From contig JACPSR010000142.1 in NCBI GenBank assembly GCA_016193175.1, positions 54,332 through 118,331 on the forward strand: DNA of 64,000 bases, given 5' to 3'. The position numbers were made by a program, and so were the translations under genes. The stretch comes from Candidatus Omnitrophota bacterium (lineage in GTDB: Bacteria > Omnitrophota > Gorgyraeia > Aquiviventales > Aquiviventaceae). The notes below the pieces were generated by a model. That model did no database searches. It saw only the letters and a list, made by a program, of their open reading frames with translations, and was not told the DNA's origin. This document shows, piece by piece, positions 1 through 64,000 of this stretch; position 1 is the first letter of the stretch, and every line of letters starts with the position of its first letter.

Positions 1-4
1 GCGG

Positions 5-988
5 ATGGCGCCGCAGCGCATCCTCGAGCTGTATGAGCGGATGTGGCGCATCCGGGTGGTGGAGGAGCGCATCAAAGATGAGTACGCCAGCCGTCGCATC
101 CGCGGGCCGGTCCATCTGAGCATCGGTCAGGAAGCGATTGCGGTGGGGGTGCTGTCTCCTTGCCGCCAAGCCGATGTCTGCTTGAGCACGCACCGCAACC
201 ACGCGCACTATCTGGCGAAAGGGGGAGGTCTGACGGGCATGGTGCATGAGCTGTACGGGTTGCCGAGCGGCTCGTGCAAAGGCTATGGCGGATCGATGCA
301 CCTGTTTGATCGGCAGGCCAACGTTCTGCTGTCGAGCGCCGTCGTGGCGGGGTCGGTGCCGATCGCAGCCGGGATCGCCTTTGCGCTGAAGCGGGATGGC
401 ACCGATGGTGTGTGCATCAGCTTCGTGGGGGATGGCGGGACGGATGAAGGGGTGTTCTACGAAACGCTCAATCTCGCGGCACTGCTCAAACTGCCCGTGT
501 TCTTCGTCGTGGAGAATAACGGCGTGTCCACGCTCACGCCCTTGGCGAAGCGGCAGGCGGTGCCTGACGTCGTATCCAAAGCCGAACGGTTCGGGGTGCA
601 GGGCATGAGGGTGGATGGGAACGACGCCGTCGAGGTCGCTGCGGCGTCGCAGCAGATCCTGGAGTGCATCCGGCGCAGCGGGGAGCCGTTGTTGCTGGAA
701 GCGGTCACCTATCGATTGTGCGCGCACGTCGGCCCGGCGGTCTACACCAGCGGCATCGGGGCGGATGAAGAGCTGTTGACGCACCTGGAGCAGGAGCCAT
801 TGAAAGCCTTCAAAGCCAGGATCCGGAGCGACTACCCTGAGCTCATCGAGGCCTGCGCGAAGCGAGAGCAAGCCGTGTCAGAGGAAGTCCATCAGGTGTT
901 CGAAGAGGCCAAGCGCCGGTTTGACGAGGAAGCGGTGCGGGTCGGATTGCCCCCGCCGCCTCCCCCGCCGGATCCTCGCCGGGTGTAA
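5..988 (+). CDS. ThDP-dependent 2-oxoacid dehydrogenase E1 component, alpha subunit (pyruvate/acetoin dehydrogenase E1-alpha family)
   Basis: 327-aa ORF. N-terminus LELYERMWRIRVVEERI and ThDP block GDGGTDEGVFYETLNLAALLKLPVFFVVENNG are typical of E1-alpha. A matching E1-beta gene follows. C-terminal poly-Pro tail. Confidence 0.8.
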   Translation: MAPQRILELYERMWRIRVVEERIKDEYASRRIRGPVHLSIGQEAIAVGVLSPCRQADVCLSTHRNHAHYLAKGGGLTGMVHELYGLPSGSCKGYGGSMHLFDRQANVLLSSAVVAGSVPIAAGIAFALKRDGTDGVCISFVGDGGTDEGVFYETLNLAALLKLPVFFVVENNGVSTLTPLAKRQAVPDVVSKAERFGVQGMRVDGNDAVEVAAASQQILECIRRSGEPLLLEAVTYRLCAHVGPAVYTSGIGADEELLTHLEQEPLKAFKARIRSDYPELIEACAKREQAVSEEVHQVFEEAKRRFDEEAVRVGLPPPPPPPDPRRV

Positions 989-1008
989 CGCATGGGAGGC
1001 GATGCCGT

Positions 1009-1154
1009 GATCCCACGCCCTGCGACGGGCTGCCGCAGGCAGCCCCTGCAACGCGAGCAAGACGGACGGACATGGTGAGGCAAGCGTTCTTCAGTCTAGG
1101 TGGTGTTGCAGCGCCCCGCCCAAGGGCGGGGCAGCCGCAGGGCGTGGGATGATC
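1009..1154 (+). repeat. Palindromic junction element, copy 1 (146 bp)
   Basis: Left arm GATCCCACGCCCTG 1009-1022 and right arm CAGGGCGTGGGATGATC 1138-1154 (13-bp inverted repeat). Hairpins GGGCTGCC-GCA-GGCAGCCC 1027-1045 and CCCCGCCC-AA-GGGCGGGG 1114-1131. Inner stem CTGCAAC/GTTGCAG 1046-1052/1105-1111. The ATG of the next CDS (1149) lies in the right arm. Confidence 0.85.
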
Positions 1155-2162
1155 GCTGCGCAGCAACGCGACACCGTCGTGCTGACCTTTGGCGAGGCCC
1201 TGGCCCGCGCGACGACGCAGGCGATGGAACAGGACGAACGCGTCGTGATGTATGGCGAGGGGATCAACGATCCCGGCGGGTTCTTCGGGTCGACCGTCGG
1301 GGTGAGGGACCGCTTCTCCGAAGCGAGGTGTTTCGACGTGCCGAATTCAGAGGAAGCGTTGATGGGGTTCGGGATCGGAGCCGGCCTCATGGGGTATCGG
1401 CCGATCTTCGTCAACCTTCGCGTCGAGTTTCTGATGTTGGCTATGAATCAGCTCGTCAATCACGCGGCGCGATTACCAACGATGTCCGGCTATCAATGCA
1501 CGATCCCGATGACCGTCAGGGCCATTATCGGCAAGTCGTGGGGACAAGCCGCGCAGCATTCCAGCGCCCTGCACTCGCTGTTTGCGAACATCCCCGGTCT
1601 GCAGGTCGTCGTGCCATCGAATGTCCAGGATGCCCCAGGGTTGCTCCTGGCCTCCATCCAGTCCGATAGACCGACGGTGTTCATTGAGCTCAAATCGCTG
1701 TACGACCTGAAAGCTCCGGTGATGGTGCCGGTGGAGCCGCTTCCATTGGGGCAGGCTCAGGTCGTCCGCCCCGGCGCCGATCTGACCTGTGTGGCCATCT
1801 CCGAGATGGTGGGGTTCGCCGAGCGCGTCGCCCAGCGCCTGGCTCCTCTGGGCATCGAAGCGGAGGTGCTTGATCTGAGGACCCTGGCTCCCTTGGATGC
1901 CGAGGCGATTCTCGCGTCGGTGAAGAGGACGCGACGGGTGGCGGTCTTCGACATCGGGTGGGAGCCGTTCGGCCTGGCAGCCGAAGTCGCCCGGGTGGTC
2001 AGCACCAGCGATCAGTTTCGTCTCGCCGGCCCGCTCCTGAGCGTTGCCCGAGCGCACGAGCACACCCCGGCGAGTTGTTTTTTGGAATACCGCCACTATC
2101 CCGGGGAAGACGAGACGGTGGCGAGGATCCGCGCGCTCTTTTCACGGAGTGATGCCTCATGA
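1149..2162 (+). CDS. ThDP-dependent 2-oxoacid dehydrogenase E1 component, beta subunit (transketolase-like pyrimidine-binding and C-terminal domains)
   Basis: 337-aa ORF. LTFGEALARATTQAMEQDERVVMYGEGI and FDVPNSEEALMGFGIGAGLMGYRPI are typical E1-beta blocks. Pairs with the upstream alpha subunit. Confidence 0.85.
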   Translation: MIAAQQRDTVVLTFGEALARATTQAMEQDERVVMYGEGINDPGGFFGSTVGVRDRFSEARCFDVPNSEEALMGFGIGAGLMGYRPIFVNLRVEFLMLAMNQLVNHAARLPTMSGYQCTIPMTVRAIIGKSWGQAAQHSSALHSLFANIPGLQVVVPSNVQDAPGLLLASIQSDRPTVFIELKSLYDLKAPVMVPVEPLPLGQAQVVRPGADLTCVAISEMVGFAERVAQRLAPLGIEAEVLDLRTLAPLDAEAILASVKRTRRVAVFDIGWEPFGLAAEVARVVSTSDQFRLAGPLLSVARAHEHTPASCFLEYRHYPGEDETVARIRALFSRSDAS

Positions 2163-3139
2163 CGCCGGCCCTGATCTCCATCATCATCCCGGCGCGCAAC
2201 GAAGAAGGCAACATCCCTCGCCTGGAGCAGGAAGTGCTGGCCGTCGTGGAGGCCTTGCCGGATGAGTTTGAGTTCATCGTCGTGGATAACGACAGCACGG
2301 ACCGCACGGGGGAGCTAGTCAAAGCCATCTGCGCCCGCGATCCGCGCTGGAAATATCTGCGGTTGAGCCGCAACTTCACGGTGGAGATGTCGATGACCGC
2401 CGGCTTGCGCGCGGCGCGCGGTGAGGCCATGATCGTCCTGTATTCCGACCTCCAGGACCCTCCGGCGGTGATCCCTCGATTCATTGCGAAGTGGCGCGAG
2501 GGGTATGACGTGGTGTACGGGGTGCGGACGGCCAGGCCGGGAGAACCGGTCTGGAGAAACCTGGCGGTCCATTGGGTGTATCGCGTGATCGCCTGGTCAT
2601 CCGACGTGCCGATCCCGCCGGATGCGGGCGATTTTCGTCTGATCAGCCGGCAGGTCCGCGACGCCCTTGAGCGGTGCGGGGAGTACAACCGCTACCTGCG
2701 GGGGCTGATTGCCTGGCTGGGGTTTCGGCAGGTCGGCATCCCGTATGAGCGGCGGGCGAGAACCGCGGGGAGGAGCCAAGCCCCGTTTTGGCATCTCGTG
2801 TTCTTCGCCTTCAACGCCATCACGAGCTTTTCCCTCAAGCCGCTGCGGCTCTTTACGTTTCTCGGGTTGGCCCTGTTATTGCTGTCCGCCTTGGCGCTGC
2901 CGGTCTACGTCATCCTGGCCATTGTGGGATCGCCCCCGCCCGGGATCACGACCATCATCACCCTCCTCTTTGTGGCGATCGGGTTGAACAGCCTGGGGAT
3001 CGGCATCTTGGGAGAGTACCTCGGCCGGACCTACGCTGAGGTGAAGCGCCGGCCGCTCTATGTCATTCAAGAAACCGTCAACCTTCCAGCGGATGCGACA
3101 GGTCCTGTAGCGCTTCACCCGGTGTTGGAAGAGCGATGA
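2159..3139 (+). CDS. Family 2 glycosyltransferase, polyprenyl-phosphate sugar synthase type (DPM1/GtrB/CsbB/ArnC-like)
   Basis: SIIIPARNEEGNI, VVDNDSTDRT and DLQDPP motifs, plus two C-terminal TM helices. ATGA overlap with both neighbours. Confidence 0.8.
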   Translation: MTPALISIIIPARNEEGNIPRLEQEVLAVVEALPDEFEFIVVDNDSTDRTGELVKAICARDPRWKYLRLSRNFTVEMSMTAGLRAARGEAMIVLYSDLQDPPAVIPRFIAKWREGYDVVYGVRTARPGEPVWRNLAVHWVYRVIAWSSDVPIPPDAGDFRLISRQVRDALERCGEYNRYLRGLIAWLGFRQVGIPYERRARTAGRSQAPFWHLVFFAFNAITSFSLKPLRLFTFLGLALLLLSALALPVYVILAIVGSPPPGITTIITLLFVAIGLNSLGIGILGEYLGRTYAEVKRRPLYVIQETVNLPADATGPVALHPVLEER

Positions 3140-5520
3140 CCGCGAAGAAGCCGGTGAAAACGTTGAACATCGAGTTTCTCGTGCCGCTGATGGTCTTGCT
3201 GGTCTTCAATGTCTCCTACTGTCTTAGCACCTTCATTCCGATTCACGACACCATGTTCAACGCCCAGGCCTTCCACGTGTTCTATCGCGAGTGGTTCTTT
3301 CATGGCGACCTGGCGCACTGGATTCCGTACGGGACATACGGCTGGACAAGCACGATGGAGCAACTGGCGTTCCTCTCGCCCATGAGCTACGTGGTGGCGT
3401 TGGCGGGCCGGCTGTTGCGCGTGACAGATGCTCTCCTCCTGTTCAAGGGTTCCGTGATCCTTGAGCAGCTCGTCCTGCTCCTCGGGATGTATCTGTTGTC
3501 TCGTCAGCTCTTCTCGAGGAGGAGCACGGTCCTCCTGGTCTGTCTCGGGGCGGTTGGCAGCACGGTCTGGTACGCTCAATACCATTTCAATTTTCGGATC
3601 TTCTATATGTTCCCGTTAGTTGTCCACCTCCTCATCCGCTTCTTTGAGACCCACCAGTCCGCGTGGTTGTGGGTCGCGGGCATCACGACAGTGGCCTGGG
3701 CGCTCGGCAACGTGCCGTACTTTGTGGCGCCATGGCTGTTGACGCTGTCGATCATCGTGCTGGTCCTCTTCTCGGCTGACCGCAAGAGCTGGCGCGCTCT
3801 GCGTGCGCGGTCGCGGGGCAACGTCCTCACGTTGACGCTCTTCACGGTCGCGGTGGCGGTCTATCTGTATCAGGTCGCCAAGGCAGCCGACTTCACGTTT
3901 CTGTCAGCCGGGAGGGATGCGACGACCGGAGCCGTGGGCATCCAGCCCTTCCTGTACCATGGTGGCCGCGCGGATCCTGGCGCGGTCCTGAAAAGCTTGG
4001 TGTTCGGATGGCCTTCGCATTTGCCGTGGGGCTCCACGCGAGATAACAGCATCTACGTCGGGCTGCTGTGCGTGGCCTGTTTTCTCTGGGCCGTCCTGCG
4101 AGTTCGTACGACGCGGTTTCTGGCATTGGCGGGCGCGCTCGCTGCCCTGGTCTGGCTCTCGTTTGGCGGGTTCTTCGCCACGGTCGCCTATTACGTGGTT
4201 CCGACGATGGATCGTTACCGACACGTTGGGCTGGTGTATGGGCTGGCAAAAATATTGTTCCTCCTGTGCGCGGGCTTCGGATGGGAGCACTTTTGGTCCG
4301 CTCGCAGTCGGGTCCGCACCGTCCTGGCGATGCTCATCGTCATGGGTGTGCTGGTGGACGCGTTGCGCGTCGTCTTTCCGTTTGATTTCTATCCATTGAC
4401 GCAACATGGGTGGGCGCGTCTTCGCGAGTTGCTGCAAGCCGGGGGACAGCTCGCGAACGAGGAGGTGTGGCCAACGATCTTTCTCTGGCGGGTGGGTCTC
4501 TACGTTCTCCTGATCGGACTGGGGAGCCTCATCATGCGTGTGGTGATCACGCTGCTGGGGAGGGCCCGTACGCGCCTGGTCGTCCCAACCCATGTGCATG
4601 GGGTCGCCCTGCGGACCGCGTTGGTCCTCGGCTTGGTGTTGGATCTGGTCTCCTACCAGGCGGTGGTCTATGCCGAGGCGCCCAAACTGTCTCCATCCTA
4701 CGTGGCGTATCTTGATGCGATGACGGTGGCCAACTGGCAATTCCAGGATCAGCGAACGACCAAGCCCGCTGGGGTCCGGGAGCAACAGGCGATGGATCTG
4801 ATTACCCGCCCGGGCGCCATGGCCTCCTATGCCTTGGCATACAGTTTCGCGCAGTTCGATCCGTGCGCAACGGCGTTCAGGGGGGACTGGTGGTCGGCAG
4901 GGGTTGTCACGCTGCTGCGAGCCACCAGCGAGGGCGAGTGGTGGGATGCCAAGGGCGAGGTGGTAGCACGCCTCGTGGGTTGCAACTCGCCAAAACTGCG
5001 CCTGGTGCCCCATGCGGTGTCCGCCGAGACCATTGAAGAAGCCATCGCGCTGATCCGCAGGACAACGGATCTCGAGCACGTAGTAGTGCTGCGAGGGGTG
5101 ACGCTGCCAGCCCAACCAGATCATGTTCGTGATGTTGGCACGGAGGCGGCTGGAACCGTGCGGGTGACGCGCTTTACGGCCAATGACTTGATTGTGGAAG
5201 CCGATGTGGCCTCGAACGTCGGCGCATGGCTCGTGTATGCGGATGCGTTTCATCCGGGTTGGATGGTTACTGTGAACGGACGACGCGTGCCCATCGCAGA
5301 GGCGTACCTCGCATTCAAAGCCGTCTGGTTGAATGATGGCCACTCGATCGTGCACTTCACGTTTCGTCACGGGGTGAGCTGGTTCCTCAGTTACATGATC
5401 GCGTTCTTTGGAACGTGCGCAGGCCTCGTCTTGCTGGCTGCCTGTTGGTGGGCCGCATGGTCCTCGCCACGACTGGTTCAGAACAGGATGACGCATGCGA
5501 GTGCTGGTCACAGGGCATAA
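3136..5520 (+). CDS. YfhO-like polytopic membrane protein (GT-C type glycosyltransferase candidate)
   Basis: 794 aa with many hydrophobic helices. The C-terminal soluble domain ends in YADAFHPGWMVTVNGRRVPIAEAYLAFKAVWLNDGHSIVHFTF, the pattern I associate with the YfhO family. Follows a polyprenyl-P-sugar GT2. Confidence 0.65.
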   Translation: MTAKKPVKTLNIEFLVPLMVLLVFNVSYCLSTFIPIHDTMFNAQAFHVFYREWFFHGDLAHWIPYGTYGWTSTMEQLAFLSPMSYVVALAGRLLRVTDALLLFKGSVILEQLVLLLGMYLLSRQLFSRRSTVLLVCLGAVGSTVWYAQYHFNFRIFYMFPLVVHLLIRFFETHQSAWLWVAGITTVAWALGNVPYFVAPWLLTLSIIVLVLFSADRKSWRALRARSRGNVLTLTLFTVAVAVYLYQVAKAADFTFLSAGRDATTGAVGIQPFLYHGGRADPGAVLKSLVFGWPSHLPWGSTRDNSIYVGLLCVACFLWAVLRVRTTRFLALAGALAALVWLSFGGFFATVAYYVVPTMDRYRHVGLVYGLAKILFLLCAGFGWEHFWSARSRVRTVLAMLIVMGVLVDALRVVFPFDFYPLTQHGWARLRELLQAGGQLANEEVWPTIFLWRVGLYVLLIGLGSLIMRVVITLLGRARTRLVVPTHVHGVALRTALVLGLVLDLVSYQAVVYAEAPKLSPSYVAYLDAMTVANWQFQDQRTTKPAGVREQQAMDLITRPGAMASYALAYSFAQFDPCATAFRGDWWSAGVVTLLRATSEGEWWDAKGEVVARLVGCNSPKLRLVPHAVSAETIEEAIALIRRTTDLEHVVVLRGVTLPAQPDHVRDVGTEAAGTVRVTRFTANDLIVEADVASNVGAWLVYADAFHPGWMVTVNGRRVPIAEAYLAFKAVWLNDGHSIVHFTFRHGVSWFLSYMIAFFGTCAGLVLLAACWWAAWSSPRLVQNRMTHASAGHRA

Positions 5521-6559
5521 CGGATATCTCGGGTCGGTCATGACCCCGCTACTGGTCGAATCCGGTCATGACGTTGTGGGTTTGGACACTGACTACTATG
5601 CGGGGTGCACCCTCGTGCCTGAGGCGGTACGGGTGCCGTCGCTCCGCAAAGACCTACGCGACCTTGAACCCCGTGACCTGGAAGGCTTCGATGCGGTGGT
5701 TCATTTGGCGGCACTGAGCAACGACCCGATCGGCAATCTGAATTCCCGCTGGACCGAGGAGATCAACTTCCAGGCCTCGGTGCGGCTGGCGGAGTACGCC
5801 AAGGCGGCGGGCGTGCGGCGGTTCCTGTTTTCTTCTTCCTGCATCATGTACGGAATGTCAGAGGCGGCGGTGGTCACGGAGGAGTCGCCGTTGGATCCCC
5901 AAACGGACTACGCCCGATCGAAGGTCAAGAGCGAACGGGCCATCGCGGCCCTGGCCGGCGACGGCTTCGCCCCGACGTTCCTGCGTAACGGCACGATCTA
6001 TGGCCTGTCCCCTCACATGCGGTTTGACACCGTCTTGAACAATCTCATGGGCTCGGCGGTTGCGACAGGGAAGGTCGTGCTGTACAGCGACGGCCAGCCG
6101 TGGCGGCCGGTCATCCATATTGAAGATGTGGCCCGCGCGTTCCTCCGGGTTCTGCAAGCCCCCATCGCGGTCGTACGGAGCCAGGCCTTCAATATAGGGG
6201 ATGCTGGTATGAATATCCAAATCGGCGAGCTGGCGCGGATCGTGGCGACGATTGTCCCTCGCTGCACCATCGAGCAGCTATCGCGTCCGGACGCCGACCA
6301 GCGGACCTACAAAACCGACTTCAGTAAGTTCGCCAAGACCTTTCCGGACTTTCGGTTTCATTGGACGGTAGAAGAAGGAGCGCGGGATCTGCACCGCGCG
6401 TTGACGGCGATTGGGTTGCGCCATGAGGCGTTTCTCGACCGTCGGTTTACCAGGCTGAAGTGGCTGCGCCATCTGCTCGACAGCGGCCGGCTTGACGCCA
6501 ATCTGCGGTGGCAGGAAAAGACAGCGGAGAGCGTAGAGCGGAGAGCGTGCAGCAGATGA
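5495..6559 (+). CDS. NAD-dependent sugar epimerase/dehydratase (extended SDR)
   Basis: MRVLVTGHNGYLGS Rossmann motif and catalytic YARSK. Confidence 0.8.
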   Translation: MRVLVTGHNGYLGSVMTPLLVESGHDVVGLDTDYYAGCTLVPEAVRVPSLRKDLRDLEPRDLEGFDAVVHLAALSNDPIGNLNSRWTEEINFQASVRLAEYAKAAGVRRFLFSSSCIMYGMSEAAVVTEESPLDPQTDYARSKVKSERAIAALAGDGFAPTFLRNGTIYGLSPHMRFDTVLNNLMGSAVATGKVVLYSDGQPWRPVIHIEDVARAFLRVLQAPIAVVRSQAFNIGDAGMNIQIGELARIVATIVPRCTIEQLSRPDADQRTYKTDFSKFAKTFPDFRFHWTVEEGARDLHRALTAIGLRHEAFLDRRFTRLKWLRHLLDSGRLDANLRWQEKTAESVERRACSR

Positions 6560-7065
6560 CGACGAAACACTTTAAGGATCTGCTCAACGCTGAACGCTCA
6601 ACGCTGAACGCTCGAATGATCGACGGCGTCAAGATCATCCCGCTCAAGCAGATCGTCGATGAGCGGGGAAAAGTCATGCACATGCTCAAAGCCACCGACC
6701 CGCACTTTCTCCGGTTTGGGGAGATTTATTTTTCCTGCGCCTGGCCTGGAGCCATCAAAGCCTGGCATGTGCACAAATCAATGACGTTGCATAACGCGGT
6801 GATCTCCGGGCGGGCCAAGCTCGTCCTGTACGACGGTCGCGACAGTTCACCGACGAAGGGTCAGCTCCAAGAGCTCTTCCTAGGTGAAGACAACTACTGC
6901 CTCGTGCAGATCCCACCGGGCATCACCAACGGCTACAAGGCCTATGGCGACAAGCTGGTGATCCTGGCCAACTGCGCGACGGAGCCGTATGACCCGGAGG
7001 AGATCATCCGCCTGGATCCGTTCACGCCGGACATCCCGTACCGGTGGGAGGTGAAGCATGGTTGA
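6556..7065 (+). CDS. RmlC-like cupin sugar-nucleotide 3,5-epimerase family protein
   Basis: IIPLKQIVDERGKV and FGEIYFSCAWPGAIKAWHVHK resemble the dTDP-4-dehydrorhamnose 3,5-epimerase fold. The 6556 start is an ATGA overlap. An alternative start at 6616 (MIDGVKIIPL) would leave a 56-bp spacer containing the 14-bp tandem repeat. Confidence 0.7.
   Translation: MTTKHFKDLLNAERSTLNARMIDGVKIIPLKQIVDERGKVMHMLKATDPHFLRFGEIYFSCAWPGAIKAWHVHKSMTLHNAVISGRAKLVLYDGRDSSPTKGQLQELFLGEDNYCLVQIPPGITNGYKAYGDKLVILANCATEPYDPEEIIRLDPFTPDIPYRWEVKHG
6583..6610 (+). repeat. 14-bp perfect tandem duplication (CTCAACGCTGAACG x2)
   Basis: Read directly: 6583-6596 is identical to 6597-6610, followed by a partial CTC. Confidence 0.9.
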
Positions 7066-8122
7066 CGCTCGCGTCCTGCACGCTGAGGGGGCGACGATCT
7101 CCGTGCCGCGGCGGCCGGCCGGCTCTGAGCCGGGGCTGGTCGTGACACGGACCCCGCTGCGGGTGAGCTTCGCGGGGGGTGGAACGGATCTGCCGGCCTT
7201 CTATGAACGCGAGCCGGGGGCCGTGCTGAGCACGACCATTGATCAGTACCTCTATGTGACGGTCAAGCGGCACGGCACACTCTTTCATGAGGGTTTCCGC
7301 CTGAACTACTCCGAAAGCGAACAGGTCGATCGGCTCGAGGACATGAAGAACAACATCGCCCGCGAATGTCTCCGGTTCCTCCAGGTCGAGTCGCCCGTCT
7401 ACATCAGTACGATCGCCGATCTGCCGGAGTTCTCCGGCCTTGGATCCTCCAGCAGTTTTGCCGTGGGACTCCTGAACGCCCTGCATGTCTTCAGGGGCGA
7501 GCGCGTCTCAGCCGGGCAGTTAGCGGAGGAGGCCGCGCATGTGGAGATCGATGTCTTGCGGCGACCCATCGGCAAGCAGGATCACTATGCGGCGGCATTT
7601 GGCGGGCTGAATTTCTTCTGCTTCATGCCGGATGGACGGGTGAGCGTCGAGCATCAACCGCTTCCACGTAGCGTCGTGCAACGGTTCTTCGAGCACCTGC
7701 TGTTGTTCTGGACGAGGATCCGTCGCGATGCCGGCACCGTCTTGATGGAACAGCAGCGCCGCATCGATGAGACGTTTGGGACGTTGCAGGCGATGCGGGA
7801 GGATGCCCGGACCCTCCACGCGCTCATGCGCAACGGCTTTGATCCGCTCGCGTTTGGAGCGGTCTTGGACCGCACCTGGTCGCTGAAGCGGCAATTGGCG
7901 AGCGGCATCACCAATGACTGCATTGATGCGTGGTACCAGCGGGCGCGGGAGGCGGGAGCTGTGGGGGGCAAGATCTGCGGAGCAGGCGGTGGCGGGTTTT
8001 TGCTCCTCGTGTTGCCGCCGGATCGCCGAGACACTGTCCGCCGAGCGCTTCCAGACCTGGACGAAGTGACGATCGGCTACGAGGCGCAGGGCTCGCGCGT
8101 CTTGCTGCCGTTTGTGGAGTGA
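7058..8122 (+). CDS. hddA: GHMP-family sugar kinase, D-glycero-D-manno-heptose 7-phosphate kinase-like
   Basis: RTPLRVSFAGGGTDLPAFY N-terminus and GHMP ATP motif PEFSGLGSSSSFAV. gmhA and gmhB are in the same cluster. Confidence 0.7.
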   Translation: MVDARVLHAEGATISVPRRPAGSEPGLVVTRTPLRVSFAGGGTDLPAFYEREPGAVLSTTIDQYLYVTVKRHGTLFHEGFRLNYSESEQVDRLEDMKNNIARECLRFLQVESPVYISTIADLPEFSGLGSSSSFAVGLLNALHVFRGERVSAGQLAEEAAHVEIDVLRRPIGKQDHYAAAFGGLNFFCFMPDGRVSVEHQPLPRSVVQRFFEHLLLFWTRIRRDAGTVLMEQQRRIDETFGTLQAMREDARTLHALMRNGFDPLAFGAVLDRTWSLKRQLASGITNDCIDAWYQRAREAGAVGGKICGAGGGGFLLLVLPPDRRDTVRRALPDLDEVTIGYEAQGSRVLLPFVE

Positions 8123-9093
8123 TGCAGGCGATGGGCGCCATCGGATCGCGCCACGTGCTGGTGACCGGGGGGACGGGCCTGGTCGGCTCCCACCTGGCCC
8201 GGCGGCTGACCGAAGCCGGGCACCGCGTGACCTTGCTGGTCCGCCCAACGTCAGACCGCAGCCGCCTGGCGGGATTCGAGTCTCGCCTGGAATGGGTCAG
8301 CGGGGATCTTCGGGATGCGGCCTCGGTGCAAGCTGCGGTTCGGCAGGCGGATCCGGAGCTGGTCTACCATTTGGCAAGCACGGCGCTGAACCAGGGCCAC
8401 GCTGGTCCGCGGGATCACGTTGAAACGATTGTCCTGGGCACGCAACATCTCTTGGAAGCGCTGAAGGACCGCCCGGGTCTGCGGATCGTGGCGGCCGGTT
8501 CCGCCGCGGAATACGGCAGTGGCACCGGCGTGCGCGAGGACCAACTGCTTCGTCCCAGCACCGTGCTGGGGGCGGCCAAAGCTGCGGCCTTCCATTTGCT
8601 GCAGGCCTATGCGCAGACCACCGGATTGCAGCCGGTGACGCTGCGGCTGTTCACGCCCTACGGGCCAGGCGAGCATCCGCGGCGCCTGATCCCATACGTC
8701 ATTGTGAGCGCGCTGGCCAAACAGGAGGTTGCGCTGACCTCGGGCGAGCAGGAGCGGGATTTTGTGTACATCGAAGATGTGGTGGACGCGTTGCTGGCGG
8801 CGACCTCGCCGTCGGTAGCCGGCGGCTCGGTCTTCAATATCGGATCGGGGCAGGGCACGCGCGTGCGCGACGTGGTCGAGCGCGTGCTCGGTTTGATGGG
8901 CAATCCGGTGCAGGCTCGCTTCGGCGCCGTTCCCACGCGGGCGGATGAGATCGTGCGCATGTCGGCCGACATCACCGCGGCGCAAGCGCAACTGGGCTGG
9001 TCGCCGCGCGTGCCGCTGGAGGAGGGGCTGCGGCGTTCGATCGCCTGGTTCGTTCAGCGCCGCCAGCCGACCGAGGCGGTGGCCGGGCGCTAA
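8122..9093 (+). CDS. NAD-dependent sugar epimerase/dehydratase/reductase (extended SDR)
   Basis: HVLVTGGTGLVGSHL Rossmann motif. TGATG junction with hddA. The in-frame ORF begins at 7930, but the N-terminal region overlaps hddA. Confidence 0.8.
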   Translation: MQAMGAIGSRHVLVTGGTGLVGSHLARRLTEAGHRVTLLVRPTSDRSRLAGFESRLEWVSGDLRDAASVQAAVRQADPELVYHLASTALNQGHAGPRDHVETIVLGTQHLLEALKDRPGLRIVAAGSAAEYGSGTGVREDQLLRPSTVLGAAKAAAFHLLQAYAQTTGLQPVTLRLFTPYGPGEHPRRLIPYVIVSALAKQEVALTSGEQERDFVYIEDVVDALLAATSPSVAGGSVFNIGSGQGTRVRDVVERVLGLMGNPVQARFGAVPTRADEIVRMSADITAAQAQLGWSPRVPLEEGLRRSIAWFVQRRQPTEAVAGR

Positions 9094-9094
9094 G

Positions 9095-10141
9095 ATGCCG
9101 GAGCAGAATCGCAAGTCGGCTTACGTGTACGACCAAGATGTCTTCCGGCCGGGAGCGCTCTTTTGCCGCCCTCATACAATCGCCTGGTTCGGTCGGATTC
9201 ACAGTGGCGGGGCGCTGGAGTTCTGTCACCAGGTGCGCTGGAACAACTGGGGATTCCGCGACGACGCACCGTATGGCCCACGGCGAACAGCGCGCGAACT
9301 CCGGATTGCTGTGCTCGGGGATTCTTTCGTGAGCAACCTCGACAGCGAGGCGGCGTGGCCAAATCTGGCGGATGGTTTGCTGAAAGCTCGCCTCGGGCCG
9401 GAAATCCGCGTGTTCAACTTAGGATTGCCCGGAGTCGGACCGGCGAACTGGATGGCGATGGAACACCTGGTGCGGGCGCTCGCGCCGGACCTGATTGTAG
9501 CGGCGTGTTATGACGGCATTCTGAAGCGACCGGCGATCCAGTTCGTTACAGACGTGCCTCGCCGGCGCTTTGTGTGCCGCTACGGCTATCCGCTGCACAG
9601 CGCGCGGCCGATCGGACTCTACGATCCGGCGTTCCGGACGCGGTGCGCTGAGGAGCGGGCGGCGGCGGTGCAGGCGCTGAATCATGCGCAGCGCGCTGCC
9701 GGGCCGACTACCTGGTCCCATGTGCGCACCTGGCTGGATCGGCGCTGGATGAATGGGCAGACCATCGGTGAGCTGAATGCGTCGCGCTTGCGGCGGATCC
9801 TTCGGTGGGCGCCCGCAGCCATGGTGGTGGGGTGTCCGTCCCAGGCCCGGTTCACGGGCGAGATCCTGGATGACGACTCCTCCCAAGCATTGGAGCGTGT
9901 GGCGGTGGCCGAACGGGTGCCATTGGTGGACCTGTACGCTGAGTTGCAGGGACGGAGTCCGGAGCAGCTCTATACCGCCAGCAGCGGTCATTGGAGCCGT
10001 TCCGGCAACCAGGCGGTGGCAGAGCGCCTCGCGGACCACTGGGAAGCATGGGCCCGGGCGCGCTGGACCGGTGCGGCGATGCGTGAAGCTACGCCATCCA
10101 TTCACGTGGATGGAGCTCCCGTCCGGGCAGCGGGACAATGA
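9095..10141 (+). CDS. SGNH/GDSL-type hydrolase or acyl-esterase family protein
   Basis: Block I IAVLGDSFV. Size and context fit a glycan O-acyl esterase/transferase. Start is the first ATG after the upstream stop. Confidence 0.55.
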   Translation: MPEQNRKSAYVYDQDVFRPGALFCRPHTIAWFGRIHSGGALEFCHQVRWNNWGFRDDAPYGPRRTARELRIAVLGDSFVSNLDSEAAWPNLADGLLKARLGPEIRVFNLGLPGVGPANWMAMEHLVRALAPDLIVAACYDGILKRPAIQFVTDVPRRRFVCRYGYPLHSARPIGLYDPAFRTRCAEERAAAVQALNHAQRAAGPTTWSHVRTWLDRRWMNGQTIGELNASRLRRILRWAPAAMVVGCPSQARFTGEILDDDSSQALERVAVAERVPLVDLYAELQGRSPEQLYTASSGHWSRSGNQAVAERLADHWEAWARARWTGAAMREATPSIHVDGAPVRAAGQ

Positions 10142-11394
10142 GCGCTGAGATGGAGGAGGTGGTGGTGGAGCCGCCTGTCGCGTGTGTCGTATGCGGCGGA
10201 ACGGCGGTGGAGTTGGTGCTCGACCTCGGGTGCACCGCACTGGCGAACAAGTTCCTTGCAACCTCTGAACTGGGGCGGCCGGAGCCGGTGTACCCGCTGC
10301 GCCTTGGGTATTGCCGCGAGTGCACGCATGTGCAGCTCCTCGACCGCGTGCCGCCCTCGGCCATGTTCACCGATTACCTCTATATGTCCTCCGCCTCTGA
10401 CACGCTGAAGGCGCACCTGTGGTCGCTGAGCGACGTCGTCCAGCGGCGCGCCCGCCTGACGGCGAGCGATTTGGTGATCGACATCGGTTGCAACGACGGC
10501 ACGCTGCTGGACGGGTTTGCGCGCTACGGCGTGCGGCTGCTGGGCGTCGATCCGGCGAAAAACCTGGCCGAGATAACCCGGTCCAAGCGCGTCGAGCGCT
10601 ACATCGGTTTTTTCAACGCGGAGACGGCCTGCGAGATTGTGCAGCGGTGGGGTCGGGCCTCGGCGGTGACCGCGACGAACACCTTCCCGCACATCCCTAA
10701 GCTGGAGGATTTTCTGACTGGCATCGAGCACGTGCTGGCGCCGGGCGGAGTGTTCGTGATCGAGGCACACTACCTGATGGATCTCCTGGACCGCTGCGCG
10801 TTCGATACGGTCTATCACGAGCATGTCTCGTACTGGGCGCTGGCACCCATGCAGCGGCTGTTTGCGCGCCATGGGATGCAGGTGGTGGACGTGGAGCGGT
10901 TGCCGATTCATCACGGGCAGCTGCGGGTGTTCGTGCAGCGGCGGGGTGAGGGAACGGTGCAGCCACGTGTGGCCGAGTTGCTGGACCTGGAGCGAGTCCG
11001 AGGGCTGAACCGGTTTGAAACGTACCAGCGCTTTGCTGGACAGGCCCAACGGATCAAGCGCGAGTTGCGCCAGACGCTGAGTCGATTGGCGGCGCAGGGC
11101 AAGCGCCTCGCCGGCTACGGGGCGCCCGCAAAAGCCAGCACGCTGCTGGGGTTTGTCGGGATCGGTCCGGAGAGGCTTGCGTACATCGCGGATAACAACC
11201 CTCTGAAACAAGGACGCTACATACCAGGCGTCCGCATCCCCGTCGTTCCGCCGGCACGGATTCTGGAGGACCCGCCGGATTATCTGTTGCTGTTGGCATG
11301 GAACTTTACAGACGAGATCATGCGGCAACAGGCGGAGTACCGAACGCGGGGCGGGAAGTTTATCATCCCCGTTCCTGAAGTGCAGTACCTGTAG
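10138..11394 (+). CDS. SAM-dependent sugar C-methyltransferase (TylCIII-like: Zn-ribbon, class I MT and C-terminal C-MT domains)
   Basis: Cys pairs CVVCGG ... CRECTHVQ, SAM motif VIDIGCNDG, and a long C-terminal domain as in NDP-hexose C-methyltransferases. Confidence 0.7.
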   Translation: MSAEMEEVVVEPPVACVVCGGTAVELVLDLGCTALANKFLATSELGRPEPVYPLRLGYCRECTHVQLLDRVPPSAMFTDYLYMSSASDTLKAHLWSLSDVVQRRARLTASDLVIDIGCNDGTLLDGFARYGVRLLGVDPAKNLAEITRSKRVERYIGFFNAETACEIVQRWGRASAVTATNTFPHIPKLEDFLTGIEHVLAPGGVFVIEAHYLMDLLDRCAFDTVYHEHVSYWALAPMQRLFARHGMQVVDVERLPIHHGQLRVFVQRRGEGTVQPRVAELLDLERVRGLNRFETYQRFAGQAQRIKRELRQTLSRLAAQGKRLAGYGAPAKASTLLGFVGIGPERLAYIADNNPLKQGRYIPGVRIPVVPPARILEDPPDYLLLLAWNFTDEIMRQQAEYRTRGGKFIIPVPEVQYL

Positions 11395-11418
11395 AGGGAG
11401 TGCGACATCGAGATCGAG

Positions 11419-12918
11419 ATGGAACGTGCAGACCACCGAGGTGAAGGTACCCTCTCGCCCCGCGAGGTTGAGATGGTCAATGCCTACGGTCCCTATCATC
11501 ATGCCGTCTGGTCTGCTGGGGGTGTGGCGATCAGCCATGAAGAACGGCTCAGCGGCCGCGGGGAGTTCTTGGTCGATCGGATTCGCGAATCCCTCCTGAA
11601 GCGTTTCACACTCGATGAGATCAAGACGTTTTCCATTCTGGACGTGGGATGCTATGACGGGTGGATCCTGCAGCAACTCAGCGAGTTACCGTTTGCCCGG
11701 TTGGTCGGCATCGAGCCGCGAGAGAAAAATCTCATGAAAGGGCAGAAGGTGAGGGAACTCCTGCGCATTCCCTCGCGCGTTGAGTTCAAAGTCGGCGACC
11801 TTGATTCGCTGGGCGAGGAGACGTTCGACGTGGTCATCTGCGCTGGGTTGCTTCATCATGTCGAATCTACGCCGGCGGCGCTGCGCCGCCTGAGGGCTGT
11901 CTGCCGGCGGTTCCTGTTTATCGAGACGATCTGTCTCTCATCCCGGCATATCACGAAGGCGCTCCAGCGCGAGATTGAGATGAAGGATGTCGTGTACTTT
12001 TATAAGCGCAAAATCTGCGGGGTGACAGGCCAGAAATGGGAGTCATCCTATTCCGATGGGTCAACTACCAGGCTCTGTGTCGTGAACATCCCGTCCTTGG
12101 AATCGCTGACGATGTATCTGGATCTCTGTGGATTTGAAGGGGTGGACATCGTGACGAATCCCGCGGAGTACCGTGCAGCCGTCTGGAGGGATCAACGGGC
12201 CTGCAACGCCGTCTGTCTTTCCGCGGTCATCCGGGCCGAACAGCCGGAAGCCGTTTCTGAGGAAGAGTCCTGGGTGCAGGGGTATGAGAGGGGGCTGGCC
12301 AGAACGATCCTGAAGAAAGCGTACGTGCAACCGCTCTATGAGATCTGGTGTCTGCGAAAGAAACGGGTCCGTCTTCCCGTGTCCTGTTGGACCACCTGGC
12401 TGTATCTCCGTTCGCCAAACCGGTGGGCGGGCCTGTGTCATTCCCTCACGGCCATCTGGTTCAAGGATCGGTATGCGCTGGAGATCGTCAAAAATCTGAG
12501 GTTTAACCCGGAAGACAAGCTCCGTCTGGAATATGGCAAAGTCCTCTGCGACGAGGGCGATACCGAGGGGGCCATCGCGGTTCTGAAGGCCGTGGTGCAG
12601 ACGCTCAACGCGGATTGGTGGTCGGTGTATCGGTCCTTTGCGCTGCTCTCGGACGCCTACGTGCGGATCGGATCGCACGAAGAAGCACAGCGGTATGCCT
12701 CGTTGTGCGCCACCTGCAACCCGAAGTTTCCGCACATCGCTCAGGCGGCACGGGGATTTCCCGAGAGCGACCGACAGGACCACGATGATGGTGCGATGTC
12801 GATGATCCCACGCCCTGCTTCGGTCCCGCCAACGGCGGGACCGTGTTTGCCCACAGCGCATCAACCCATCTTGCAAACACACGCTGCCTGCGGCAGCGGG
12901 AAGCGGGGCGTGGGATGA
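11419..12918 (+). CDS. Class I SAM-dependent methyltransferase with C-terminal helical-repeat (TPR-like) region
   Basis: ILDVGCYDGWILQQL and FDVVICAGLLHHV motifs. The last ~38 codons (12805-12918) are encoded by junction element copy 2, so the true C-terminus is uncertain. An alternative start is at 11473. Confidence 0.6.
   Translation: MERADHRGEGTLSPREVEMVNAYGPYHHAVWSAGGVAISHEERLSGRGEFLVDRIRESLLKRFTLDEIKTFSILDVGCYDGWILQQLSELPFARLVGIEPREKNLMKGQKVRELLRIPSRVEFKVGDLDSLGEETFDVVICAGLLHHVESTPAALRRLRAVCRRFLFIETICLSSRHITKALQREIEMKDVVYFYKRKICGVTGQKWESSYSDGSTTRLCVVNIPSLESLTMYLDLCGFEGVDIVTNPAEYRAAVWRDQRACNAVCLSAVIRAEQPEAVSEEESWVQGYERGLARTILKKAYVQPLYEIWCLRKKRVRLPVSCWTTWLYLRSPNRWAGLCHSLTAIWFKDRYALEIVKNLRFNPEDKLRLEYGKVLCDEGDTEGAIAVLKAVVQTLNADWWSVYRSFALLSDAYVRIGSHEEAQRYASLCATCNPKFPHIAQAARGFPESDRQDHDDGAMSMIPRPASVPPTAGPCLPTAHQPILQTHAACGSGKRGVG
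12802..12918 (+). repeat. Palindromic junction element, copy 2 (117 bp, right arm slightly degenerate)
   Basis: Left arm ATGATCCCACGCCCTG 12802-12817 and right arm GGGGCGTGGGATGA 12905-12918. Hairpins GGTCCCGCC-AAC-GGCGGGACC 12822-12842 and CGCTGCC-TGC-GGCAGCG 12882-12898. Inner stem GTGTTTGC/GCAAACAC 12843-12850/12873-12880. Confidence 0.85.
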
Positions 12919-12934
12919 GCTGCGAAGGGATCAT

Positions 12935-13837
12935 GTGACGATGCGGGTGGTGGTGACCGGATCAGAGAGCTTCATCGGTAGGGAATTGCGACGGCATGGC
13001 CAAGCGAAACAGATCGAATGGGTCGGCCTGGATACGGCCCCCGCTGACGATCCGGGGCACATCCAGATCGACATTCGCTCTCCGGAGCTTGCGGATGTCA
13101 TCCCAGAGGGGCTGGACGCGGTGGTGCACCTCGCGGCCATTTCGCGTGATCAAGATTGTCGTGCCAACCCGCAGCAGGCATTTGATGTCAACGTGTCAGG
13201 GACCCTGAACGTCATACGGGCCGCACGGGAGCGAAACGCCCGCCAATTCATCTTCGCCTCGAGTGAATGGGTGTATGGGGACGTGAGCTCCGATGCCGTC
13301 CAGACGGAAGATCAGCCCATTGCGGTGACGGGGATCCGGTCCGAGTATGCACTGTCCAAACTAGTCGGGGAGCAAGTGCTCCGCATGGCCTTCGCCCAGG
13401 GTCTCTGTCCGGTCACCGTGCTGCGGTTCGGGATTGTGTACGGCCCAAGGCCTTCCAACTGGTCGGCCGTGGAGACGCTCTTTCACGCGGTACGGACACA
13501 ACAGACCGTGACGGTGGGAAGCCTGGAGACGGCAAGACGATTCATCCATGTCTCCGACATCGCTGAGGGGATTGTGAGCGCGATCGGACAGGACGGATTC
13601 CAGATCTTCAATCTCAGCGGGGATCGGCTCATCACCCTGCGTGAAGTAATCGAGCAGAGTGCGTTGTTGCTTGATCGACGCCCCACCGTGGTAGAGCGGG
13701 CGCCGGAAGGCGTGAGCATCCGCAATCCTGATAACCGAAAGGCGAAGCACCTGCTTGGCTGGGAACCCGCCACGGATCTCCCACATGGATTGCGATCCCT
13801 GGACGAGACGCTGCAGACGACCGGTGCGCATGAGTGA
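12935..13837 (+). CDS. NAD-dependent sugar epimerase/dehydratase (SDR)
   Basis: RVVVTGSESFIGREL Rossmann motif and catalytic YALSK. GTG start at 12935 or ATG at 12941. Confidence 0.8.
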   Translation: MTMRVVVTGSESFIGRELRRHGQAKQIEWVGLDTAPADDPGHIQIDIRSPELADVIPEGLDAVVHLAAISRDQDCRANPQQAFDVNVSGTLNVIRAARERNARQFIFASSEWVYGDVSSDAVQTEDQPIAVTGIRSEYALSKLVGEQVLRMAFAQGLCPVTVLRFGIVYGPRPSNWSAVETLFHAVRTQQTVTVGSLETARRFIHVSDIAEGIVSAIGQDGFQIFNLSGDRLITLREVIEQSALLLDRRPTVVERAPEGVSIRNPDNRKAKHLLGWEPATDLPHGLRSLDETLQTTGAHE

Positions 13838-13843
13838 CCACGC

Positions 13844-14005
13844 GATCCCACGCCCTGGCACCGGTAGCGCCTCAATGACCACGAGTGAATACGCGGACAC
13901 CGCAGGCTGGTTCGGCACTGCCGAGGCCGGCCAGCAGATGAGACCAACCGGAGGAGCCGGCCAGGGCCACGCGATGCGTGGCCCGTGCCAGGGCGTGGGA
14001 TGATC
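13844..14005 (+). repeat. Palindromic junction element, copy 3 (162 bp, longest)
   Basis: Arms extend to 15 bp: CCCACGCCCTGGCAC 13847-13861 and GTGCCAGGGCGTGGG 13985-13999. Hairpin GGGCCACGC-GAT-GCGTGGCCC 13964-13984. The downstream ATG at 14000 lies in the right arm. Confidence 0.85.
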
Positions 14006-14845
14006 ACGACGCCTAAGGCCACGCGGCCGCCTCACAAGGGCTCCGTGCGGGGCCATCCCATCGAGGTTCGCAAATCCGTGTTGTCCATCCTCTACAAGAG
14101 CAAGGCCTCGCACCTGGGACCCTCCATGTCGGCGGTCGAGATGTTGCTTGCGATCTACAATTCCGTGGACCTTGATGCCATCCGTGCCAAAGATGTGCTC
14201 CGGCCTCGGGTGATCATCAGTAAAGGCCATTGCGCGGCGGCGACCTACAGCGTGATGGCCCACGTCGGGCTCATGGATTTTCGGACCCTCGAGACCTACC
14301 ATCAAGACGATTCCGCGCTGGCCGGGCATGTCAGCCATGCCGTGGAGTTCGTCGAACACTCGACGGGAGCGCTCGGCCATGGGCTGCCGGTCGCGTGTGG
14401 ATGCGCCATGGGGCTTCGGGCTCGTGGTGCCCCACAGACCCCCGTCTTTGCGCTCCTGGGTGATGGAGAACTCCAAGAGGGGGCGGTGTGGGAAGCCATC
14501 ATGTTCGCCAAGCACCACCAGCTGGCCAACCTCATCCTCCTGATCGATGACAACCGGATCAGTAGCATCACCAACACCGCAGAGGTCATCAACCTGCTGC
14601 CCCTGAAGGACCGCTTCGCCGGGTTCGGGCTTCGGGTCTATGAAGTCGATGGCCATGATGTCGAAGCGATCATTGAGGCGATTGATGACATCAAGAGGAT
14701 TCGGGAAGTCAGCGTGATTATTTGCCGGACGACGAAGGGCTACGGGGTCCCCTTCGCTGAAGGCGAGCCGATCTGGCATTACCGGACCCTGAACGAGCAG
14801 GACTACCGCGCTGCGATGGCGTATCTCGAACAGGGGCAGATCTGA
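14000..14845 (+). CDS. Transketolase, N-terminal (ThDP-binding) subunit
   Basis: SKASHLGPSMSAVEMLLAIY, GALGHGLPVACG and ThDP motif LLGDGELQEGAVWEA. Start is the ATG within the repeat arm. Confidence 0.85.
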   Translation: MITTPKATRPPHKGSVRGHPIEVRKSVLSILYKSKASHLGPSMSAVEMLLAIYNSVDLDAIRAKDVLRPRVIISKGHCAAATYSVMAHVGLMDFRTLETYHQDDSALAGHVSHAVEFVEHSTGALGHGLPVACGCAMGLRARGAPQTPVFALLGDGELQEGAVWEAIMFAKHHQLANLILLIDDNRISSITNTAEVINLLPLKDRFAGFGLRVYEVDGHDVEAIIEAIDDIKRIREVSVIICRTTKGYGVPFAEGEPIWHYRTLNEQDYRAAMAYLEQGQI

Positions 14846-15762
14846 TGCGAGGCCGCATCATGAACGCCGTCTTCGCGCGGATGCAGGCTGATGAGAACGT
14901 CTTCTTCCTCACGGCCGACATGGGAATTAATTTGGTCGAGAAGATTCAACAGGTGTTTCCATCCCGGTATCTCAATGTGGGCATTGCCGAACAGAACTTG
15001 ATCGGCATCTGTGCCGGGCTGTGCAATCTGGGCTTCCGTCCGGTGGCCTATACGATCTCGCAGTTCATCAGCCATCGCTGCTATGAGCAAATTCGCAACG
15101 ACCTGAAGCTTCACGACTATCCTATTACGCTGCTGGGAACCTCTGCGGGGTTTGATAACGCTCCGCTGGGCCCGACCCACCATATCGTGGACGACTGGGG
15201 CGCGGTCCGCACCATCCCGGGGATTGACATCTACTGTCCGTCCAGCGTCAGTTATGCGGACACGCTCGTGGACAAGATCTTGGCGCAGCCTCGTCCGGCG
15301 TATGTGCGGATTCCAAAGGGAGCCTTTGAACAACCCGCCTCGCGAGACGATACCCTGTATCTCGAGGGGGCACGCGGGGGCCCCTTGCTGATCTCGTATG
15401 GGTCAACCGTACAGACGTGCTTAGCGCTTCAGGCGCGGCATGCGGAGGTATCAGTCCTGGTGTGTAATCGGTTGCGTCCACTGCAGGCCGATCTCGTGCG
15501 GGCCGCGCTGCAGCGGCATCCCAGCGCATTCGTGGTCGAGGATCATTTCCCCAGCAGCGGCCTGTACAACATGCTATGTCAGTTCTGCATGGAGCATCGC
15601 CTCGCCTGCCAGCTGAGCAGTTTGGGCCCGCGGGAGGAGTATCACCTGAAGGTCGGGGCCTCGGCAGGCTACTATCATCGGCTCTATGGTTTTGACGAAC
15701 AAGGGATCGAGCGCGCGTTGTGGGGCCAATCACATGCTCTCATTGATTCTCCCAACCTATAA
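14845..15762 (+). CDS. Transketolase, C-terminal (pyrimidine-binding) subunit
   Basis: FFLTADMG, NVGIAEQNLIGICAGL and GPTHH motifs. TGATG junction with the N-terminal subunit. Confidence 0.85.
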   Translation: MRGRIMNAVFARMQADENVFFLTADMGINLVEKIQQVFPSRYLNVGIAEQNLIGICAGLCNLGFRPVAYTISQFISHRCYEQIRNDLKLHDYPITLLGTSAGFDNAPLGPTHHIVDDWGAVRTIPGIDIYCPSSVSYADTLVDKILAQPRPAYVRIPKGAFEQPASRDDTLYLEGARGGPLLISYGSTVQTCLALQARHAEVSVLVCNRLRPLQADLVRAALQRHPSAFVVEDHFPSSGLYNMLCQFCMEHRLACQLSSLGPREEYHLKVGASAGYYHRLYGFDEQGIERALWGQSHALIDSPNL

Positions 15763-16831
15763 TCGACCCGGGTTGCTTCGCCGGGTCCTGAGGTATTACG
15801 AGGCATGCCAATTTCCGCATCGGGTGCTCGTGGCGGACTCGAGTGACGCGCCTGCGGCGGAGGCGAACCGGCAGATCGTGGAGGCCGTCTCCCGCGCCAT
15901 GCCGGTCGAGTACCGGCGGTATGATTCCGCTCTTGAGGTGCCGATGAAACTGGCGGAAGCGCTCGAAGGGATTCAGTCGACGTACGCGGTGATCGGATCG
16001 GATGACGATTTTTTTGTTCCGAGTGCACTAGAACGAGGGGTGGCGTTTCTGGAATCGCATCCCGACTACGCCCTGGCGCATGGTGAGTCGGCGTATTTCG
16101 TCTTAGAGTCTGACAGGATCGTTTCCGGCCGGTGTGTGGGGGTGGGGCGATATCTGCAACGCACGATCGATCACGCGAGCGGCTCGGAGCGATTGGCGGC
16201 GCATCTCGCGCAATACACCACCACCTTTTATTCAGTCCATCGGACGGAGCAACTGCGCAGGAATTGGCGTCGAGTGGCTGCGCTGCCTCTCGATCATTTG
16301 TTCGACGAGTTGCTCCCGTCATGCCTGTCGCTCATCGAAGGCAAGAGTCAGAAACTCGACGAACTCTACATGGTGAGGCAAATCCACTCTGCGCAAACAG
16401 CACGGACACGGGGTTCCAGAGGCCTCGGTTGGGTGATGGGTCAACGCTGGTCAGAACACTACGCACGATTTCAGGATCTGCTGGCTGAGGAGCTGGTTGG
16501 CCAGGACAGGATCACCATGGAGGCCGCGAGGGAAGTTGCCAAACAGGCGTTCCGGCCCTATGTAGCCCGATATGTGGCCAAAGAAGTGGGGAAGTCGCGT
16601 CAGTTGCACGATAGCGTCGCCATCAGGATCGGGGCGCGAGTGCGCAGGGTGGCACGAGGGATGCCTCTGCTGCGTTGGGGCTGGCACCTGGCACGCGCGA
16701 TCAGGCCGATGTCGCGCACAGCCATCTCGCTTGAGGCGTTGCTTCGCCAGACCTCGCGCTATCACGAAGGATTTATGCCGATCTATCGAGCGGTGACGGC
16801 GCAGAACGGTCACGAGGTCGGTGCGTCATGA
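15734..16831 (+). CDS. Glycosyltransferase family 2-like protein (paralog 1 of a tandem pair)
   Basis: LILPTYNRPGLLRRVLRYY N-terminus (GT-A style) and VADSSD. C-terminal SRYHEGFMPIYRAVT is shared with the next gene. Confidence 0.5.
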   Translation: MLSLILPTYNRPGLLRRVLRYYEACQFPHRVLVADSSDAPAAEANRQIVEAVSRAMPVEYRRYDSALEVPMKLAEALEGIQSTYAVIGSDDDFFVPSALERGVAFLESHPDYALAHGESAYFVLESDRIVSGRCVGVGRYLQRTIDHASGSERLAAHLAQYTTTFYSVHRTEQLRRNWRRVAALPLDHLFDELLPSCLSLIEGKSQKLDELYMVRQIHSAQTARTRGSRGLGWVMGQRWSEHYARFQDLLAEELVGQDRITMEAAREVAKQAFRPYVARYVAKEVGKSRQLHDSVAIRIGARVRRVARGMPLLRWGWHLARAIRPMSRTAISLEALLRQTSRYHEGFMPIYRAVTAQNGHEVGAS

Positions 16832-16941
16832 TCCGCCCTAGCAGTCCCGCCGAAGGCGGGGTCGCCCGACGACCACAGGATTGCAACAGCGGGTGCGACG
16901 GCTCCACCACGGGTGGAGCCCTGCCAGGGCGTGGGATGATC
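16828..16941 (+). repeat. Palindromic junction element, copy 4 (114 bp, left arm carries a 2-nt deletion)
   Basis: Left arm ATGATCCGCCCT 16828-16839 (CA missing) and right arm CAGGGCGTGGGATGATC 16925-16941. Hairpins CCCGCC-GAA-GGCGGG 16846-16860 and GGCTCCACC-ACG-GGTGGAGCC 16900-16920. Upstream stop TGA 16829-16831 lies in the left arm; downstream ATG 16936 lies in the right arm. Confidence 0.85.
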
Positions 16942-18096
16942 ACCCTGTGCGTTCCCACCTACAATCGTCCCGCGTTCATCGAGCGGTTGCTGCGCTACTA
17001 CGCAGCCACCAGCTCTCGGCACTGGATCTTCATCGGCGATTCCAGCGATCCCAATGATGCCAAGCGCACCCAGCGGGCGGTCGCGTCGTGGGGGGGGCGG
17101 CTCCAGGTGCGCTACGAGGCGTGCGCGGGCTTAAGTTCCTGTGCCGCCTTGGAACATGTCAGTCGCCTCATCATGACCCCCTATTGCGCCTTTTTAGGCG
17201 ATGACGATTTCCTCTGCACGAATGGGATCGAGCAGTGCCTGGAGTTTCTGGAGCGCCATCCCAGCTACGGGGCGGCTCATGGAAAAGGCCTCCTGTTCCA
17301 AACCGAAACCGGAGCTGCGTACGGACCGATTGGGATGGTCAGGCCGTATCCGCAGGTCGTGCTGAATGCGGATTCTGCTGCCGGGCGACTGCGAGACGTA
17401 TTGACCGCACGCGTCGGCGGGCTGCTGTATTCGGTGCATCGGACTCACACGTGGCGGGCCATGTTCGCGGGGATCGGGCGGCTCTCAGGCACGACGAATA
17501 CGAACATCTTCAAAGATGAGCTCATCGCGGTTTGCCTCTCCGCCATTCGCAACACGGTGCAGGAACTCGACTGTTTGTACCTGATTCGTCACACACATGA
17601 GGCGATCTATAAGTACCCCACTATCTACGATTGGGTGACAGATCCGATGTGGTTTCCGTCGTTCCAGGCATTCCGTGATCGCCTGGTCACGGAACTGATG
17701 GAGCAGGACCGTCTGCATGAGCCAGACGCGCAGGCCGTCTTCAAGGATGTGTTCTGGTCCTTTCTGGCTCATGTCCTCATGAACGGTTGGCAGCGATCCC
17801 GGCAACCAGCGCGAGTGAAACCAGTGAGTCGGCTGCAGGTTCTGGCCAAGCGCGTGCCGGGCCTACAGCGCGGGTGGCAAAAGGTGTTGGCCATTCGGCA
17901 GCGGTGGCAAGACGAACTGTCGCTGCCGGCGCTGCTTCACCCCTCCTCACCGTACCATGACGATTTCATGCCGATTTATGAGGCGGTGACCCACGCGCCC
18001 GCGGACGCACTCGTGGCGGTGGCGTCCGAGCGCCACCTGGTGTCCAGCAAGGGCGCGTTGGATGCTGGTGCGGTGCTGAGAGAGCCCCATGGCTGA
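16936..18096 (+). CDS. Glycosyltransferase family 2-like protein (paralog 2 of a tandem pair)
   Basis: MITLCVPTYNRPAFIERLLRYY, IGDSSD and C-terminal SPYHDDFMPIYEAVT parallel the preceding gene. The open frame extends to the ATG at 16828 through the repeat. Confidence 0.5.
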   Translation: MITLCVPTYNRPAFIERLLRYYAATSSRHWIFIGDSSDPNDAKRTQRAVASWGGRLQVRYEACAGLSSCAALEHVSRLIMTPYCAFLGDDDFLCTNGIEQCLEFLERHPSYGAAHGKGLLFQTETGAAYGPIGMVRPYPQVVLNADSAAGRLRDVLTARVGGLLYSVHRTHTWRAMFAGIGRLSGTTNTNIFKDELIAVCLSAIRNTVQELDCLYLIRHTHEAIYKYPTIYDWVTDPMWFPSFQAFRDRLVTELMEQDRLHEPDAQAVFKDVFWSFLAHVLMNGWQRSRQPARVKPVSRLQVLAKRVPGLQRGWQKVLAIRQRWQDELSLPALLHPSSPYHDDFMPIYEAVTHAPADALVAVASERHLVSSKGALDAGAVLREPHG

Positions 18097-18271
18097 ACGG
18101 GATCAGACGCGGGTGTTGATTGTTGGGTGCCGACAAGTGGGCAGTCGGCATCTGCAGGCCGTCGCGACGTTGCCACACGTTGCTGAGATTGACGTCATCG
18201 ATCCGCGCGCTGCGGCGACGCTGACGAGGCACACAGAATCGGTGTTTGGCTACGAAGGAGGAACTGGATGA
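18089..18271 (+). pseudogene. N-terminal remnant (about 40 aa) of a Rossmann oxidoreductase, paralogous to the 5' end of CDS 21227-22231
   Basis: MAERDQTRVLIVGCRQVGSRHLQAVATLPHVAEIDVIDPR versus MAESDNARVLIVGCGELGSRHLQAVATLPDVAEIDVVDSR. Both have the same ATGGCTGA junction. The 60-codon ORF then diverges and stops. Confidence 0.65.
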
Positions 18272-18981
18272 CGCTCACAGGACTCGTGCAACGGGGATGT
18301 CGCACGTTTGGCTTCGAGGTGCGCCGTCTCCACGGCGGGGTCGTACCCCAGCCGCCGCCCATGATTGCGTACTGGCTCGACCGGGTCGAATATGTCCGGT
18401 GCCGCATGGAGCAGATTGCCCATCTCGATGGCGCTATCGTTGAATGCGGGGTCTATCGGGGTCGTACCCTGTCGATGTTCGCCTATTGGATGCAGCGGCC
18501 GGCGCACGCCCAGCGCCACCTCTTTGGATTCGATTCGTTCCGAGGGTTCCCCGCACCGACGCCGAACGATGGAGGAAACCGGGAGGCTCACGAGGGGAAC
18601 TATGGAGACACCTCCCCAGCGATCGTGCGCGCGTTCCTTGAAGCCTCAGGCATTCCTCGGGAATTCATGGAGACGCGGTGTCACCTGATCCCTGGCTTTT
18701 TCAGCGAGACCGTGCCCAATTGGACGCCGCAGCCTATTGCCCTGCTGCATGTGGACTGCGATCTCTATGAATCCACCATGCAGGTGCTCACCCTCCTTGC
18801 GCCGCAGGTCGTCCCAGGAGGCGTCATCCTGTTTGATGAGTACGAAGAGCCTCGGTATCCTGGGGCCAGGCAGGCGATCGAGGAGTATTTCGGTGAGGAG
18901 GTCTCGGCAATCCAAACGGACGCCTTCCGGAACAAGCACTACCTCGTCAAGGTAGGTGTGCCGGCTCAGAGGAGCGCCTAG
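18268..18981 (+). CDS. TylF/MycF-family class I SAM-dependent O-methyltransferase
   Basis: LLHVDCDLYESTMQVLTLLAPQVVPGGVILFDEY is characteristic of the macrocin-O-methyltransferase family. Confidence 0.7.
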   Translation: MTLTGLVQRGCRTFGFEVRRLHGGVVPQPPPMIAYWLDRVEYVRCRMEQIAHLDGAIVECGVYRGRTLSMFAYWMQRPAHAQRHLFGFDSFRGFPAPTPNDGGNREAHEGNYGDTSPAIVRAFLEASGIPREFMETRCHLIPGFFSETVPNWTPQPIALLHVDCDLYESTMQVLTLLAPQVVPGGVILFDEYEEPRYPGARQAIEEYFGEEVSAIQTDAFRNKHYLVKVGVPAQRSA

Positions 18982-20076
18982 GTGTCAGGATCGCCATGGC
19001 GTGGTGAGATGACGGCTGTGCTGACCGAGTATGCACAGGCCCATGTGGTGCGGGAGCCGCGTCTTGTCGAGCGGCTGTTAGTCATCGGGGGGCTGCCCGG
19101 GTGCGGGAAGGGCCTGTTGGCGCCGATCCTCGGCACCTTGGCCCGGATCGAGATCCAGAAGTACAACGAGGCCATCGAGCATGTCTGTGGACTGCGCCTC
19201 CTCGGCAAGCTGGATGAGGAGACGGCCACGGTGATGATCCGGATGCTCACGGACTTGGATCTCTATTACCTCAGCATGTCCAGAGAAGTTAATCTGAGAT
19301 TCGGGGACATCACATCCGTGTGGAAGAATGCCGGAACCCTCCGATATCTCCGAAGGCTGTACCAGCCCGGGGATGCGGCGGCGGTCGAGAGGATTCGACG
19401 CGAACACCCCATCCTCCAGATTCTCCTGCACAGCGGTCTGGCGATCAGCCCGCCGCTGTTTCGGGCCTTGGGAAGCGCCGTGCGGTTGCTCGATCTGGTC
19501 CGGCATCCCCTCCACCTCATTCACGTGTCGTGGCGGGCGTACATCGAACGCTATGGCATCGATGTCCGAGATTTCACGCTCTGGTGTGCGTACGAGGGCC
19601 GGGCGGTGCCGTATTTTGCGCAGGGATGGGAGGACCTCTACCTCAGATCGAACCCCATGGATCGCGTGATTTTTTCGATCGAGCGCTTGCTGGAGATGGG
19701 TCGCCAGGCGATAGAGAGCTTGCCTGATGATCAGAAGGCACAGGTGTTGATTGTCCCATTCGAGCGCTTTGTGCTGGATCCCTGGCCGTACCTGGAGCAA
19801 ATCGAGGGGTGGCTGGGCACACGGCGGACCTCCCTGACACGCAGGACCATGAAGCGGCAGCGCGTGCCGAGGGATCGGGTGACCGCGACGGTTGACCGTC
19901 CGATCGACAAGCTGTATCGCTGGAAGTCTGCGGGGAAGGCCACAGGTGCAGGCGGTGAGTTGGCCCAGCTGCGGCGCGCGGTGGCGACGGAGGCCTCCGC
20001 GGAGGGCCTCAAGGTACTCGACCGACTGTGTGCCGACTATGAGGCGACCTACCTCGACGGCGGCGTGAGATGGTGA
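18982..20076 (+). CDS. P-loop (GxPGxGKG) protein of unknown function, kinase- or sulfotransferase-like
   Basis: VIGGLPGCGKGLL resembles an NMP-kinase-type Walker A motif. GTG start at 18982 or ATG at 19009. The C-terminus LCADYEATYLDGGVRW is duplicated as a remnant at 23326-23413. Confidence 0.4.
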   Translation: MSGSPWRGEMTAVLTEYAQAHVVREPRLVERLLVIGGLPGCGKGLLAPILGTLARIEIQKYNEAIEHVCGLRLLGKLDEETATVMIRMLTDLDLYYLSMSREVNLRFGDITSVWKNAGTLRYLRRLYQPGDAAAVERIRREHPILQILLHSGLAISPPLFRALGSAVRLLDLVRHPLHLIHVSWRAYIERYGIDVRDFTLWCAYEGRAVPYFAQGWEDLYLRSNPMDRVIFSIERLLEMGRQAIESLPDDQKAQVLIVPFERFVLDPWPYLEQIEGWLGTRRTSLTRRTMKRQRVPRDRVTATVDRPIDKLYRWKSAGKATGAGGELAQLRRAVATEASAEGLKVLDRLCADYEATYLDGGVRW

Positions 20077-20342
20077 CCGGCGTCGGTCTCAGGGGGCTTG
20101 CGACGTCCACGCGACGTGGAGGGATTGGCACGCTGCGGGTTGCGGTTCTCGGGACGGGAAGTGCCGGCCTGATGCCTCTGCGTGCGCTGCGTCAGCTCGA
20201 GGGAGTTGAGCCAGTCGCGGTGCCAAGGCGTCTTGAATGCATCGAGGCGTTGGCTGCGATGGGCATGCGCACATCGCGAGATCTGCGTGAGGCAGCCGCA
20301 ACGGGCGCCATCCGCCGTGAGGGGCAATCCCATGACTCCTGA
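20070..20342 (+). pseudogene. N-terminal remnant (about 70 aa) of a Gfo/Idh/MocA oxidoreductase, paralogous to the 5' end of CDS 23407-24423
   Basis: RVAVLGTGSAGLMPLRALRQLEGVEPVAVPRR...RDLREAAATGA versus RVAVVGTGSAGMRHLDVLRQLDGVESIAVPKR...RDLREVVASGA. Both have the same ATGGTGA stop/start junction. Similarity ends near 20312 and the ORF stops at 20342. Confidence 0.65.
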
Positions 20343-21234
20343 GGCAGCCGAAGTTCGTATCGCCGCACCATCCATCGACGCTGGAGAACTCTATGATGTG
20401 GCGGCGGCTGGTGGGGAGTTCTGGTTCTACCAAGATCTCCGAGACAAGAGCCCTCGGTGGTATGATGAATGCTATTTCAACCCAGACTGCGTGTTGCTGT
20501 TTCCGGAGACCCGGCAGGTCTACTGGTTTGATCTCGACCACGTCTCGGTGGGGGCGGAGGCGACCGGTACCCGGCGGCACGTCTTGGGGAACCTCTGGAG
20601 GAAAAAATTCGCCTTCGCCTCCGATGGTAATCGACTGAGTATCCTGCCCTGTGCAGTGACAGGCCTGTGGAGGGGCAGGCCCACGGCGATGCGGCCGCAG
20701 GAGACAGAAGGCATCGCCTACGTGGTCGGCGATCGCTATCGGAGAGTATGCGAGATCAGGGCCGATGGCACGATGGATCCTCAAGAGCGACGCGAGCTCG
20801 ATGAGGCCTGGCGTCAGCACCGGAAGTTGAAGGTGGGGGTACCACTGGGCCGGAGCGTGCTCATCTATGGGATCCGGCTGGCGTTCCAGCAAAAGGGGGT
20901 CTACAGTTTTGCTTCGAAAACCGTGGTCATCCCATCCCCGCAGGCGCGGGCGTTCTCATGGGAGCAGGCATCACTTGGGAACATCTGCGTGGGATCGGAT
21001 GGCTCCTGTTCCATCTACCGTGAACAGACCTCGCGGCCGGGTCTCCTGCAGGTCCTCGCAACCTATGCTCCCACGGTGCTGCAACGGGCTAGCGGCATGT
21101 TGAACCGATCCCCGGATGGGTTCAAGGAATGGGTGCGGTCGCTGGCGCGGCCGATGCTTCGGTGTCTGCTCACATTTGAAGTCGACCATGCGCGGTGCCC
21201 GTTCACGATCTTTGTGAGGGAGGCCGATGGCTGA
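20332..21234 (+). CDS. Hypothetical protein (300 aa), no domain recognised
   Basis: Long ORF with balanced, protein-like composition. Its stop lies in an ATGGCTGA junction with the next gene. It sits between the two remnant-bearing junctions. Confidence 0.5.
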   Translation: MTPEAAEVRIAAPSIDAGELYDVAAAGGEFWFYQDLRDKSPRWYDECYFNPDCVLLFPETRQVYWFDLDHVSVGAEATGTRRHVLGNLWRKKFAFASDGNRLSILPCAVTGLWRGRPTAMRPQETEGIAYVVGDRYRRVCEIRADGTMDPQERRELDEAWRQHRKLKVGVPLGRSVLIYGIRLAFQQKGVYSFASKTVVIPSPQARAFSWEQASLGNICVGSDGSCSIYREQTSRPGLLQVLATYAPTVLQRASGMLNRSPDGFKEWVRSLARPMLRCLLTFEVDHARCPFTIFVREADG

Positions 21235-22231
21235 GTCGGACAACGCTCGGGTGCTGATCGTCGGGTGCGGCGAGCTTGGCAGTCGTCATCTGCAGGCCGT
21301 CGCGACGCTCCCAGACGTGGCGGAGATTGACGTCGTGGACTCACGCACCGAGGCGTTGAGGCAGGGACAGGAACGCCTCGTTGAGGTCACGGAGCGCAAC
21401 CCCCAAACGCGGTATCGTTGGCTATCCTCGTTGGAGGAGGCTGCTGGTGGGGGTCAACTGTGCATTGTGGCTACCCAGGCGGAAGGGCGCTGTCAGCTCG
21501 TGCGGGATGTGGTTGAGCGGCTAGGGTACGGAGGGTTTCTTTTGGAGAAGATCGTCGGCCAGTCCATCGAGGAAATTGAAGGTCTCGAAACGTTCTTGGG
21601 GGTGCGGGGGTGTACCGCCTGGGTCAACCTGAAAACACGGACGTACCCCATCTATCAGCACATCAAGCAGCGGCTGGAGCCTGGCGAGCCCATCCAATTG
21701 ACGTCGCTCGGCGGTAATCACGGTCTGGCCACGAACGGCGTGCATACGGCGGATTTGTTTGCGTTCTTCGATGGAACCGAGGAGATCGAGTTGGTTGGCT
21801 GCCGCGTTGATCCGATCCTGCATCCGTCAAAGCGGGGCGAGCGTCTCTTTGACCTCAGCGGAACCCTCCAAGGGGCCACGAAGAACGGGAGCCATTTTAT
21901 GCTGTCGTATGCGAAGGACCACAAGCAGTCGGAGCAGATCACGATTGCGGGTCGGCGCTATCGGTGCATCGTCGATCAGAGCGAGAGGAAGCGGTGGGTG
22001 GTCGAAAGCCACGTGGACACGGGTTGGGTGTGGCAGCCGGTCCCATCGACAGAGAACCTTCGGGTCAGCCTGATGAGCCGGCAATTTGTCCGGGAGATCC
22101 TCCATACCGGAACCTGCAGCCTGCCGACGCTCAAGGAGTCCTTGGTGGCGCACCGGTTCATCTTCGGGGCCATTCAGCCGGTGTTCAGTCAGCTGATGGG
22201 ACATGAGGTTGAGTTATGTCCGGTGACGTGA
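21227..22231 (+). CDS. Rossmann-fold oxidoreductase, Gfo/Idh/MocA-like
   Basis: RVLIVGCGELGSRHLQA N-terminal dinucleotide fold and FLLEKIVG (a variant of the EKP motif). Confidence 0.55.
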   Translation: MAESDNARVLIVGCGELGSRHLQAVATLPDVAEIDVVDSRTEALRQGQERLVEVTERNPQTRYRWLSSLEEAAGGGQLCIVATQAEGRCQLVRDVVERLGYGGFLLEKIVGQSIEEIEGLETFLGVRGCTAWVNLKTRTYPIYQHIKQRLEPGEPIQLTSLGGNHGLATNGVHTADLFAFFDGTEEIELVGCRVDPILHPSKRGERLFDLSGTLQGATKNGSHFMLSYAKDHKQSEQITIAGRRYRCIVDQSERKRWVVESHVDTGWVWQPVPSTENLRVSLMSRQFVREILHTGTCSLPTLKESLVAHRFIFGAIQPVFSQLMGHEVELCPVT

Positions 22232-23280
22232 CGGGGTCGGCGCTTGAGGCGCGCGCGCCGTGCTCTGCGTCGGAGCTTGCAGCCGCCATCGCCCGGGCGG
22301 ATGTGGCGGGTGCCGTTGCGACCGTGGTCGGAATCGGCACGATGGGCAAACACTTCGTGAGCGCGCTCCGGGCGCTCGGGGTGAAGCGTGTGCGCCTCTG
22401 CGCTCGTTCGCCAGGACCCTTGGAGTCGTTCCGAGCGTTCGAGGGGTTCGAAACGTTCGCCGGCGGCATTGAGCGGTTCGTCGGCCGACCGGCTCCTGGC
22501 GAGCTGGCGATTATCGCGACCCCGACGGCCTTGCTCATCCCGGCCGCCCGGCGGCTGGCGTCGCTGGGCTTCCGTCGGCTGCTGATTGAGAAACCTGTCT
22601 CGCTCTGGCCGGCGGAGATTGAGCGGCTGGCCGAGGAGCTTGAGGGCGAGGGGGTCGAGGCGTCCTGCGCCTACAACCGCGTCGCGTATCCCTCGTGTCA
22701 AGAAGTGCGGGCTCGTGTCGCCCGCGAGGGCGGGGCCACCTCGTGTACCTATACGTTCACCGAGCGGATCAAGCCGGATTGGCCGCAGACGTTTTCCGCG
22801 GAAGAGCTGGCGCGGTGGGGCATCGCCAACAGCTTGCATGTGATGAGCATGGCGCATGGGGTGATCGGCTGGCCCGCGTCCTGGTCGGCCCATCGTTCCG
22901 GCAGCCTGCCGTGGCACCCGACCGGAGCCGTCTTTATGGGGTCCGGCGTCTCGGATCGTGGGATCCCCTTTGGGTATCATGCGGATTGGGGTTCCACTGG
23001 CCGCTGGTCCGTCGAGGTCCATACCGCGGCCGCGTCGTATCGGTTGTGTCCCCTCGAACAAGTGTTTCGCCGGACATCGACGACGAGCGGCTGGACAGAC
23101 ATTCCGGTCGCGGCCTTCGCGCCGCAGGTGAAGGCGGGAATCACGGAGCAGGTGGCGGCGATGTTGTGTGAGGAGATCGGGGAGCGGGTGCCGCTGGTGT
23201 CGCTGCGCGCGGCCGCCTCGCTGTCGAGATACGCTGAAGCGGTCTTCGGCTATGACTCGGCGGAGACAGAGGCGCCATGA
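22216..23280 (+). CDS. Rossmann-fold oxidoreductase, Gfo/Idh/MocA-like
   Basis: VVGIGTMGKHFVSAL, IATPTALLIPAARRL and LLIEKPVS (EKP motif). Confidence 0.55.
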   Translation: MSGDVTGSALEARAPCSASELAAAIARADVAGAVATVVGIGTMGKHFVSALRALGVKRVRLCARSPGPLESFRAFEGFETFAGGIERFVGRPAPGELAIIATPTALLIPAARRLASLGFRRLLIEKPVSLWPAEIERLAEELEGEGVEASCAYNRVAYPSCQEVRARVAREGGATSCTYTFTERIKPDWPQTFSAEELARWGIANSLHVMSMAHGVIGWPASWSAHRSGSLPWHPTGAVFMGSGVSDRGIPFGYHADWGSTGRWSVEVHTAAASYRLCPLEQVFRRTSTTSGWTDIPVAAFAPQVKAGITEQVAAMLCEEIGERVPLVSLRAAASLSRYAEAVFGYDSAETEAP

Positions 23281-23325
23281 TCGTCGCAGTCGATCGCGCG
23301 GATCGATGAGGATGGAGACGCCAGT

Positions 23326-23413
23326 GCCAACCGTGTCATCCTTCGTTGAGACAGCGAGGCGGCTGTGCGCAGCCTATGAGGCGATGTACCTCGACGGTGG
23401 CGTGGCATGGTGA
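23326..23413 (+). pseudogene. C-terminal remnant of a paralog of CDS 18982-20076
   Basis: ARRLCAAYEAMYLDGGVAW* versus LDRLCADYEATYLDGGVRW*. DNA similarity runs from 23363, matching 20026 onward. It lies in otherwise non-coding 23281-23406. Confidence 0.55.
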
Positions 23414-24423
23414 TGGGCAGAGTGGCGACGCGGGTCGGGGTGCGGCGGGTGGCCGTCGTCGGAACGGGAAGCGCTGGCATGAGGCATCTGGATGTCCTAC
23501 GTCAACTCGACGGCGTTGAGTCGATCGCCGTGCCCAAGCGTCCCGAGCGTGCCGCAGAACTGGCCGGAGCTGGCCAGGCGGCGTTGCGCGATTTGCGCGA
23601 GGTGGTGGCGTCCGGTGCCACGCGCGCGATCATCGCGACGGATACCGGCTGTCACCTTGAAGATGGGCTTGCAGCGCTGGGGCAGGGGTTGGACCTGCTC
23701 ATCGAAAAGCCGCTGGCGACCAACGCCACCGACGCGGCACGGCTTCGCGCGGCGGCTGTCCACGCCGGGCGAAGACTATTCGTTGGTTGCGTCTTACGGT
23801 TTTCGGAATCCCTCAACGCCTTCCACTCGTTGCTGAAGCAGATCGGCCGGGTGCACTCGGTGCGCATCGAATGCCAGTCATATCTGCCGGACTGGCGGCC
23901 CGCCCGCCCCTATCAGGAGTCCTATGTGGCGCGTCGCGTAGAAGGCGGGGTCTTGTTAGATCTCATTCATGAGATCGACTACGCGGGGTGGATCTTCGGG
24001 TGGCCCAAGGCGGTTCAGGCGAGGCTACGCAACGTGGGGCGCTTGAGCATCGCGGAAGAGGAAACCGTTGATCTGCTGTGGGAAACGCCCATGGCCGGCT
24101 GCGTCTCGATGAGCTTGGATTATCTGACCCGCCCCCCACGCCGCGTGACGCGGGCCTGCGGGGAACGGGGGACCGTGGAGTGGGATGGCATCGCGGGGAC
24201 GGCGAGCTTGGCCCTTGCGGGACAAGCGCCGATGGTCGTCCGCTCTTCACAGACACGCGAGGAGATGTTCCTCGCCCAGGTGCGCGCGTTCCTCGAAGCG
24301 TGTGGTGACGGGCGCGATCCGCGACTGGCCACAGCTGAGGATGGCGTGAGGGCTCTGGCGGTCTGTGACGCAGCACGCCGGTCCTCTCAGAGCCGGCAGG
24401 AGGAGCCGGTGGTGATCCTATGA
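23407..24423 (+). CDS. Gfo/Idh/MocA family oxidoreductase (PtmF-like position in a nonulosonic acid cluster)
   Basis: RVAVVGTGSAGMRHL, LLIEKPLA (EKP motif) and a C-terminal alpha/beta domain. Directly upstream of neuA. Confidence 0.75.
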   Translation: MVMGRVATRVGVRRVAVVGTGSAGMRHLDVLRQLDGVESIAVPKRPERAAELAGAGQAALRDLREVVASGATRAIIATDTGCHLEDGLAALGQGLDLLIEKPLATNATDAARLRAAAVHAGRRLFVGCVLRFSESLNAFHSLLKQIGRVHSVRIECQSYLPDWRPARPYQESYVARRVEGGVLLDLIHEIDYAGWIFGWPKAVQARLRNVGRLSIAEEETVDLLWETPMAGCVSMSLDYLTRPPRRVTRACGERGTVEWDGIAGTASLALAGQAPMVVRSSQTREEMFLAQVRAFLEACGDGRDPRLATAEDGVRALAVCDAARRSSQSRQEEPVVIL

Positions 24424-25172
24424 GCGTCGGCAGGCGGTTGCTGGCGGTGATTCCCGCGAGGGGAGGATCGCGCGGGCTGCCGGGCAAGAACATCCGACTG
24501 TTTGCGGGGCTGCCCTTGATCGGCCATGCGGTTCGCTTTGCGCAAATGTGTCTTGAGATCACGCGAAGCGTCGTCTCCACGGATGACGAGGAGATTGCCC
24601 GAGTGGCGCGGAACTGTGGCGCGGAGGTCCCGTTCATCCGACCATCAGCGCTCTCGCAGGATGACACACCGCTGTGGCCGGTGGTTCGCCATGCGCTGGC
24701 ATGGGTCGAGGAGCACGAGGGAGAGGCCTACGACCTCGTGTTGCTCTTGGATCCCACCTCACCAGCGAGGGAGCCCTTGGATGTGAGCCAGGCGATGGAG
24801 CGGCTGCGGCACGCCCCAGAAGCCGACGGCATCATCGGGGTATCGCAGCCGGACTTCAACCCCATCTGGCACTGCGTGGTCGAACGTGACGGATGGATGG
24901 CCCATCTGATTGATAGCGGCAGGCAATTTCATCGTCGGCAGGACGTTCCCACGGTGTACCGCATCAACGGCTCGCTCTACCTGTGGCGGGCCGCTTTCGT
25001 CCGGGACCAAGCCGCTGCGTGGGAAGCGGGAAGGCACCTGATGTACGAGATTCCGGAGTCTCGGGCGATGTCGATCGACACGATCGAGGAGTTTGAACAG
25101 GCGGAGTTGTTGGTCACAGGGGGCCTCATCCATCTGCCGTGGGTGCAGGAGGACGAAAGCAGAGCAAGATGA
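24420..25172 (+). CDS. neuA: N-acylneuraminate (nonulosonate) cytidylyltransferase
   Basis: LAVIPARGGSRGLPGKNIRLFAGLPLIGHAV is the CMP-NeuAc synthetase family signature. Confidence 0.85.
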   Translation: MSVGRRLLAVIPARGGSRGLPGKNIRLFAGLPLIGHAVRFAQMCLEITRSVVSTDDEEIARVARNCGAEVPFIRPSALSQDDTPLWPVVRHALAWVEEHEGEAYDLVLLLDPTSPAREPLDVSQAMERLRHAPEADGIIGVSQPDFNPIWHCVVERDGWMAHLIDSGRQFHRRQDVPTVYRINGSLYLWRAAFVRDQAAAWEAGRHLMYEIPESRAMSIDTIEEFEQAELLVTGGLIHLPWVQEDESRAR

Positions 25173-26002
25173 CCAAGGGTCAGGTGACGGCAACGGCGAC
25201 GCGAACCCTCGCGGATCTCATGCGACTGTCAGGACGCAAGGCGCTGATTACTGGAGGGACCGGGCATGTGGGGGTGGCGGTCGGCGAGGCGCTGGTTGAG
25301 TTGGGCGCGACCGTGGCGGTGCTCGATGTCGATGCCGCGAGATGCCAGGAGCGCGCGGACGCCTTGGGCCGGATGCGAGCGCGCAGCGCGGTGGCGATTC
25401 CTTGCGACCTTCGTGACGAGCAAGCGACCCGGGGCGCCATCCACCGGTCGATTGAATGGCTGGGGGGTTTGGACATCCTCGTCCATTGCGCGGCCTATGT
25501 GGGGACGGACCAGCTCCCCGGCTGGGTGGTACCGTTTGAGCAGCAGACGGTGGACGCGTGGGATGCGGCCATGCGGGTCAATCTGACCTCCGCCTTCATT
25601 ATGGTGCAGGAAGCCCGCACGATGCTGGACGCCTCCGGTACCGGCTCGGTGATCCTCATTGGCTCGACGTACGGACTGGTCGGCCCTGATCCGCGCCTCT
25701 ACGAGGGTACGACGATGGGGACTCCCGCAGGTTACGCGGCTTCCAAGGGCGGCGTGCTGCAACTCACGCGGTATCTCTCGACCGTCCTGGCGCCACGCGT
25801 GCGCGTGAATGCCATCACCCCGGGAGGGATCTGGCGCAATCAGCCGGAGGCGTTCCACCAGCGCTATGTCAGCCGCACGCCGCTGGGCCGCATGGCTTCC
25901 GAGGAAGATCTGAAAGGGGCGGTCGCGTATCTGGCCAGCGACCTCTCGGCCTACGTGACAGGGCAGAATCTCGTCGTCGATGGAGGATGGACGGCATGGT
26001 GA
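25169..26002 (+). CDS. Short-chain dehydrogenase/reductase (PtmA-like)
   Basis: ALITGGTGHVGVAVG, YAASKGG catalytic Y-x3-K, and C-terminal VTGQNLVVDGGWTAW. Confidence 0.8.
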   Translation: MTKGQVTATATRTLADLMRLSGRKALITGGTGHVGVAVGEALVELGATVAVLDVDAARCQERADALGRMRARSAVAIPCDLRDEQATRGAIHRSIEWLGGLDILVHCAAYVGTDQLPGWVVPFEQQTVDAWDAAMRVNLTSAFIMVQEARTMLDASGTGSVILIGSTYGLVGPDPRLYEGTTMGTPAGYAASKGGVLQLTRYLSTVLAPRVRVNAITPGGIWRNQPEAFHQRYVSRTPLGRMASEEDLKGAVAYLASDLSAYVTGQNLVVDGGWTAW

Positions 26003-27039
26003 TCGCCGAGCGATCCGTCGGTCCGGGGCAGCCGTGCCTCATTATCGCGGAGGCCGGGGTCAATCATAACGGCGACATGGCGCTCGCGCGGCGCTTGATC
26101 GACGCCGCCGCCGAGGCCGGGGCTGACGCGGTCAAGTTCCAGACCTTCAAGGCCGAACGGTTAGCGAGCGCATCGGCTCCCAAGGCCGCTTATCAATGGC
26201 AGGCCACCGATCGCTGGGAATCGCAGCGCGAGATGCTGCGTCGATTGGAGCTGTCGGAATCGGCTCATCGAGGCCTCATGGTCTCTTGCCAGCAGCGCGG
26301 CATCCTGTTTCTCTCATCTGCTTTTGAGGAGGAAAGCGCCGATCTGTTGGAGCGGTTGGGCGTGTGCGCCTTCAAGATTCCATCAGGAGAACTGACGAAT
26401 CTGCGGTTCTTGGAGCATGTCGCTCAGAAGGGCAAGCCGATGATTGTGTCGACCGGGATGTCCACCCTCTCGGAGGTTGAGCAGGCGGTGCAGATCATTC
26501 GACGAGCCAGGAACGATCAACTCATCCTGCTCCATTGTGTCAGCGACTACCCGGCCAATCCATCGGATGCAAATCTGCGCGCCATGCATACGATGGCTGA
26601 GGCGTTCAACGTGCCAGTGGGGTATTCCGATCACACCCCGGGTGTCGATGTCGCCTTAGCCGCCGTGGCCTTAGGGGCGTGTGTCATCGAAAAGCATTTC
26701 ACGTTGGATCGGGCGCTTCCGGGACCGGATCATCGCGCTTCACTCGAGCCCAATGAGTTGCGTCAACTGGTTGAAGGTATTCGGAGGGTCGAAGCTGCGC
26801 TGGGACATGGGCGCAAGGAACCGGCTCAGCGCGAAGCCCCGACCGCCGCGGTGGCGCGCAAAAGTCTCGTGGCCGCCAGGGATATTCCGGCTGGGAGTCT
26901 CCTGACCGAAACACTCATTGTGGCCAAGCGTCCCGGGACCGGTTTACCGCCAGCCCTCTTGCCTCAACTGGTTGGACGAAAGACCGTCCACGATATTCCT
27001 GCCGGCGCGCTCTTGACCCTCGACATGGTGGCTTCATGA
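25987..27039 (+). CDS. neuB: N-acetylneuraminate/legionaminate synthase family (NeuB) with C-terminal SAF domain
   Basis: PCLIIAEAGVNHNGDMALARRLIDAAAEAGADAVKFQTF and GYSDHTPG. An alternative start at 25996 gives an ATGGTGA overlap. Confidence 0.9.
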   Translation: MDGMVIAERSVGPGQPCLIIAEAGVNHNGDMALARRLIDAAAEAGADAVKFQTFKAERLASASAPKAAYQWQATDRWESQREMLRRLELSESAHRGLMVSCQQRGILFLSSAFEEESADLLERLGVCAFKIPSGELTNLRFLEHVAQKGKPMIVSTGMSTLSEVEQAVQIIRRARNDQLILLHCVSDYPANPSDANLRAMHTMAEAFNVPVGYSDHTPGVDVALAAVALGACVIEKHFTLDRALPGPDHRASLEPNELRQLVEGIRRVEAALGHGRKEPAQREAPTAAVARKSLVAARDIPAGSLLTETLIVAKRPGTGLPPALLPQLVGRKTVHDIPAGALLTLDMVAS

Positions 27040-28961
27040 GAACGATTGGGGTGGTGACGGTTGGTCGCTCAGATTACGGCATCTACGTGCCCATCCTGCG
27101 CGCCATTCAGCACGAGCCGGCTCTGCAGTTGCATCTCATCGTTAGCGGGATGCATCTGTTGGAGGAGTTCGGGTTGACGGTGCGCGAGATTGAAGCCGAC
27201 AGATTTCCGATCGGCGCGCGCGTGTTCCTCCCGTTGCCTGAGGACAGCCCCGAGGCGATCGCGGCGGCGATCGGTGCGGCGGTGACGGGGTTTGCTCGCG
27301 CGTATGCCTCGCAGCGGCCGGATCTGTTGATCGTGCTGGGGGACCGGTTCGAGATGTACGCCGCGGCGGTGGCGGCTTTGCCCTTGAAGATTCCGGTGGC
27401 GCATATCCATGGTGGGGAACTGACGCAAGGTGCGATGGATGACGCGCTGCGTCATTCACTGACGAAACTCAGCCATCTTCACTTCGTCGCGACGGAGGAG
27501 TATGCCCACCGCGTCATCCAACTCGGGGAAGAGCCCTGGCGCGTGACGGTGTCGGGTGCGCCGAGCTTGGATCACGTCGGGATGGTGCCGTTGCTGACGG
27601 CTGAAGCCCTGTGTAACCGGTTTGGATGGCATTGGGAGGCGGCGCCGCTACTGGTGACCTACCATCCGGTGACACTGGAGTACGAGCAGACCGAGTGGCA
27701 GATGACTGAACTCCTCGACGCCCTGGAGGAATGCAAGCGGCCCATGATCTTCACGATGCCCAATGCCGACATGCATGGCCGTGTGATTCGACGACTCCTC
27801 ACAGCGTTCATCGCCTCCCACCCCAATGCGCACGCGGTGGAGAATCTTGGAACCCAAGGCTATTTCAGCTTGATGGCCGCTGCCGCGGCGATGATCGGAA
27901 ACTCCTCCAGCGGTCTGATTGAAGCGCCGTCGTTCGGTCTGCCGGTCGTGAACATCGGGACGAGGCAACAGGGGCGGGTACGGGCCTCGAACGTCATTGA
28001 TGTGGGCTATAGTCGAACGGAGATCATCCGCGGCATTCGCCAGGCGCTGACGGCCGAGTTCCGAGCCGCCATCCGCCATGGCACCAACCCCTATGGCGAT
28101 GGGCACGCCGCCACGGTGATCGTGAACACCCTCAAGGCGATGCCGTTGGATGATCGGTTGATCAAAAAGCGATTCGTCGATCTGCCGGTGGAGAGGCCGG
28201 ACCGTGCTGACTCGCCGGCCCTCGTGCCAACTCGGGGTGAACCGATGGAACGGTGTGTGATCCTTGGGGGCGGAGGGCACGCCCGTGTGGTCATCGACAG
28301 CCTCCTCGCCAGCAAGCTGGCGGTGCCGTATGCCGTCGTTGACGCTGATCGGTCGCTGTGGGGCAAGGAGCTGTTGGGCGTGCCGGTCGTCGGGGACGAT
28401 GAGCGGCTGCGAGAACTGCGCTGTGAGGGGGTGACGCGATTCATCGTGGGGCTTGGCGGGGTCGGGGATAACGGCCCGCGACAGCAGCTCTTTTGTCTGG
28501 GAATGACCAGTGGTCTTGCCCCGCTGACGGTATGCCACCCGTCTGCGATTTGTTCACCCTCAGCGGTGATCGGTGAGGGATCCTTTCTCGCGCCGGCAAC
28601 CGTGGTGAACTCAGGGGCCGGACTGGGGGTGAATGTGATTGTGAATACGGGGGCGATCGTGGAACATGACTGCGCCATCGGTGACCACGTCCACCTCGCG
28701 ACCGGGGCAAGACTCTCAGGGCACGTCCTCGTCGGCGCGGGCGCCCATATTGGCGCCGGGGCCACCATTCGGCAGCGTGTGACGATCGGCGAGGGGGCGA
28801 TTGTTGGCGCGGGCGCGGTCGTCGTGAAATCGGTTGAGCCCTGGACGGTTGTGGTGGGCGTGCCCGCCCGAGTCCTGGAGCAAGAGCCGGCTGACGCTCA
28901 CGACAAAACGCATGACCGCCAACACGTCTCAGGGCGACAACAGAAGGAAGGGGCCCTATGA
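27036..28961 (+). CDS. neuC: Fusion protein: hydrolysing UDP/GDP-N-acetylhexosamine 2-epimerase (NeuC/LegG-like) with a NeuD/PglD-family hexapeptide acetyltransferase
   Basis: The N-terminal ~385 aa start IGVVTVGRSDYGIYVPILRAI. The C-terminal ~220 aa contain VILGGGGHARVVIDSL plus left-handed beta-helix repeats (GAHIGAGATIRQRVTIGEGAIVGAGAVV). Confidence 0.85.
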   Translation: MRTIGVVTVGRSDYGIYVPILRAIQHEPALQLHLIVSGMHLLEEFGLTVREIEADRFPIGARVFLPLPEDSPEAIAAAIGAAVTGFARAYASQRPDLLIVLGDRFEMYAAAVAALPLKIPVAHIHGGELTQGAMDDALRHSLTKLSHLHFVATEEYAHRVIQLGEEPWRVTVSGAPSLDHVGMVPLLTAEALCNRFGWHWEAAPLLVTYHPVTLEYEQTEWQMTELLDALEECKRPMIFTMPNADMHGRVIRRLLTAFIASHPNAHAVENLGTQGYFSLMAAAAAMIGNSSSGLIEAPSFGLPVVNIGTRQQGRVRASNVIDVGYSRTEIIRGIRQALTAEFRAAIRHGTNPYGDGHAATVIVNTLKAMPLDDRLIKKRFVDLPVERPDRADSPALVPTRGEPMERCVILGGGGHARVVIDSLLASKLAVPYAVVDADRSLWGKELLGVPVVGDDERLRELRCEGVTRFIVGLGGVGDNGPRQQLFCLGMTSGLAPLTVCHPSAICSPSAVIGEGSFLAPATVVNSGAGLGVNVIVNTGAIVEHDCAIGDHVHLATGARLSGHVLVGAGAHIGAGATIRQRVTIGEGAIVGAGAVVVKSVEPWTVVVGVPARVLEQEPADAHDKTHDRQHVSGRQQKEGAL

Positions 28962-30505
28962 TTCTGGTAACGATTGTCAGACCGCCCGTGGTGTTCTCCC
29001 GGCGGTCCTATAGCGTCGCCATCGTGCCCCCGCTTGGGCCCGCCTATTTAGCGGCGGCGCTGCGAACAGCAGGGCATCAGGTGAGGATCGTTGATGCCGT
29101 GGGGGGACGGATTTCGCACATCGGGGCCACCGCACGGCCGAACCTCCTCTATCAGGGGCTCTCGATCGACGAGATGATCGCCGGCATGGACCCCGAGACG
29201 CAGCTCATGGCCGTGTCGGCCATGTTCTCACAGGATTGGCCGCATGTCGAAGTCTTGATCGCGAAGATTGCGCAGCGGTTTCCAGAGGTCCCGATCGTGG
29301 TCGGAGGAGAACATGCCACCGCCGCGTGGGACTACATCTTGGACACCTCGCCAGCGATCACCTGTGTCGGTCTGGGCGAGGGGGAAGAGACCATTTGTGA
29401 TCTGGCCAGGTGGGTCGAACACGGAGGCGACCTGAGCGCCATCCCGGGCATCGCCTACCGGCAAGCCGGGCGTCCCGTCATGACGTCGCCGCGCAAACGG
29501 ATCATGGCCGTCGATGACATTCCCCCTCCGGCCTGGAATTTGGTTCCGCTCGAGGCCTATCTGGACGGCGGCTACGGCCACGGGGTCGATTTGGGACGGA
29601 GCATGCCGATCTTGGCCACACGCGGATGCCCATTCCAGTGCACGTTCTGCTCAAACCCGGCGATGTGGACGACCCGCTATGTGATGCGGGATGTCGGCAA
29701 AGTCGTCGATGAAATTGCGCGCTATCTGCGCGAGTATCGCGCGACGAACGTCGATTTTTACGACCTCACCGCCATCATCAGGAAAGATTGGATCATGAAG
29801 TTCTGCGACGAAATTCTGCACAGGCGGCTGACACTCACCTGGCAGCTTCCGAGCGGAACGCGCAGCGAAGCCCTTGACGCCGAAGCGCTGCGCAAAATGT
29901 TTGAGGCTGGATGCCGCAACCTGACCTATGCCCCTGAGAGCGGGTCCGAGCGGACATTGAAGGCGATCAAGAAAGAAGTGCGCTTGCCAAAGATGGTCAG
30001 ATCGATCAAAGCGGCGAAGCGCGCGGGCATTCATCTCAAGTGTAACCTGATCATCGGCTTTCCGAAGGAACGGCGCCGTGACCTCTTTCGCACGATCTGG
30101 TTTGCCTTGAAGATGGCCTGGATGGGCGTCGATGACGCCCCGCTCTTTCTGTTTTCGCCCTACCCCGGAAGCGAGTTGTATCACTATCTGCGCTCAACCG
30201 GAGCGATCCAGAAGATGGACAACGACTATTTTGAGTCGCTGCTCTGCTTTATGGATCTGTCCAAGTCGAGCCGCTATTGTGAGCGCATCGGGCCTCTGGA
30301 GCTCAACATCTACCGATGTGTCGGGATGTCCCTCTTCTATGTGCTGAGCTACCTGCGGCACCCCGCACGAATCGTGCGGACGATCCGGAACCTCTGGCAC
30401 AGCGAGTCAGCCACCGTGTTTGAGCAACGGCTCATTGAGATGAAGCGACGAGTGTCCATGGCGATGGCAGGCCGGTCGGTCGAATCGGCGGTGAATTCTC
30501 GATGA
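28958..30505 (+). CDS. B12-binding domain radical SAM enzyme (class B)
   Basis: N-terminal cobalamin-binding-like Rossmann region and radical SAM cluster motif RGCPFQCTFCSNP. Confidence 0.8.
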   Translation: MILVTIVRPPVVFSRRSYSVAIVPPLGPAYLAAALRTAGHQVRIVDAVGGRISHIGATARPNLLYQGLSIDEMIAGMDPETQLMAVSAMFSQDWPHVEVLIAKIAQRFPEVPIVVGGEHATAAWDYILDTSPAITCVGLGEGEETICDLARWVEHGGDLSAIPGIAYRQAGRPVMTSPRKRIMAVDDIPPPAWNLVPLEAYLDGGYGHGVDLGRSMPILATRGCPFQCTFCSNPAMWTTRYVMRDVGKVVDEIARYLREYRATNVDFYDLTAIIRKDWIMKFCDEILHRRLTLTWQLPSGTRSEALDAEALRKMFEAGCRNLTYAPESGSERTLKAIKKEVRLPKMVRSIKAAKRAGIHLKCNLIIGFPKERRRDLFRTIWFALKMAWMGVDDAPLFLFSPYPGSELYHYLRSTGAIQKMDNDYFESLLCFMDLSKSSRYCERIGPLELNIYRCVGMSLFYVLSYLRHPARIVRTIRNLWHSESATVFEQRLIEMKRRVSMAMAGRSVESAVNSR

Positions 30506-32025
30506 CGCGAGGAGGAGGTTGGCGGCTCCCGCTGCTGCTCTATCTGGCGGGCCTGCTCCATTGGATCGGCTTCCTGTATCTCGATGTCACGCCCTCCGGC
30601 CAGGAGCGGGAACTGGTGTCCATAGCGCTCCGGAGTCCTGAGACGCTCTTGAAGCGTCCGAACTTCGGGATGGAAGACGGCGTCTACATCGGCGACGTCT
30701 GGTTCGTCTATGAGCGCATGCTCACGGCGCTCCAGCAGGCGGTTCGCAGCCGCCAGATCCCCTACCATCTGCCTGGCCTGAGCGGCTATGAGATGATGCC
30801 AACCACCGCCTCGCCGGTCGGCGATCGGCTCTTCGGTTTTCCCAATGGCTGGCCCTGGTCGCCGGAGGCGCTCCTCTTGGCCGTCCTGGATCTTCCAACC
30901 TTCGTCATCGTGACGTGGCTCATCATGTACTCGGTGGGATTTGCGGGGTGCCTCTTGATCCGGCGCCAGTACAGTCTGGGGCCGATGGCCTTCACGTTCC
31001 TGGCGGTGCTGTTCCATCTGAACGGTTGGATCACCACCCACATGACGACCAAGATGCCCGATAACACCGGCTACTATCTGAGCCCGTATCTCGTGCTGCT
31101 CCTGCTGAGGGCCGGGGAAGTGGCCCCCACGGATCGCTACGCGCAGCGGCGTCTCGGGTTATGGATCGGGTTGGTGATGGCGCTGATGTGGTGGCAGGGG
31201 TCGTGCCATCCCTTCATCCACTGGCTCACCATGCTGGGCTTCTGGGGCATTGTGAATTGGAGGAAATGGCGGGTCACGGTGGTGAGTGTGGTGAGCGCGT
31301 TTGCCCTGGCGGCGTTTCGCGTGATTCCGCCTGCGCTCAGTTGGGGCATGAAGCACCGCTATCATGTGGACAATCCCGCGATCATGGGGTTCTGGTCATT
31401 CGATCAATACATCGACGCGCTCGCGGTGTGCCACCCGTTCATCCCCGACGGGGGGTGGGAGCAATTCAATTGCTACGTCAGCGTGTTTGGCTTATGGGCG
31501 ATTCTCTATCTCGCGTTCTGGGCACCATGGAACGGCTCGAGGTGGGTGCGCCTGCGTCCCTGGCAGTCCTTGCTCATTCCCTCCGTGATCTTGGCGGTGA
31601 TGTCGTTCCGTCACATGAAGAGCGTGCTCATTCCGAATTGGATCCCCCTCTTTAACGCCGAGGCCTACACAGGACGATACATGATGATCCCCCTGGTCGT
31701 GTGGATCATTGTCGCGAGTATCAACCTCCAGGGCGCGGTCGAGGCGTTCTGGTCGCAGCGGCGGCTGCGATGGCTCATGGTCAGCGGGCTTGGCGTGATC
31801 GCGGCGTCCTTGCTGAACCATTCGCGCTTGTGGCGCATCTGGATGGCGACAAAGTTTGCGCACTGGGGTGGCTATGGGCCCACGCTGCCTGCGCGGTTGG
31901 CGAACGACATGACCGACCGCCTGTACATCAACGCGGTCGACCTGAGTCTGGGCATCAGCCTGGTCGCCTTGGTCGTGGTGATCGCCTTGTTGGTCGTGCC
32001 GCGCAAGCGACAGGGCGTGGGATGA
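30502..32025 (+). CDS. Polytopic membrane protein of unknown function (polymerase, ligase or GT-C candidate)
   Basis: 507 aa with many hydrophobic helices. ATGA junctions on both sides. The last codons QGVG* coincide with a solo junction-element arm. Confidence 0.55.
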   Translation: MTRGGGWRLPLLLYLAGLLHWIGFLYLDVTPSGQERELVSIALRSPETLLKRPNFGMEDGVYIGDVWFVYERMLTALQQAVRSRQIPYHLPGLSGYEMMPTTASPVGDRLFGFPNGWPWSPEALLLAVLDLPTFVIVTWLIMYSVGFAGCLLIRRQYSLGPMAFTFLAVLFHLNGWITTHMTTKMPDNTGYYLSPYLVLLLLRAGEVAPTDRYAQRRLGLWIGLVMALMWWQGSCHPFIHWLTMLGFWGIVNWRKWRVTVVSVVSAFALAAFRVIPPALSWGMKHRYHVDNPAIMGFWSFDQYIDALAVCHPFIPDGGWEQFNCYVSVFGLWAILYLAFWAPWNGSRWVRLRPWQSLLIPSVILAVMSFRHMKSVLIPNWIPLFNAEAYTGRYMMIPLVVWIIVASINLQGAVEAFWSQRRLRWLMVSGLGVIAASLLNHSRLWRIWMATKFAHWGGYGPTLPARLANDMTDRLYINAVDLSLGISLVALVVVIALLVVPRKRQGVG

Positions 32026-32027
32026 TC
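32011..32027 (+). repeat. Solo right arm of the junction element
   Basis: CAGGGCGTGGGATGATC is identical to the right arms of copies 1, 3 and 4. It carries the stop of 30502-32025 and the ATG (32022) of the hisF paralog. No convincing left arm is present. Confidence 0.7.
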
Positions 32028-32900
32028 GTGCGGCTGATTCCGCGGCTGGACATCAAGGGACCGAATTTGGTGAAGGGGATCCATCTCGAGGGTCTGCGCG
32101 TGCTCGGGAAACCCGAACGATTTGCGCGGATCTACTACGAGCAGGGGGCCGATGAGCTGTTGTACATGGATGTGGTGGCCAGTCTCTATGGCCGTAAGAG
32201 CCTTTTAGACATCGTGACGAGAACCGCCAAGGAGCTCTTTATCCCCCTGACAGTTGGCGGGGGGTTGCGGACGTTAGAGGATATCACACAGGCGTTATGG
32301 GCTGGAGCGGACAAAGTCGCCATCAACACCGCGGCCATCCAGCAGCCCCAACTGATTCATGACGCCGCGCGGAAGTTCGGCTCTTCCACGATCGTCGTCT
32401 CCATTGAGGCGATGCACAAGCCTGATGGACGATACGAGGCCTATACCGATAACGGGCGCCAACGCACAGGCGTCGATGCCGTGGAGTGGGCCCAGCGGGC
32501 AGCGGAGCTGGGTGCCGGCGAGCTGTTGGTGACATCGATCAACCGTGAGGGAACCGGCACCGGGTTTGATGTCGAGCTGACCAGACAGATTGCTGAACGC
32601 GTTCCGATTCCTGTGATCGCATGCGGAGGGGCTGGGATGGTCAGGCACGTCTACGAGGTGATCACGCAGGGCAAGGCCGATGCCGTCTGTCTGGCGTCGA
32701 TCCTGCACTACGGTGTCGTTCGGAACCTCCCACCCAGTGAACGCGACGTTGCTGAAGAAGGCAATACCGCGTATCTCAGAAGCGGCAAGGGCTTTTCGCG
32801 AGTCGAGGAGGCGACCTTGCCGGACATCAAGGCCTACCTCCTCGAGCGAAGGATCTTCTGCCGCGGGGCTCTGCGGGAGTCCGCCAATGCGATCGTGTAA
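32022..32900 (+). CDS. hisF: Imidazole glycerol phosphate synthase cyclase subunit paralog (HisF/WbuZ-like)
   Basis: RLIPRLDIKGPNLVKGIHLEGLRVLGKP and GADELLYMDV. Located in a glycan cluster next to hisH- and wbuX-like genes. Confidence 0.85.
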   Translation: MIVRLIPRLDIKGPNLVKGIHLEGLRVLGKPERFARIYYEQGADELLYMDVVASLYGRKSLLDIVTRTAKELFIPLTVGGGLRTLEDITQALWAGADKVAINTAAIQQPQLIHDAARKFGSSTIVVSIEAMHKPDGRYEAYTDNGRQRTGVDAVEWAQRAAELGAGELLVTSINREGTGTGFDVELTRQIAERVPIPVIACGGAGMVRHVYEVITQGKADAVCLASILHYGVVRNLPPSERDVAEEGNTAYLRSGKGFSRVEEATLPDIKAYLLERRIFCRGALRESANAIV

Positions 32901-33579
32901 GAAGCGGGTGGCGATTGTCGATTACGGGATGGGCAATCTGTTCAGCGTCCAGCAGGCCTGCGAGCACGTGGGGCTGGAGGCGGCGATCACCTCATCCGCA
33001 CAGGCCATCCTGTCGGCGGACGGGGTGATTCTCCCCGGCGTCGGGGCCTTCGGGGACGCCATGGCGACGCTCGCGCAGCGAGATCTGATCGGCGTCCTGA
33101 GGGACGTGGCCGACTCGGACAAACCGTTCCTCGGGATCTGTTTAGGCATGCAGTTGCTCATGACGGAAAGCCATGAGTTTGGGCGGCACGAGGGGTTGAA
33201 GATCTTGGAGGGTGACGTCGTGCGCTTGGCCGAGACGCGTCCCGAAGATGGTCGGATCGTGAAGGTCCCTCAAGTCGGGTGGAATCGAATCCGGCAGATC
33301 AACGGGCGACCGTGGGACGATTCCTGGTTGGCAGGGCTGGCGGATGGCACGTTTATGTACTTCGTCCACTCCTTCTATGTCCAACCGGCCGATCCGAGCC
33401 TGATCTGCGCCACGACCCGGTATGGGCAGACGACGTTTTGCTCAAGCCTTCGGCGTGGGAACGTGTTAGCCTGTCAGTTTCACCCGGAGCGCAGCGGCCC
33501 TCAGGGGCTGCAGGTGTATGCGAATTTCGGCGCGGCGCTGCAGCGGCCGGTTGCGGAATCGAGGGTCTCGACTCGATGA
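32887..33579 (+). CDS. hisH: Glutamine amidotransferase subunit paralog (HisH/WbuY-like)
   Basis: VAIVDYGMGNLFSVQQA, catalytic GICLGMQLL and FHPERS. Confidence 0.85.
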   Translation: MRSCKKRVAIVDYGMGNLFSVQQACEHVGLEAAITSSAQAILSADGVILPGVGAFGDAMATLAQRDLIGVLRDVADSDKPFLGICLGMQLLMTESHEFGRHEGLKILEGDVVRLAETRPEDGRIVKVPQVGWNRIRQINGRPWDDSWLAGLADGTFMYFVHSFYVQPADPSLICATTRYGQTTFCSSLRRGNVLACQFHPERSGPQGLQVYANFGAALQRPVAESRVSTR

Positions 33580-34799
33580 GTCTGGCCGTCCCCACACAAC
33601 GCTCCGAAGCCAAATATGGGTTGCCCGAGGCGGTGGTCTTCTGTCAGCGCTGCGTCATGTCGAACCAGCGTCCCTGCTCCTCGGTTGAATTCCGGCACAC
33701 GAAGGACCGGAGACATCGAACCCTCCGGTTTGACGATGAAGGGGTCTGCGATGCCTGCCGGGTCGCCGAACAGAAGGAGCAGATTGACTGGGCCAAGCGG
33801 GAAGAGGAACTGCTCCGGTTGCTTGACCGGCATCGCCGACGCGACGGCGGGTATGACTGCATCGTGCCGGGCAGCGGCGGCAAGGACAGCGCCTACGCCG
33901 CGCATGTGCTGAAGTACAAGTACGGGATGCACCCCTTGACGGTCACCTGGCCTCCGATCCTCTATACCGAGATCGGATGGAAGAACTTCAGGAGCTGGCT
34001 CGAGGTGGGCGGCTTTGACAACATCACGTTCAAGCCAAACGGCCGGGTGCATCGATTGTTGACACGGCTGGCCATTGAACACCTCCTGCATCCCTTTCAG
34101 ACCTTCATTCTTGGACAGAAGAATCTCGCTCCAAAGATCGCGTTACAAACGCGGGTGCCGCTGATTTTCTATGGCGAAAACGAAGCCGAGTACGGCAACC
34201 CTATTGCCGATACGAGCTCGTCGCTGCGCGATCGATCGTACTACACGATGCGCAACCTCTCGGAAGTGTACCTCGCGGGACTGTCCATCCCCGAGCTGCA
34301 GGAGCGGTATCGCCTGTCCTTGAATGATCTCAGCGCCTACCTGCCGGCCGACGGCCACGCCCTGGAAGAGTCGCAGATCGAAGTCCACTACCTTGGCTAC
34401 TACCTCAAGTGGACACCGCAGGAGAGCTACTACTACGCCGTAGAGCATACGGGCTTTGAGGCCAACCCGTTTCGAACCGAAGGGACGTACAGCAAGTACA
34501 ACAGCTTGGATGACAAGATCGACGGCCTGCACTACTACACGACGTACATCAAATTTGGCATCGGACGCGCCACGTATGATGCCTCGCAGGAAATCCGCAA
34601 CAAGCACCTCACGCGAGAGGAGGGGGTGGCACTCGTGCGGCGCTTTGACGGGGAGTTTCCGGAGCGGTACCTCCGTGAGGTGATGGACTTCATCGAATGC
34701 TCGCCAGAGCGGTTCCTGGAGTTGTGCGATACGTTCCGCTCCCCCCATCTCTGGAAGAAGGTCGAGGGTCGCTGGATGCTCCGTTGCCAGGTGGCATGA
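33576..34799 (+). CDS. N-acetyl sugar amidotransferase (WbuX/PseA/PtmG family, PP-loop ATPase)
   Basis: CQRCVMSN ... CDAC zinc-ribbon-like N-terminus and PP-loop CIVPGSGGKDSAY. Confidence 0.85.
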   Translation: MSLAVPTQRSEAKYGLPEAVVFCQRCVMSNQRPCSSVEFRHTKDRRHRTLRFDDEGVCDACRVAEQKEQIDWAKREEELLRLLDRHRRRDGGYDCIVPGSGGKDSAYAAHVLKYKYGMHPLTVTWPPILYTEIGWKNFRSWLEVGGFDNITFKPNGRVHRLLTRLAIEHLLHPFQTFILGQKNLAPKIALQTRVPLIFYGENEAEYGNPIADTSSSLRDRSYYTMRNLSEVYLAGLSIPELQERYRLSLNDLSAYLPADGHALEESQIEVHYLGYYLKWTPQESYYYAVEHTGFEANPFRTEGTYSKYNSLDDKIDGLHYYTTYIKFGIGRATYDASQEIRNKHLTREEGVALVRRFDGEFPERYLREVMDFIECSPERFLELCDTFRSPHLWKKVEGRWMLRCQVA

Positions 34800-34812
34800 A
34801 CGAGGACGCTCA

Positions 34813-35889
34813 ATGTACACGGACCTGACCACGTTGTGCATCGGACGAGCGAGTTCGTTACGAGCCGCCATAGCCCAGATGGACCGCAGCCGATTTGGCA
34901 TCGTGCTGGTGACCGACGACCAGCGACGCCTGGTGGGCACGATCACCGATGGGGATATCCGCCGCGCCATTTTGGCGAACGTGGATCTTGAGCAATCGGT
35001 GAACGTGCTCCTGGCGCGAAAGGCAACAACTCGCTTTGCGAAGCCCATCACGGCCGCGGCGGGCTCCGATCCCAATCTCTACCTGGCACTCCTGAAACAG
35101 CACAACATCCTTCACCTTCCGCTGATCGACGATGAGCAGCACGTCGTGGGGATGGTGACGAGGGATGAATTTCTGCCCAACGAGGTGCTGCCGCTCCACG
35201 CAGTGGTCATGGCGGGAGGGCTCGGTAGTCGTCTGCACCCCCTCACCGAAGAGCTCCCGAAACCGATGCTGCCGATCGGCAATCGTCCATTGCTCGAGAT
35301 CATCATCGCGCAGCTACGAGAGGCCGGCATTCGTCGCGTCCAGGTCACGACGCACCACAAGCCGGAGAAGATTGAGGAGCATTTTGGCGATGGGAAGGAC
35401 TTCGGGATCAACCTCTCCTATGTCGCAGAAGACCGACCGTTAGGAACAGCGGGGGCCCTGGGATTGCTCGGCGTTCCCAAGGAGACGACGTTGGTCATGA
35501 ACGGCGATATCCTGACGCAGGTGGATTTCCGGGCGATGCTGGTCTACCACCGGGAGTACGGGGCGGACCTCACGATGGCAGTGCGCCAGTACGACCTCAA
35601 GGTGCCCTACGGCGTGGTCGAGTGCGAGGATTCGGTGGTCCGTTCCCTCAGCGAAAAACCCACGGTGGGATTTTTTGTCAACGCGGGCATTTATCTGCTG
35701 GAGCCTCCCGTCTACCAATTCATCCCGAACGGCCAACCGTTCGACATGACGGAGTTGATCCAGTGCCTGCTCAAGGCGGGGAGGATGGTCGTCAGCTTCC
35801 CGGTCCGGGAATACTGGCTTGATATCGGAGAGCACGCGGGGTATGAGCGGGCAGAGCAAGACGTTCGCAACGAGAAGGTGCGGGTATGA
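34813..35889 (+). CDS. CBS-domain sugar-phosphate nucleotidyltransferase (PtmE/HddC-like)
   Basis: Tandem CBS region (LVGTITDGDIRR, VVGMVTRDEF), then NTP-transferase motif AVVMAGGLGSRLHPLTEELPKPMLPI. Confidence 0.8.
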   Translation: MYTDLTTLCIGRASSLRAAIAQMDRSRFGIVLVTDDQRRLVGTITDGDIRRAILANVDLEQSVNVLLARKATTRFAKPITAAAGSDPNLYLALLKQHNILHLPLIDDEQHVVGMVTRDEFLPNEVLPLHAVVMAGGLGSRLHPLTEELPKPMLPIGNRPLLEIIIAQLREAGIRRVQVTTHHKPEKIEEHFGDGKDFGINLSYVAEDRPLGTAGALGLLGVPKETTLVMNGDILTQVDFRAMLVYHREYGADLTMAVRQYDLKVPYGVVECEDSVVRSLSEKPTVGFFVNAGIYLLEPPVYQFIPNGQPFDMTELIQCLLKAGRMVVSFPVREYWLDIGEHAGYERAEQDVRNEKVRV

Positions 35890-36002
35890 TCCCACGCCCT
35901 AGCTGGGCTCCGCCTAAAGGCGGAGCCGCGAAACGGTGCCCCGTGTTTCTGTCATTGATGTTTCGCCCCACCAATAGGCGGGGCAGCCAGGGCGTGGGAT
36001 GA
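35886..36002 (+). repeat. Palindromic junction element, copy 5 (117 bp)
   Basis: Left arm ATGATCCCACGCCCT 35886-35900 and right arm CAGGGCGTGGGATGA 35988-36002. Hairpins GGCTCCGCC-TAAA-GGCGGAGCC 35906-35927 and CCCCACC-AATA-GGCGGGG 35966-35983. Inner stem CGAAAC/GTTTCG 35929-35934/35960-35965. Upstream TGA 35887-35889 and downstream ATG 35999 lie in the arms. Confidence 0.9.
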
Positions 36003-36970
36003 AGGTGCTGCTAACAGGCGGGGCGGGCTATGTGGGGTCAGTCGTGGCGCACGACTTGCTGTCCCGTGGACATGAAGTGCGGGTCGTTGATATGTTGCTG
36101 TACGGAGGCCAGGGGCTGTTGGGGTTGTACCAGGATGAGCGATTCAGTTTCTTGGGTGGGGATCTCCGGTCTGCACAGCTCGTCGAATTGGCCCTGCACG
36201 GTATGGACGCCGTGGTCCATTTGGCGGCGATCGTGGGCGACCCGGCCTGCGCGCGCCAGCCTGAGCTCGCGCGTGCCGTGAACCTCGATGCTTCCCTCCA
36301 GCTCTTCCGCGCGAGCTGCGCGCGAGAGGTTGAGCGGTTCGTATTCGCCTCGACCTGCAGCAACTACGGTCGGATGTCGAACCCGTCTGTCTGGCTCACC
36401 GAGGAGTCCGAACTGCGTCCCGTCTCGCTGTACGCCCAAACCAAAGTGGAGGTGGAACAAGCCTTCTTGAGTCCCTCGGCGGCTTCTCGGCCCGTCACGA
36501 CCGTCCTCCGGTTCGCGACGGTGTTTGGGGTGTCACCTCGGATGCGGTTTGATCTCACGGTGAACGAGTTCACGATGGAGCTGCTGACAAAACGCAAGCT
36601 CACGATCTACGGCGCGCAGTTCTGGCGGCCCTACCTCCACGTCCGGGATGCGGCGCGGGCCATCGGGTTGGTGCTGGAGAGTCCGCTCGACAAGATCGCC
36701 AACCAGGCGTTCAACGTGGGCGATGCCAATCAGAACTACCAGAAGGGGGCATTAGCGGAGCTGATCCGCGCGCAGATCGGCAACCACGCGCGGATTGAGC
36801 GCGTTGAGAAAACGGAGGATCCGCGGGATTACCGGGTCTCATTTGACAAGATTCAACGGGGGTTGGGTTTCCAGATCACCCGGACGGTCGAGCAGGGCGT
36901 TCAAGAGCTCATCGAGGCCATCTCCTCCGGCGTCATCACCGAATGCGATCACTCACGGTATCGAAACTAG
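35999..36970 (+). CDS. NAD-dependent sugar epimerase/dehydratase (extended SDR; LegB-like dehydratase candidate)
   Basis: MKVLLTGGAGYVGS and catalytic YAQTK. Confidence 0.8.
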   Translation: MKVLLTGGAGYVGSVVAHDLLSRGHEVRVVDMLLYGGQGLLGLYQDERFSFLGGDLRSAQLVELALHGMDAVVHLAAIVGDPACARQPELARAVNLDASLQLFRASCAREVERFVFASTCSNYGRMSNPSVWLTEESELRPVSLYAQTKVEVEQAFLSPSAASRPVTTVLRFATVFGVSPRMRFDLTVNEFTMELLTKRKLTIYGAQFWRPYLHVRDAARAIGLVLESPLDKIANQAFNVGDANQNYQKGALAELIRAQIGNHARIERVEKTEDPRDYRVSFDKIQRGLGFQITRTVEQGVQELIEAISSGVITECDHSRYRN

Positions 36971-38181
36971 CGCCCCGCCGAGCGCCTGGCGGTCCTGAGG
37001 CGGCCCGAGCGCCTGAAATCCCGCTCTCGGTCCCCGCGCTGCGTGGGAACGAATGGAAGTATCTCAAGGCATGCCTGGATACCGGCTGGGTCTCATCCGC
37101 CGGACCGTTTGTGGAACGGTTCGAGCAAGCGTTCGCCCACCATCTTGGTGGAGCCGTGTATGCCGTGGCGGTCGTGAATGGGACCGCGGGTCTGCATCTG
37201 GCGCTTCGCGCCATCTGTGTCGAGCCTGAGGACGAGGTGATCGTGCCAACCCTTACGTTCATTGCACCGGTCAACGCGATCCGGTATTGCGGGGCGCATC
37301 CGGTGTTTATCGATGCGGATCCGCAGACCTGGCAGATCGATGTCAACCAGGTGGGGCGATTTTTGGGGCAGGAATGCGAAGTTCGACCGGACGCCCCAGG
37401 GCCAGCGGTGTCCGCGAAGACCTGCTGGAACAAGCGGACCGGACACCGCGTGCGGGCCATTCTGCCTGTCCATGTACTCGGATTGGCGTGCGACATGGAG
37501 CGCCTTAACGCGTTGGCCAACACCTACCACCTCAAGGTCATTGAAGATGCGGCTGAGGCGATCGGTGTGCGCTATCACAACCGGCCGGCTGGCATGTGGG
37601 GAGACATCGGCGTGTTCAGCTTTAACGGCAACAAGACGCTGACCTGTGGTGGCGGAGGGATGGTTGTCGCGGAGAAACGGTACACGGACTACGTTCGTTA
37701 TCTCTCCACGCAAGCCAAGGATGATCCGCGGGACTACTATCATAAAGAAGTGGGATACAACTATCGGCTGACGAACCTCCATGCGGCGCTCGGGTTGGCT
37801 CAACTCGAACAACTCGATGCCTTCCTGCAGCGCAAGCGGAACATCGCGAGACGGTATCGTGAGGCGTTCGCCGAAATCCCCAACGTCACGCCCATGCCGC
37901 AGCAAGACGGGGCGGCCTCTTGGTTATACACGATCCTGACGCCGGACCGTGAGCAGCGGGATTCGTTCTTAGCTGCGCTGGAGGATGAGGGCATTGAAGC
38001 CCGGCCCTTGTGGCGGCCGATTCATACCTTGCCGCCCTACAAGGGCTGCCAGAGCGCCGGATCGCTTGAGACCGCGGTGAATCTCTACGAGCGGGCGGTC
38101 AGTCTTCCCAGCAGCGTGGGATTGAGCGATCAGGAGTTGGCGCGGTGCGTCCAGACGGTACGCGCGTGGGCGCAGCGATGA
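36943..38181 (+). CDS. DegT/DnrJ/EryC1/StrS family PLP-dependent sugar aminotransferase
   Basis: VVNGTAGLHLALRA, and FSFNGNKTLTCGGGG containing the PLP lysine. The start is uncertain (28-nt overlap with the upstream gene if 36943). Confidence 0.85.
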   Translation: MRSLTVSKLAPRRAPGGPEAARAPEIPLSVPALRGNEWKYLKACLDTGWVSSAGPFVERFEQAFAHHLGGAVYAVAVVNGTAGLHLALRAICVEPEDEVIVPTLTFIAPVNAIRYCGAHPVFIDADPQTWQIDVNQVGRFLGQECEVRPDAPGPAVSAKTCWNKRTGHRVRAILPVHVLGLACDMERLNALANTYHLKVIEDAAEAIGVRYHNRPAGMWGDIGVFSFNGNKTLTCGGGGMVVAEKRYTDYVRYLSTQAKDDPRDYYHKEVGYNYRLTNLHAALGLAQLEQLDAFLQRKRNIARRYREAFAEIPNVTPMPQQDGAASWLYTILTPDREQRDSFLAALEDEGIEARPLWRPIHTLPPYKGCQSAGSLETAVNLYERAVSLPSSVGLSDQELARCVQTVRAWAQR

Positions 38182-40316
38182 TGTATTTCATTGAGCGTCT
38201 GACACTCAGAGTCTGGGTCGGGTGGGTTCTGCCGCAGCTGCTTCGGGATCGTGTGGGAGGACGTCGCGGCGGTCGGTGTTACGTCTTCGATGGCTCCAGA
38301 CCCGCCATGAGGGTGGCGCGGATGTCACGCTGGCTGACGGGAGTCGGGGTTGAGTGGTGTCACTTCCGAGCCCTGGAGGTTCGCGATGAGCGCGGCGTCC
38401 AGCTACGGTTGAGGACGATCACTCAGGACATGGCTGACGTTCTGGATGAGGTGACGAACAACCCGCTGTTCCGCCACGTCGCGCGCAACGGCAGCTCGGG
38501 GAGGCTCTGGACCTATCTGACGAAGATTCTCGGGACGATCGTCGTTCATGAGTGCCCATCGTTTTGTCGCACACCGTTTGTCATCCAGTTATGCGCGTGG
38601 AAGCTTCGCAGGGAGCGGCCGGGTGGCCAATGGCCGGTCGCGTTCTTAGACCAACAGCCGTGGATGGACGAGCTCGTGCGGTATGGAGCTCGGTCTGGCG
38701 TTACGGTCATCCCGGTCGGCCGACCCCTCAAGCTGCACGCAGGGTTGCGGCGCCAGCTGACGCCGGAGCTCAGGGAGTGGGTATGGGTCCTGAAGACGTG
38801 CTGGCAGCTTGCCAGGCTGCGGCTTCATCGGCAGCACAGGCGGATCCTCAAGACCAGCGATAGGGCTGGTGAGATCCGCGCCTCTTGCCAGAGGTCGCGG
38901 GTTGGGGTTCAGTACAACGGGCACCTGAATCTCAAGTGCCCAGAACGGCATTCGGATCTATTTTTCTGGCAACAGTCATCGCTCGCAGGAAACGATCTCG
39001 TGGTGGTCTTCAAGGATCCGTGGTATCCACTTGATGAGCCGCAGGGGACTGAACTCACCGCGTGCGGCATGGAGGCGGTCGTGCTGGCGCCTCTCGCCAC
39101 GACCCTTCCCACAGCACCCGTGTTCATTCATCGACCTCAGAGGAAATATTGGGAGCGACCTCGGCTGGCGCTCCCACGACGAAATCTGAATGCCGCGTGG
39201 CTGCGTGATCAGATGTCCGACTATAGGGCGGTGCAAGACTACTGGGCCGCTCTGTGCGACGCCTGTGGCATCAAGGTCTTCGTCACGTGGTTTAAGTACG
39301 ACGCCGTGCACTGTGCGATCGCCGAGGCGCTCCGGCAGGTTGGGGGTCTCCTGGCGATGTACCAGCGGGCCTACGAATTTAATCCTTCACCGGAGACGGC
39401 CGTGGCCACGGATCTGTTCTTCGGGTTCTCGAAGCGCGGCGCCGAGATCGAGCGCCGCTCCCGCTCGGTGATCCAGTATCATGTAACGACCGGCTATCTG
39501 GGCGATCATCGGTTCCCGCTCCTGCAACCAGCAGCGCGGCGTGTTCGACAGGAACTTGAGCGACACGGGGCGCGTCATGTCCTTGCGTACTGTGATGAGA
39601 ACTCGAGAGCTGATGAGCGTTGGTACGTCGGCAACACGTTGATGCGCCAACACTACGCGTTCCTGCTTGAGCGGGTCCTCATGGAACCCTGGTTCGGGCT
39701 CCTGGTGAAGCCGAAGGCGCCTTCGACGCTGAGACAGCGGCTCGGTCCGGTGTCTGAGCTCCTGCAGCGGGCCGAGGCGACGGGACGGTGTGTCGTGTAT
39801 CAGGATGGGCTCAGGCACAGCTCGATTCCGCCGGCTGCCGCGGCGCTCGCCTCCGACATCCTGGTCCACGGTCATCTGACCGCGGGAACGGCGGCAGCAG
39901 AGGCCACCCTGGCCGGCGTGCCGACGCTCTTGCTGGATCGGGAGGGCTGGTCGATTAGTCCGTTGCATCAGCTGGGTGGGCAGGTGGTCTTTACCGACTT
40001 GGACCGTCTATGGAAGGCCTGTCTTGAACACTGGAAACACCCTGGGGGGGTGCCAGGCTTCGGCGATTGGTCCCCCATGCTGGATGATCTCGATCCGTTT
40101 CGGGATGGTCGAGCCGCCCAGCGCATGGGCACGTATCTGAACTGGCTGTTGGACGGATTCAAGGCGGGGAAGGATCGGGAGACCGTGATGGCCGATGCGG
40201 CCGAACGCTACGGTTCCATCTGGGGCCAGGATAAGATCACCACGGTCAATGCGAGTCATCCGAACCGCCCCGAGACGGATGCGCGCCTCGCGGATTCAGC
40301 TGCTGTGGGCGTCTGA
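38178..40316 (+). CDS. Large hypothetical protein (712 aa), possible GT-B-like glycosyltransferase
   Basis: No firm motif. The C-terminal region (ILVHGHLTAGTAAAEATLAGVPTLLLDREGW) resembles the end of GT-B folds. ATGA junction upstream. Confidence 0.45.
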   Translation: MMYFIERLTLRVWVGWVLPQLLRDRVGGRRGGRCYVFDGSRPAMRVARMSRWLTGVGVEWCHFRALEVRDERGVQLRLRTITQDMADVLDEVTNNPLFRHVARNGSSGRLWTYLTKILGTIVVHECPSFCRTPFVIQLCAWKLRRERPGGQWPVAFLDQQPWMDELVRYGARSGVTVIPVGRPLKLHAGLRRQLTPELREWVWVLKTCWQLARLRLHRQHRRILKTSDRAGEIRASCQRSRVGVQYNGHLNLKCPERHSDLFFWQQSSLAGNDLVVVFKDPWYPLDEPQGTELTACGMEAVVLAPLATTLPTAPVFIHRPQRKYWERPRLALPRRNLNAAWLRDQMSDYRAVQDYWAALCDACGIKVFVTWFKYDAVHCAIAEALRQVGGLLAMYQRAYEFNPSPETAVATDLFFGFSKRGAEIERRSRSVIQYHVTTGYLGDHRFPLLQPAARRVRQELERHGARHVLAYCDENSRADERWYVGNTLMRQHYAFLLERVLMEPWFGLLVKPKAPSTLRQRLGPVSELLQRAEATGRCVVYQDGLRHSSIPPAAAALASDILVHGHLTAGTAAAEATLAGVPTLLLDREGWSISPLHQLGGQVVFTDLDRLWKACLEHWKHPGGVPGFGDWSPMLDDLDPFRDGRAAQRMGTYLNWLLDGFKAGKDRETVMADAAERYGSIWGQDKITTVNASHPNRPETDARLADSAAVGV

Positions 40317-40943
40317 ATGGGGAACGCGCACAGACCGGACATCCGTCGAGCCGTGTTTCTCGATCGGGATGGCACCATTGCCCAGTACCGGGAGTACTGT
40401 TGTCGCCCGCAGGATTTTCGATTGCTCCCAGGGGTGGGCCACGCCATTCGGACATTGAATCACGCGGGGCTGGCGGTGATCGTCATGACCAACCAATCGG
40501 CGATTGCGCGAGGCTGGTTGACGGGGGACGTCTTGGAGCAGATTCACCGAAAAATGCGCCGTGCCCTCAGTCGCGTGGGGGCGCGGATCGACGCCATCTA
40601 CGTCTGTCCGCACCATCCGGACGACGGATGTGCGTGTCGAAAACCTGGGATCGCGATGCTCCAGCAGGCTGCAAAGGACTTTGAGCTGTCCTTGGCGTCC
40701 TCCTATGTGGTGGGAGACCGGATGCTGGATGTGCTCTCGGGGCGCGCCGCGGGAAGTCAGACTATCCTTGTCCGCTCAGGCCACAGACTGGAACCGACCA
40801 ACGGCGTTACGCCTGACCACGAGGCGCAGGACCTGAGCGAGGCCGTGGCGTGGATCCTTCAACAGGAGGGGCTGCAAGCGGGACGGGGCAGGCCTCTTGC
40901 CGCGGCGCGAGGTCCGAGCGACCATGCGGGAGTGCAGAGATGA
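40317..40943 (+). CDS. gmhB: D-glycero-D-manno-heptose 1,7-bisphosphate phosphatase (HAD-IIIA)
   Basis: AVFLDRDGTI, VMTNQSAIARG and Zn-binding CPHHPDDGCACRKP. Confidence 0.85.
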   Translation: MGNAHRPDIRRAVFLDRDGTIAQYREYCCRPQDFRLLPGVGHAIRTLNHAGLAVIVMTNQSAIARGWLTGDVLEQIHRKMRRALSRVGARIDAIYVCPHHPDDGCACRKPGIAMLQQAAKDFELSLASSYVVGDRMLDVLSGRAAGSQTILVRSGHRLEPTNGVTPDHEAQDLSEAVAWILQQEGLQAGRGRPLAAARGPSDHAGVQR

Positions 40944-42607
40944 CATTGGACACGCGAGTGGAGACTCCTCCAACCTTGGCAGACGAACCCTCTCATCCTG
41001 ACGCTGAAGGATCCACCCAGACATCTGCAAGGGCGCTCGAGCAACTGGAAGCTGCCTTGGACGCGGTGCGTCGTCAGTGCCCCTGGCTTCCGGTGTTCGC
41101 AATTCGATGGATGCACTTAAAGCATCCCGTGCACCCCGTGCAGCTGCTCCTCCTGCGCGAACATCTGGGTGTTAGTGGAGAGACACCCGATCGTACCGAG
41201 CGACCTCGGTGGGTATTCACCCAGTGGATTCGCCCAAGACTCCTGAGGCGACTCGGACAATGTGTGATCTATGCGATCTACGTCAGTTGCCGGCTGGTCA
41301 GGCTTCAGATTGCGCTGCGTCGTCAGGTGCGGGCCCTCAGGCGACAGCCGTTTGAGGTGCTGATCAAAACGTGCTGCTTTGAAGCAGAGCGGCCGGCGGA
41401 TGGGAGCGATTTTTATTTCGGTGATTTGCAGCAACGATTGGTCAGGCGTGGCGTGCGAACACTGCTCTTGTCCGGGAATGTGCGGCGTGGCAGTTGGACG
41501 GCGTTTGGCCGGGCCCATCTCGCCGCGCCGCCGCTGGCACGGCTGCCGGAGTTAGCGCTGCTGTCTCCACTGGCGCCACTTCGTCTGATGCTGGCGCAAG
41601 TTCGGGCCGCCATCCGGTTGCGTCGCAGGGTGCGGGAGACCGACGATCCGTTGATCAAACACATCACCCTGCTCGCCAGCCACGATTGTCTGGCGCCGGA
41701 TACCACGCGGGCTGGACTGTATTGCTGGGTCATGAAGCGTGCCGTTCAGACGTGGCGTCCTCGGGCCTTCGTGACCCTCTACGAGGGACACGCCTGGGAG
41801 GCGTGTGCGCGATGGGGCGTGAAGGCTCACGATCCGTCCTGTCAAACCGTGGGGTATCAACATACCGCCATCTTTCCGGAATCGCTGTCGTTAACGTCTC
41901 CATCGAAGGCGCCGACAGACCGTCTCGTGCCTGACACCATTCTGGCCTTGGGGCAGATTCCGTTGGACTTCATGGCGTCTGGACACGCAGATCATCACGT
42001 CCGTCTGGTGCGGTTTGGGAGTTTTCGCTATCGCCATGCGAATGTCGATCGACCGGCGGATCGAACCCGTCGTGTCATCCTCGTCGTTCCCGAAGGGTTT
42101 GCGTCGGAGGTCAAGGTGCTCTTTGAGTTCGCCGTGGCCTGCGCCAAGCGGTTGCCCCGCTATACCTTTGTGCTCCGATGCCATCCAGAAGTGCCCATGG
42201 CCGTGGCGGTCCGATTGATGCCAGGGGCACTGACCAGCCAACCGAACATTGAGCTTTCGGACCGTCGTCTGATCGAGGAGGATTTTGCCCGCTCGTCAGC
42301 CGTGTTGTATCGCGGATCCTCGACGGTCCTCTATGCGGTCCTTCACGGCCTGTTGCCGCTGTACGTCCATATGCCCACCCTGCTGGATCGTGACCCGCTG
42401 TACCGCATGCCGGCCTGGCGCCGACGCTGTGTCAGTCCTGATCATCTCGCGACGCAGTTGGCGTGGCATGAGCAAGCCCCGATGGAGCGCTTGGAAGAGG
42501 AATGGGCGCGGGCGGTGCGGTATGTCACGGATTATACCGGCCCGGTGACCGATGAGCAGATCGACGCGTGGCTTACCACGGTCGGTCTCAACGGGAGCGC
42601 GCGCTGA
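40940..42607 (+). CDS. Large hypothetical protein (555 aa), possible GT-B-like surface carbohydrate biosynthesis protein
   Basis: No firm motif. C-terminal SAVLYRGSSTVLYAVLHGLLPLYVH resembles the GT-B C-terminal region. Its stop TGA 42605-42607 opens junction element copy 6. Confidence 0.45.
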   Translation: MTLDTRVETPPTLADEPSHPDAEGSTQTSARALEQLEAALDAVRRQCPWLPVFAIRWMHLKHPVHPVQLLLLREHLGVSGETPDRTERPRWVFTQWIRPRLLRRLGQCVIYAIYVSCRLVRLQIALRRQVRALRRQPFEVLIKTCCFEAERPADGSDFYFGDLQQRLVRRGVRTLLLSGNVRRGSWTAFGRAHLAAPPLARLPELALLSPLAPLRLMLAQVRAAIRLRRRVRETDDPLIKHITLLASHDCLAPDTTRAGLYCWVMKRAVQTWRPRAFVTLYEGHAWEACARWGVKAHDPSCQTVGYQHTAIFPESLSLTSPSKAPTDRLVPDTILALGQIPLDFMASGHADHHVRLVRFGSFRYRHANVDRPADRTRRVILVVPEGFASEVKVLFEFAVACAKRLPRYTFVLRCHPEVPMAVAVRLMPGALTSQPNIELSDRRLIEEDFARSSAVLYRGSSTVLYAVLHGLLPLYVHMPTLLDRDPLYRMPAWRRRCVSPDHLATQLAWHEQAPMERLEEEWARAVRYVTDYTGPVTDEQIDAWLTTVGLNGSAR

Positions 42608-42719
42608 TCCCACGCCCTCGCAGCCTCGCCTTCGGCGAGGTCGCCAACGAGACGAAATGTCAAGAGGGGCTGGCGACGGCTCCGCCTACGGCGGAGCCCT
42701 GCCAGGGCGTGGGATGATG
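42605..42719 (+). repeat. Palindromic junction element, copy 6 (115 bp)
   Basis: Left arm TGATCCCACGCCCT 42605-42618 and right arm CAGGGCGTGGGATGATG 42703-42719. Hairpins CCTCGCC-TTC-GGCGAGG 42624-42640 and GGCTCCGCC-TAC-GGCGGAGCC 42678-42698. Inner stem GTCGCCA/TGGCGAC 42640-42646/42671-42677. Confidence 0.9.
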
Positions 42720-43739
42720 CGGTGTCTCCTGTTTGGCTTTGGCTACATGGGCAAGATCCGCTATCAGGTCCTGCGTCAACATCCCCTAGTGCGCGGCATC
42801 ACCATCGTGGATCACGGCGTGGATCCATCAACCGTCGGGCTCGATGGGCTCCTCCTTCCTGCAGGGGCCCCCATTCCGTGGGACGAAACCGACGCCGTCT
42901 TCGTCTGTACCCCGAACAATGTCACACCGGACCTGTGCGTGGAAGGGCTGCGTCGGTGTCGCCGGGTGTTTTGTGAAAAGCCGCCAGGACGAAACTGGGA
43001 GGATTTCTGTCGGATCGCCGACATGGCGGCCGCGGTCCCTGACCACACGCTGGTGTTCGGGTTCAACCACCGGTTGCACCCGTCTGTGCAGGCGGCCAAG
43101 TCGCTCATCGGCGAGGGCGGCCTGGGCGAGGTGCTGTATCTGAAGGGGACCTACGGCAAATCAGGCGGCATCCGGTATCGTGAGAGCTGGCGCACCAATC
43201 CGGACATCGCAGGCGGGGGCATTTTGCTCGATCAGGGCATCCATATGCTGGATTTGTTTCACCTCTTCCTTGGGCCGCTTACCGTGGTCGATGCCGTCCT
43301 GGTGGATTCCTTCTGGGGAACGGGATTGGAAGACAACGCCTTCATCCTGCTCCGCTCCGAGCAGGGAGTGCCGGTGTTCCTGCATTCTTCCGCGACGTTC
43401 TGGAAACACACGTTCCGCATCGAGGTCGGCTGTCGCAATGGCTACTTGGTGGCCAGTGGGTTGTTGTCACAGACCGGCAGCTACGGCCGTGAGCAGCTCG
43501 TCATCGGCAAGCGACAGTTCGAAGATGAGGCGCTGGCGCTGGGCAACCCCCGCGAGGAAATCATCCACTTCGACCGTGATGAGTCATGGGACAAAGAGGT
43601 CAACGAATTTCTTCTTGCCGCCCATGAAGGCCGACCGGCCACGCATGGCACGCTCGAGGATGCCCGACGGGTCATGCAGGTCATTCGGGATGTCTACGCC
43701 TTGGCCGATCGCCACGTCGTGAAACGGGCCGTCCCATGA
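42714..43739 (+). CDS. Gfo/Idh/MocA family oxidoreductase
   Basis: LLFGFGYMGKIRYQVL N-terminal fold, VFCEKPPG (EKP motif) and a C-terminal domain. Start is the ATG in the repeat arm. Confidence 0.8.
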   Translation: MMRCLLFGFGYMGKIRYQVLRQHPLVRGITIVDHGVDPSTVGLDGLLLPAGAPIPWDETDAVFVCTPNNVTPDLCVEGLRRCRRVFCEKPPGRNWEDFCRIADMAAAVPDHTLVFGFNHRLHPSVQAAKSLIGEGGLGEVLYLKGTYGKSGGIRYRESWRTNPDIAGGGILLDQGIHMLDLFHLFLGPLTVVDAVLVDSFWGTGLEDNAFILLRSEQGVPVFLHSSATFWKHTFRIEVGCRNGYLVASGLLSQTGSYGREQLVIGKRQFEDEALALGNPREEIIHFDRDESWDKEVNEFLLAAHEGRPATHGTLEDARRVMQVIRDVYALADRHVVKRAVP

Positions 43740-44728
43740 GAACCATTCAGACCAGTGCGAGCTTTCCCCTCTCCTCCGTCAAGCCCCTCGATGGGTTGCT
43801 GCGCTATCGCAGCTACTGTCTGGAGAGGACGCGCCAGGCGCTTCGCGGTCCCACCAGGCGCCGTCAACGCTCACCCATTGACGGCGCACCGCTTGAGCCC
43901 TTCGGCGACGTCGAGGGATTGCGCTACCTGCGGTGTCCGAACAGCGGGAGCCTGTTTCTCGAGGAGTTGCCGGCGTCGGCATCATGGGCGAAGCTCCTCC
44001 AGGACGTGAGCCGCCACCGGTTTTCATCAGAGGGCTTCTACCCTGGATTGGCGCAGTCGCGCACCGATCACGTCTACACCCCAAAGTTGGAATGGATTCG
44101 GGACACCCTCCGATTGCAGGGGATGCATCAGCCGATCATCCTGGAGGCCGCCACACCTCCCAGCACCTTCACGCATCTGCTGAAGGACAGCGGGATGTGT
44201 TCAGAGGTGCTGGTCGTTGATGAAATGACCGTGGCCGCGGGGTCCGGCCACGACGCTGACGCGCCTCGCGTCCACGCCGCGATTCTGCTAGAATCGCTGG
44301 ATCGCGTGGATGATCCGGTGGCGCTGTTGCAAGCCGTGGTGAGTCGGATGGAGGAGGGCGGGTTGCTGTTTGTGACGGCGTTGGTGTGTTCAGGGTTTGA
44401 CCTGGCGGTGCTGGGACTCAACAATCTGTATCTGTGTCCCCCGGATCGGACCAACTGTTTTAGCCTCCAGGGGCTGTCGCGCGTGCTGACCCAAGCCGGG
44501 TTGACGTTACTCGAAGTCAGCACGCCGGGGGTGTTGGACGTCGAGGTGGTCCGCGCCCACCTCCAGCACAATCCGTCGCTGCCGGTGTCGCGCTTCGAGC
44601 GGCAGCTCATCGAGGCCGATGCCCCAACCCACGTGACGCTCCAGGCCTTTTTACAGCAGCAAGGCCTGAGCTCATTTGCGCGGTTAGTCGGAAAGAAGGT
44701 GTCCTTAGGAAAGGGGGAGCACGTATGA
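43736..44728 (+). CDS. Hypothetical protein, class I methyltransferase-like fold (weak)
   Basis: 330 aa. AAILLESLDRVDDPVALLQAVVSRMEEGGLLFV resembles the distal part of SAM-MT folds, but no clear GxGxG motif is present. Confidence 0.4.
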   Translation: MRTIQTSASFPLSSVKPLDGLLRYRSYCLERTRQALRGPTRRRQRSPIDGAPLEPFGDVEGLRYLRCPNSGSLFLEELPASASWAKLLQDVSRHRFSSEGFYPGLAQSRTDHVYTPKLEWIRDTLRLQGMHQPIILEAATPPSTFTHLLKDSGMCSEVLVVDEMTVAAGSGHDADAPRVHAAILLESLDRVDDPVALLQAVVSRMEEGGLLFVTALVCSGFDLAVLGLNNLYLCPPDRTNCFSLQGLSRVLTQAGLTLLEVSTPGVLDVEVVRAHLQHNPSLPVSRFERQLIEADAPTHVTLQAFLQQQGLSSFARLVGKKVSLGKGEHV

Positions 44729-46284
44729 CCGAACGACATCAGTTTCGGGTATTACTGGCCTATCCGAATTTGAGCATGATGCTCACCCCATCCTATGCAG
44801 TGGGATTGTTTACCGCTATTCTGAAAGCCCAGGGGTATGAGATCGAGCTGTTTGACTGCACCCCCTATCTGGCGACGTACGAATACCTGGGGGAGCCGTT
44901 GCCCGTCACACGAGCCAACAAACTCCTCAACAGCCGGCGGTTTGACGCCTTCACCCTCTGGGGCGAGCCAAAAACACATCTCCTGGATGACTTTGTCAAG
45001 ACCATCGAAGCGTTCAAGCCGCACGTCGTCATCTTTTCAACCCTGGTGGAAGACACCTGGCCCCAGGCGAAAGACCTCCTGAAGCTCCTGGCCCACTACC
45101 CCTCCATCAAGACGCTGGTCGGTGGAGTCTTCTCCACGATGGCCCCCGAGGTGATCGCAGATCCTCACACGCAGTGTGTCGGGCTTGGGGAGGGTGAGGA
45201 GGTCATCGTGGAGTTCTGCGAGTGCGTCCGCCACGGCGTGGCTCCGACCCACATCCAGGGGACCTGGGCGAAGGATGTTGATGGGACGGTGATCCACAAC
45301 CCGGCGCGCCCGCTTGTGGATATCAACAAGGTGGTGCCGGATTTCTCACTGTTCGACGAGCGGCGGTTTCTCCGGCCGTTGGGAGCACGGATCTGGAAGG
45401 CGATCCCGCTGGAAACCTACCGCGGCTGCCCGTATACCTGCACCTTCTGCAATTCCCCCAGACAGGTCCTCCTCGCGAAAGAACGGCAGCAGGGATTCTT
45501 CCTGCGACGCAAGACCATGGCGACACTCCGTCATGAGATGGAGGTCATGATCGAGCGCTACCGACCGGAGTTCTTTTACATCAACGATGACGCGTTCATG
45601 GCCCGGCCGAAGCAGGAGATCGCCGAGTTCGTCGCCATGTACAAGGACTTCAAGATTCCGTTTTGGTTTCAAACGCGATTCGAGGACGTCGATGCCGAGA
45701 AGCTGGACTGGGTGTCGAGCGTGGGGTGCTACCGGATCTCGTTTGGTCTTGAGCATGGCAACGAGCACTACCGGCAGGAGAAACTCAGGCGGAAGATGAC
45801 GAACGAGTTCATCCTGCAGCAGTCAAAGATTGTCACGGCATCAGGCATTCCGTATACGCTGAATGTCCTCGTCGGCATGCCCTATGAGACCCGGGAGTTG
45901 CTCTTCGACAGCATTCGGCTCTGCCGCGGGATTGGCATGTTTGATTCCCTGAGCGTGAACGTCTTCGTGCCGTACCACGGTACACCCCTGCGGGAGATGG
46001 CGATTCAAGAAGGGTGGTTAGATCCCGAGGCTCAGACCACCTCGGTCATCTCGAAGTCTCTCCTGACAATGCCTGAGCCCTATCTACAAGCCGATGAGAT
46101 CCTTGCGCTGCAGCGGGTCTTTCCCCTGTACGTGCGGTTGCCCGAATCACGATACCAGGAGGTTCGGATCGCGGAGCAGGACGATGACGAAGGGAAGGCG
46201 GTCTTTGAAGCCCTGTCAAAGGAGTTCTATCAAATGGTGTATGGGAAAGATGAAGCCGAACGCATGCTCACGTATGCTGGCTAG
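44725..46284 (+). CDS. B12-binding domain radical SAM enzyme (class B)
   Basis: N-terminal B12-like domain (FKPHVVIFSTL, LVGGVF) and cluster motif YRGCPYTCTFCNSP. Confidence 0.8.
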   Translation: MTERHQFRVLLAYPNLSMMLTPSYAVGLFTAILKAQGYEIELFDCTPYLATYEYLGEPLPVTRANKLLNSRRFDAFTLWGEPKTHLLDDFVKTIEAFKPHVVIFSTLVEDTWPQAKDLLKLLAHYPSIKTLVGGVFSTMAPEVIADPHTQCVGLGEGEEVIVEFCECVRHGVAPTHIQGTWAKDVDGTVIHNPARPLVDINKVVPDFSLFDERRFLRPLGARIWKAIPLETYRGCPYTCTFCNSPRQVLLAKERQQGFFLRRKTMATLRHEMEVMIERYRPEFFYINDDAFMARPKQEIAEFVAMYKDFKIPFWFQTRFEDVDAEKLDWVSSVGCYRISFGLEHGNEHYRQEKLRRKMTNEFILQQSKIVTASGIPYTLNVLVGMPYETRELLFDSIRLCRGIGMFDSLSVNVFVPYHGTPLREMAIQEGWLDPEAQTTSVISKSLLTMPEPYLQADEILALQRVFPLYVRLPESRYQEVRIAEQDDDEGKAVFEALSKEFYQMVYGKDEAERMLTYAG

Positions 46285-46903
46285 AGGGCAGTCGTTCCTC
46301 CAGCAATATCGCGACGAGGCCGCCCAGATTGCCCAGGCGCTGGACGTCGAGACGATGGATCACATGGTGGGGCGGCTTGTCCGGTTGCGCGATGAAGGCG
46401 GTCGTCTCTTCCTCTGCGGCGTGGGCGGGAGTGCCGGAAACTGCAGCCATGCGGTGAACGATTTTCGCAAGCTCGCCGGGATCGAAGCGTACAGTCCGGT
46501 GGATAATGTCTCAGAGCTGACAGCGCGAACCAACGACGAGGGCTGGGAGACGGTGTTTGCGGCATGGCTGAAGGTGAGCCGGGCCAGTTCGCGTGACGTG
46601 CTGTTCATCCTGTCAGTCGGTGGGGGCAGCCGAGAGCGCAACATCAGCGCCAACCTGGTGGCCGCTATTGATGAGGCCAAGGCCCGGGGCATGGATGTGT
46701 TGGGGGTCGTGGGACGGGACGGCGGGTACACGAAGCGACGAGGCGATCTGGTGCTGGTCATTCCGACGGTCAACGAGCAATCGGTCACGCCGCACACCGA
46801 GGCGTTCCAGGCCGTCGTGTGGCATGCCCTCGTGTCCGATCCACGCCTGATGGTGTGTGGCAACAAGTGGGAGACGCAGACCCTCCATGAGTCGAAGGTG
46901 TAA
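46274..46903 (+). CDS. gmhA: SIS-domain sedoheptulose 7-phosphate isomerase
   Basis: RLFLCGVGGSAGNCSHAVNDFRK and VLFILSVGGGS are typical of phosphoheptose isomerase. Start chosen inside the longer ORF at 46094. Confidence 0.8.
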   Translation: MLARGQSFLQQYRDEAAQIAQALDVETMDHMVGRLVRLRDEGGRLFLCGVGGSAGNCSHAVNDFRKLAGIEAYSPVDNVSELTARTNDEGWETVFAAWLKVSRASSRDVLFILSVGGGSRERNISANLVAAIDEAKARGMDVLGVVGRDGGYTKRRGDLVLVIPTVNEQSVTPHTEAFQAVVWHALVSDPRLMVCGNKWETQTLHESKV

Positions 46904-47996
46904 CCGAACCGCACGACGCCACCAACCCATCGGCAAGACGAAAGCCGTCGTCTTCACGACGCTCGCGGTGTTCCTCTCGGCAGCTCTCACGGCTGGTGCC
47001 GTGATCGGCGTGGATCTCTCTCTGCACAAGCGATTCGAAACCTCAGCGGGGCTGAACGTCCGGGGCTACCGCGGTCCGCTGGTCGGAAGGAAGCAACCCG
47101 GAGAGCGGCGGATCGTCGTGCTGGGCGGCAGCGCCGCCTTCGGCTATGGTGTGCGGGTGCATGAAGCGTTCCCCGCGGCCCTTGAGCGACAGCTCAACGA
47201 CGGCCAACGACGGGGGGATCGGGGAGCTGTCGGTGTGGTGAACCTCGCGTACAACCGGGAAGGGGCCTACGCGTTACTCTCTACACTCAAAGACTATGAG
47301 GCGCTGGATTACGACATGGCGCTTTTCTACACGGGATATAACGACTTGCCAGAAGAGCCAAACCTCCAGGTCTATCGACACGAATCGCTCGCCTTCACGT
47401 TGACCGGCTACCACCCAATTCTCCCCCTGGTCTTGAAAGAGAAGTGGATGGCCCTGCGTCACGGAGGCAATCTGGAAGCGGCGTATCGGGAAGCCGGTCA
47501 GCGGGTGCCACCCCACCCCGTCCTCTTCCGGCCGGGGGGTGGGCCGCCGGGCAATGCCGAGATGCGCAAGACGGCTGCCGATATCCGGCAAGCCCTGGAA
47601 CGTCGTCTCGGCCGCCTGACCTACCCGGACACATTGGTTGCCGCGGCGGGCGTCGAGTGCGGTGGTCGCTGGGCGCACTATTGCCAGGGCGTGGCGGTTG
47701 CGGTTGAGTACGCGTTTGAACGCGGGAAGCGGGTCCTCGTCGTGACCGAGCCCTATCTCTCGGACGACCATGTGGCGCAGCAGGCCGCGCTGGCGAACAT
47801 GCTGAAGGCGCGCTTCGGAAACGAACAGCGAGTGCAATATGTGAACCTCGGCCAGGGCGTGGTGGACCTCGACGATTCGAATCTGTGTTTCGATGGGATG
47901 CATCTGACGGCAGCGGGCAACGAGCGGATCGCCGAACACCTCGCCGGTCCCATCCTGGAGATCTTGGATCGGGCCGCAGCGACTGCGGGTTCATGA
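46887..47996 (+). CDS. Membrane-anchored SGNH-like hydrolase/acyltransferase family protein
   Basis: N-terminal TM helix (VVFTTLAVFLSAALTAGAVIG), VVLGGSAAFGYG block and distal DGMH block. Confidence 0.5.
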   Translation: MSRRCNRTARRHQPIGKTKAVVFTTLAVFLSAALTAGAVIGVDLSLHKRFETSAGLNVRGYRGPLVGRKQPGERRIVVLGGSAAFGYGVRVHEAFPAALERQLNDGQRRGDRGAVGVVNLAYNREGAYALLSTLKDYEALDYDMALFYTGYNDLPEEPNLQVYRHESLAFTLTGYHPILPLVLKEKWMALRHGGNLEAAYREAGQRVPPHPVLFRPGGGPPGNAEMRKTAADIRQALERRLGRLTYPDTLVAAAGVECGGRWAHYCQGVAVAVEYAFERGKRVLVVTEPYLSDDHVAQQAALANMLKARFGNEQRVQYVNLGQGVVDLDDSNLCFDGMHLTAAGNERIAEHLAGPILEILDRAAATAGS

Positions 47997-48154
47997 TGGG
48001 AAAGGCCAGAATCCTGTTTGAGTTTTGGGAGTTTCTGAGAACACAGAAGAAGTGTTGGCTCCTTCCGATCATCGTGGTGCTGTGCCTGCTGGGGATCTTG
48101 GTCGCCTTTTCTCAAAGCAGCGTGGTGGCGCCATTCATCTACACCCTGTTTTAG
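47993..48154 (+). CDS. Small membrane protein, DUF5989-like (carbamoyltransferase-associated)
   Basis: 53 aa, MMGKARILFEFWEFLRTQKKCWLLPIIVVLCLLGILV. I recall this type next to SxtJ and carbamoyltransferase genes. ATGA junction upstream. Confidence 0.6.
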   Translation: MMGKARILFEFWEFLRTQKKCWLLPIIVVLCLLGILVAFSQSSVVAPFIYTLF

Positions 48155-48550
48155 ATGGCGGACACGACGCGCGCACAGGAGCGGTCGTTCGGACTATCGG
48201 TCGGTCTCATCTTCGGACTGCTGGCGGCCTTCGCCCTGTGGCGGGGGCGGCCGGCGGTGGGATGGGTGTGCGGACTGATCGCCGTTGCGCTCGTGGTGCC
48301 TGCCCTCACCAGGCCGGCGTGGCTTCGCATCCCCAGCCGCCTGTGGTGGCGGCTGGCCCGTGCGCTGGGATGGGTCAACACGCGGGTGCTGTTGTCGGTG
48401 TTCTTCTTCTTCGTTGTGACGCCGACGGGACTGGTCATGCGGTTATGCGGCTGGGATCCCCTGCACCGGCGACGCGCCAGCCGCGGCAGCGGCTGGGTGC
48501 CGCATTCGGAGCGGTATCGAGACCCCAAGCACTACGAACGGATGTACTGA
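48155..48550 (+). CDS. SxtJ-family membrane protein
   Basis: 131 aa. ERSFGLSVGLIFGLLAAFALWRG and TRVLLSVFFFFVVTPTGLVMR match my recollection of SxtJ-like proteins. Confidence 0.6.
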   Translation: MADTTRAQERSFGLSVGLIFGLLAAFALWRGRPAVGWVCGLIAVALVVPALTRPAWLRIPSRLWWRLARALGWVNTRVLLSVFFFFVVTPTGLVMRLCGWDPLHRRRASRGSGWVPHSERYRDPKHYERMY

Positions 48551-48586
48551 ACCTCTTCATGAGAAGCGAACCATGAGGTGCGAGCG

Positions 48587-49591
48587 ATGAATGCTTCGCC
48601 AGAAGTGTCGATGATCTTCCCACTGCGTGATGAAGCCGGCAACCTCAAGGTCTTATACGAACGGGTCCGGGAAGCCTTTCGTCAGGCGGGCGTGCCGTCG
48701 TACGAACTGGTGTTTGTCGATGATGGAAGTCGAGACGAGTCGCTGACCATCATTAAGACCTTGCGTGCAGACGATCCCTGTGTCCGGTACCTGTCTCTGA
48801 GCCGAAGCTTCGGGCACCAGGCGGCGCTGTTTGCTGGACTGTGCTGGGCCCGTGGTCGAGCCGTGATAATGATGGACGCCGATTTACAGCATCCGCCAGA
48901 GCTCATCCCTGAGATGATCCGACTCTGGCGCGAGGGCTATGAGATCGTCTACACGACGAAGCGCAACGCCCAGATAGCGTGGTTCTGGCGGTGGCAAATG
49001 CGGTTGGTCTACCCAGTGCTTTCGAAGCTCGCTGGTCTGCGGCTCTCCTTCGGGCAGTCCGACTTTAGGCTACTGGACAGCAAGGTCGCCGAGGTCCTGC
49101 GCTCCATGCCGGAATATCGGAAGTTTCTCCGCGGATTGGTCAGCTGGGTCGGATTCAAGCAAATCGGGATCGCCTACACGGTTCCGAAGAGGTGCGAGGG
49201 TCGTTCGAAGTATTCCTACCGGACGCTCGCGCGACTCGCCCTGGACGGCCTCTTCGCGTTTTCAGCGTTCCCCTTACGCATGCTATTGTGGTTTGGAATC
49301 ACGCTCTCGGCAATACTTGCGCCGTACATGGTCTGGGTCATGTCCCTGGGTGTGAGGAGGATGTTGGGGGAAGTCGTCGACTATCCGACAGGGTGGGTGA
49401 CGGTCGTGGTCGCGGTGTTGTTGATAGGGAGTGTCCAGCTCGTTGCCATCGGGTTGATGGGAGAATACATTGCACGGATTTTTGAGCAGACGCAAGGCCG
49501 CCCGCCCTTCATCGTTCGCGAGTATTCAGATCAGGAACAACGGGCCGTGCCGGTTCCTGAGAGATGGGCGGAGCCTGTTGGACTTGGGTGA
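48587..49591 (+). CDS. Family 2 glycosyltransferase, polyprenyl-phosphate sugar synthase type (paralog of 2159-3139)
   Basis: SMIFPLRDEAGNL, FVDDGSRDES, DADLQHPP and two C-terminal TM helices. GTG at 48578 is an alternative start. Confidence 0.8.
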   Translation: MNASPEVSMIFPLRDEAGNLKVLYERVREAFRQAGVPSYELVFVDDGSRDESLTIIKTLRADDPCVRYLSLSRSFGHQAALFAGLCWARGRAVIMMDADLQHPPELIPEMIRLWREGYEIVYTTKRNAQIAWFWRWQMRLVYPVLSKLAGLRLSFGQSDFRLLDSKVAEVLRSMPEYRKFLRGLVSWVGFKQIGIAYTVPKRCEGRSKYSYRTLARLALDGLFAFSAFPLRMLLWFGITLSAILAPYMVWVMSLGVRRMLGEVVDYPTGWVTVVVAVLLIGSVQLVAIGLMGEYIARIFEQTQGRPPFIVREYSDQEQRAVPVPERWAEPVGLG

Positions 49592-49601
49592 TGTCTCGCC
49601 G

Positions 49602-50480
49602 ATGAGAGCGAGCGTGGTCATTAACGCTGACGACTTTGGGATCCATCGCGCGGTGAATCGAGCCATCCAACGAGCGCATCATGAGGGCGTGGTGACCAGC
49701 GCCTCTCTGATGACGTGCGGGGTGGCGTTCGATGATGCGCTGGAACGCCTCAAGGTGAGCCCTGCGCTCGGGGTCGGGATCCATTTGACGTTAGTGGAAG
49801 AACGTCCGGTGCTGCCGTCCTCACACGTGCCGTCATTAGTGGGTCCTGATGGCCGGATGCCGAGATCCTATTGGCACTTTGTGAACGGATGGCTCAGGGG
49901 TCGCATTCAGCCATGCGATGTCCAGCGCGAATTGGAAGCCCAAGTGGACCGACTGCTTGCCAACGGGATTCAGCCCACCCATGCGGATAGCCATCAACAC
50001 ATCCACGTGGTGCCTGGAGTGTGGTCCATCGTGGCGCGGATTGCCCACGCCTACCGGATTCCGTTTCTCCGAACGCCGTGCTTCACGTCGTTGTGGGAGC
50101 ACATCGACAGCTGGTCAGAGCCGTTTCTAAGGGGCGGGATGAATCTGCTAAGGGCCATGCGTTGTCTGTGGTGGCCATCCAAGATTGCCCGGGCCGATTA
50201 CCTTGATGGACTGAGCCAGAGCGGCCGCATGACAGCCGAAGCGTTGCTGAGGATTCTGACGTCCCTGCGCCCTGGGCTTACCGAAATCATGGTGCATCCC
50301 GGAGAGGAGAACGAGACGTTACGACGCCTGTACTCCTGTGGACCCTGGCAGGGGTTCGATTGGGAAGCTGAGCTGGCGGCGTTGACCGATGCGCGGGTCC
50401 AGGCCGTCTGTCGTCAGGAGACGTTCTCGTTGACTCACTTCGGGGCTGTGTGGGCATCCATCTCAGAGGAGCGGCGATGA
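49602..50480 (+). CDS. YdjC/ChbG/HpnK-family carbohydrate deacetylase
   Basis: VVINADDFGIHRAVNRAIQRAHHEGVVTSASLM and HADSHQHIH metal-site motifs. Confidence 0.8.
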   Translation: MRASVVINADDFGIHRAVNRAIQRAHHEGVVTSASLMTCGVAFDDALERLKVSPALGVGIHLTLVEERPVLPSSHVPSLVGPDGRMPRSYWHFVNGWLRGRIQPCDVQRELEAQVDRLLANGIQPTHADSHQHIHVVPGVWSIVARIAHAYRIPFLRTPCFTSLWEHIDSWSEPFLRGGMNLLRAMRCLWWPSKIARADYLDGLSQSGRMTAEALLRILTSLRPGLTEIMVHPGEENETLRRLYSCGPWQGFDWEAELAALTDARVQAVCRQETFSLTHFGAVWASISEERR

Positions 50481-52480
50481 GGTCGGACGAACGTCGGAGC
50501 GACACCAGCGCGCCTGCCATGACGACGCGGATTTTGGGAATTTCCGCCTACTATCACGATGCGGCCGCGTGCCTGCTGGTCGACGGGGAGATTGTCGCTG
50601 CCGCGCAGGAGGAGCGCTTTACGCGCAAGAAGCACGATGAGCGGTTTCCGTCGAACGCGATCAGGTACTGTCTTCAGGCAGGCAGAATTCCCATCGAGGC
50701 GGTCGATCTCGTCGGCTTCTATGAGAAGCCCATTGTGAAATTCGAGCGGCTCATTGAAACCTACTTGGCCGACGCCCCGCGGGGTCTGCGCTCGTTTTTG
50801 ATGGCGATGTCAACGTGGTTGGGGGAAAAACTGTGGTTGGCGGACACGATCCAACGGGAGCTGGGCTGGAGGCGTCCCGTGTTGTTTGGTGATCACCACG
50901 AATCCCATGCGGCCTCGGCCTTTTACCCCTCACCGTTTGAGGAGGCGGCGGTCCTCACGATGGATGCCGTTGGGGAATGGGCCACGGCCTCGTATGGCTA
51001 CGGGAAGGGCAACGAGCTGGTCCTGTTGAAGGAGATGCGATTCCCCCACTCCTTGGGATTGTTGTACTCGGCGTTCACCTATTTCTGCGGGTTCAAGGTC
51101 AACTCGGGCGAATACAAGTTGATGGGTCTGGCCCCCTACGGCGAGCCTCGGTATGTCGAGGCCATTCGGGATCACCTCGTGGACATTCGCGAGGACGGCA
51201 GTCTGTGGCTCAACCTTGAGTCCTTCAACTACTGCACCGGTCTGACGATGACCTCCCCCGCCTTTGCGCGGCTCTTCGGGGGACCTCCGCGTAAGCCTGA
51301 CGACGCCATCACGCAGCGAGAGATGGATCTCGCTCGCTCGATTCAGGAGATTACCGAGGAGATCATGCTCCGTATGGCCTGCCATGTCTATCGAGAAACA
51401 CGGCTGCCCTATCTGTGCCTCGCGGGCGGGGTGGCGTTGAACTGTGTCGGCAATGGCCGGATCTTGCGGGAGGGTCCGTTCAAGGAGCTTTGGGTGCAGC
51501 CGGCTGCGGGTGATGCCGGGGGCGCGTTGGGTGTGGCCATGGCGCTGTGGCATCGGTATCTGGGGAAGCCTCGGCTCAGCCCGGAGCGCGAGGGCACGTG
51601 GCATCCTGCCATGAAGGGGAAGGGGCGCGGGGCGCCGGTTGCTCTCGCCGTCGGTGCGGGTCTGCAGCGTGGCGAGGGTGCCACGTTGGCGTCGGCGCAT
51701 GAATCCAACGACCTGCCCGTGTACACGGATCGGATGAAGAGTGCGCTGTTGGGCCCGGCGTTCTCCGAGGAGGAGATTGGTGCGTGGCTGGCAAAGCAAG
51801 GCTACCCTGCGCAGCGCCTCGAGCGCGAGGCGCTGGTTGAGCGCGTGGCGGAGCTGTTGGCTAAGGGTGAGGTCATTGGGCTGTTCCAGTCTCGCATGGA
51901 GTTTGGGCCACGGGCGCTCGGCGCGCGATCCATCATCGGGGATGCCCGTTCGCCCCAGATGCAGTCGCTCATGAACCTGAAGATCAAATTCCGGGAATCC
52001 TTCCGGCCATTTGCGCCCTCCGTCCTGCGGGAACATGTCGGGGACTGGTTTGCATTTGACGGGGAGAGTCCGTACATGCTGCTCGTGTGTGATGTCGCGG
52101 TCCATCGGCGGCTGCCGCTGGCGCCAGCCGATGCGGCGCGCCTAGGCCTGGAGAAACTCCAAGTTCCCCGCTCGGAGATTCCGGCGGTGACCCATGTCGA
52201 TCACTCGGCGAGGATCCAGACCGTGCGGCGGAAGCACAACCCGCTGTTCTACGACATCCTGCGCGCCTTCTATGAGCGGACCGGCTGCCCCGTCATCATC
52301 AATACCTCGTTCAACGTCCGTGGGGAGCCGATCGTCTGCACGCCGGATGACGCCTATCGATGCTTCATGCGCACCCAGATTGACGCGCTCGTGTTGGAGT
52401 GTTTTGTCCTCGAGAAGGGTGAGCAGGTCCCGACCGGGGAGCCACAGGAAGTCTGGCAATGGGAGATCCCGCCCGATTGA
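50477..52480 (+). CDS. NodU/CmcH-family carbamoyltransferase
   Basis: ILGISAYYHDAAACLLVDGEIVAAAQEERFTRKKHD N-terminus and a C-terminal carbamoyltransferase domain (NTSFNVRGEPIVCTP). The 50477 start gives an ATGA overlap; 50519 is an alternative. Confidence 0.85.
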   Translation: MRSDERRSDTSAPAMTTRILGISAYYHDAAACLLVDGEIVAAAQEERFTRKKHDERFPSNAIRYCLQAGRIPIEAVDLVGFYEKPIVKFERLIETYLADAPRGLRSFLMAMSTWLGEKLWLADTIQRELGWRRPVLFGDHHESHAASAFYPSPFEEAAVLTMDAVGEWATASYGYGKGNELVLLKEMRFPHSLGLLYSAFTYFCGFKVNSGEYKLMGLAPYGEPRYVEAIRDHLVDIREDGSLWLNLESFNYCTGLTMTSPAFARLFGGPPRKPDDAITQREMDLARSIQEITEEIMLRMACHVYRETRLPYLCLAGGVALNCVGNGRILREGPFKELWVQPAAGDAGGALGVAMALWHRYLGKPRLSPEREGTWHPAMKGKGRGAPVALAVGAGLQRGEGATLASAHESNDLPVYTDRMKSALLGPAFSEEEIGAWLAKQGYPAQRLEREALVERVAELLAKGEVIGLFQSRMEFGPRALGARSIIGDARSPQMQSLMNLKIKFRESFRPFAPSVLREHVGDWFAFDGESPYMLLVCDVAVHRRLPLAPADAARLGLEKLQVPRSEIPAVTHVDHSARIQTVRRKHNPLFYDILRAFYERTGCPVIINTSFNVRGEPIVCTPDDAYRCFMRTQIDALVLECFVLEKGEQVPTGEPQEVWQWEIPPD

Positions 52481-52529
52481 CGGCGAACACTATGGCACAG
52501 GGACAGTCCTGAAGAGAAAGGTGGAAGCC

Positions 52530-53288
52530 ATGAGAACCTTAACCGGGATCTTTTTGGACACCGGAAGTCTGGAAGAGATTCGGAAGTACCATGCGTTGGG
52601 GATCATCCGGGGTGTGACGACCAACCCGACGATCCTGGCGAAAGAGGGACTGAGGGGAGGATGGTTGGGGATTGAGGAGCGCTGCCGGCAGATCGCGCAG
52701 CTCGTCAGCCCGCTGCCCGTCTCGGTGGAAGTCACCACGAACGACCCAGAAGGGATGCTCGAGCAGGCCCAGAGGTTTGTCAGCTGGGCGCCCAACATCA
52801 ACGTCAAGATTCCGATTCACGACGTGGAGGGCGGCACGGAGAACTTGCGGCTCGTGCATGAGCTGGAGACGCAACACGACATTCGCGTCAACGTGACCGC
52901 CATGATGAGCGCGCAGCAGTGTCTGCTGGCGGCGATGGCGGGTGCGACCTATGTCTCCTTGTTCGGGGGGCGGGTCAACAACATGGGCTACAACGCGTGC
53001 CAGGAGATCCGGCGCCTCCGGGGTTTGTTGGATGCCTTTGGCAGCCCCGCCAAGATGATCGTCGGATCCACCCGCGAGGTCCTGAACATCGTGGAGTGGT
53101 TTGAAGCGGGCGCGGATATTGTTACGACGGTCCCGCCGTTGCTGGAAGGGATGCTTGTGCATCCCTACAGCAAGGAGACGGTCCAGCAGTTCCTCCGGGA
53201 CGCCGCGAAGCTGGAGCAGGTTGACGAGCGTCGACAGCCGGAGCGTATCTCGAAACCGGGTCCTCGTGTTGCGCGCGTGTTGGCCTGA
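52530..53288 (+). CDS. Transaldolase family protein (fructose-6-phosphate aldolase/TalC-like)
   Basis: IFLDTGSLEEIRKYHALGIIRGVTTNPTIL and Schiff-base lysine context NINVKIP. GAAAGGTGGA precedes the ATG, RBS-like. Confidence 0.85.
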   Translation: MRTLTGIFLDTGSLEEIRKYHALGIIRGVTTNPTILAKEGLRGGWLGIEERCRQIAQLVSPLPVSVEVTTNDPEGMLEQAQRFVSWAPNINVKIPIHDVEGGTENLRLVHELETQHDIRVNVTAMMSAQQCLLAAMAGATYVSLFGGRVNNMGYNACQEIRRLRGLLDAFGSPAKMIVGSTREVLNIVEWFEAGADIVTTVPPLLEGMLVHPYSKETVQQFLRDAAKLEQVDERRQPERISKPGPRVARVLA

Positions 53289-53300
53289 CGGGGTGATGGG

Positions 53301-54242
53301 ATGAGCCAGTGGTACGACGATTGGCAGCACCAGCGGCATGCGGAGGCGTTCGATGGACGCTGGCAGCTCGATCGTCGCAACCTGATCCGCAACCAGGAAG
53401 GCTTCAACGACGTCCGGCTGCTGAATGAACGGATTGACCAGGATCGTTCGCTCCAGCTACTGGAAGTCGGATGCGCCACCGGAGAGTTCTACCGCTACTT
53501 GCGCAGTCGCTATCCCTACACGCGCTACTACGGTCTGGACGTCTCCGGTCCGGCCATCGCGCGAGCCAAACAGAAGTACGCCGAGGGGACATTCATCATG
53601 GGCGAGCCCGCCGCCTCCATCAGCGCGACCCTCCGACTCCATGGCCTGCCGGAGCATCCGCATCTCGTGTACGCCAAGGACGTCATCCAGCACCAGACCG
53701 AGCCTCTCGCCTTCCTCTCGGAGCTCATCAGAATCGCAGAGGAGACGGTGATCGTCCGATGCCGCACGCGGGATGTCGGCCACACGGAGTGGGATCCAGA
53801 ACGCTCCTGCCAGTACCATTACGAAGGCTGGATGCCATTCATCGTGCTCAATCTTCAGGAGCTCATTGACGCTGCGATGGCCGAGGCGCTCAGAGCAGAA
53901 GTGGTCGTCTATCGAAGCCATATCGTCCTCGGCGGAACGCACAACCGGTTTGTGCCCAAGGAGCTGTTTGTGGCCTCGACAGGAACCGCGGAGACAGCCC
54001 TTGGCGTGTTCAAGCGCACAGCGCATTCTGGGCGAGTGACGATTGCGGATCGTTTGGATCAGAATCCGAGGTATACCTGGGACTACGTGCTGAAGCACGC
54101 AGCGCGACAGGCCTGGGATGCCTTACGAGTGTGCAGGGTGCGCGACGCGGGGCCGCCTGTCGTGGCGCAGTTCCAATGGAGCCGTTCGAGCGGACTGATG
54201 CAGCACGACCAAGGGCGATCAGTCGAAGAGGCCAGAAGCTGA
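53301..54242 (+). CDS. Class I SAM-dependent methyltransferase
   Basis: LLEVGCATGEFYRYL and YYGLDVSGPAIARAK motifs. Confidence 0.7.
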   Translation: MSQWYDDWQHQRHAEAFDGRWQLDRRNLIRNQEGFNDVRLLNERIDQDRSLQLLEVGCATGEFYRYLRSRYPYTRYYGLDVSGPAIARAKQKYAEGTFIMGEPAASISATLRLHGLPEHPHLVYAKDVIQHQTEPLAFLSELIRIAEETVIVRCRTRDVGHTEWDPERSCQYHYEGWMPFIVLNLQELIDAAMAEALRAEVVVYRSHIVLGGTHNRFVPKELFVASTGTAETALGVFKRTAHSGRVTIADRLDQNPRYTWDYVLKHAARQAWDALRVCRVRDAGPPVVAQFQWSRSSGLMQHDQGRSVEEARS

Positions 54243-54243
54243 C

Positions 54244-55941
54244 ATGTGGCTCTTCATGATCCTCTGCAGCCTCCTGTATACGGTGACGCGCTTCACCGGG
54301 CTGGAATACCTGTCGCTGTACTCTGGCGGTGCGTTTCAGGTCCTGCATCCGGAGAGCTTTCCTGTCGATCGCTACATGCCGCCGTTTCGGGCCACGCTGC
54401 TCTCGCTCTATTATGTCGTCGTGCGGTTGGTGGGCGACCTCTGGCTGGACGATCGCTTTACGATTGTGGTGTACGGCGGGCTCGTCCTCATGGCCGTCGT
54501 GGTCTTGGACAAGACGGCACGGCTCTTCGGCGCAGACCGTCCCGCAGCACGTGTTGCGATGCTCTCCCTGATGCTGACGATTGGCAACGGCTTTAAACGC
54601 ACGCAGTTTGTGAGCGCGTTGGAGTTTAACCCCACGACCATGGCAGGACCCGTGGCGTACTGGTTGTTCTACCTGGTGCTTGCCGGAAAGCGCCCAGCCC
54701 TCATTTTCGCTGTCATGGCCCTTCTGGCGTCCATCTCCATCAAGAACGCATGGTTGCCAATCCTGATTGGCCTGGCGATCCTGTTCAAGGAACGCTTGAC
54801 ACCCCGCGGCAAATGGCGTGTGGGGTTGAGCGTCCTGGGACTGATCGCGGCGGCCCTTGGGGTGTATTACGCGGTGGTCAGGCTGCAGAATCCAAACCAG
54901 GTGGCCCTGTTCGACTTCATCCTGGAGGAGATGGAACGAGAAGAAGCCAACCCCTTCTGGGACGCCTGGTGGAGTAACCTGGCGTTTCTGGTGGTGTGCG
55001 CCGGAGCCTGGTGGGTCAGGCTTCCTTCCGTCGTGCTTGAACAACGGGTGAAGATGACCGCTGTCGTTGGGGCTACCGTCTGGTTGCTTGGTGGGGTGTA
55101 CCTGTCCTACACGCCGGACATGCTCAAGATCCCCTACGTGGTCCCCTTTGATGTCGAGAGGGCCCTGGTGTGGCCGCAGTATGTCCTCCTCGTCGCGATC
55201 GCGGCCTCGGTGTTGAGGCGTCTCGACTCGGCCTCCTCATGGAGAGGTGTCTGGGTTTGCATCGCGGTGCTGTTGGCGATCTATCTGACGCCATTCCACC
55301 TGAAGCGGGCCAGCACGGTCGTCGTCCTCTTGGGGCTGATGTGGCTGTGGCGGTACGTGTCTGAACGGCGGCGGGCGATCGATCCGTCCTGGCGGCTGCG
55401 GATCGTCGCTGGCGCGCTCTGCGCCACGACGTTGTCCACATTGGTCTCGTGGACGGTCCATCGGATGCCAGCCCTTCAGTTTTTGGCTGAGCATGGCATC
55501 ATGGGGGACAACCCGGGAGCCAAGTGGGTGGGAATCAACGAGTACATCCGGGAAAGGACACCCCCCAACTCGCTGGTCCTCGCCTTCTCGATGGGGGACT
55601 ATCCATGGCGGCGTCCTCAACGACTCACGCTCGAGACGTCCTTGCGCACGCGGACCGGTCGGTCTATGCCATTTGGATCTCCCGTGGTGTTCGTGTTCGA
55701 TTACCTCTCCATTGGCTGGTCCGTCCACGAACGTGGGCCACATCATGACCGGCTCATCGACGCATGGGAACGGCACGACGTGACTGGCGTCACGGCGAGC
55801 CTGAACGCCATTGGAGCGCCTGACTATCTGGTGGTCCCGACGACGAAGGCACAGTGGCTTCAAGACCGCTCGAGCTTTCCCTACCGGATCGAGACGGTCA
55901 TTCGCGAATTCACGATCCTGCGAAAGGCCATCTCTGCGTGA
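54244..55941 (+). CDS. Polytopic membrane protein with C-terminal soluble domain (GT-C or polymerase candidate)
   Basis: 565 aa, about 10 or more hydrophobic helices followed by a ~150-aa hydrophilic C-terminus. Confidence 0.55.
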   Translation: MWLFMILCSLLYTVTRFTGLEYLSLYSGGAFQVLHPESFPVDRYMPPFRATLLSLYYVVVRLVGDLWLDDRFTIVVYGGLVLMAVVVLDKTARLFGADRPAARVAMLSLMLTIGNGFKRTQFVSALEFNPTTMAGPVAYWLFYLVLAGKRPALIFAVMALLASISIKNAWLPILIGLAILFKERLTPRGKWRVGLSVLGLIAAALGVYYAVVRLQNPNQVALFDFILEEMEREEANPFWDAWWSNLAFLVVCAGAWWVRLPSVVLEQRVKMTAVVGATVWLLGGVYLSYTPDMLKIPYVVPFDVERALVWPQYVLLVAIAASVLRRLDSASSWRGVWVCIAVLLAIYLTPFHLKRASTVVVLLGLMWLWRYVSERRRAIDPSWRLRIVAGALCATTLSTLVSWTVHRMPALQFLAEHGIMGDNPGAKWVGINEYIRERTPPNSLVLAFSMGDYPWRRPQRLTLETSLRTRTGRSMPFGSPVVFVFDYLSIGWSVHERGPHHDRLIDAWERHDVTGVTASLNAIGAPDYLVVPTTKAQWLQDRSSFPYRIETVIREFTILRKAISA

Positions 55942-56780
55942 TGGTGAACGAGCGTGTTCAGGTGAAACGAGAAAAGCGGATGGATGTGGCAGATCCCCTG
56001 GCTGTGGCGGAACGGTTGCGTCGCCGCTTGAAGCAGCGGGCGCTCACCTTCGGGGCGTGGATCTCGATCGGGCATCCGGAGATCGCCAGCATCTTCGCCG
56101 GCGCGCGGGGGGACTTCGTGGGGTTCGACCTGGAGCATACGACGATCGATTTTGCGACAGCCCAGCAGATCATCCGGGCCTGCCACGAGTTTGGCCGCGC
56201 GTGCCTGCCACGCATTGGCCCGGGGAATCTGGAGCAGCTCAGTCGCCTGCTCGATGCCGGGGCCGACGGCGTGGTCGTCCCGCAGGTGCAGGGTCGTGAT
56301 GACATCGAGCGCGTCGTCGATGCGCTGCGGTACCCGCCGGCGGGCCGGCGTAGCTTCGGGGTCGCCGCGGCCCATCAGTACGGGCGCGCGTTTGACGCGT
56401 ATGTGCGGTCGGCGAACGCCTCCCTGTCGCTCATCGTGCAGGTCGAAACGATTGGGGCGGTGGAGCAGGTCAAGCCGATTGTGGCGCATCCGGATGTGGA
56501 TGGCGTGATGGTCGGACCCTATGACCTTTCTGGGTCCCTTGGCATTCCAGGGAAGCTGTCCGATCCCCGCGTCACCGAGGCAGCCGGGCGCGTGGTGACG
56601 GCGTGCGCCTCGGCCGGCAAGAGTTGCGGCACGCACCTCGTGCGCCCAAGCCTTGAGGGGATCCGGCGGCATCTCGCCGACGGGTTCACGTTTCTCGTCC
56701 TGGGCTCCGATGTCTTCAACCTGGCGCAGCGAAGCGAAGAGCTCGATGCGATGATCGAGGCGTGCCATGCCGACCGTTGA
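55941..56780 (+). CDS. HpcH/HpaI-family class II (pyruvate-dependent) aldolase
   Basis: TFGAWISIGHPEIASIFAGARGDFVGFDLEHT and VQVETIGAVEQV blocks are typical of 2-keto-3-deoxy-acid aldolases. Confidence 0.8.
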   Translation: MVNERVQVKREKRMDVADPLAVAERLRRRLKQRALTFGAWISIGHPEIASIFAGARGDFVGFDLEHTTIDFATAQQIIRACHEFGRACLPRIGPGNLEQLSRLLDAGADGVVVPQVQGRDDIERVVDALRYPPAGRRSFGVAAAHQYGRAFDAYVRSANASLSLIVQVETIGAVEQVKPIVAHPDVDGVMVGPYDLSGSLGIPGKLSDPRVTEAAGRVVTACASAGKSCGTHLVRPSLEGIRRHLADGFTFLVLGSDVFNLAQRSEELDAMIEACHADR

Positions 56781-57531
56781 GGAACGCTTCAATCTGCGCG
56801 GAAAAGTCGCCGCGATCATTGGGGGCGCGGGGTACCTGTGTTCCACGCTGGCGGAGGCGATGGCGGAAGCCGGCATATCGGTCTTCATCCTCGACGTGGC
56901 TGAGCCGGTGCGGGGCAACCCGGTACCGACGGGTACCATGCTGCCGTGCCTTCGCTGCGATGTCACCTCGAAGGATGATCTCATTCGCTGTCGGGACCAG
57001 ATTCAGCGAGAGCACGGCCGGATCGATATCCTGCTCAACGGCGCCGGGACAAACGCCCCCACCCCATTCTTCGACATCTCGCTCGAGGAATTCGACCGCA
57101 TCATGCGAGTGAACCTGCTGGGAACCCTCCTAAGTTGCCAAGTGTTCGGCGAAGTTATGGTGCGCCAGCGTGCGGGGAGCATCATCAATTTCACCTCTGT
57201 ATCCAAAGACCCCCCCCTTTCGAAAGCGTTCGTCTACTCCACGGCCAAGGCGGGCGTGGCCAATCTGACGCAGAACCTGGCGCGGGAGTGGGCGCCGTTC
57301 AACGTGCGGGTGAACGCGCTGCGGCCAGGGTTCTTCCCAACCGCCTGGAGCATGCGGCACTTCATTGACGAGCCGCGCAAGGCCGCCATCCTGAACCACA
57401 CTCCCATGGGTCGGTTTGGTCAGCCCGAGGAGCTCATCGGCGCGGTGCTGTGGCTGGCCTCCGATGCGGCCAGCTTCGTGACTGGTTCCATCGTGACGGT
57501 GGATGGCGGTTTCACGGCGATGACCATTTAA
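56767..57531 (+). CDS. Short-chain dehydrogenase/reductase
   Basis: AAIIGGAGYLCSTLA, YSTAKAG catalytic motif and C-terminal VTGSIVTVDGGFTA. Confidence 0.85.
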   Translation: MPTVEERFNLRGKVAAIIGGAGYLCSTLAEAMAEAGISVFILDVAEPVRGNPVPTGTMLPCLRCDVTSKDDLIRCRDQIQREHGRIDILLNGAGTNAPTPFFDISLEEFDRIMRVNLLGTLLSCQVFGEVMVRQRAGSIINFTSVSKDPPLSKAFVYSTAKAGVANLTQNLAREWAPFNVRVNALRPGFFPTAWSMRHFIDEPRKAAILNHTPMGRFGQPEELIGAVLWLASDAASFVTGSIVTVDGGFTAMTI

Positions 57532-58289
57532 TGAGCTTGCGACGTCAGGGTCGTGTCGTGGCGATCACGGGAGGCACACGGGGGATTGGTCGCTCGGTCG
57601 CAGAGCTGTTCCATGACCGTGGTGAAGCCGTTGCGGTCTGCGGCCGTTCAGACCCAGAGCCTGCGCTGCCACCCGAGATTCTGTTCGGCCGTGTCGACGT
57701 GCGCGATCGCGAGGCTCTGGACGGTTTCGTTGGGAAGGTTGTGGAGCAGTGGGGAGCGCCGAATGTGTTCGTCAATTGTGCCGGCGTCTCGCGGTGGCGG
57801 GCCGTTGAGGAGATCGATGAGGCCTTTGTGCGGGAGGTGCTGGACACGATTGTCCGTGGGACGCTGTGGGGATGTGCGGCGGCTGCGAAGGTGATGACAG
57901 AGGGCGGCTGCATCGTGAATATCTCGAGCCTCGCTGGCAAGCGAGGCAGCGCGAATAACAGCGTCTACTGCGCCGCCAAGTTCGCGGTCAACGGCATCAC
58001 CCAGGCGTTGGCGAAGGAGCTCGGTCCGAGGGGCATTCGCGTCAATGCGGTGTGTCCGGCCTATGTGCCGACACCTCAGGTCCTTGCCGCGTTAGCGGAG
58101 CCGGTCTCGCCAGCCCGTGGTCAAGATGTGGAGCAGTACCTGGAGCAATTTGCGGCGACGCAGACTGCGCTGGGGCGGCTCTCCGACGCGCACGAGATCG
58201 CCGAGGCCGTGTACTTCCTGGCCAGTCCAGCAGCGTCTGCGATCACCGGACAGTGTCTCAATGTGGACTGCGGAACGCTCCCTCAGTGA
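57531..58289 (+). CDS. Short-chain dehydrogenase/reductase
   Basis: VAITGGTRGIGRSV, YCAAKFA catalytic motif and ITGQCLNVDCG. TAATG junction. Confidence 0.85.
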   Translation: MSLRRQGRVVAITGGTRGIGRSVAELFHDRGEAVAVCGRSDPEPALPPEILFGRVDVRDREALDGFVGKVVEQWGAPNVFVNCAGVSRWRAVEEIDEAFVREVLDTIVRGTLWGCAAAAKVMTEGGCIVNISSLAGKRGSANNSVYCAAKFAVNGITQALAKELGPRGIRVNAVCPAYVPTPQVLAALAEPVSPARGQDVEQYLEQFAATQTALGRLSDAHEIAEAVYFLASPAASAITGQCLNVDCGTLPQ

Positions 58290-58299
58290 GACGCCACGC

Positions 58300-59076
58300 A
58301 TGCCGGTGCGGGTAGCGGCGGTCATCCCTGCGCGGATGGCCTCACACCGGTTTCCGGGCAAGCCGCTGCTTTCGATCAGAGGGCTGCCCCTCGTGGAGCA
58401 TGTGCGACGGCGGGCGACTTTGTGCGGCCGGTTCTCAGAGGTCGTCGTGGCGACGTGTGATCCGGAGATCGCCCAAGTGGTTGAGGGCTATGGTGGGCGG
58501 TGCCTGATGACCTCCTCAGCGCATCCGGCCGCGACCGATCGAGTCGCTGAGGCGGCCCGTCAGTTGGACTGCACCCATGTGGTCAACGTGCAGGGGGATG
58601 AAGTCTTGGTGCTGGCGAGCGACTTGGCACGGATGGTCCGCGCTATTGAGACAGAGCCTGAGGTACCAGCCTGGAATGCAGTGACGACCATTGAGCAAGC
58701 CAGCGAGCTGAGTGATTCGGCCATCGTCAAGTGCGTCGTCTCCATGTCTGGACGGATCCTCTATTGCTTGCGCGACGGTTCATCGCTGGCGATGAAGCTG
58801 GGTCCGGCGTATGAGCCCATTCGGACGGTCGTGGGAATCCTCGGCTATACCCGAACCTTCTTGGAGCAGTACACCGTCCTGGCGCGCACCCCGCTTGAAG
58901 TAGCCGAGGGGATCGACCAATCCCGCATCCTGGAGCATGACATCCTGTTGCGGGCGGTCGAGTTTAGCAGGGGCTATCCTGCCATCAACGAGCCGCGCGA
59001 GGTAGAGCTGGTGCGGCAGTATCTTGCCGAAGATCCGGTGCAACAGGCCGTGCTCGATCAGGTGCTCCAGCGATGA
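58300..59076 (+). CDS. KdsB-family 3-deoxy-ulosonate cytidylyltransferase
   Basis: VAAVIPARMASHRFPGKPLLSIRGLPLVEHV and VVNVQGDE motifs of the CMP-Kdo synthetase family. Confidence 0.8.
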   Translation: MPVRVAAVIPARMASHRFPGKPLLSIRGLPLVEHVRRRATLCGRFSEVVVATCDPEIAQVVEGYGGRCLMTSSAHPAATDRVAEAARQLDCTHVVNVQGDEVLVLASDLARMVRAIETEPEVPAWNAVTTIEQASELSDSAIVKCVVSMSGRILYCLRDGSSLAMKLGPAYEPIRTVVGILGYTRTFLEQYTVLARTPLEVAEGIDQSRILEHDILLRAVEFSRGYPAINEPREVELVRQYLAEDPVQQAVLDQVLQR

Positions 59077-60017
59077 GCCGTGGGGTCGTGTACGTCGCGC
59101 TGCAGCAGTTCTGCGAGTTCGAGCCAGTCCCGAAGCAGCTCTTGCGCGAGGCCGGATGGGAGGTTCGGGTCAACGAGCTGGGTCGTCGCTTAACATCAGA
59201 GGACTTGATCCACGTACTTCGTGACGCCGAGGCGGTCGTGGCGGGTGTCGAGCCCTACGATGCCGCCGTCCTCGAGGCGCTGCCCCGCCTGCAATGCATC
59301 AGCCGATGCGGTGTGGGGACGGATGCCATCGATCTCGATGTGGCGCGTCGGAAAGGCATTGCCGTGTACACAACGCCTGACGAAGTCGTCGAGCCCGTCG
59401 CGCAGATGACAGTGGCCATGATCCTGGCCTTGGCGAGGAATCTACCCCAATACCTCGCAGCCAGCCGACAGGGCGCGTGGGTCAAGCGTCCCGGATGGCT
59501 GCTGTCTGAGTGGACGGTGGGCCTGGTAGGGTTTGGCCGGATTGGCAGGACGGTGGAACGGTATCTCCGTGTTTTTGGGCCACGTGTCCTCGTGTCAGAT
59601 CCATTCGTCGCGCCCCACGAGGTTCCGGAGACGGCCCACTGGTGTCCGCTTCCTCGGCTATTAGCTGAGGCTGATGTGGTGTCGCTCCACGCGAACCGTC
59701 CTCGACAAGAAGGTGTGCTGATGGGCCGCGCAGAGTTGGGGCAGATGAAGGCCGGCAGTCGACTCATCAACACCTCGCGGGGATACCTCGTTGATGAGCA
59801 GGCCCTCGAGGCGGCGCTCCGATCCGGGCATCTGGCGGCAGCCGCATTCGATGTGTTTGAGCAGGAACCTTATACAGGGCCGTTGACGAGGTTCCCACAC
59901 GTGCTCTGCACGCCGCATGTCGCCTCGCTGACGCGCGCCTCACGGGCTGCCATGGAGCGGCGGGCCGTCCAGCACCTCCTGGAGCACTTTACGCGGATGC
60001 CAGCGCCAAGCCGATGA
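59073..60017 (+). CDS. D-isomer-specific 2-hydroxyacid dehydrogenase (phosphoglycerate dehydrogenase-like)
   Basis: NAD site VGLVGFGRIGRTVERYL, NTSRG, and catalytic-region TPHVAS. Confidence 0.85.
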   Translation: MSRGVVYVALQQFCEFEPVPKQLLREAGWEVRVNELGRRLTSEDLIHVLRDAEAVVAGVEPYDAAVLEALPRLQCISRCGVGTDAIDLDVARRKGIAVYTTPDEVVEPVAQMTVAMILALARNLPQYLAASRQGAWVKRPGWLLSEWTVGLVGFGRIGRTVERYLRVFGPRVLVSDPFVAPHEVPETAHWCPLPRLLAEADVVSLHANRPRQEGVLMGRAELGQMKAGSRLINTSRGYLVDEQALEAALRSGHLAAAAFDVFEQEPYTGPLTRFPHVLCTPHVASLTRASRAAMERRAVQHLLEHFTRMPAPSR

Positions 60018-61213
60018 TCAACACAGCTTCGAATCCGCGCGTGACGGTGCTGTTGCCGGTGTACAACGGGATGCCGTATCTCGCTGAGGCGATTGAGAGC
60101 GTCTTGGCCCAGACGTTCACCGACCTTGAGCTGCTGATCGTCGATGATGCCAGCACCGATGAGTCCATAGCCTGTATCCAGCGTTTCCGGGACCAGCGGA
60201 TTCGACTGGTGCGCAACGAGCGCAACATGGGGCAGGTGGGGTCATTAAATCGGGGATTGGCATTGGCCCGCGCGCCGTACATCGCCCGCCTCGACCAGGA
60301 TGATCGGTGTCTGCCCGACCGATTGCGGCAACAGGTCGCGGTGTTGGACCGATACCCCAACGTGGGGCTGGTGGGGTCGTGGTTGTGGTTGCATCGCGGG
60401 GGACTGCATGGGCGGCGGACGGTCGTTGTGGGCATGACGCAGGTTCAGGATTACGGCTCATTCCTCGGTGCAGTCCTCACCTACGCCTCTCCGATTGATC
60501 ACCCGACGGTGATGTTCCGCCGGGATGCCGCGCTGTCTGCAGGCGGCTATGACGACTCCTTCAAGTTCTGCGAAGACTATGCGCTCTGGTGCGCGATGGC
60601 GACAAGGCGCTGGAGTGCGGTGGTGCTCCGAGCCCCCCTGATCATGAGACGCGTCCATGAGACGCAGCAGAGCCGAACGTACGCAGGGGTACAGCGGCAG
60701 AATGCGCGGCGCGCTCATCACGCGTTGGTGGCGTCGCTGGGCGCGGATGGAGCGGCCCAGCGACTGAGTCAGGTCCTCCAGATGGAGGAGGCGTTTTGGG
60801 AGGCGTGTCCGTCTCAGGCGACAGTCCAGCAGGCCCTGGATGTGCTGGAGGCGTTCCTGCAGCGGCTGGAACGGGCCCTGGCGCTGACACCGTTTGAGGC
60901 TGCCCATCTGCGTCACCGGGTGCACTGGTGGATGAGCCATGGGGCTCTGATGGGGATTCTTCAGCGGCGGTACCGAAGCCTGCCGGTGTACCGGTTTGCG
61001 TTGCGCGGCGGCTGGCGGATGGCGCGGTGCCCGGCGATGTGGGTGTATCCCGTGTGTCTGGCGCTGTCACCCCTATTCGTCCCCTCGGTGCGTGGGGTGC
61101 TTGTGAAGATCCTCCTCCGGATCGGCCGGCAGAAGTACGTGGTGCGATCGTTGTCCCATCGCCTCGGGGAGTGGATCGGCCGGTTTTCGTCCCACTTATG
61201 CCGTGCGGTGTGA
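60014..61213 (+). CDS. Family 2 glycosyltransferase
   Basis: VTVLLPVYNGMPYLAEAIESVLAQTFTDLELLIVDDASTDES and RLDQDD (DxD-like) motif. Confidence 0.8.
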   Translation: MINTASNPRVTVLLPVYNGMPYLAEAIESVLAQTFTDLELLIVDDASTDESIACIQRFRDQRIRLVRNERNMGQVGSLNRGLALARAPYIARLDQDDRCLPDRLRQQVAVLDRYPNVGLVGSWLWLHRGGLHGRRTVVVGMTQVQDYGSFLGAVLTYASPIDHPTVMFRRDAALSAGGYDDSFKFCEDYALWCAMATRRWSAVVLRAPLIMRRVHETQQSRTYAGVQRQNARRAHHALVASLGADGAAQRLSQVLQMEEAFWEACPSQATVQQALDVLEAFLQRLERALALTPFEAAHLRHRVHWWMSHGALMGILQRRYRSLPVYRFALRGGWRMARCPAMWVYPVCLALSPLFVPSVRGVLVKILLRIGRQKYVVRSLSHRLGEWIGRFSSHLCRAV

Positions 61214-61222
61214 GGTCGGCCC

Positions 61223-62530
61223 ATGGAGCTCCTCTATATTTCCTATGACGGGATGTTGGAGCCGCTCGGCCAGTCGCAGGTCCTCAGTTATTTGCGCCAG
61301 ATCGCCAAGCACCGCACGGTTGCGCTCTTGTCGTACGAGAAACGGCGAGATCTGAAGGACCGTGGGCGGCTCGTGCCGCTGGCGCAGGAGCTTCAGGCTG
61401 CGGCGATCCACTGGCGACGGCTGCGCTACCACAAATGGCCTTCGCTGTTGGCGACAGGCTACGATGCCTTGCGCGGGATCGTTGCAGGGATCGTCCTCTG
61501 CCGACGGCATCGCATCCGTGTGGTGCACGCCAGGGGCTATGTGGCCTCCGTCATTGCGGTACGCCTCAAGCGGTGCTGCGGGACGCGGTTCATCTTCGAT
61601 ATGCGCGGGTTCTGGGCTGATGAGAAGGTGGACGCGGGACATTGGAGTTCCCATTCGCTTGCCTACCGACTGGCCAAGCGATGGGAGCGTCGGTTCTTTG
61701 AGGAGGCCGATGCGATCGTCTCGTTGACGGCGGAGGGCATCGCGGCATTTCCGACGCTTGGGTATCGAATCCCATCGGATCGGCCCACCGTCGTCGTGCC
61801 GACCTGCGTGGACCTCGATCGGTTTGTCCCTGGCCAGAAGGACCCGGAGCTGCTCACGCGGTTTGGATTGCACGACGCGACCGTCATAGGGTGTGTCGGC
61901 AACACCGGCAACTGGTATCTCCGGGACTGGATGTTGCGCTACCTGGCGTTTGTGTGTGGTCACCTCCCCAACGTCAAGGTCTTGTTAGTCACGAGGGATG
62001 ATCACGCGCGTCTGAAGAAAGACGCCGTGGCGGCCGGCGTGCCGCCTGACCGACTCGTGCTGACTCAAGCCTCGTTTGAAGAGATGCCGGCCTACCTGCG
62101 CCTGCTGGATCTTGCGGTATTCTTCAGGAAGCTGCAGTTTTCCAAACAGGGCTCCTTGGCGGCTAAGCTCGGAGAGCTGCTCGCGAGCGGCGTGCCAATG
62201 GTGATCAACGAAGGGATCGGGGATGCTGGCGCGCTGATCCGCCAGGAGCGGGTTGGTGTGGTGTTGTCAGACGTCAGCGATGCGGCGTTCGAGACGACGT
62301 TTGATGACGTGGCTCGACTGCTTCAGGACCCCCTGTGTCGAAGGCGATGTCGGCAGGTGGCTGAGCGCCACTTCGATCTCCGTATGGGGGTGGGGAGGTA
62401 TCTTGAGTTATACCGTCGCCTCAATGGGTCGGACGAACCGAGGGGAGGGGAGGATGAAGGTATTGGTGACCGGGGCGGAAGGGATGTTGAGCAGTGCCCT
62501 GTGCCCGGAGCTGCGGCAGCGGGGCCATGA
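61223..62530 (+). CDS. Family 4 (GT-B) glycosyltransferase
   Basis: MELLYISYDGMLEPLGQSQV N-terminus and C-terminal GT1/GT4-type region (SLAAKLGELLASGVPMVINEGIGD). The 3' end overlaps the next gene by 77 nt. Confidence 0.7.
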   Translation: MELLYISYDGMLEPLGQSQVLSYLRQIAKHRTVALLSYEKRRDLKDRGRLVPLAQELQAAAIHWRRLRYHKWPSLLATGYDALRGIVAGIVLCRRHRIRVVHARGYVASVIAVRLKRCCGTRFIFDMRGFWADEKVDAGHWSSHSLAYRLAKRWERRFFEEADAIVSLTAEGIAAFPTLGYRIPSDRPTVVVPTCVDLDRFVPGQKDPELLTRFGLHDATVIGCVGNTGNWYLRDWMLRYLAFVCGHLPNVKVLLVTRDDHARLKKDAVAAGVPPDRLVLTQASFEEMPAYLRLLDLAVFFRKLQFSKQGSLAAKLGELLASGVPMVINEGIGDAGALIRQERVGVVLSDVSDAAFETTFDDVARLLQDPLCRRRCRQVAERHFDLRMGVGRYLELYRRLNGSDEPRGGEDEGIGDRGGRDVEQCPVPGAAAAGP

Positions 62531-63350
62531 GGTGATCCCGACGGATCTGGAGCCGAGAAGCCCTGGCACCGTTCAGCTTGACGTGCGGGATGAGGGCGCC
62601 GTTCATGCGGTGCTCACGGCGGAGCGACCCCAGTTCCTCCTGCACCTTGCGGCAGAAACGGACGTGGATCGATGCGAGAAGGAACCCGCGCACGCGTACC
62701 TGACCAATGCCGTAGGGACCGAATACCTGGCAAGCGCCTGCGGGCGATCCCGCATCCGGATGCTCTATGTGAGTACCGCGGGGGTCTTCAACGGCCTGAA
62801 GCCCACGCCCTATGTGGAGTCTGATCAACCCGATCCGGTGAACGTCTATGGCCGGGCGAAACTGAGCGGGGAAATCGCCGTGCGGCACCACGTGTCCGCC
62901 CATCTGATCGTGCGGGCCGGATGGATGGTGGGCGGGCATGACCGGGACAAAAAATTCGCCGGAAAGATTCTGCAGTTGCTGCAGACTCGGAACACGCTGT
63001 CGGTCGTGACCGATAAGATCGGCAGCCCCACCTTCACCGAGGACCTCGCTCGGGGGATTGCCACGCTGATCGAAACCGAGCACGTCGGCATGTTTCACAT
63101 GACGAACCAAGGCGTGTGTTCCCGCTACGAGTTTGCGTGCAAGCTCGTGGAGTTCCTCGGTCGATCGGACATCACCATCAGGCCGGTGACCTCGGAGGCC
63201 TTCCCGTTGCCAGCGCCCAGAGCGCCCTCGGAGGCCATGGCGAACCAACGGCTGCAATCCTTGGGGTTGGATCACATGCCGCCGTGGCAGGACGCCTTGA
63301 GGATCTATGTGCAGCGGTACCTGACGCACAGCACGTTGCAGCAGGTGTGA
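62454..63350 (+). CDS. RmlD-like NAD(P)-dependent 4-keto-sugar reductase (SDR)
   Basis: MKVLVTGAEGMLSSAL and YGRAKLSGE catalytic motif. The purine-rich GAGGGGAGGGGAGG precedes the ATG. Confidence 0.8.
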   Translation: MKVLVTGAEGMLSSALCPELRQRGHEVIPTDLEPRSPGTVQLDVRDEGAVHAVLTAERPQFLLHLAAETDVDRCEKEPAHAYLTNAVGTEYLASACGRSRIRMLYVSTAGVFNGLKPTPYVESDQPDPVNVYGRAKLSGEIAVRHHVSAHLIVRAGWMVGGHDRDKKFAGKILQLLQTRNTLSVVTDKIGSPTFTEDLARGIATLIETEHVGMFHMTNQGVCSRYEFACKLVEFLGRSDITIRPVTSEAFPLPAPRAPSEAMANQRLQSLGLDHMPPWQDALRIYVQRYLTHSTLQQV

Positions 63351-63365
63351 CACGAAGTCAGCATC

Positions 63366-64000
63366 ATGCGCGTTCTCTTTCTAACCCCGCATCCCGCGGA
63401 AGGAGCGAGTAGCCGGTATCGTGTGTTGCAGTACCTGCCGCATTTGCGGCTGCAGGGCATCCACTGCATGGTGAGCCCCTTTCTGACGCCACGGTTCTAC
63501 CGGATTGCGTACCAACGGGGGCGGTGGGGAGCCAAGCTCGGCCACTTCCTCATCAGCAGCCTCAAGCGGCTTCGAGACGTCATCCGCAGCGGCCGATACG
63601 ATGCGGTGTTCATCCACCTCGAAGCCTTCCCGATCGGCCCCCCGATTATCGAGTGGCTCTTGGCGGTCCGCGATGTGCCGATGGTCTTTGACCTTGACGA
63701 TGCCATCTTTCTGTCTCGGAGCAGCCCGTCGAACCCCATCGCCGCGTGGCTTCGCATGCCGCAAAAATTGCCGTCGATCCTGCGGTGGAGTCGGTGCGTG
63801 ATTACCTGCAACGACTACCTGCGCCAGTACGCCGAACGGTTCAACCCTCAGGTCTACATGATTCCCACGTGTGTGGACGTCGAGCAGTTTTGCGTGCCTC
63901 CCCCCCGGCCTCTTCGGCGGCGCCCCCTGATCGGATGGATTGGCAGCCACAGCACGGCCCCCTTTCTCGAGGCCCTGAAACCCGTCTTGAGTCGTCTGGC
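63366..64000 (+). CDS. Family 4 (GT-B) glycosyltransferase, 3'-truncated by the window end
   Basis: My own translation from ATG 63366 is stop-free to 64000: MRVLFLTPHPAEGASSRYRVLQYLPHL...LIGWIGSHSTAPFLEAL. This ORF is not in the supplied track because it is open-ended. Confidence 0.7.
   Translation, partial: MRVLFLTPHPAEGASSRYRVLQYLPHLRLQGIHCMVSPFLTPRFYRIAYQRGRWGAKLGHFLISSLKRLRDVIRSGRYDAVFIHLEAFPIGPPIIEWLLAVRDVPMVFDLDDAIFLSRSSPSNPIAAWLRMPQKLPSILRWSRCVITCNDYLRQYAERFNPQVYMIPTCVDVEQFCVPPPRPLRRRPLIGWIGSHSTAPFLEALKPVLSRL

Follow-up and report, generated by a model that had tools for sequence, protein, structure and literature searches.

A split transketolase of an Omnitrophota surface-glycan operon as a candidate enzyme of nucleotide-sugar tailoring

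We propose that a transketolase encoded by two adjacent genes in an Omnitrophota surface-glycan operon, TK-A and TK-B, has left central metabolism for nucleotide-sugar tailoring, where it would add a C2 ketol unit to a nucleotide-linked carbonyl. We put the probability of this reading at about one in two. The window, the whole 64-kb stretch of DNA that was analyzed, is one glycan operon with all of its genes on a single strand, in keeping with the surroundings given for the pair in a preliminary description made from the same DNA. The features discussed are collected in Table 1.

Table 1. Features of the window, with positions counted from its first nucleotide
Feature	Positions	Strand	Remarks
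E1 alpha (cut by window edge) + E1 beta	2-2162	+	Two-subunit ThDP enzyme; PDH-E1-like, below equivalog cutoffs
SDR1	5495-6559	+	Cassette
RmlC-like cupin (epimerase)	6508-7065	+	Cassette
HddA-like GHMP kinase	7058-8122	+	Cassette
RmlB-like 4,6-dehydratase SDR	8122-9093	+	Cassette
Weak SGNH ORF	9095-10141	+	Cassette
Sugar C-methyltransferase	10138-11394	+	Cassette
Methyltransferase-TPR protein	11419-12918	+	Cassette
SDR3, extended short-chain dehydrogenase	12935-13837	+	Rmd-like; directly upstream of TK-A
Intergenic junction element, third unit in window	13842-14004	+	Inverted-repeat arms, internal GC hairpin
TK-A, ThDP-binding (PP) subunit	14000-14845	+	281 aa from ATG; Transketolase_N
TK-B, pyrimidine-binding + C-terminal-domain subunit	14845-15762	+	305 aa; Transket_pyr, Transketolase_C
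GmhB-like HAD phosphatase	40317-40943	+	170 bits vs 178-bit cutoff
SIS_2 isomerase, weakly GmhA-like	46094-46903	+	60 bits vs 209-bit cutoff
Short-type transaldolase	52530-53288	+	Schiff-base Lys93, Asp10, phosphate site

Results

The preliminary description had read the two ORFs as a split transketolase, and this observation was confirmed. TK-A, which has an alternative in-frame GTG start at 13985, matched Transketolase_N (PF00456; 7.6e-33), and TK-B matched both Transket_pyr (3.7e-24) and Transketolase_C (6.2e-07). The TK-A stop and TK-B start overlap in the sequence TGATG (14843-14847), by which, on sequence evidence, TK-B is translationally coupled to TK-A. The PP domain and the Pyr plus C-terminal domains are thus carried by separate polypeptides from adjacent, coupled genes, the architecture of a split transketolase. 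The closest solved structure was the split transketolase of Carboxydothermus hydrogenoformans (6YAK/6YAJ; 1.6e-44 and 3.3e-21), and TK-A and TK-B presumably form an alpha2-beta2 tetramer, as other split transketolases do.

The pair had also been labeled a housekeeping enzyme, and here the label turned out to be wrong. Against NF004559 (cutoff, 488 bits), TK-A scored 198.8 bits and TK-B 78.2 bits, and both subunits fell far below all NCBIfam equivalog cutoffs; the transketolase equivalog models are full length, and each half of a split enzyme scores only part of the total. Key residues of the substrate pocket were replaced as well. By these scores and residues, TK-A/TK-B is a ThDP enzyme with a transketolase fold but no pentose-phosphate housekeeping enzyme.

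We examined the active site using the residue numbering of E. coli TktA, with the TktA and Dxs references taken from MG1655. TK-A retains His26, His66, His100, His261, and the GDG...N185 Mg/ThDP motif, and the motif (Asp155, Asn185) was present in 82/82 homologues. TK-B retains Arg358, Glu411, Phe437, and His473. The cofactor-activating Glu411 and the catalytic histidines of canonical transketolase (His26, His66, His100, His261, and His473) are all in place, and judged from these positions no residue needed to form or hold the dihydroxyethyl-ThDP carbanion has been lost.

The acceptor end of the pocket has changed. In TK-B, His461 is replaced by Ser, Asp469 by Leu (in the motif NAPLGPTHH), and Arg520 by Lys, and the Ser385 loop, GGSADLAPSNLT, has become LTADMGIN. 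Arg358 is therefore the only member of the phosphate clamp (Arg358, Ser385, His461, Arg520) that is kept, and Asp469, the reader of the acceptor 2-hydroxyl, is lost. The alignment shows other residues at the positions where canonical aldose-phosphate acceptors have their phosphate and 2-hydroxyl bound. E. coli transketolase altered at S385, D469, and R520 takes nonphosphorylated, nonhydroxylated acceptors (PMC10787763). With Arg358 still in place and a lysine at position 520, TK-A/TK-B may still bind an anionic group, possibly phosphate, and sugar phosphates may therefore be among its substrates.

These substitutions are a family-wide pattern that is not peculiar to the enzyme of the window. 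Among the 138 full-length nearest representatives, His461 was found in none, Asp469 in 12, and Arg520 in 25, with Arg358 present in 128/138 and His473 in 138/138. Loci whose TK-B has both His461 and Arg520 had no glycan neighbors and fell on a separate branch of a rough neighbor-joining tree. In a sister class of split transketolases from glycan loci, His26 is replaced by Arg and His100 by Ile.

TK-A and TK-B stand at the end of a cassette ordered SDR1, RmlC-like protein, GHMP kinase, dehydratase-like SDR, C-methyltransferase, methyltransferases, SDR3, TK-A, and TK-B. Besides the transketolase it encodes, by sequence similarity, a kinase, a 4,6-dehydratase, an epimerase, C- and O-methyltransferases, and reductases, a set typical of pathways like that to GDP-(6-deoxy)heptose. 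The cassette recurs in five other independent metagenomic contigs, with TK-A identities of 58 to 73%, and when these were read gene by gene, SDR3 lay immediately 5' of the transketolase in 5/5. A gene for a SIS isomerase was present in just one of the five, L002, in which the cassette is headed by SIS and a nucleotidyltransferase-HAD fusion; in L091, TK-B is the last gene of the operon. The best solved relatives of SDR3 are GDP-6-deoxy-D-mannose reductases (Rmd; 6X3B, 1.3e-18, and 2PK3), and SDR3 may act together with the transketolase, as a reductase or an oxidase.

It had been claimed that the transketolase is entered through the third copy of a junction element, and the unit between SDR3 and TK-A is indeed the third in window order. 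Its left arm, GATCCCACGCCCTG, and right arm, CAGGGCGTGGGATGAT, are inverted repeats, and the right arm includes the ATG at 14000 with which TK-A starts. The right arm is an invariant 16-mer that occurs in 5 exact copies in the 64-kb window, against 0 expected. The ATG within the 16-mer serves the downstream gene as its start codon, and an inverted copy lies ~100 to 150 nt upstream at five junctions.

We looked at relatives of the pair in other genomes. The family comprises 235 representative clusters at E<=1e-30, with thousands more at weaker thresholds, and is found in surface-glycan loci of Omnitrophota, Pseudomonas, Legionella, Paenibacillus, Bacteroidales, and Methanoperedenaceae. Of the 85 related loci, 71 had an SDR gene within 10 kb of the transketolase pair and 33 had one directly upstream of it; the next most frequent neighbor was a GHMP kinase (41/85). 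A GmhA-like SIS isomerase was found within 10 kb in 13/85 loci and a transaldolase in 0/85, these counts coming from BLAST with the window's proteins as the only queries, which a divergent GmhA or TAL could escape. SDRs were present but kinase and isomerase were both absent in 16 of the 48 well-flanked loci, and some related loci are plain NDP-hexose pathways without heptose genes. The Paenibacillus locus L042 reads DegT, DegT, nucleotidyltransferase, 4,6-dehydratase, SDR, TK-A, TK-B, and TylF; the Bacteroidales locus L030 has a dehydratase and, after a gap, a C-methyltransferase, SDR, TK-A, TK-B, and GT2. The transketolase was thus found in the gene context of a C-branching enzyme, next to a keto-reductase and together with a 4,6-dehydratase in a glycan cluster. 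E1 alpha/beta pairs accompany the split transketolases in L017, L047, L058, and L059.

The window also encodes the transaldolase-family protein noted in the preliminary description. It matched TAL_FSA (PF00923; 4.7e-38) and TIGR00875 (3e-44), the latter with 151 bits, which is below the 245.95-bit cutoff. When aligned with E. coli TalB and FsaA, it keeps the Schiff-base lysine (Lys93), Asp10, and counterparts of the TalB residues F178 (a Phe) and E96 (a Glu), the latter assigned by eye where MAFFT was off by two columns. The phosphate site (Arg, Ser-x-Arg) is kept as well, and a Phe stands where FSA has Tyr. The enzyme thus looks canonical, and its product could plausibly be a ketose phosphate, either S7P (sedoheptulose-7-phosphate) or a higher one.

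Its gene lies a few genes 3' of the SIS gene, both here and in other Omnitrophota, in a conserved Omnitrophota module with an HpcH aldolase, a KdsB-like cytidylyltransferase, and a 2-hydroxyacid dehydrogenase, and the protein is 75 to 89% identical across many Omnitrophota. We rejected the idea that it is a housekeeping gene placed here by chance, since its glycan-module context is conserved as well. The transketolase pair is 37 kb away, in a different conserved module, and the transaldolase is not a partner of the transketolase.

Discussion

On the reading we favor, TK-A/TK-B would join a C2 ketol (glycolaldehyde) unit to the carbonyl of a nucleotide-linked intermediate, the unit coming perhaps from hydroxypyruvate or from a ketose that binds although the usual phosphate clamp is missing. 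If the acceptor were the 4-keto group left by the dehydratase, the result would be a hydroxyacetyl branch and a tertiary alcohol; if it were a chain-end aldehyde, the chain would be extended. The Rmd-like SDR3 might reduce the carbonyl afterwards or generate it beforehand, an arrangement akin to that of YerE and YerF on the way to yersiniose. If SDR3 acted first as a 4-ketoreductase, however, like its best solved relative, the proposed 4-keto acceptor would be gone. The outcome would be a higher-carbon sugar, branched or extended, to be installed by the neighboring TIGR04440-type glycosyltransferases. No transketolase is known to use a ketone or a nucleotide sugar as its acceptor. A broader version, which we hold tentatively although it is a real possibility, is that transketolase was turned to the C-C tailoring of nucleotide sugars on many occasions, in bacterial and archaeal phyla alike; the Omnitrophota copy would then build a C-branched or chain-extended, C-methylated 6-deoxyheptose (C9 to C10) for the cell surface, and the sister class with His26Arg/His100Ile would use another donor.

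The preliminary description had offered two readings of the pair, ketol transfer onto a nucleotide keto-sugar and, together with the transaldolase, a supply of sedoheptulose-7-phosphate (S7P). We favor the former because the acceptor pocket is remodeled around intact catalysis, the context is an SDR-rich NDP-sugar cassette, and NDP-hexose loci exist without heptose genes. The S7P reading requires a working canonical split transketolase that converts pentose phosphates to S7P, from which GmhA, HddA, GmhB, and HddC lead to heptose. The loss of His461, Asp469, and the Ser385 loop, the changed Arg520, and the absence of His461 from every one of the nearest relatives speak against such an enzyme, as do the low equivalog scores of both subunits, and the one retained clamp residue, Arg358, is a point in its favor. 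The operon does encode an HddA-like kinase, a GmhB-like phosphatase, the weakly GmhA-like SIS protein, and sugar-1-P nucleotidyltransferases, and the GHMP kinase that so often neighbors the transketolases and the head of the L002 cassette would suit heptose synthesis. The SIS gene of the window, however, is 30 kb from the pair in another module, SIS and transaldolase genes were rarely or never found near its relatives, and a third of the well-flanked loci had neither kinase nor isomerase. Relatives of the pair also occur in organisms such as Pseudomonas and Paenibacillus, which typically carry ordinary tkt genes. A role of the transketolase in S7P supply thus seems very unlikely. For the transaldolase alone, S7P supply is plausible, since its catalytic and phosphate-binding residues are kept and its position near the SIS gene is conserved.

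The ketol unit might also be joined before nucleotide activation, to an unusual deoxy or nonphosphorylated aldehyde, and the resulting ketose would then be isomerized, given a C1 phosphate by the GHMP kinase, and activated. The frequent GHMP kinase neighbor would fit a transketolase acting at this stage, and the kinase, HAD phosphatase, and nucleotidyltransferase of many loci fit a sugar-bisphosphate route. Aldehydes are the native acceptor class of transketolase, and the altered pocket (D469L, H461S) would suit a noncanonical one. The transaldolase LmbR, which starts the lincomycin octose, offers a parallel. Yet the isomerase needed to turn the ketose into an aldose, the substrate of a C1 kinase, occurs in L002 alone among the five closest cassettes, the steadiest neighbor is an NDP-sugar-type SDR rather than a kinase, and there are kinase-free relatives whose loci have a nucleotidyltransferase, a dehydratase, and an SDR only. 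We consider this order of events unlikely.

Yet another chemistry would be that of DXS or E1 enzymes, in which pyruvate would be decarboxylated and a hydroxyethyl or acetyl unit placed on a sugar carbonyl, as by YerE or AviB1/B2. TK-B scored about equally against the DXS (1e-24) and transketolase (3.9e-22) models of NCBIfam, its PDB matches at E<=1e-8 were split transketolase and DXS chains only, and its RIPKG motif resembles the PRG motif of DXS. Against a DXS stand the split of the enzyme, a score of 87 bits under a cutoff of 395 bits, and the occurrence of Ser, Leu, and Lys where E. coli Dxs has its defining, GAP-binding residues Arg420, Asp427, and Arg478. The His26Arg/His100Ile sister class recalls the engineered H100L transketolase variant, which accepts pyruvate (PMC10787763), but TK-A keeps His26, His100, and His261 and TK-B keeps His473, the residues that hold the C1 hydroxyl of the donor. 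Acetyl-type chemistry, moreover, is already provided for in the operon by an E1 alpha/beta pair. This alternative seems to us distinctly unlikely. Two further candidates were discarded: cleavage of the side chain of a 6-keto-heptose, on the mechanistic reasoning that C5 would bear the ring oxygen and no free hydroxyl, and a split enzyme of the phosphonopyruvate/sulfopyruvate decarboxylase type, which has a different ThDP fold.

Sugar branching by ThDP enzymes is established for YerE-type lyases and for the E1 type, and the transketolase type has only been proposed, for a few Streptomyces clusters. Here that type belongs to a large, widespread, uncharacterized family with a recognizable pocket signature, some of whose hosts are cultured and tractable, such as Paenibacillus chibensis NBRC 15958 (L042) and Pseudomonas sp. 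RHF3.3-3 (L053). If ketol transfer is correct, sugar branching would gain a third, very widespread ThDP family, and no other would have brought a hydroxylated C2 unit into surface glycans before. Wherever a gene of an O-antigen, capsule, or flagellin-glycosylation locus is annotated as a transketolase, the annotation would become a testable prediction of higher-carbon or branched sugars, and the family would offer natural enzymes for reactions that have been sought by engineering E. coli transketolase, with nonphosphorylated acceptors and possibly ketones. There is a warning in this too: when the metabolism of uncultured phyla is reconstructed, such genes should not be counted toward the pentose-phosphate pathway.

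Searches of the literature turned up nothing relevant on transketolases encoded in O-antigen, capsule, or heptose clusters. The closest precedent is the split transketolase of miharamycin biosynthesis, itself an unproven proposal: the split-gene transketolases of the miharamycin and amipurimycin clusters have been proposed to transfer a hydroxyacetyl unit to a keto sugar, and 13 further Streptomyces gene-cluster transketolases have been found in silico (PMC12247030). As those clusters are described, they too have a two-gene transketolase in a sugar-tailoring set, preceded by an oxidoreductase. They are, however, clusters for secondary metabolites of actinomycetes and act on a nucleoside sugar, whereas TK-A/TK-B belongs to an Omnitrophota surface-glycan operon with a GDP-heptose-like cassette.

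The YerE/YerF system of yersiniose A likewise combines a ThDP enzyme with an adjacent reductase for an NDP-4-keto-6-deoxy sugar in an O-antigen-type locus, and the layouts of L042 and L030, with their analogous nucleotidyltransferase/4,6-dehydratase setting, resemble the yersiniose pathway. YerE is a single chain of the decarboxylase (acetolactate-synthase-like) ThDP superfamily and uses pyruvate as its donor. TK-A/TK-B differs in being split and in having a transketolase fold, and its retained histidine set suggests a hydroxylated C2 donor. It shares a two-subunit ThDP organization with the alpha-keto acid dehydrogenase-2 E1 alpha/beta enzymes, which add C2 branches to keto sugars in aldgarose, avilamycin, and kibdelomycin (KbDH) biosynthesis (PMC12247030) and to which the pair at the start of the window is homologous. 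Unlike these enzymes, which belong to the E1_dh family and place an acetyl branch from pyruvate, the transketolase pair is a separate enzyme.

The transaldolase resembles LmbR and the short type in its class I aldolase residues and shares with LmbR a pathway that includes an isomerase, a phosphatase, and a nucleotidyltransferase; it differs from them in its below-cutoff TIGR00875 score and its Omnitrophota module. TK-A/TK-B itself shares the fold, the ThDP/Mg motif, Glu411, and the catalytic histidine set with E. coli TktA and the C. hydrogenoformans enzyme, and the split with the latter. Unlike both, it has changed pocket residues, below-cutoff scores, and a glycan context in place of one in the pentose-phosphate pathway or catabolism.

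Identity and active site of the split transketolase

The preliminary description correctly reported a split, TGATG-coupled transketolase inside a glycan operon and a transaldolase-family gene further downstream. The first subunit, TK-A (ATG start; in-frame GTG at 13985), matched Transketolase_N (7.6e-33), and the second, TK-B, matched Transket_pyr (3.7e-24) and Transketolase_C; the TGATG overlap couples the two genes. Among solved structures, the Carboxydothermus hydrogenoformans split transketolase is the closest: its two chains are the best relatives of the two proteins. TK-B scored equally well against DXS and against transketolase; the Arg, Asp, and Arg residues specific to DXS are absent from it. 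At the level of the fold, "transketolase" is a correct annotation.

We aligned TK-A, TK-B, and 82 homologues with TktA and Dxs from Escherichia coli MG1655 (residue numbering follows TktA). TK-A retains His26, His66, His100, His261, and the GDG...Asn185 cofactor motif, and TK-B retains Arg358, Glu411, Phe437, and His473. Judged by this alignment, formation of the ThDP-bound C2 carbanion would clearly be retained. The substrate pocket has been changed. Since the TktA segment THDSIGLGEDGPTHQ is replaced by TSAGFDNAPLGPTHH in TK-B, His461 becomes Ser and Asp469 becomes Leu; Arg520 is Lys because LSRQN is replaced by RIPKG; and the Ser385-bearing loop GGSADLAPSNLT reads LTADMGIN. In canonical transketolases (yeast and E. 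coli), the phosphate of the substrate is bound by Arg358, Ser385, His461, and Arg520, and the 2-hydroxyl of the acceptor is recognized by Asp469. The changed part of the enzyme is predicted to be the seat of the acceptor and of the donor's tail, and the altered pocket contradicts the earlier label of housekeeping pentose phosphate enzyme. Arg358 and Lys520 could still bind phosphate. S385, D469, and R520 line the transketolase entrance; the S385Y/D469T/R520Q variant takes acceptors that are neither phosphorylated nor hydroxylated, and H100L admits pyruvate (PMC10787763).

An exhaustive phmmer search of 1.84 billion representatives with TK-B returned 235 proteins at E ≤ 1e-30 and 4053 at E ≤ 1e-10. 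Among the full-length best matches, His461 was kept in 0 of 138, Asp469 in 12, and Arg520 in 25; Arg358 was kept in 128 and His473 in all 138. The pocket change is therefore a stable family signature and not decay. This pocket signature defines a large, uncharacterized split-transketolase subfamily of glycan loci to which the pair belongs, and of which we found no account in the searchable literature.

Features of the window and their positions
Feature	Positions	Remarks
PDH-E1-like alpha/beta pair	2-2162	Under equivalog cutoffs; opens the window; GT2 next
Junction units, intergenic	1007-1153, 12802-12919, 13842-14004, 16925-16940, 32011-32026, 35886-36003, 42604-42718	
Transketolase cassette	5495-15762	
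SDR3	12935-13837	Short-chain dehydrogenase directly upstream of TK-A
TK-A	14000-14845	
TK-B	14845-15762	
Two tandem TIGR04440 ("TIGR00180 family") glycosyltransferases	15686-18096	Directly after TK-B
Fragment of ~110 nt	18090-18200	Between second TIGR04440 glycosyltransferase and TylF methyltransferase
Rossmann gene	21227-22231	N terminus MAE.D..RVLIVGC...
Nonulosonic acid set	22216-38181	Gfo oxidoreductases, CMP-transferase, SDR, NeuB, NeuC-like 2-epimerase/PglD-type acetyltransferase fusion, B12-rSAM, GATase, CBS-nucleotidyltransferase (PtmE-like), LegB-like SDR, DegT aminotransferase
Transaldolase module	40317-60017	HAD, unknown, Gfo oxidoreductase, methyltransferase, B12-rSAM, SIS, SGNH, carbamoyltransferase, transaldolase, methyltransferase, unknown, HpcH/HpaI aldolase, SDRs, KdsB-like cytidylyltransferase, 2-hydroxyacid dehydrogenase (cf. 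L087, L088, L089)
Transaldolase	52530-53288	TAL_FSA, 4.7e-38

Gene context of the transketolase

TK-A homologues with 58 to 73% identity occur in five independent metagenomic contigs (L001, L002, L090, L091, and L092), all with the gene order of the window cassette: a nucleotidyltransferase-HAD fusion (some contigs only), an SDR, an RmlC-like cupin, a GHMP kinase, a dehydratase-like SDR, a sugar C-methyltransferase (Methyltransf_13/14), variable methyltransferases, radical-SAM, or PhyH enzymes, an SDR, TK-A, and TK-B. The operon ends at TK-B in L091 and continues into Wzm/Wzt export genes in L002. Given that the kinase is HddA-like (2e-41, under the cutoff), that the dehydratase is RmlB-like, and that the solved structures most closely related to SDR3 are GDP-6-deoxy-D-mannose reductases, the cassette resembles a tailoring pathway of the GDP-(6-deoxy)heptose type that includes C- and O-methylation. 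NeuB genes adjoin the cassette in L001 and L090 too.

A scan with a degenerate pattern, one genome per species, added 80 loci from many phyla. By tblastn with the proteins of this window only, on which the counts depend, an extended SDR lay within 10 kb in 71 of 85 transketolase loci (directly upstream in 33), a nucleotidyltransferase was found in 42, a GHMP kinase in 41, a DegT aminotransferase in 38, a GmhA-like SIS protein in just 13, and a transaldolase in none. Of the 48 loci flanked by 6 kb or more on both sides, 16 had SDRs and neither a kinase nor an isomerase. Pfam scans of two of these 16, the Paenibacillus chibensis locus (DegT, DegT, nucleotidyltransferase, 4,6-dehydratase, SDR, TK-A, TK-B, TylF) and a Bacteroidales locus (4,6-dehydratase, gap, C-methyltransferase, SDR, TK-A, TK-B, GT2), gave ordinary NDP-4-keto-6-deoxyhexose tailoring layouts.

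About nine loci (L036, L056, L057, L067, L072, L074-L076, and L083) have a TK-B with His461 and Arg520; their only glycan-type neighbor is a single dehydrogenase, found in two of them, and a rough neighbor-joining tree puts them on a separate branch. Split transketolases of glycan loci include a second class (32 of 82; L010-L015, L022, L028, L035, L037-L040, L046, L048-L053, L069, L071, L081, and others), which has Arg for His26 and Ile for His100 in TK-A, and Gly for His461, Ser for Asp469, and Ala or Gly for Arg520 in TK-B. Its operons hold, in variable order, a GHMP kinase, TK-A, TK-B, DegT, a CBS-nucleotidyltransferase, SIS, SDR, HAD, and B12-rSAM, and it occurs in, among others, Pseudomonas, Legionella, Burkholderiaceae, Methylococcales, and a Methanoperedenaceae archaeon.

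The transaldolase and its module

Alignment of the transaldolase with E. coli TalB and FsaA showed the Schiff-base Lys (INVKIP), Asp10, the TTNP motif, and the phosphate-binding Arg and Ser-x-Arg. It has Glu at the site of TalB Glu96 (Gln59 in FSA) and Phe at that of TalB Phe178 (Tyr131 in FSA), and taken together these features make it a genuine sugar-phosphate transaldolase, not an FSA.

Homologues 75 to 89% identical are found in many Omnitrophota, and the surrounding module is conserved across the phylum. Three long contigs carry a Gfo-type oxidoreductase (preceded in one of them by a HAD phosphatase), methyltransferase, (B12-rSAM), SIS, (SGNH), (carbamoyltransferase), and transaldolase, then methyltransferases, HpcH aldolase, (SDRs), KdsB-like cytidylyltransferase, 2-hydroxyacid dehydrogenase, and GT2. 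The pairing of a pyruvate aldolase with a CMP-transferase suggests that a CMP-activated 3-deoxy-2-ulosonic acid is made by a non-KdsA/NeuB route. It is plausible that the transaldolase supplies a ketose phosphate, which could be sedoheptulose-7-phosphate (S7P) or a higher one, to the neighboring SIS isomerase.

Organization of the operon and its junction elements

The window is one very long glycan operon with a G+C content of 60 to 67% and all credible genes on the + strand. Exact or near-exact matches of two of its proteins (P0012 and P0121) came from Candidatus Omnitrophica/Omnitrophota MAGs. Pfam and NCBIfam scans of its ~55 ORFs identified glycosyltransferases, many SDR epimerases, dehydratases, and reductases, C- and O-methyltransferases, two B12-radical-SAM enzymes, a carbamoyltransferase, an HpcH aldolase, a KdsB-like cytidylyltransferase, RmlD, and a legionaminic/pseudaminic-type nonulosonic acid set (NeuB, NeuC-PglD fusion, cytidylyltransferase, CBS-nucleotidyltransferase, and DegT aminotransferase). 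The length of this co-directional locus is unusual: ~55 genes lie on one strand over positions 1-64000, with numerous overlapping stop/start junctions, and GC skew is positive in each 2-kb step over the 64 kb.

The 16-mer CAGGGCGTGGGATGAT, an invariant right arm, has five exact copies in the window against none expected, and its ATG is the start codon of the gene downstream. At five junctions a reverse-complement left arm lies ~100 to 150 nt upstream; three of these junctions, including the one before TK-A, have the exact 16-mer and two a near-copy. The units contain an internal GC hairpin of 8 to 9 bp whose stem sequence varies between copies with pairing kept. They resemble MITE/REP-type elements, or a device for translational coupling or occlusion; if the two arms paired, the start codon would be hidden. 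The transketolase is indeed entered through the third unit in the window, as had been described. Translation of the second TIGR04440 glycosyltransferase probably starts at the junction-element ATG at 16936. In L001 and L005, too, a weak homologue (~31% identity) lies 3' of the transketolase pair. The ~110-nt fragment after the second glycosyltransferase shares 79% identity with the 5' end of the Rossmann gene (21227-21340) and looks like a truncated duplicate from recombination.

Proposed function of the transketolase

In function, the pair is best regarded as a novel form of ThDP-dependent C-C bond formation on sugars. What the family has in common is keto chemistry on nucleotide sugars rather than S7P. 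The best-supported mechanism, with a probability of roughly one-half, would be transfer of a C2 ketol unit to the carbonyl of a nucleotide-linked intermediate. The preliminary description had proposed ketol transfer onto a nucleotide-keto-sugar as one of two readings, and the pocket change and the keto-sugar gene context favor it. The acceptor could be the 4-keto group from the dehydratase, giving a hydroxyacetyl branch, or a chain-end aldehyde, giving chain extension. The change of Asp469 to Leu would fit an alpha-carbon that bears no hydroxyl, such as C6 of a 6-deoxyheptose, and SDR3 would be the partner reductase or oxidase. We know of no transketolase that accepts ketones or nucleotide sugars.

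An unusual ketose might instead be made at the precursor level, before nucleotide activation; the frequent kinase neighbor fits such a role, and SDRs occur in some loci with neither kinase nor isomerase, and we consider this unlikely. That an acetyl unit from pyruvate is transferred seems quite unlikely: the retained His26, His100, His261, and His473 suggest a hydroxylated donor, either hydroxypyruvate or a ketose. The His100-to-Ile change of the second class does recall the engineered pyruvate-accepting H100L variant. The window also has its E1 alpha/beta pair, with no E2 or E3 gene anywhere in the window, and such a pair adjoins split transketolases in L017, L047, L058, and L059 (Nitrospira, Deltaproteobacteria, and Omnitrophota). 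E1 alpha/beta enzymes add acetyl branches (PMC12247030); the window pair is of this enzyme type, which is known to do so on keto sugars. Canonical S7P supply by the transketolase is very improbable. The other proposed reading, joint S7P supply by transketolase and transaldolase, is not supported for the transketolase, given the rarity of SIS genes in its loci, and stays plausible for the transaldolase, which is not its partner: the two are neighbors in none of the 85 loci.

The prediction of ketol transfer is clear and biochemically testable, and cultured carriers exist. The product of the transaldolase may be a higher ketose phosphate, as is that of LmbR. The Paenibacillus and Bacteroidales loci resemble the yersiniose pathway, with the transketolase at the place of YerE and the SDR at that of YerF. 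The same type of proposal already exists for Streptomyces: a split-gene transketolase has been proposed, without proof, for miharamycin and amipurimycin, and 13 Streptomyces cluster transketolases were found in silico (PMC12247030).

Follow-up and report, generated by a model that had tools for sequence, protein, structure and literature searches.

Hairpins scattered through the window (the whole 64-kb stretch of DNA that was analysed) belong to short repeated elements that sit at the stop/start overlaps of adjacent co-directional genes. We consider it likely, from the organisation of these sequences, that they are MITE-like nonautonomous elements which keep neighboring genes translationally coupled through a relay mini-ORF, with the hairpins as modules of the element. 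An earlier, sequence-only reading of this DNA had proposed that compensatory substitutions between hairpin copies indicate a selected nucleic acid fold. We read the hairpins cited there as parts of a mobile repeat that also carries a reading-frame constraint, a point absent from that reading.

The elements are bounded by conserved terminal inverted repeats of 11 to 17 bp (ATCCCACGCCC…GGGCGTGGGAT) that close three internal hairpins, forming a four-way junction. Four to six variable but complementary pairs lengthen the terminal inverted repeat to ∼17 bp. A longer form of the element end is TGATCCCACGCCCTG, with the variants ATCCCACCACC and ATCCCCCCACC, and two loci (L222 and L223) carry terminal-repeat variants in which both arms are changed. 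Hairpin sequences vary between subfamilies and are swapped as modules, with Watson-Crick pairing kept throughout. The outer stem plus all three hairpins were predicted in 74 of 87 copies. Six copies of 107 to 157 nt each occur in the window (Table 1), with covariance-model scores of 88 bits for copy D (model R1), the one addressed by the sequence-only reading, 115.9 bits for copy G and 47.9 bits for copy C. Domain assignments of the flanking genes come from a Pfam scan of 10 window proteins; copy A, for instance, separates an E1 dehydrogenase alpha-like gene from a beta-like gene. The canonical ATG-to-TGA mini-ORF is found only in copy F. Among the other five, the frame of copy C is open with a displaced start, that of copy G is open with CTG, not ATG, as its left codon, and that of copy A is interrupted by a stop at 1076. 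Copies B and D are fused to neighboring genes: the relay frame of copy B runs on from an upstream methyltransferase/TPR ORF (11419-12918), to which it adds 38 codons up to the right-hand TGA, whereas ATG 16828 of copy D is in frame with the downstream gene and reads into it. In addition, a solo right end lies at a further stop/start overlap, with neither a left arm nor hairpins; the covariance model had no match here, and this sequence may be either what is left of a copy or a coincidental match.

Table 1. Coordinates of element copies and associated features in the window
Feature	Position	Strand	Remarks
Copy A	1010..1150	+	141 nt, length 0 mod 3
Copy A flanks	TAA 986-988; right ATG 1149	+	TAA of upstream gene; right ATG is start of beta-like gene
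Copy B	12805..12916	+	112 nt
Copy C	13845..14001	+	157 nt; interior atypical; left flank CG, not TG
Copy C open frame	ATG 13830 to TGA 14001-14003	+	
Copy C right ATG	14000	+	start of transketolase-N gene
Copy D	16831..16937	+	107 nt; element of the sequence-only reading
Copy D outer stem	16831-16844 with 16921-16937	+	3-nt deletion in left arm, ATCC---GCCC
Copy D hairpins	1: 16846-16860; 2: 16861-16899; 3: 16900-16920	+	
Copy D left ATGA	16828-16831	+	stop of ORF 15686-16831
Copy D right ATGA	16936-16939	+	start of GT2 gene (flanking Pfam)
Copy F	35889..36000	+	112 nt; between nucleotidyl-transferase gene and epimerase gene
Copy F mini-ORF, intact	ATG 35886 to TGA 36000-36002	+	38 codons
Copy G	42607..42715	+	109 nt; same subfamily as copy D
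Copy G left TGA	42605-42607	+	stop of ORF 40850-42607
Copy G right ATG	42714	+	start of next ORF
Solo right end, CAGGGCGTGGGATGA	32011..32025	+	at stop/start overlap, ORF 30502-32025 / next ORF
Empty target TAATGA	57529..57534	+	contains stop/start overlap and ATGA

A gapped terminal-repeat scan of metagenomes, which demanded exact 11-nt ends and thus favors intact copies, yielded 95 loci with 111 copies, 101 of them unique. The genome scan used a 14-mer end and returned mostly chance matches; among the matches listed, only two (L036 and L103), both in Omnitrophota MAGs, hold real copies. The family comes from groundwater-type metagenomes and Omnitrophota MAGs. Copies measure 106 to 172 nt, most of them 106 to 136 nt, and have no transposase gene. 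Comparison of the window with the metagenome loci showed that elements match and flanks do not, with the exception of one homologous locus (L145); across the ∼100 unique copies, flanks are mostly unrelated and only a few copies have flanking genes in common. Screening of 541 kb from 99 sources for unpaired ends enclosing a long ORF gave only chance one-mismatch matches, and an autonomous element with these terminal repeats was not found in that material. The distribution of the copies, their flanks and the empty sites described below suggest transposition.

Flanks of the type TG…GA, or the reverse complement, border 87 of the 101 unique copies and provide a direct TGA repeat on both sides; L198, with TAA on both sides, is the only copy with co-varying TAA flanks. 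The flanking TGA may be a target-site duplication or an element-borne TGA inserted beside another, two origins that would leave the same sequence here. In 72/87 copies (83%) the left flank is ATGA, the stop/start overlap of co-directional genes, and the terminal A of the element restores a second ATGA at the right end. There, the right ATG starts an ORF in 79/87 copies, counting ORFs that span 60 codons or more or that run off the contig. Of the 78 copies whose flank is long enough, 54 have an upstream ORF that ends at the left TGA and 10 have one that continues into the element. Filled and empty versions of the same junction were also found, in diverged homologues (60 to 87% amino acid identity) rather than near-identical strains. 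Specifically, one homologous junction is empty in L166 (CGATGATCGACC) and filled in L175 (CCATGA-element-TGATCGACC), and L145 carries an element between a homologous gene pair whose junction is empty in the window (Table 1; flanks with 70 to 82% DNA identity). Among contigs encoding identical proteins, all of those covering the copy A and copy F junctions carry the element, including, among the matches listed, 6/6 contigs with an epimerase identical to the neighbor of copy F; the corresponding contigs for copy D begin ∼100 nt upstream of the gene, short of the element junction.

A translational role is suggested by element length: 80 of 87 copies, across 12 length classes, measure 1 mod 3, which places the left ATG and the right TGA in one frame; the seven copies of other lengths are all singletons. 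The left codon is ATG in 72, GTG in 8 and TTG in 2 of these 87 copies. The relay frame is free of stops in 75/87 copies, as compared with 40.5 ± 4.5 (maximum, 54) in shuffled sequences; the other two sense frames are stop-free in 52 and 46 copies, and the antisense frames in 43, 60 and 50. An in-frame stop was found in 12/87 copies, 7/87 are out of frame, and a complete start-to-TGA mini-ORF is present in 67/87. This frame, of 35 to 57 codons and not conserved in sequence, is the sole ORF of the element. Length changes in the stems follow the same rule: an additional base pair in hairpin 1 is accompanied by an additional loop base, which puts the 109-nt and 112-nt forms one codon apart. Gene callers had annotated two of the mini-ORFs, each overlapping the downstream gene by 4 nt, and the one annotated in L223 overlaps the upstream gene by 4 nt as well. 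A profile of 19 mini-ORF peptides matched only 9 called proteins, indicating that gene callers rarely annotate these frames.

Judging from these reading frames, the small in-frame ORF of the element probably relays ribosomes to the next gene. A ribosome ending the upstream gene would reinitiate at the left ATGA, translation of the 35 to 45 codons of the mini-ORF would melt the hairpins, and the ribosome would then stop at the right ATGA and reinitiate on the downstream gene; insertion would therefore be nearly neutral for the operon. Both junctions are the canonical 4-nt stop/start overlap of ATGA termination-reinitiation coupling (PMC6728339, PMC10666635) but, unlike in plain coupling, a mobile element has doubled the overlap here and placed a nonconserved peptide ORF in between. 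In a version of this idea that we regard as improbable, the four-way junction in the mRNA brings both AUGA overlaps next to each other at the foot of the outer helix, for direct handover of a ribosome from the upstream gene to the downstream start. This would amount to structure-assisted reinitiation or bypass, with the codon-quantised mini-ORF as a fail-safe, and the element would then be a mobile, self-contained translational coupler selected for both fold and frame.

The hairpins themselves were verified against the sequence. Those at 16900-16920 (GGCTCCACC-ACG-GGTGGAGCC), 42678-42698 (GGCTCCGCC-TAC-GGCGGAGCC), 35906-35927 (GGCTCCGCC-TAAA-GGCGGAGCC) and 42624-42640 (CCTCGCC-TTC-GGCGAGG) are present as originally described, and the stem at 12823-12841 (GTCCCGCC-AAC-GGCGGGAC) is 8 bp long, including the 7 bp first recognised. 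With a stem of at least 8 bp and a loop of 3 to 5 nt as criteria, the window holds 18 perfect hairpin registers, 11 of them inside the 738 nt of the six elements, as compared with an average of 4.65 in mononucleotide shuffles of the whole window. The region 16828-16941 folds with a z of −3.15 under RNA parameters and −3.25 under DNA parameters. The A:T-to-G:C exchange at stem position 7 was borne out, the pair being GC in 9 and AU in 3 sequences of the family alignment. The four inner-stem pairs said to differ in sequence while remaining complementary were each located once, within copies A, B, F and G. The sequence-only reading further claimed that hairpin classes swap between left and right positions. 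One class does occupy the left position in one copy and the right position in a second, but these copies come from different subfamilies; moreover, the reverse complement of a perfect hairpin stem is the same sequence, and stem sequence alone therefore does not reveal orientation.

Covariation was assessed within one subfamily and in a covariance-model alignment, the latter in place of a MAFFT alignment of subfamilies 1 and 4. The MAFFT alignment put the gap that separates the 8-bp from the 9-bp form of hairpin 1 in the wrong place, and pair counts by column would have been wrong. For the 12 sequences of the subfamily that includes copies D and G, pairing extends to 98.2% of the cells, 8/38 pairs show double changes, and the covariation score of 0.156 exceeds those of shuffles (0.054 ± 0.010; 0/500 reach 0.156) and of slid partners (at most 0.053). 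The covariance-model alignment of 135 distinct rows, which was fitted to the model and holds both strands of most copies, has 97.7% of stem cells paired (99.9% for outer-stem pairs) and a score of 0.510 versus 0.109 in shuffles and at most 0.074 with slid partners. Double substitutions affect 31/38 pairs in this alignment, many of them clade-level events or swaps of whole hairpin modules, with far fewer independent events than cells. Within subfamilies, divergence per site is 0.01 to 0.06 in the outer stem, 0.03 to 0.17 in inner stems and 0.40 to 0.67 at unpaired positions. Loops are thus nearly randomised, and the little-diverged stems beside loops near saturation indicate that pairing was kept while the loops drifted. 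Collectively, the additional copies and the structure-aware alignment support the proposal of a selected fold: covariation rose above its controls, and stems were not frequently disrupted by single uncompensated changes. Selection may, nevertheless, have acted on transposition-competent source copies, not in place, and templated repair from arm to arm in palindromes could produce double changes without selection on the fold.

Whether this fold is needed as DNA or as RNA bears on a second explanation, which we deem unlikely: that the fold is selected in the mRNA as a cis-acting structured RNA of the polycistronic transcript, with stabilisation of the message, processing by RNase III or protection from Rho as candidate functions and the mini-ORF as a secondary feature. 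All copies lie within co-directional gene arrays and must be cotranscribed, the structures predicted with RNA parameters are highly stable (−59 to −97 kcal/mol), and the perfect 17-bp outer stem resembles reported substrates among transcribed MITEs such as Correia (PMC3184786). The elements are also strongly oriented relative to transcription, as judged from nearest neighbors (71 same, 9 opposite), a bias that a strictly DNA-level, orientation-blind model does not predict and that stop avoidance explains only in part, given that the antisense relay frame is open in 43/87 copies. The pairing, however, shows none of the marks of RNA. Single mismatches on the sense strand were G·T in 15 and A·C in 26 cases overall, and 7 versus 8 in inner hairpins, so that G·U is as rare as other mismatches, with no sense-strand enrichment. 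We infer that the A·C excess in the outer stem stems partly from avoidance of TAG at the right end, on the basis of the mismatch counts and of '*GVG*' endings. Similarly, stable RNA tetraloops were not enriched among the 70 tetraloops on the sense strand (1 GNRA, 0 UNCG), three subfamilies contain both orientations, and the whole window had no Rfam match at the gathering threshold. A purely structural RNA would, furthermore, not be expected to quantise its length in codons or to shun stops in one frame. Strand-symmetric, Watson-Crick-only pairing without RNA-type loops suggests that the fold serves mainly the element DNA, for transposition or its intermediates, which is the least certain part of our proposal; a further effect in the mRNA may be a more compact spacer.

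A DNA-level fold is also at the core of two recombination-based explanations. REP/BIME palindromes spread by a RAYT (Y1/HUH) transposase, or IS200/IS605-type elements inserting 3′ of a fixed tetranucleotide such as ATGA, would fit the mosaics of GC-rich hairpin modules and the subterminal hairpins at both ends, and an asymmetric target beside the left end would account for the orientation bias together with strand-symmetric Watson-Crick pairing. Instead of a single 20- to 40-nt palindrome with a GTAG-type head, though, these elements have three hairpins, no such head, a strongly conserved terminal inverted repeat and TGA flanks repeated on both sides, and they occur in both orientations. Strongly conserved terminal inverted repeats of 11 to 17 bp and two-sided flank repeats are not known from REPs or the ends of IS200/IS605 elements, and we hold an origin of this kind to be very improbable. 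Least credible of all is that the elements are attC-like sites, recognised as folded single strands by a site-specific recombinase that would shuffle gene cassettes in sugar-biosynthesis arrays. Integron attC sites and the elements are both inverted repeats between co-directional genes (imperfect and on a 57- to 141-nt scale) with conserved ends, variable centers, structure kept over sequence and biased orientation. Unlike attC sites, the elements lack GTTRRRY/RYYYAAC core sites, ending instead in TGATCCCACGCCC … GGGCGTGGGATGA (TCCCAC…GTGGGA), and TGA direct repeats flank them. The two genes of homologous pairs lie next to each other whether or not the element is present, which shows the inserted unit to be the element alone, not a gene plus its site, and window copies lie up to 19 kb apart (copies B and D to copy F) with several genes in between. 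Two simpler candidates were rejected as well: an intrinsic terminator, since the hairpins have no T-run and are located between cotranslated genes, and a palindromic operator for a dimeric protein, since stem sequences differ wholly between subfamilies while pairing is kept.

The relay reading has a precedent in mycobacterial MIRUs, which are described as mobile and as entering at start codons; their internal ORF is coupled at −4 nt, which probably limits the effect of an insertion on expression (PMC12548453, PMC3184786). In the accounts of these units (Supply et al. 1997, via PMC12548453, PMC3184786), they are short GC-rich repeats of 40 to 100 bp in polycistronic operons, likewise the setting here. 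As described there (PMC12548453, PMC3184786), MIRUs share with the present elements a short reading frame that overlaps the stop codon of one neighbor and the start codon of the other at −4 nt, filled and empty sites with short direct repeats that suggest mobility, and the proposed minimal change in expression via translational coupling; the internal ORF here overlaps the neighbors' stop and start in the orientation of the genes. The likeness is one of organisation, and the elements occur in another phylum (Omnitrophota). MIRUs are, in those accounts, usually direct and often tandem repeats with imperfect terminal inverted repeats only (PMC12548453, PMC3184786), unlike the conserved 11- to 17-bp terminal inverted repeat, 3-bp TGA flank and covarying four-way-junction fold found here.

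Bacterial MITEs (Correia, ERIC, Nezha, Chunjie) resemble the elements in being small, without transposase and with terminal inverted and direct repeats, in their numerous copies at loci unrelated to one another, in the existence of both filled and empty sites, and in their stable predicted stem-loops and the in-frame fusion of some copies with host ORFs (PMC10969869, PMC3184786). Consistently, the elements are below ∼500 bp and have terminal inverted repeats, a flanking direct repeat and many unrelated loci. Chunjie differs in being 178 to 235 bp long and A+T-rich, with 21-bp inverted and 9-bp direct repeats (PMC10969869, PMC3184786). Whereas typical MITEs form one long hairpin, the elements have three independently covarying internal hairpins, the stop/start overlap as target and a codon-quantised length. 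Rickettsia palindromic elements (RPEs) are, similarly, palindromic mobile repeats of about 100 to 150 bp that are open in frame, and both kinds can add peptide segments to host proteins, here in copy B and 9 others that extend the upstream ORF (PMC10969869). RPEs insert inside coding regions as in-frame fusions (PMC10969869); the present elements, by contrast, mostly occupy the very junction of two genes, where they form a mini-ORF of their own with an ATGA overlap at each end.

If the relay model holds, long operons are colonised almost free of cost by a mobile element that targets the ATGA overlap, rebuilds it on both sides and carries the relay frame along. One sequence would then have to satisfy two overlapping constraints at once, hairpins with Watson-Crick pairing and an open frame quantised in codons, and the ∼100 diverse copies suffice for their statistical analysis. 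The idea proposed for mycobacterial MIRUs would thereby extend to an unrelated, uncultivated phylum. Possible uses include natural bicistronic-coupler parts and strain markers. In practical terms, element copies create unannotated mini-ORFs and extensions of real proteins, and they break metagenome assemblies. Several contigs end at an element.

The hairpins quoted in the sequence-only reading all occur where it placed them, i.e., GGCTCCACC-ACG-GGTGGAGCC at 16900-16920, GGCTCCGCC…GGCGGAGCC at 42678-42698 and 35906-35927 (loops of 3 and 4 nt, respectively), CCTCGCC-TTC-GGCGAGG at 42624-42640, the TCCCGCC stem at 12823-12841, which is in fact an 8-bp version, and the four inner stems, found once each within element copies A, B, F, and G. 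None of these hairpins is free-standing; each is enclosed in a short repeat with the ends ATCCCACGCCC … GGGCGTGGGAT, whose terminal inverted repeats form an outer stem closing three internal hairpins. The clustering of hairpins in the window is not due to chance: 18 perfect registers (stem of at least 8 bp, loop of 3 to 5 nt) were counted, versus a mean of 4.65 in shuffled windows, and 11 of the 18 fall within the 738 nt of the six element copies. The region of copy D folded with a z of ∼-3.2, with RNA and DNA parameters alike. A covariance model search of the window recovered the six known copies and nothing more. Ten flanking genes were scanned, encoding E1 dehydrogenase subunits, a methyltransferase, epimerases, transketolase-N, a GT2 glycosyltransferase, and a nucleotidyl transferase; they look like a sugar or polysaccharide cluster.

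Element copies in the window, all on the + strand and between co-directional genes
Copy	Coordinates	Strand	Remark
A	1010-1150	+	
B	12805-12916	+	
C	13845-14001	+	
D	16831-16937	+	copy of the original observation; left arm with 3-nt deletion
F	35889-36000	+	
G	42607-42715	+	

A 14-mer genome scan returned mostly noise, the true copies among the matches listed being on two Omnitrophota MAG contigs (L036 and L103), which suggests that the window is of Omnitrophota origin as well. A gapped scan of metagenome contigs for both ends yielded 95 loci with a total of 111 copies (101 unique). When the window was compared with these loci, the elements alone aligned (80-87% identity); flanks of the window copies had no match there, one homologous locus excepted, and few copies had flanking genes in common. 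A covariance model built from the D/G subfamily recovered additional copies with diverged ends. One window protein is also encoded on NCBI contig JACPTW010000094.1. Several short-read Logan contigs with window proteins (L216-L232) start or stop within ∼30-100 nt of an element, a hint that assembly of this genome tends to be interrupted at the repeats. In the lineages of two outside copies, on L222 (1694-1801) and L223 (2379-2552), both terminal-repeat arms have changed jointly (ATCCCCCCACC/GGTGGGGGGAT and ATCCCACTACC/GGTGGTGGGAT); one of these copies has a GGDEF gene on one side and a T2SS-type ATPase gene on the other, which shows that the family also occurs outside sugar operons.

The flanks read TG|…|GA or its reverse complement, i.e., a direct TGA on each side, in 87 of the 101 unique copies, which were oriented so that they read TGA; a single copy was flanked by TAA at both ends. 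Some transposases of the IS5 family and of the PIF/Harbinger type typically generate 3-bp TNA duplications, a possible lead for the transposase of these elements. In the window, the left flank of copy C is CG rather than TG, and its 157-nt interior is atypical and unrelated to the other subfamilies. An A precedes the left TGA in 72/87 oriented copies, so that this junction reads ATGA, and the last A of the element forms a second ATGA with the right flank. The right-end ATG begins a long ORF in 79/87 copies, and in 54 of the 78 with sufficient flank, the left TGA is the stop codon of the upstream ORF. Empty sites were recognized: a homologous gene pair is element-free on contig L166 (…CGATGATCGACC…) and filled on L175 (…CCATGA-[element]-TGATCGACC…), and window positions 57529-57534 (TAATGA) are empty, with the homologous junction on L145 filled. 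About ten or more further 4-nt overlaps in the window appear unoccupied from the ORF list. Directly supported are the small size of the elements, their terminal inverted repeats and short direct flanks, and their presence at many unrelated sites, with homologous sites that are empty. A solo right end, CAGGGCGTGGGATGA, lies at 32011-32025, exactly on the stop/start overlap of ORF 30502-32025 and the next ORF; neither a left arm nor hairpins accompany it, and either a copy was deleted and left this remnant or the match is fortuitous.

An outer stem with three hairpins was formed by 74/87 oriented copies when G·U pairs were disallowed. Among the 12 sequences of the D/G subfamily, 98.2% of cells were paired and double changes occurred in 8/38 pairs; the covariation score was 0.156, compared with 0.054 ± 0.010 in shuffles (reached by 0/500), and slid controls did not exceed 0.053. 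A model-based alignment of 135 distinct rows gave 97.7% paired cells, double changes in 31/38 pairs, and a score of 0.510 (shuffles, 0.109; slid, at most 0.074), cell counts that overstate independent events because the rows were fitted to the model and most copies are represented by both strands. Within subfamilies, differences per site were 0.40-0.67 at unpaired positions, 0.03-0.17 in inner stems, and 0.01-0.06 in the outer stem, and the four to five pairs immediately inside the conserved ends showed at least four pair types with complementarity kept. The proposed selected fold is therefore supported: in this structure-aware comparison, covariation persisted with the added copies, and their stems were not frequently broken by uncompensated changes.

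No RNA signature was found in the mismatches, G·U pairs, or tetraloops of the copies. Single mismatches on the sense strand were G·T in 15 and A·C in 26 cases overall (7 versus 8 in inner hairpins), G·U pairs in the 135-row alignment were no commoner than other, equally rare non-pairs, and 70 sense-strand tetraloops included one GNRA and no UNCG. This absence, which is negative evidence, favors a requirement that is symmetric between strands, presumably one of the DNA and linked to mobility. The copies show an orientation bias with respect to transcription (71 versus 9), which counts against a purely DNA-level view, although both orientations are present in three subfamilies. Action of the fold at the RNA level is the less likely alternative.

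Length was 1 mod 3 in 80/87 copies over 12 length classes (106, 109, 112 … 169), the seven exceptions being singletons, and the left ATG is thereby in frame with the right TGA. This relay frame lacked stops in 75/87 copies, versus 52 and 46 for the other sense frames, 43, 60, and 50 for the antisense frames, and 40.5 ± 4.5 (maximum, 54) for shuffled interiors. A complete start-to-TGA mini-ORF, M-I-P-R-P … Q-G-V-G, was present in 67/87 copies. Hairpin 1 of the 112-nt form has one base pair and one loop base more than that of the 109-nt form, and the middle hairpins that are swapped between copies differ in length by 21 nt; length changes obey both fold and frame constraints. Public annotation calls two mini-ORFs, both with a 4-nt overlap with the downstream gene and, on L223, also with the upstream gene. 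In 10 copies, the upstream ORF continues into the element in the relay frame; among them is copy B, where the methyltransferase/TPR ORF (11419-12918) is lengthened by 38 codons. In copy C, the frame starting at ATG 13830 stays open up to the right TGA. Copy D is 2 nt shorter than the rest of its subfamily, which places ATG 16828 in the reading frame of the GT2 gene downstream (16828-18096 with the element part included), possibly as a 36-codon N-terminal extension.

ATGA at both junctions, codon-quantized length, one-frame stop depletion, and conserved covarying stems are likewise directly supported. Termination-reinitiation at ATGA overlaps is known (PMC6728339), and the relay idea builds on it: a ribosome ending the upstream gene would restart at the left ATGA, read through the mini-ORF, and restart once more at the right ATGA, through which the operon could tolerate the insertion. 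The same coupling logic was proposed for MIRUs (PMC12548453; PMC3184786). The coupling idea itself thus has precedent; the double constraint of fold plus frame and the choice of target are striking and testable. Tandem copies occur on L140 (890-1058 and 1060-1186) and L126 (2485-2593 and 2595-2680), those on L140 sharing one TGA because a single base separates them. Such pairs fit an insertion into the flank of an element already present, which would chain two mini-ORFs via ATGA overlaps.

In the larger picture, these copies constitute a previously undescribed family of structured, ATGA-targeting, putatively translated, and putatively mobile elements. MIRUs are the nearest known system in behavior and MITEs in structure, with four of five defining MITE features present; an autonomous partner with the same ends was not found in the 541 kb searched. 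Chunjie differs in size, composition, and its 9-bp repeats (PMC3184786). RPEs are likewise palindromic and in frame, but their location is within genes (PMC10969869). The core features of attC and of REP/RAYT are absent from the elements, Rfam gave no family match in the window, and none of the papers listed in a literature search on MITEs and repeats of Omnitrophota describes such an element in this phylum. A different repeat on L157, L181, L191, and L214 (L157 and L191 being marine contigs) shares the 11-nt ends of this family but differs in its CC…GG flanks, its CCCCCACCCGGCCACC interior, and the longer palindromes that flank it. Finally, the window holds direct repeats (18077-18217 versus 21215-21355; 20023-20081 versus 23360-23418) with 76-81% identity and a spacing of about 3.1-3.3 kb, as if a block of genes inside the cluster had been duplicated in tandem.

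Follow-up and report, generated by a model that had tools for sequence, protein, structure and literature searches.

Gene remnants are known from the O-antigen clusters of enterobacteria. In Salmonella groups B1 and D1, wzy remnants stem from deletions that followed the gain of a replacement gene (PMC3715488), and in the clusters of 178 E. coli O-serogroups gene remnants account for 9 of 68 recorded anomalies, which are interpreted as evidence of fairly recent changes (PMC7685785). Here we describe a gene remnant from the nonulosonic-acid type glycan cluster of an uncultivated Omnitrophota bacterium, a 60-aa open reading frame (ORF) that we term the stub. Like the O-antigen remnants (PMC3715488, PMC7685785), it is a short dead piece of a biosynthesis gene at a place where relatives have the gene intact; it would likewise go back to a deletion after another part of the locus had gained a functional equivalent, and it records the history of the cluster. 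It differs from them in lying in a nonulosonic-acid-type cluster of an Omnitrophota metagenome-assembled genome (MAG), and in being an in-frame fusion of two consecutive genes, the start of the first with the end of the second, with no IS element or H-repeat at the junction. The phenomenon is a known one, part of ordinary gene-cluster evolution, and its value lies mainly in annotation and history, with no new mechanism and no bearing on a long-standing question; cassette shuffling, known from enterobacterial O-antigen loci, operates in this candidate phylum too.

The parents of both head and tail belong to the fold class of the Gfo/Idh/MocA sugar-nucleotide oxidoreductases (WbpB/WlbA-type). 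A functional oxidoreductase of this class has a complete N-terminal Rossmann domain (about 120 aa), an intact GxGxxG motif and a C-terminal alpha/beta domain. The stub, unlike these enzymes, consists of 40 residues of the N-terminal domain plus 20 residues of tail, and its GxGxxG has lost a glycine; it is a relic of an oxidoreductase and not a functional member, as the original prediction had held for so truncated a Rossmann N-terminus.

The window, by which we mean the whole 64,000-nt stretch of DNA analysed (GCA_016193175.1, JACPSR010000142.1:54332-118331), comes from a MAG annotated as Candidatus Omnitrophica and consists of a long operon-like series of sugar and glycan genes, all on one strand, in which abutting or overlapping neighbours are the rule for most genes. 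A split transketolase (13985-15762) is followed by GT1 (15734-16831) and by GT2, a TIGR04440-type family-2 glycosyltransferase (16828-18096, +). Then come the stub (18089-18271, +, with an ATG start), a TylF-type methyltransferase termed MT (18268-18981, +), a 364-aa protein of unassigned function termed p364 (18982-20076, +), a 90-aa ORF (20070-20342, +) and a 300-aa ORF termed p300 (20332-21234; also given as 300/350 aa). Next are the intact genes for Ox, a 334-aa Gfo/Idh/MocA-like oxidoreductase (21227-22231, +), GFO354, a 354-aa Gfo/Idh/MocA-like protein (22216-23280, +), and GFO338, a second Gfo/Idh/MocA protein (23407-24423). The array continues with a PseF-like cytidylyltransferase (24420-25172), a short-chain dehydrogenase (25139-26002) and a NeuB-type synthase (25987-27039) that scores above the NCBIfam cut-off for NeuB_NnaB; the cluster is of the nonulosonic-acid type. 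The Ox profile matches the Gfo/Idh/MocA entries 8qc2 and 3q2k of the PDB, and GFO354 matches WbpB (3o9z). On the public record Ox is HYY59_07390 and the stub is HYY59_07365, a 'hypothetical protein' that would better be flagged as a remnant. GT1 is on record with its 365-aa start (15734), its 381-aa start being absent from the record. With a GC3 of 0.71 p300 looks coding, and it is without a homologue in the related loci compared (L011-L067).

Transposase domains were absent among the ORFs of 15.6-27 kb, all of which are biosynthetic or of unassigned function. No inverted repeats flank the stub, the sole flanking direct repeat being the one termed D1 below. There was no Rfam match at E <= 1 within 15000-24000, and scans for a promoter-like site or terminator near the stub gave none.

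The head of the stub matches the start of the Ox gene. BLASTN of 17900-18500 against the whole window returned a single non-self match, 18077-18196 against 21215-21334, with 80.5% identity over 123 columns (E 3.6e-20). Aligned without gaps, 18077-18215 and its partner 21215-21353 (+), which comprises the 12 nt upstream and the first 42 codons of intact Ox, are identical at 105 of 139 nt (75.5%, z = 12.6), against a background of all other placements on both strands of the window that has a mean of 26.6% +/- 3.9% and a next best placement of 61/139 (43.9%). A repeat search recovers the same pair as a direct repeat, D1 (141 nt, 76% identical, spacing 3138), which flanks a 3.1-kb block. The match of about 115 bp from 18089 to 21227 onward that the original prediction reported thus lies well above background. 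Its estimate of about 75% identity for the 40 encoded residues was also accurate, the stub and Ox peptides being identical at 32 of 43 residues (74.4%, E about 1e-17) and codons 1-40 at 92 of 120 nt. An Ox-family hidden Markov model (HMM) of 332 positions aligns stub residues 2-44 with its own positions 2-44 (E 2.6e-21). We read the head (18089-18208, +) as codons 1-40 of a lost gene, Ox′, encoding the N-terminal Rossmann beta-alpha unit.

The 12 nt before the stub ATG, which are the last 12 nt of GT2 (18077-18088, +), read TGAGAGAGCCCC against TGAGGGAGGCCG before Ox (9/12 identical), a likeness that may reflect shared ancestry or a shared ribosome-binding site; the Shine-Dalgarno sequence of the stub is weakened, GAGAGAG against GAGGGAGG at intact Ox. 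An identical octamer, ATGGCTGA, is present at both sites, as predicted, and each copy contains the TGA of the upstream gene (the end of GT2 at 18096 and that of the 300/350-aa ORF at 21234). Its value as a junction signature is smaller than was thought: because a Met-Ala-Glu N-terminus is common (8 of 120 among the closest Ox-family members) and the homologue in a related locus, L064, starts with the same 12 nt as the stub, ATGGCTGAACGG, the shared octamer is mostly family conservation.

Beyond codon 40 the fragment had been described as simply diverging, yet codons 41-60 are a C-terminus of the GFO354 family. When the 60-aa peptide was searched against all six frames of the window, a third match appeared at the 3′ end of GFO354, where stub residues 40-56, RAAATLTRHTESVFGYE, align without a gap with GFO354 residues 331-347, RAAASLSRYAEAVFGYD (codons 331-347, 23206-23256, +); 11 of 17 residues and 37 of 51 nt are identical, the remaining residues are conservative, and the tblastn match has E 8e-5 window-wide. 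GFO354 homologues from 20 other genomes all have a terminal ...AA.LTR(F/Y/H).E.(V/L/I)FGY followed by 0-14 residues. The stub is closer to this C-terminal consensus than the in-window GFO354 is, sharing AATLTRH.E..FGY with locus L029 and ESVFGYE...G, including the stop after it, with L027. An HMM of 305 positions, built from 18 GFO354 homologues with the window sequences excluded, places stub residues 32-56 on its positions 279-303 (E 3e-6 for the stub alone). When the search took in the whole window, cut into its 1552 six-frame pieces, the HMM ranked the stub right behind the real GFO354 and Ox with E 5e-3, in itself a modest value for evidence of about 20 codons. As a regular expression run over the six frames of 925 kb, L-x-R-x-x-E-x-V-F-G-Y was confined to the C-termini of 16 true GFO354 genes and to the stub (18221), where it stands 5 residues before the stop, within the GFO354 family range of 0-14.

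The tail (18209-18271, +) accordingly reads as the end of a lost gene, GFO354′, with its final 20 codons and the stop. Around the join D38-P39-R40 fits the Ox consensus, A42-A43-x-L-T-R fits that of GFO354, where the family has (R/E)AA.LTR, and the codon CGC (Arg40, 18206-18208, +) is common to both, as Ox codon 40 and as GFO354 codon 331; we therefore place the join at or beside this codon. On these alignments the stub evidently consists of Ox′(1-40) followed, in the same frame, by the final ~20 codons of GFO354′, with about 1.87 kb (~1.9 kb) missing relative to the intact pair of 2054 nt. Since the tail is a GFO354 C-terminus, it points to a head-plus-tail fusion from an internal deletion and not to a 5′ piece that abuts an inserted cassette. 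The stub does mark a rearrangement junction, as the original prediction proposed, its head and tail coming from two genes. At its end the predicted ATGA junction with the methyltransferase is present (18268-18271), the stub TGA overlapping the MT ATG at 18268, and the ribosome-binding site of MT, GGAGG (18257-18261), lies inside the stub tail, 6 nt before that ATG.

No conserved stand-alone protein corresponding to the stub was found, the outcome that would have told against its being a fragment. Among 5.8 billion proteins a word-indexed search found only the stub itself; as this type of search missed even the in-window paralogue of the stub, it was repeated as an exhaustive HMMER search of 1.84 billion representative proteins, which gave 31 other matches, all limited to residues 1-46 and none with the tail. 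Neither Pfam nor NCBIfam has a match in the stub.

We propose, with a probability of roughly 0.8, that the stub is the non-functional scar of a ~1.9-kb deletion in a second, diverged Ox-GFO354 pair between GT2 and MT. An ancestor would have carried this second pair, encoding proteins of 334 and 354 aa, at that position. A deletion of about 1.9 kb would then have joined Ox′ codon 40 to the approximately 21st-from-last codon of GFO354′ at the common CGC, and the tail would have landed in frame with the head by chance, giving a 60-codon ORF that retains its original start (over the GT2 stop) and its original stop (over the MT start). Both the single deletion and this order of events are steps that we infer.

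The divergence of the two halves bears on the age of the lost pair. Against intact Ox the head has dS 0.82, dN 0.16 and dN/dS 0.19, its differences falling 11/1/16 on the three codon positions; the tail against intact GFO354 has dS 1.14 and dN 0.18, with differences falling 5/0/9. For head and tail together the second codon position holds 1 of 42 differences, and dN/dS is about 0.2. A dS of about 0.8-1.1 with such a codon-position pattern argues for divergence as coding genes under purifying selection and not for neutral decay of a recent duplicate. To judge from these rates, the lost Ox′-GFO354′ is a long-diverged, once-functional homologue of the intact pair at 21227-23280 and not a fresh duplicate of it. 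The original prediction that the 5′ end of 21227-22231 had been duplicated upstream needs revision in this respect, as 76-80% nucleotide identity and a dS of 0.82 are not those of a recent segmental duplication of that gene, and the head is as similar to homologues outside the window. Over 43 residues its protein identity is 74% to P0003, 72% to P0010 and 74% to the in-window Ox, which itself is 79% identical to P0003 and 74% to P0010 over the same residues.

At the nucleotide level the in-window Ox is the closest to the head over codons 8-40 (79.8%, other homologues at most 73.7%), in a comparison that covered it and 55 other homologues and left out the closest Ox homologue, P0003 (74%). Codons at conserved residues are identical between the head and the in-window Ox in 19 of 27 cases, against 11 of 23 for the best of the 55. 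These common codons may point to a somewhat more recent common ancestor or a within-lineage duplication, or else to a gene-conversion patch, in place of a foreign origin.

A few slight features of the stub may reflect decay after its inactivation. It has GCRQVG instead of GCGxxG, a G15R change at a position that is G in 119 of 119 homologues, and R15, at the second glycine of GxGxxG, is the sole stub residue unseen in 120 homologues. Of ten synonymous differences in the head, nine pair an A/T of the stub with a G/C of Ox, and GC3 is 0.61 in the stub against 0.68-0.80 in ten neighbouring full-length genes. The 60 codons are free of stops and frameshifts.

Synteny in relatives agrees with a lost pair at this place. 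GFO354 lies directly behind Ox in 18 of 45 homologous Ox loci, namely in 17 of the 22 whose Ox has at least 47% identity to the window Ox and in L049, at 33%. Ox has a GT2-type glycosyltransferase immediately before it in L011, L012, L015, L064, L065 and L066, and in L011, L012 and L064 this gene is followed by Ox-GFO354. The closest relative found is L064 (GT2 53%, Ox 64%, GFO354 74%, p364 62%), with the order GT1-GT2-Ox-GFO354. On the downstream side, two loci from Terriglobia (L019 and L026) have GFO354, MT and p364 in this order, with MTs that are only 29-33% identical. These gene orders support the view that both flanks are native, GT2 having preceded the lost Ox′ and MT and p364 having followed the lost GFO354′. 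The ancestral order would have been GT1-GT2-Ox′-GFO354′-MT-p364, an arrangement pieced together from two independent synteny lines and seen intact in no genome. Since intact Ox′-GFO354′ between GT2 and MT was found in no relative (the closest GT2 homologue is at 53% and the closest MT homologue at 43%), the deletion is inferred rather than observed. A metagenome scan with GT2 gave only relatives of 31-35%, and the best MT homologues, P0123 and P0124, sit in unrelated cluster types.

Other histories would also leave a piece of an Ox gene at this position. Had an inserted MT-364-300 cassette duplicated 115-140 bp of the 5′ end of 21227, e.g. by a single crossover, one would expect a direct repeat around the 3.1-kb block, as D1 is, similarity running 12 nt upstream beyond the ATG and a head closest in nucleotides to the in-window Ox among the homologues sampled, all of which are seen; but the remainder of the ORF should then be unrelated sequence, and it is the C-terminus of GFO354. 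A dS of about 0.8 with 1 of 28 head differences at the second codon position is moreover unlike neutral decay, and the head protein is equally near to homologues of other organisms and to the in-window Ox, so that we find such a cassette duplication distinctly improbable. The same junction could arise in one step by homology-facilitated illegitimate recombination, a resident Ox head acquiring a foreign tail that starts inside a donor GFO354, in which case the two halves never formed one pair. This would suit a junction with microhomology only, a single common codon, and an MT without a homologue above 43% identity. It would also suit the varying position of MT among relatives, which have it in front of Ox (L027), inside the Ox-GFO354 pair (L065) or behind GFO354 (L019 and L026), from which we take the region to be recombinationally active. 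Such a replacement is nevertheless unlikely, as it calls for either a donor with two copies of GFO354 or a further event that brought in the intact pair (21227-23280), and GC content and GC3 are no different in MT and p364 from those in GT1 and GT2.

A deletion scar with a 60-codon open frame may still be translated or have a minor role, e.g. in ribosome hand-over. A stronger form, that the in-frame fusion was selected and the stub acts as a translational coupler from GT2 to MT, with the ORF that ends in the third remnant described below (23306/23312-23413) as a possible parallel, seems improbable. We give very little probability to the stub having been retained because it is useful, as a translated bridge from GT2 to MT via two start/stop overlaps or as a small protein. 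In its favour, the frame has stayed open across an in-frame fusion, both overlaps, ATGGCTGA and ATGA, are kept, and most genes of the operon abut or overlap. But MT has its own strong GGAGG 6 nt before its ATG, so that coupling through the stub is not needed, and the ribosome-binding site in front of the stub has degraded. The prior for an in-frame join is 1/3, and we estimate that 20 more codons would stay open by chance in ~55% of cases at this GC; no homologue spans the whole ORF, and its nucleotide-binding motif is broken. Finally, the source is a MAG, and unitigs of the Logan assemblies break reproducibly at 16834-16863, 1.25 kb upstream of the stub, as might be expected of an assembly or binning artefact with a chimeric join. 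The stub is, however, reproduced at 100% identity by Logan assemblies made independently from six sequencing runs and by a contig of a second MAG (GCA_016187645.1, which has the same sequence and no alternative haplotype). Contigs from all six runs read through the stub and its two junctions with 100% identity, which excludes an assembly artefact, and we give an artefactual origin as a whole practically no chance.

The deletion scar is one of three remnants in the locus. The second, which lies within the 90-aa ORF (20070-20342, +), represents the first ~73 codons of a GFO338-type gene, matching GFO338 at 56% over 64 aa (tblastn, E 2e-15) and positions 3-62 of the GFO338 family HMM (E 2.4e-17). 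Its start overlaps the p364 stop in ATGGTGA at 20070-20076, and the same overlap is found at intact GFO338 (23407). We considered p300 and the second remnant as one frameshifted GFO338′ gene and rejected this, there being no more GFO338 pieces in any frame of 19900-21400. The third remnant (23360-23413, +), in the 126-nt apparent intergenic gap before intact GFO338, is the end of a p364-like gene, 17 codons and the stop; RLCAAYEAMYLDGGVAW and the end of p364, RLCADYEATYLDGGVRW, each followed by a stop, are identical at 14 of 17 residues (window-wide E 1e-8 in blastn, with 83% identity over 54 nt).

With the stub, these remnants form interleaved diverged repeats, A1 (18077), B1 (20023), A2 (21215) and B2 (23360). 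The dS values of the other two remnants, 0.5 (p364 tail) and 1.3 (GFO338 head), are of similar order to those of the stub. On the simplest reading, the locus holds two diverged copies of a module, GT2-end/Ox-GFO354-(MT)-p364-GFO338, that underwent reciprocal loss, the left copy keeping GT2, MT and p364 and the right copy Ox, GFO354 and GFO338. This resembles duplication with reciprocal gene loss, in that A1-B1-A2-B2 repeats remain and each gene is intact in one copy only. Unlike in a simple case of that kind, the copies are old (dS 0.5-1.3), may be xenologous and have the unrelated 300-aa gene between them; the second module copy may be an old in-place duplication or foreign DNA integrated beside resident genes. 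Jointly the three remnants allow a reconstruction of how the cluster was assembled, by the trimming of two diverged module copies to one of each gene. A pure tandem duplication, which predicts p300 to be the decayed 3′ part of a second GT2 copy, found no support in alignments of the two (nucleotide global z = -0.45, protein local z about 3). The agreement of the two repeat pairs on a 'unit length' of 5009 nt is an algebraic identity and no evidence. Around the third remnant a 33-35-codon ORF (23306/23312-23413) ends in ATGGTGA across the GFO338 start.

The second of the three remnants is a 90-aa ORF at 20070-20342 that retains roughly 73 codons from the N-terminal end of a GFO338-type gene, of the Gfo/Idh/MocA family, and is 56% identical over 64 aa to GFO338 itself (23407-24423). 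Its start overlaps the stop of p364, the gene for a 364-aa protein at 18982-20076, in the sequence ATGGTGA, and a search downstream of the ORF for other pieces of GFO338 found none. The third remnant (23360-23413), in the apparent intergenic gap between GFO354 (22216-23280) and GFO338, consists of the last 17 codons and stop of a p364-like gene, matching the end of p364 at 14 of 17 aa and at 83% over 54 nt. It is contained in an ORF of 33–35 codons, running from 23306 or 23312 to 23413, and its stop overlaps the GFO338 start.

The latter remnant abuts a 172-nt structure closed by a 24-nt inverted repeat (arms 23202-23225 and 23350-23373, 92% complementary), with the GFO354 stop codon inside. 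RNA folding of 23195-23380 gives a predicted energy of −101.9 kcal/mol, compared with −77.8 ± 4.3 for shuffled sequences (z = −5.6); the structure so modelled may act as an element of the mRNA, or may have arisen as a by-product of the deletion.

Between the two module copies lies p300, a 300-aa ORF (20332-21234) whose GC3 is coding-like. It has no Pfam or NCBIfam match, and none of the related loci compared (L011-L067) contains a homologue. Its C-terminal codons resemble those of the glycosyltransferase GT2 (16828-18096), reading VREADG* in p300 and LREPHG* in GT2.

Among related clusters, a class-I SAM methyltransferase gene lies before the Ox-GFO354 pair, between its two genes or after it (L027, 9200-9990; L065, 10135-10872; L019, about 12800-13473; L026, about 12083-12730), and because its placement varies in this way, a mobile methylation cassette is suggested. 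P0191, an 86-aa protein from another metagenome, looks like a relic of the family of Ox (the 334-aa oxidoreductase at 21227-22231) with internal in-frame deletions, in which the N-terminus is joined to an internal segment (…LGYRAFLL…) and this to a C-terminal …CPVT; internally deleted Ox relics may therefore recur. Within the window, 58309-58503 (in ORF 58117-59076) shares 43–45% identity with residues 6-70 of the cytidylyltransferase encoded at 24420-25172, and represents either a further partial paralogue or an N-terminal cytidylyltransferase module carried by a longer protein.

In at least five sequencing runs, Logan unitigs stop at 16863 and the following unitigs begin at 16834-16836, an assembly-graph branch, reproducible across runs, with a 30-nt overlap (16834-16863) just downstream of the boundary between GT1 (15734-16831) and GT2. 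No repeat within the window accounts for this branch, which may come from strain heterogeneity or from a small local CCCGCC-GAAG-GCGGG hairpin. A second MAG of the same organism (GCA_016187645.1; L068, 4238-5112) differs from the window at 14548-14558, where a small indel or repeat divides the Transketolase_N gene into two ORFs of 186 and 98 aa, and shows another discontinuity near window positions 9995-10038; both are probably assembly differences.
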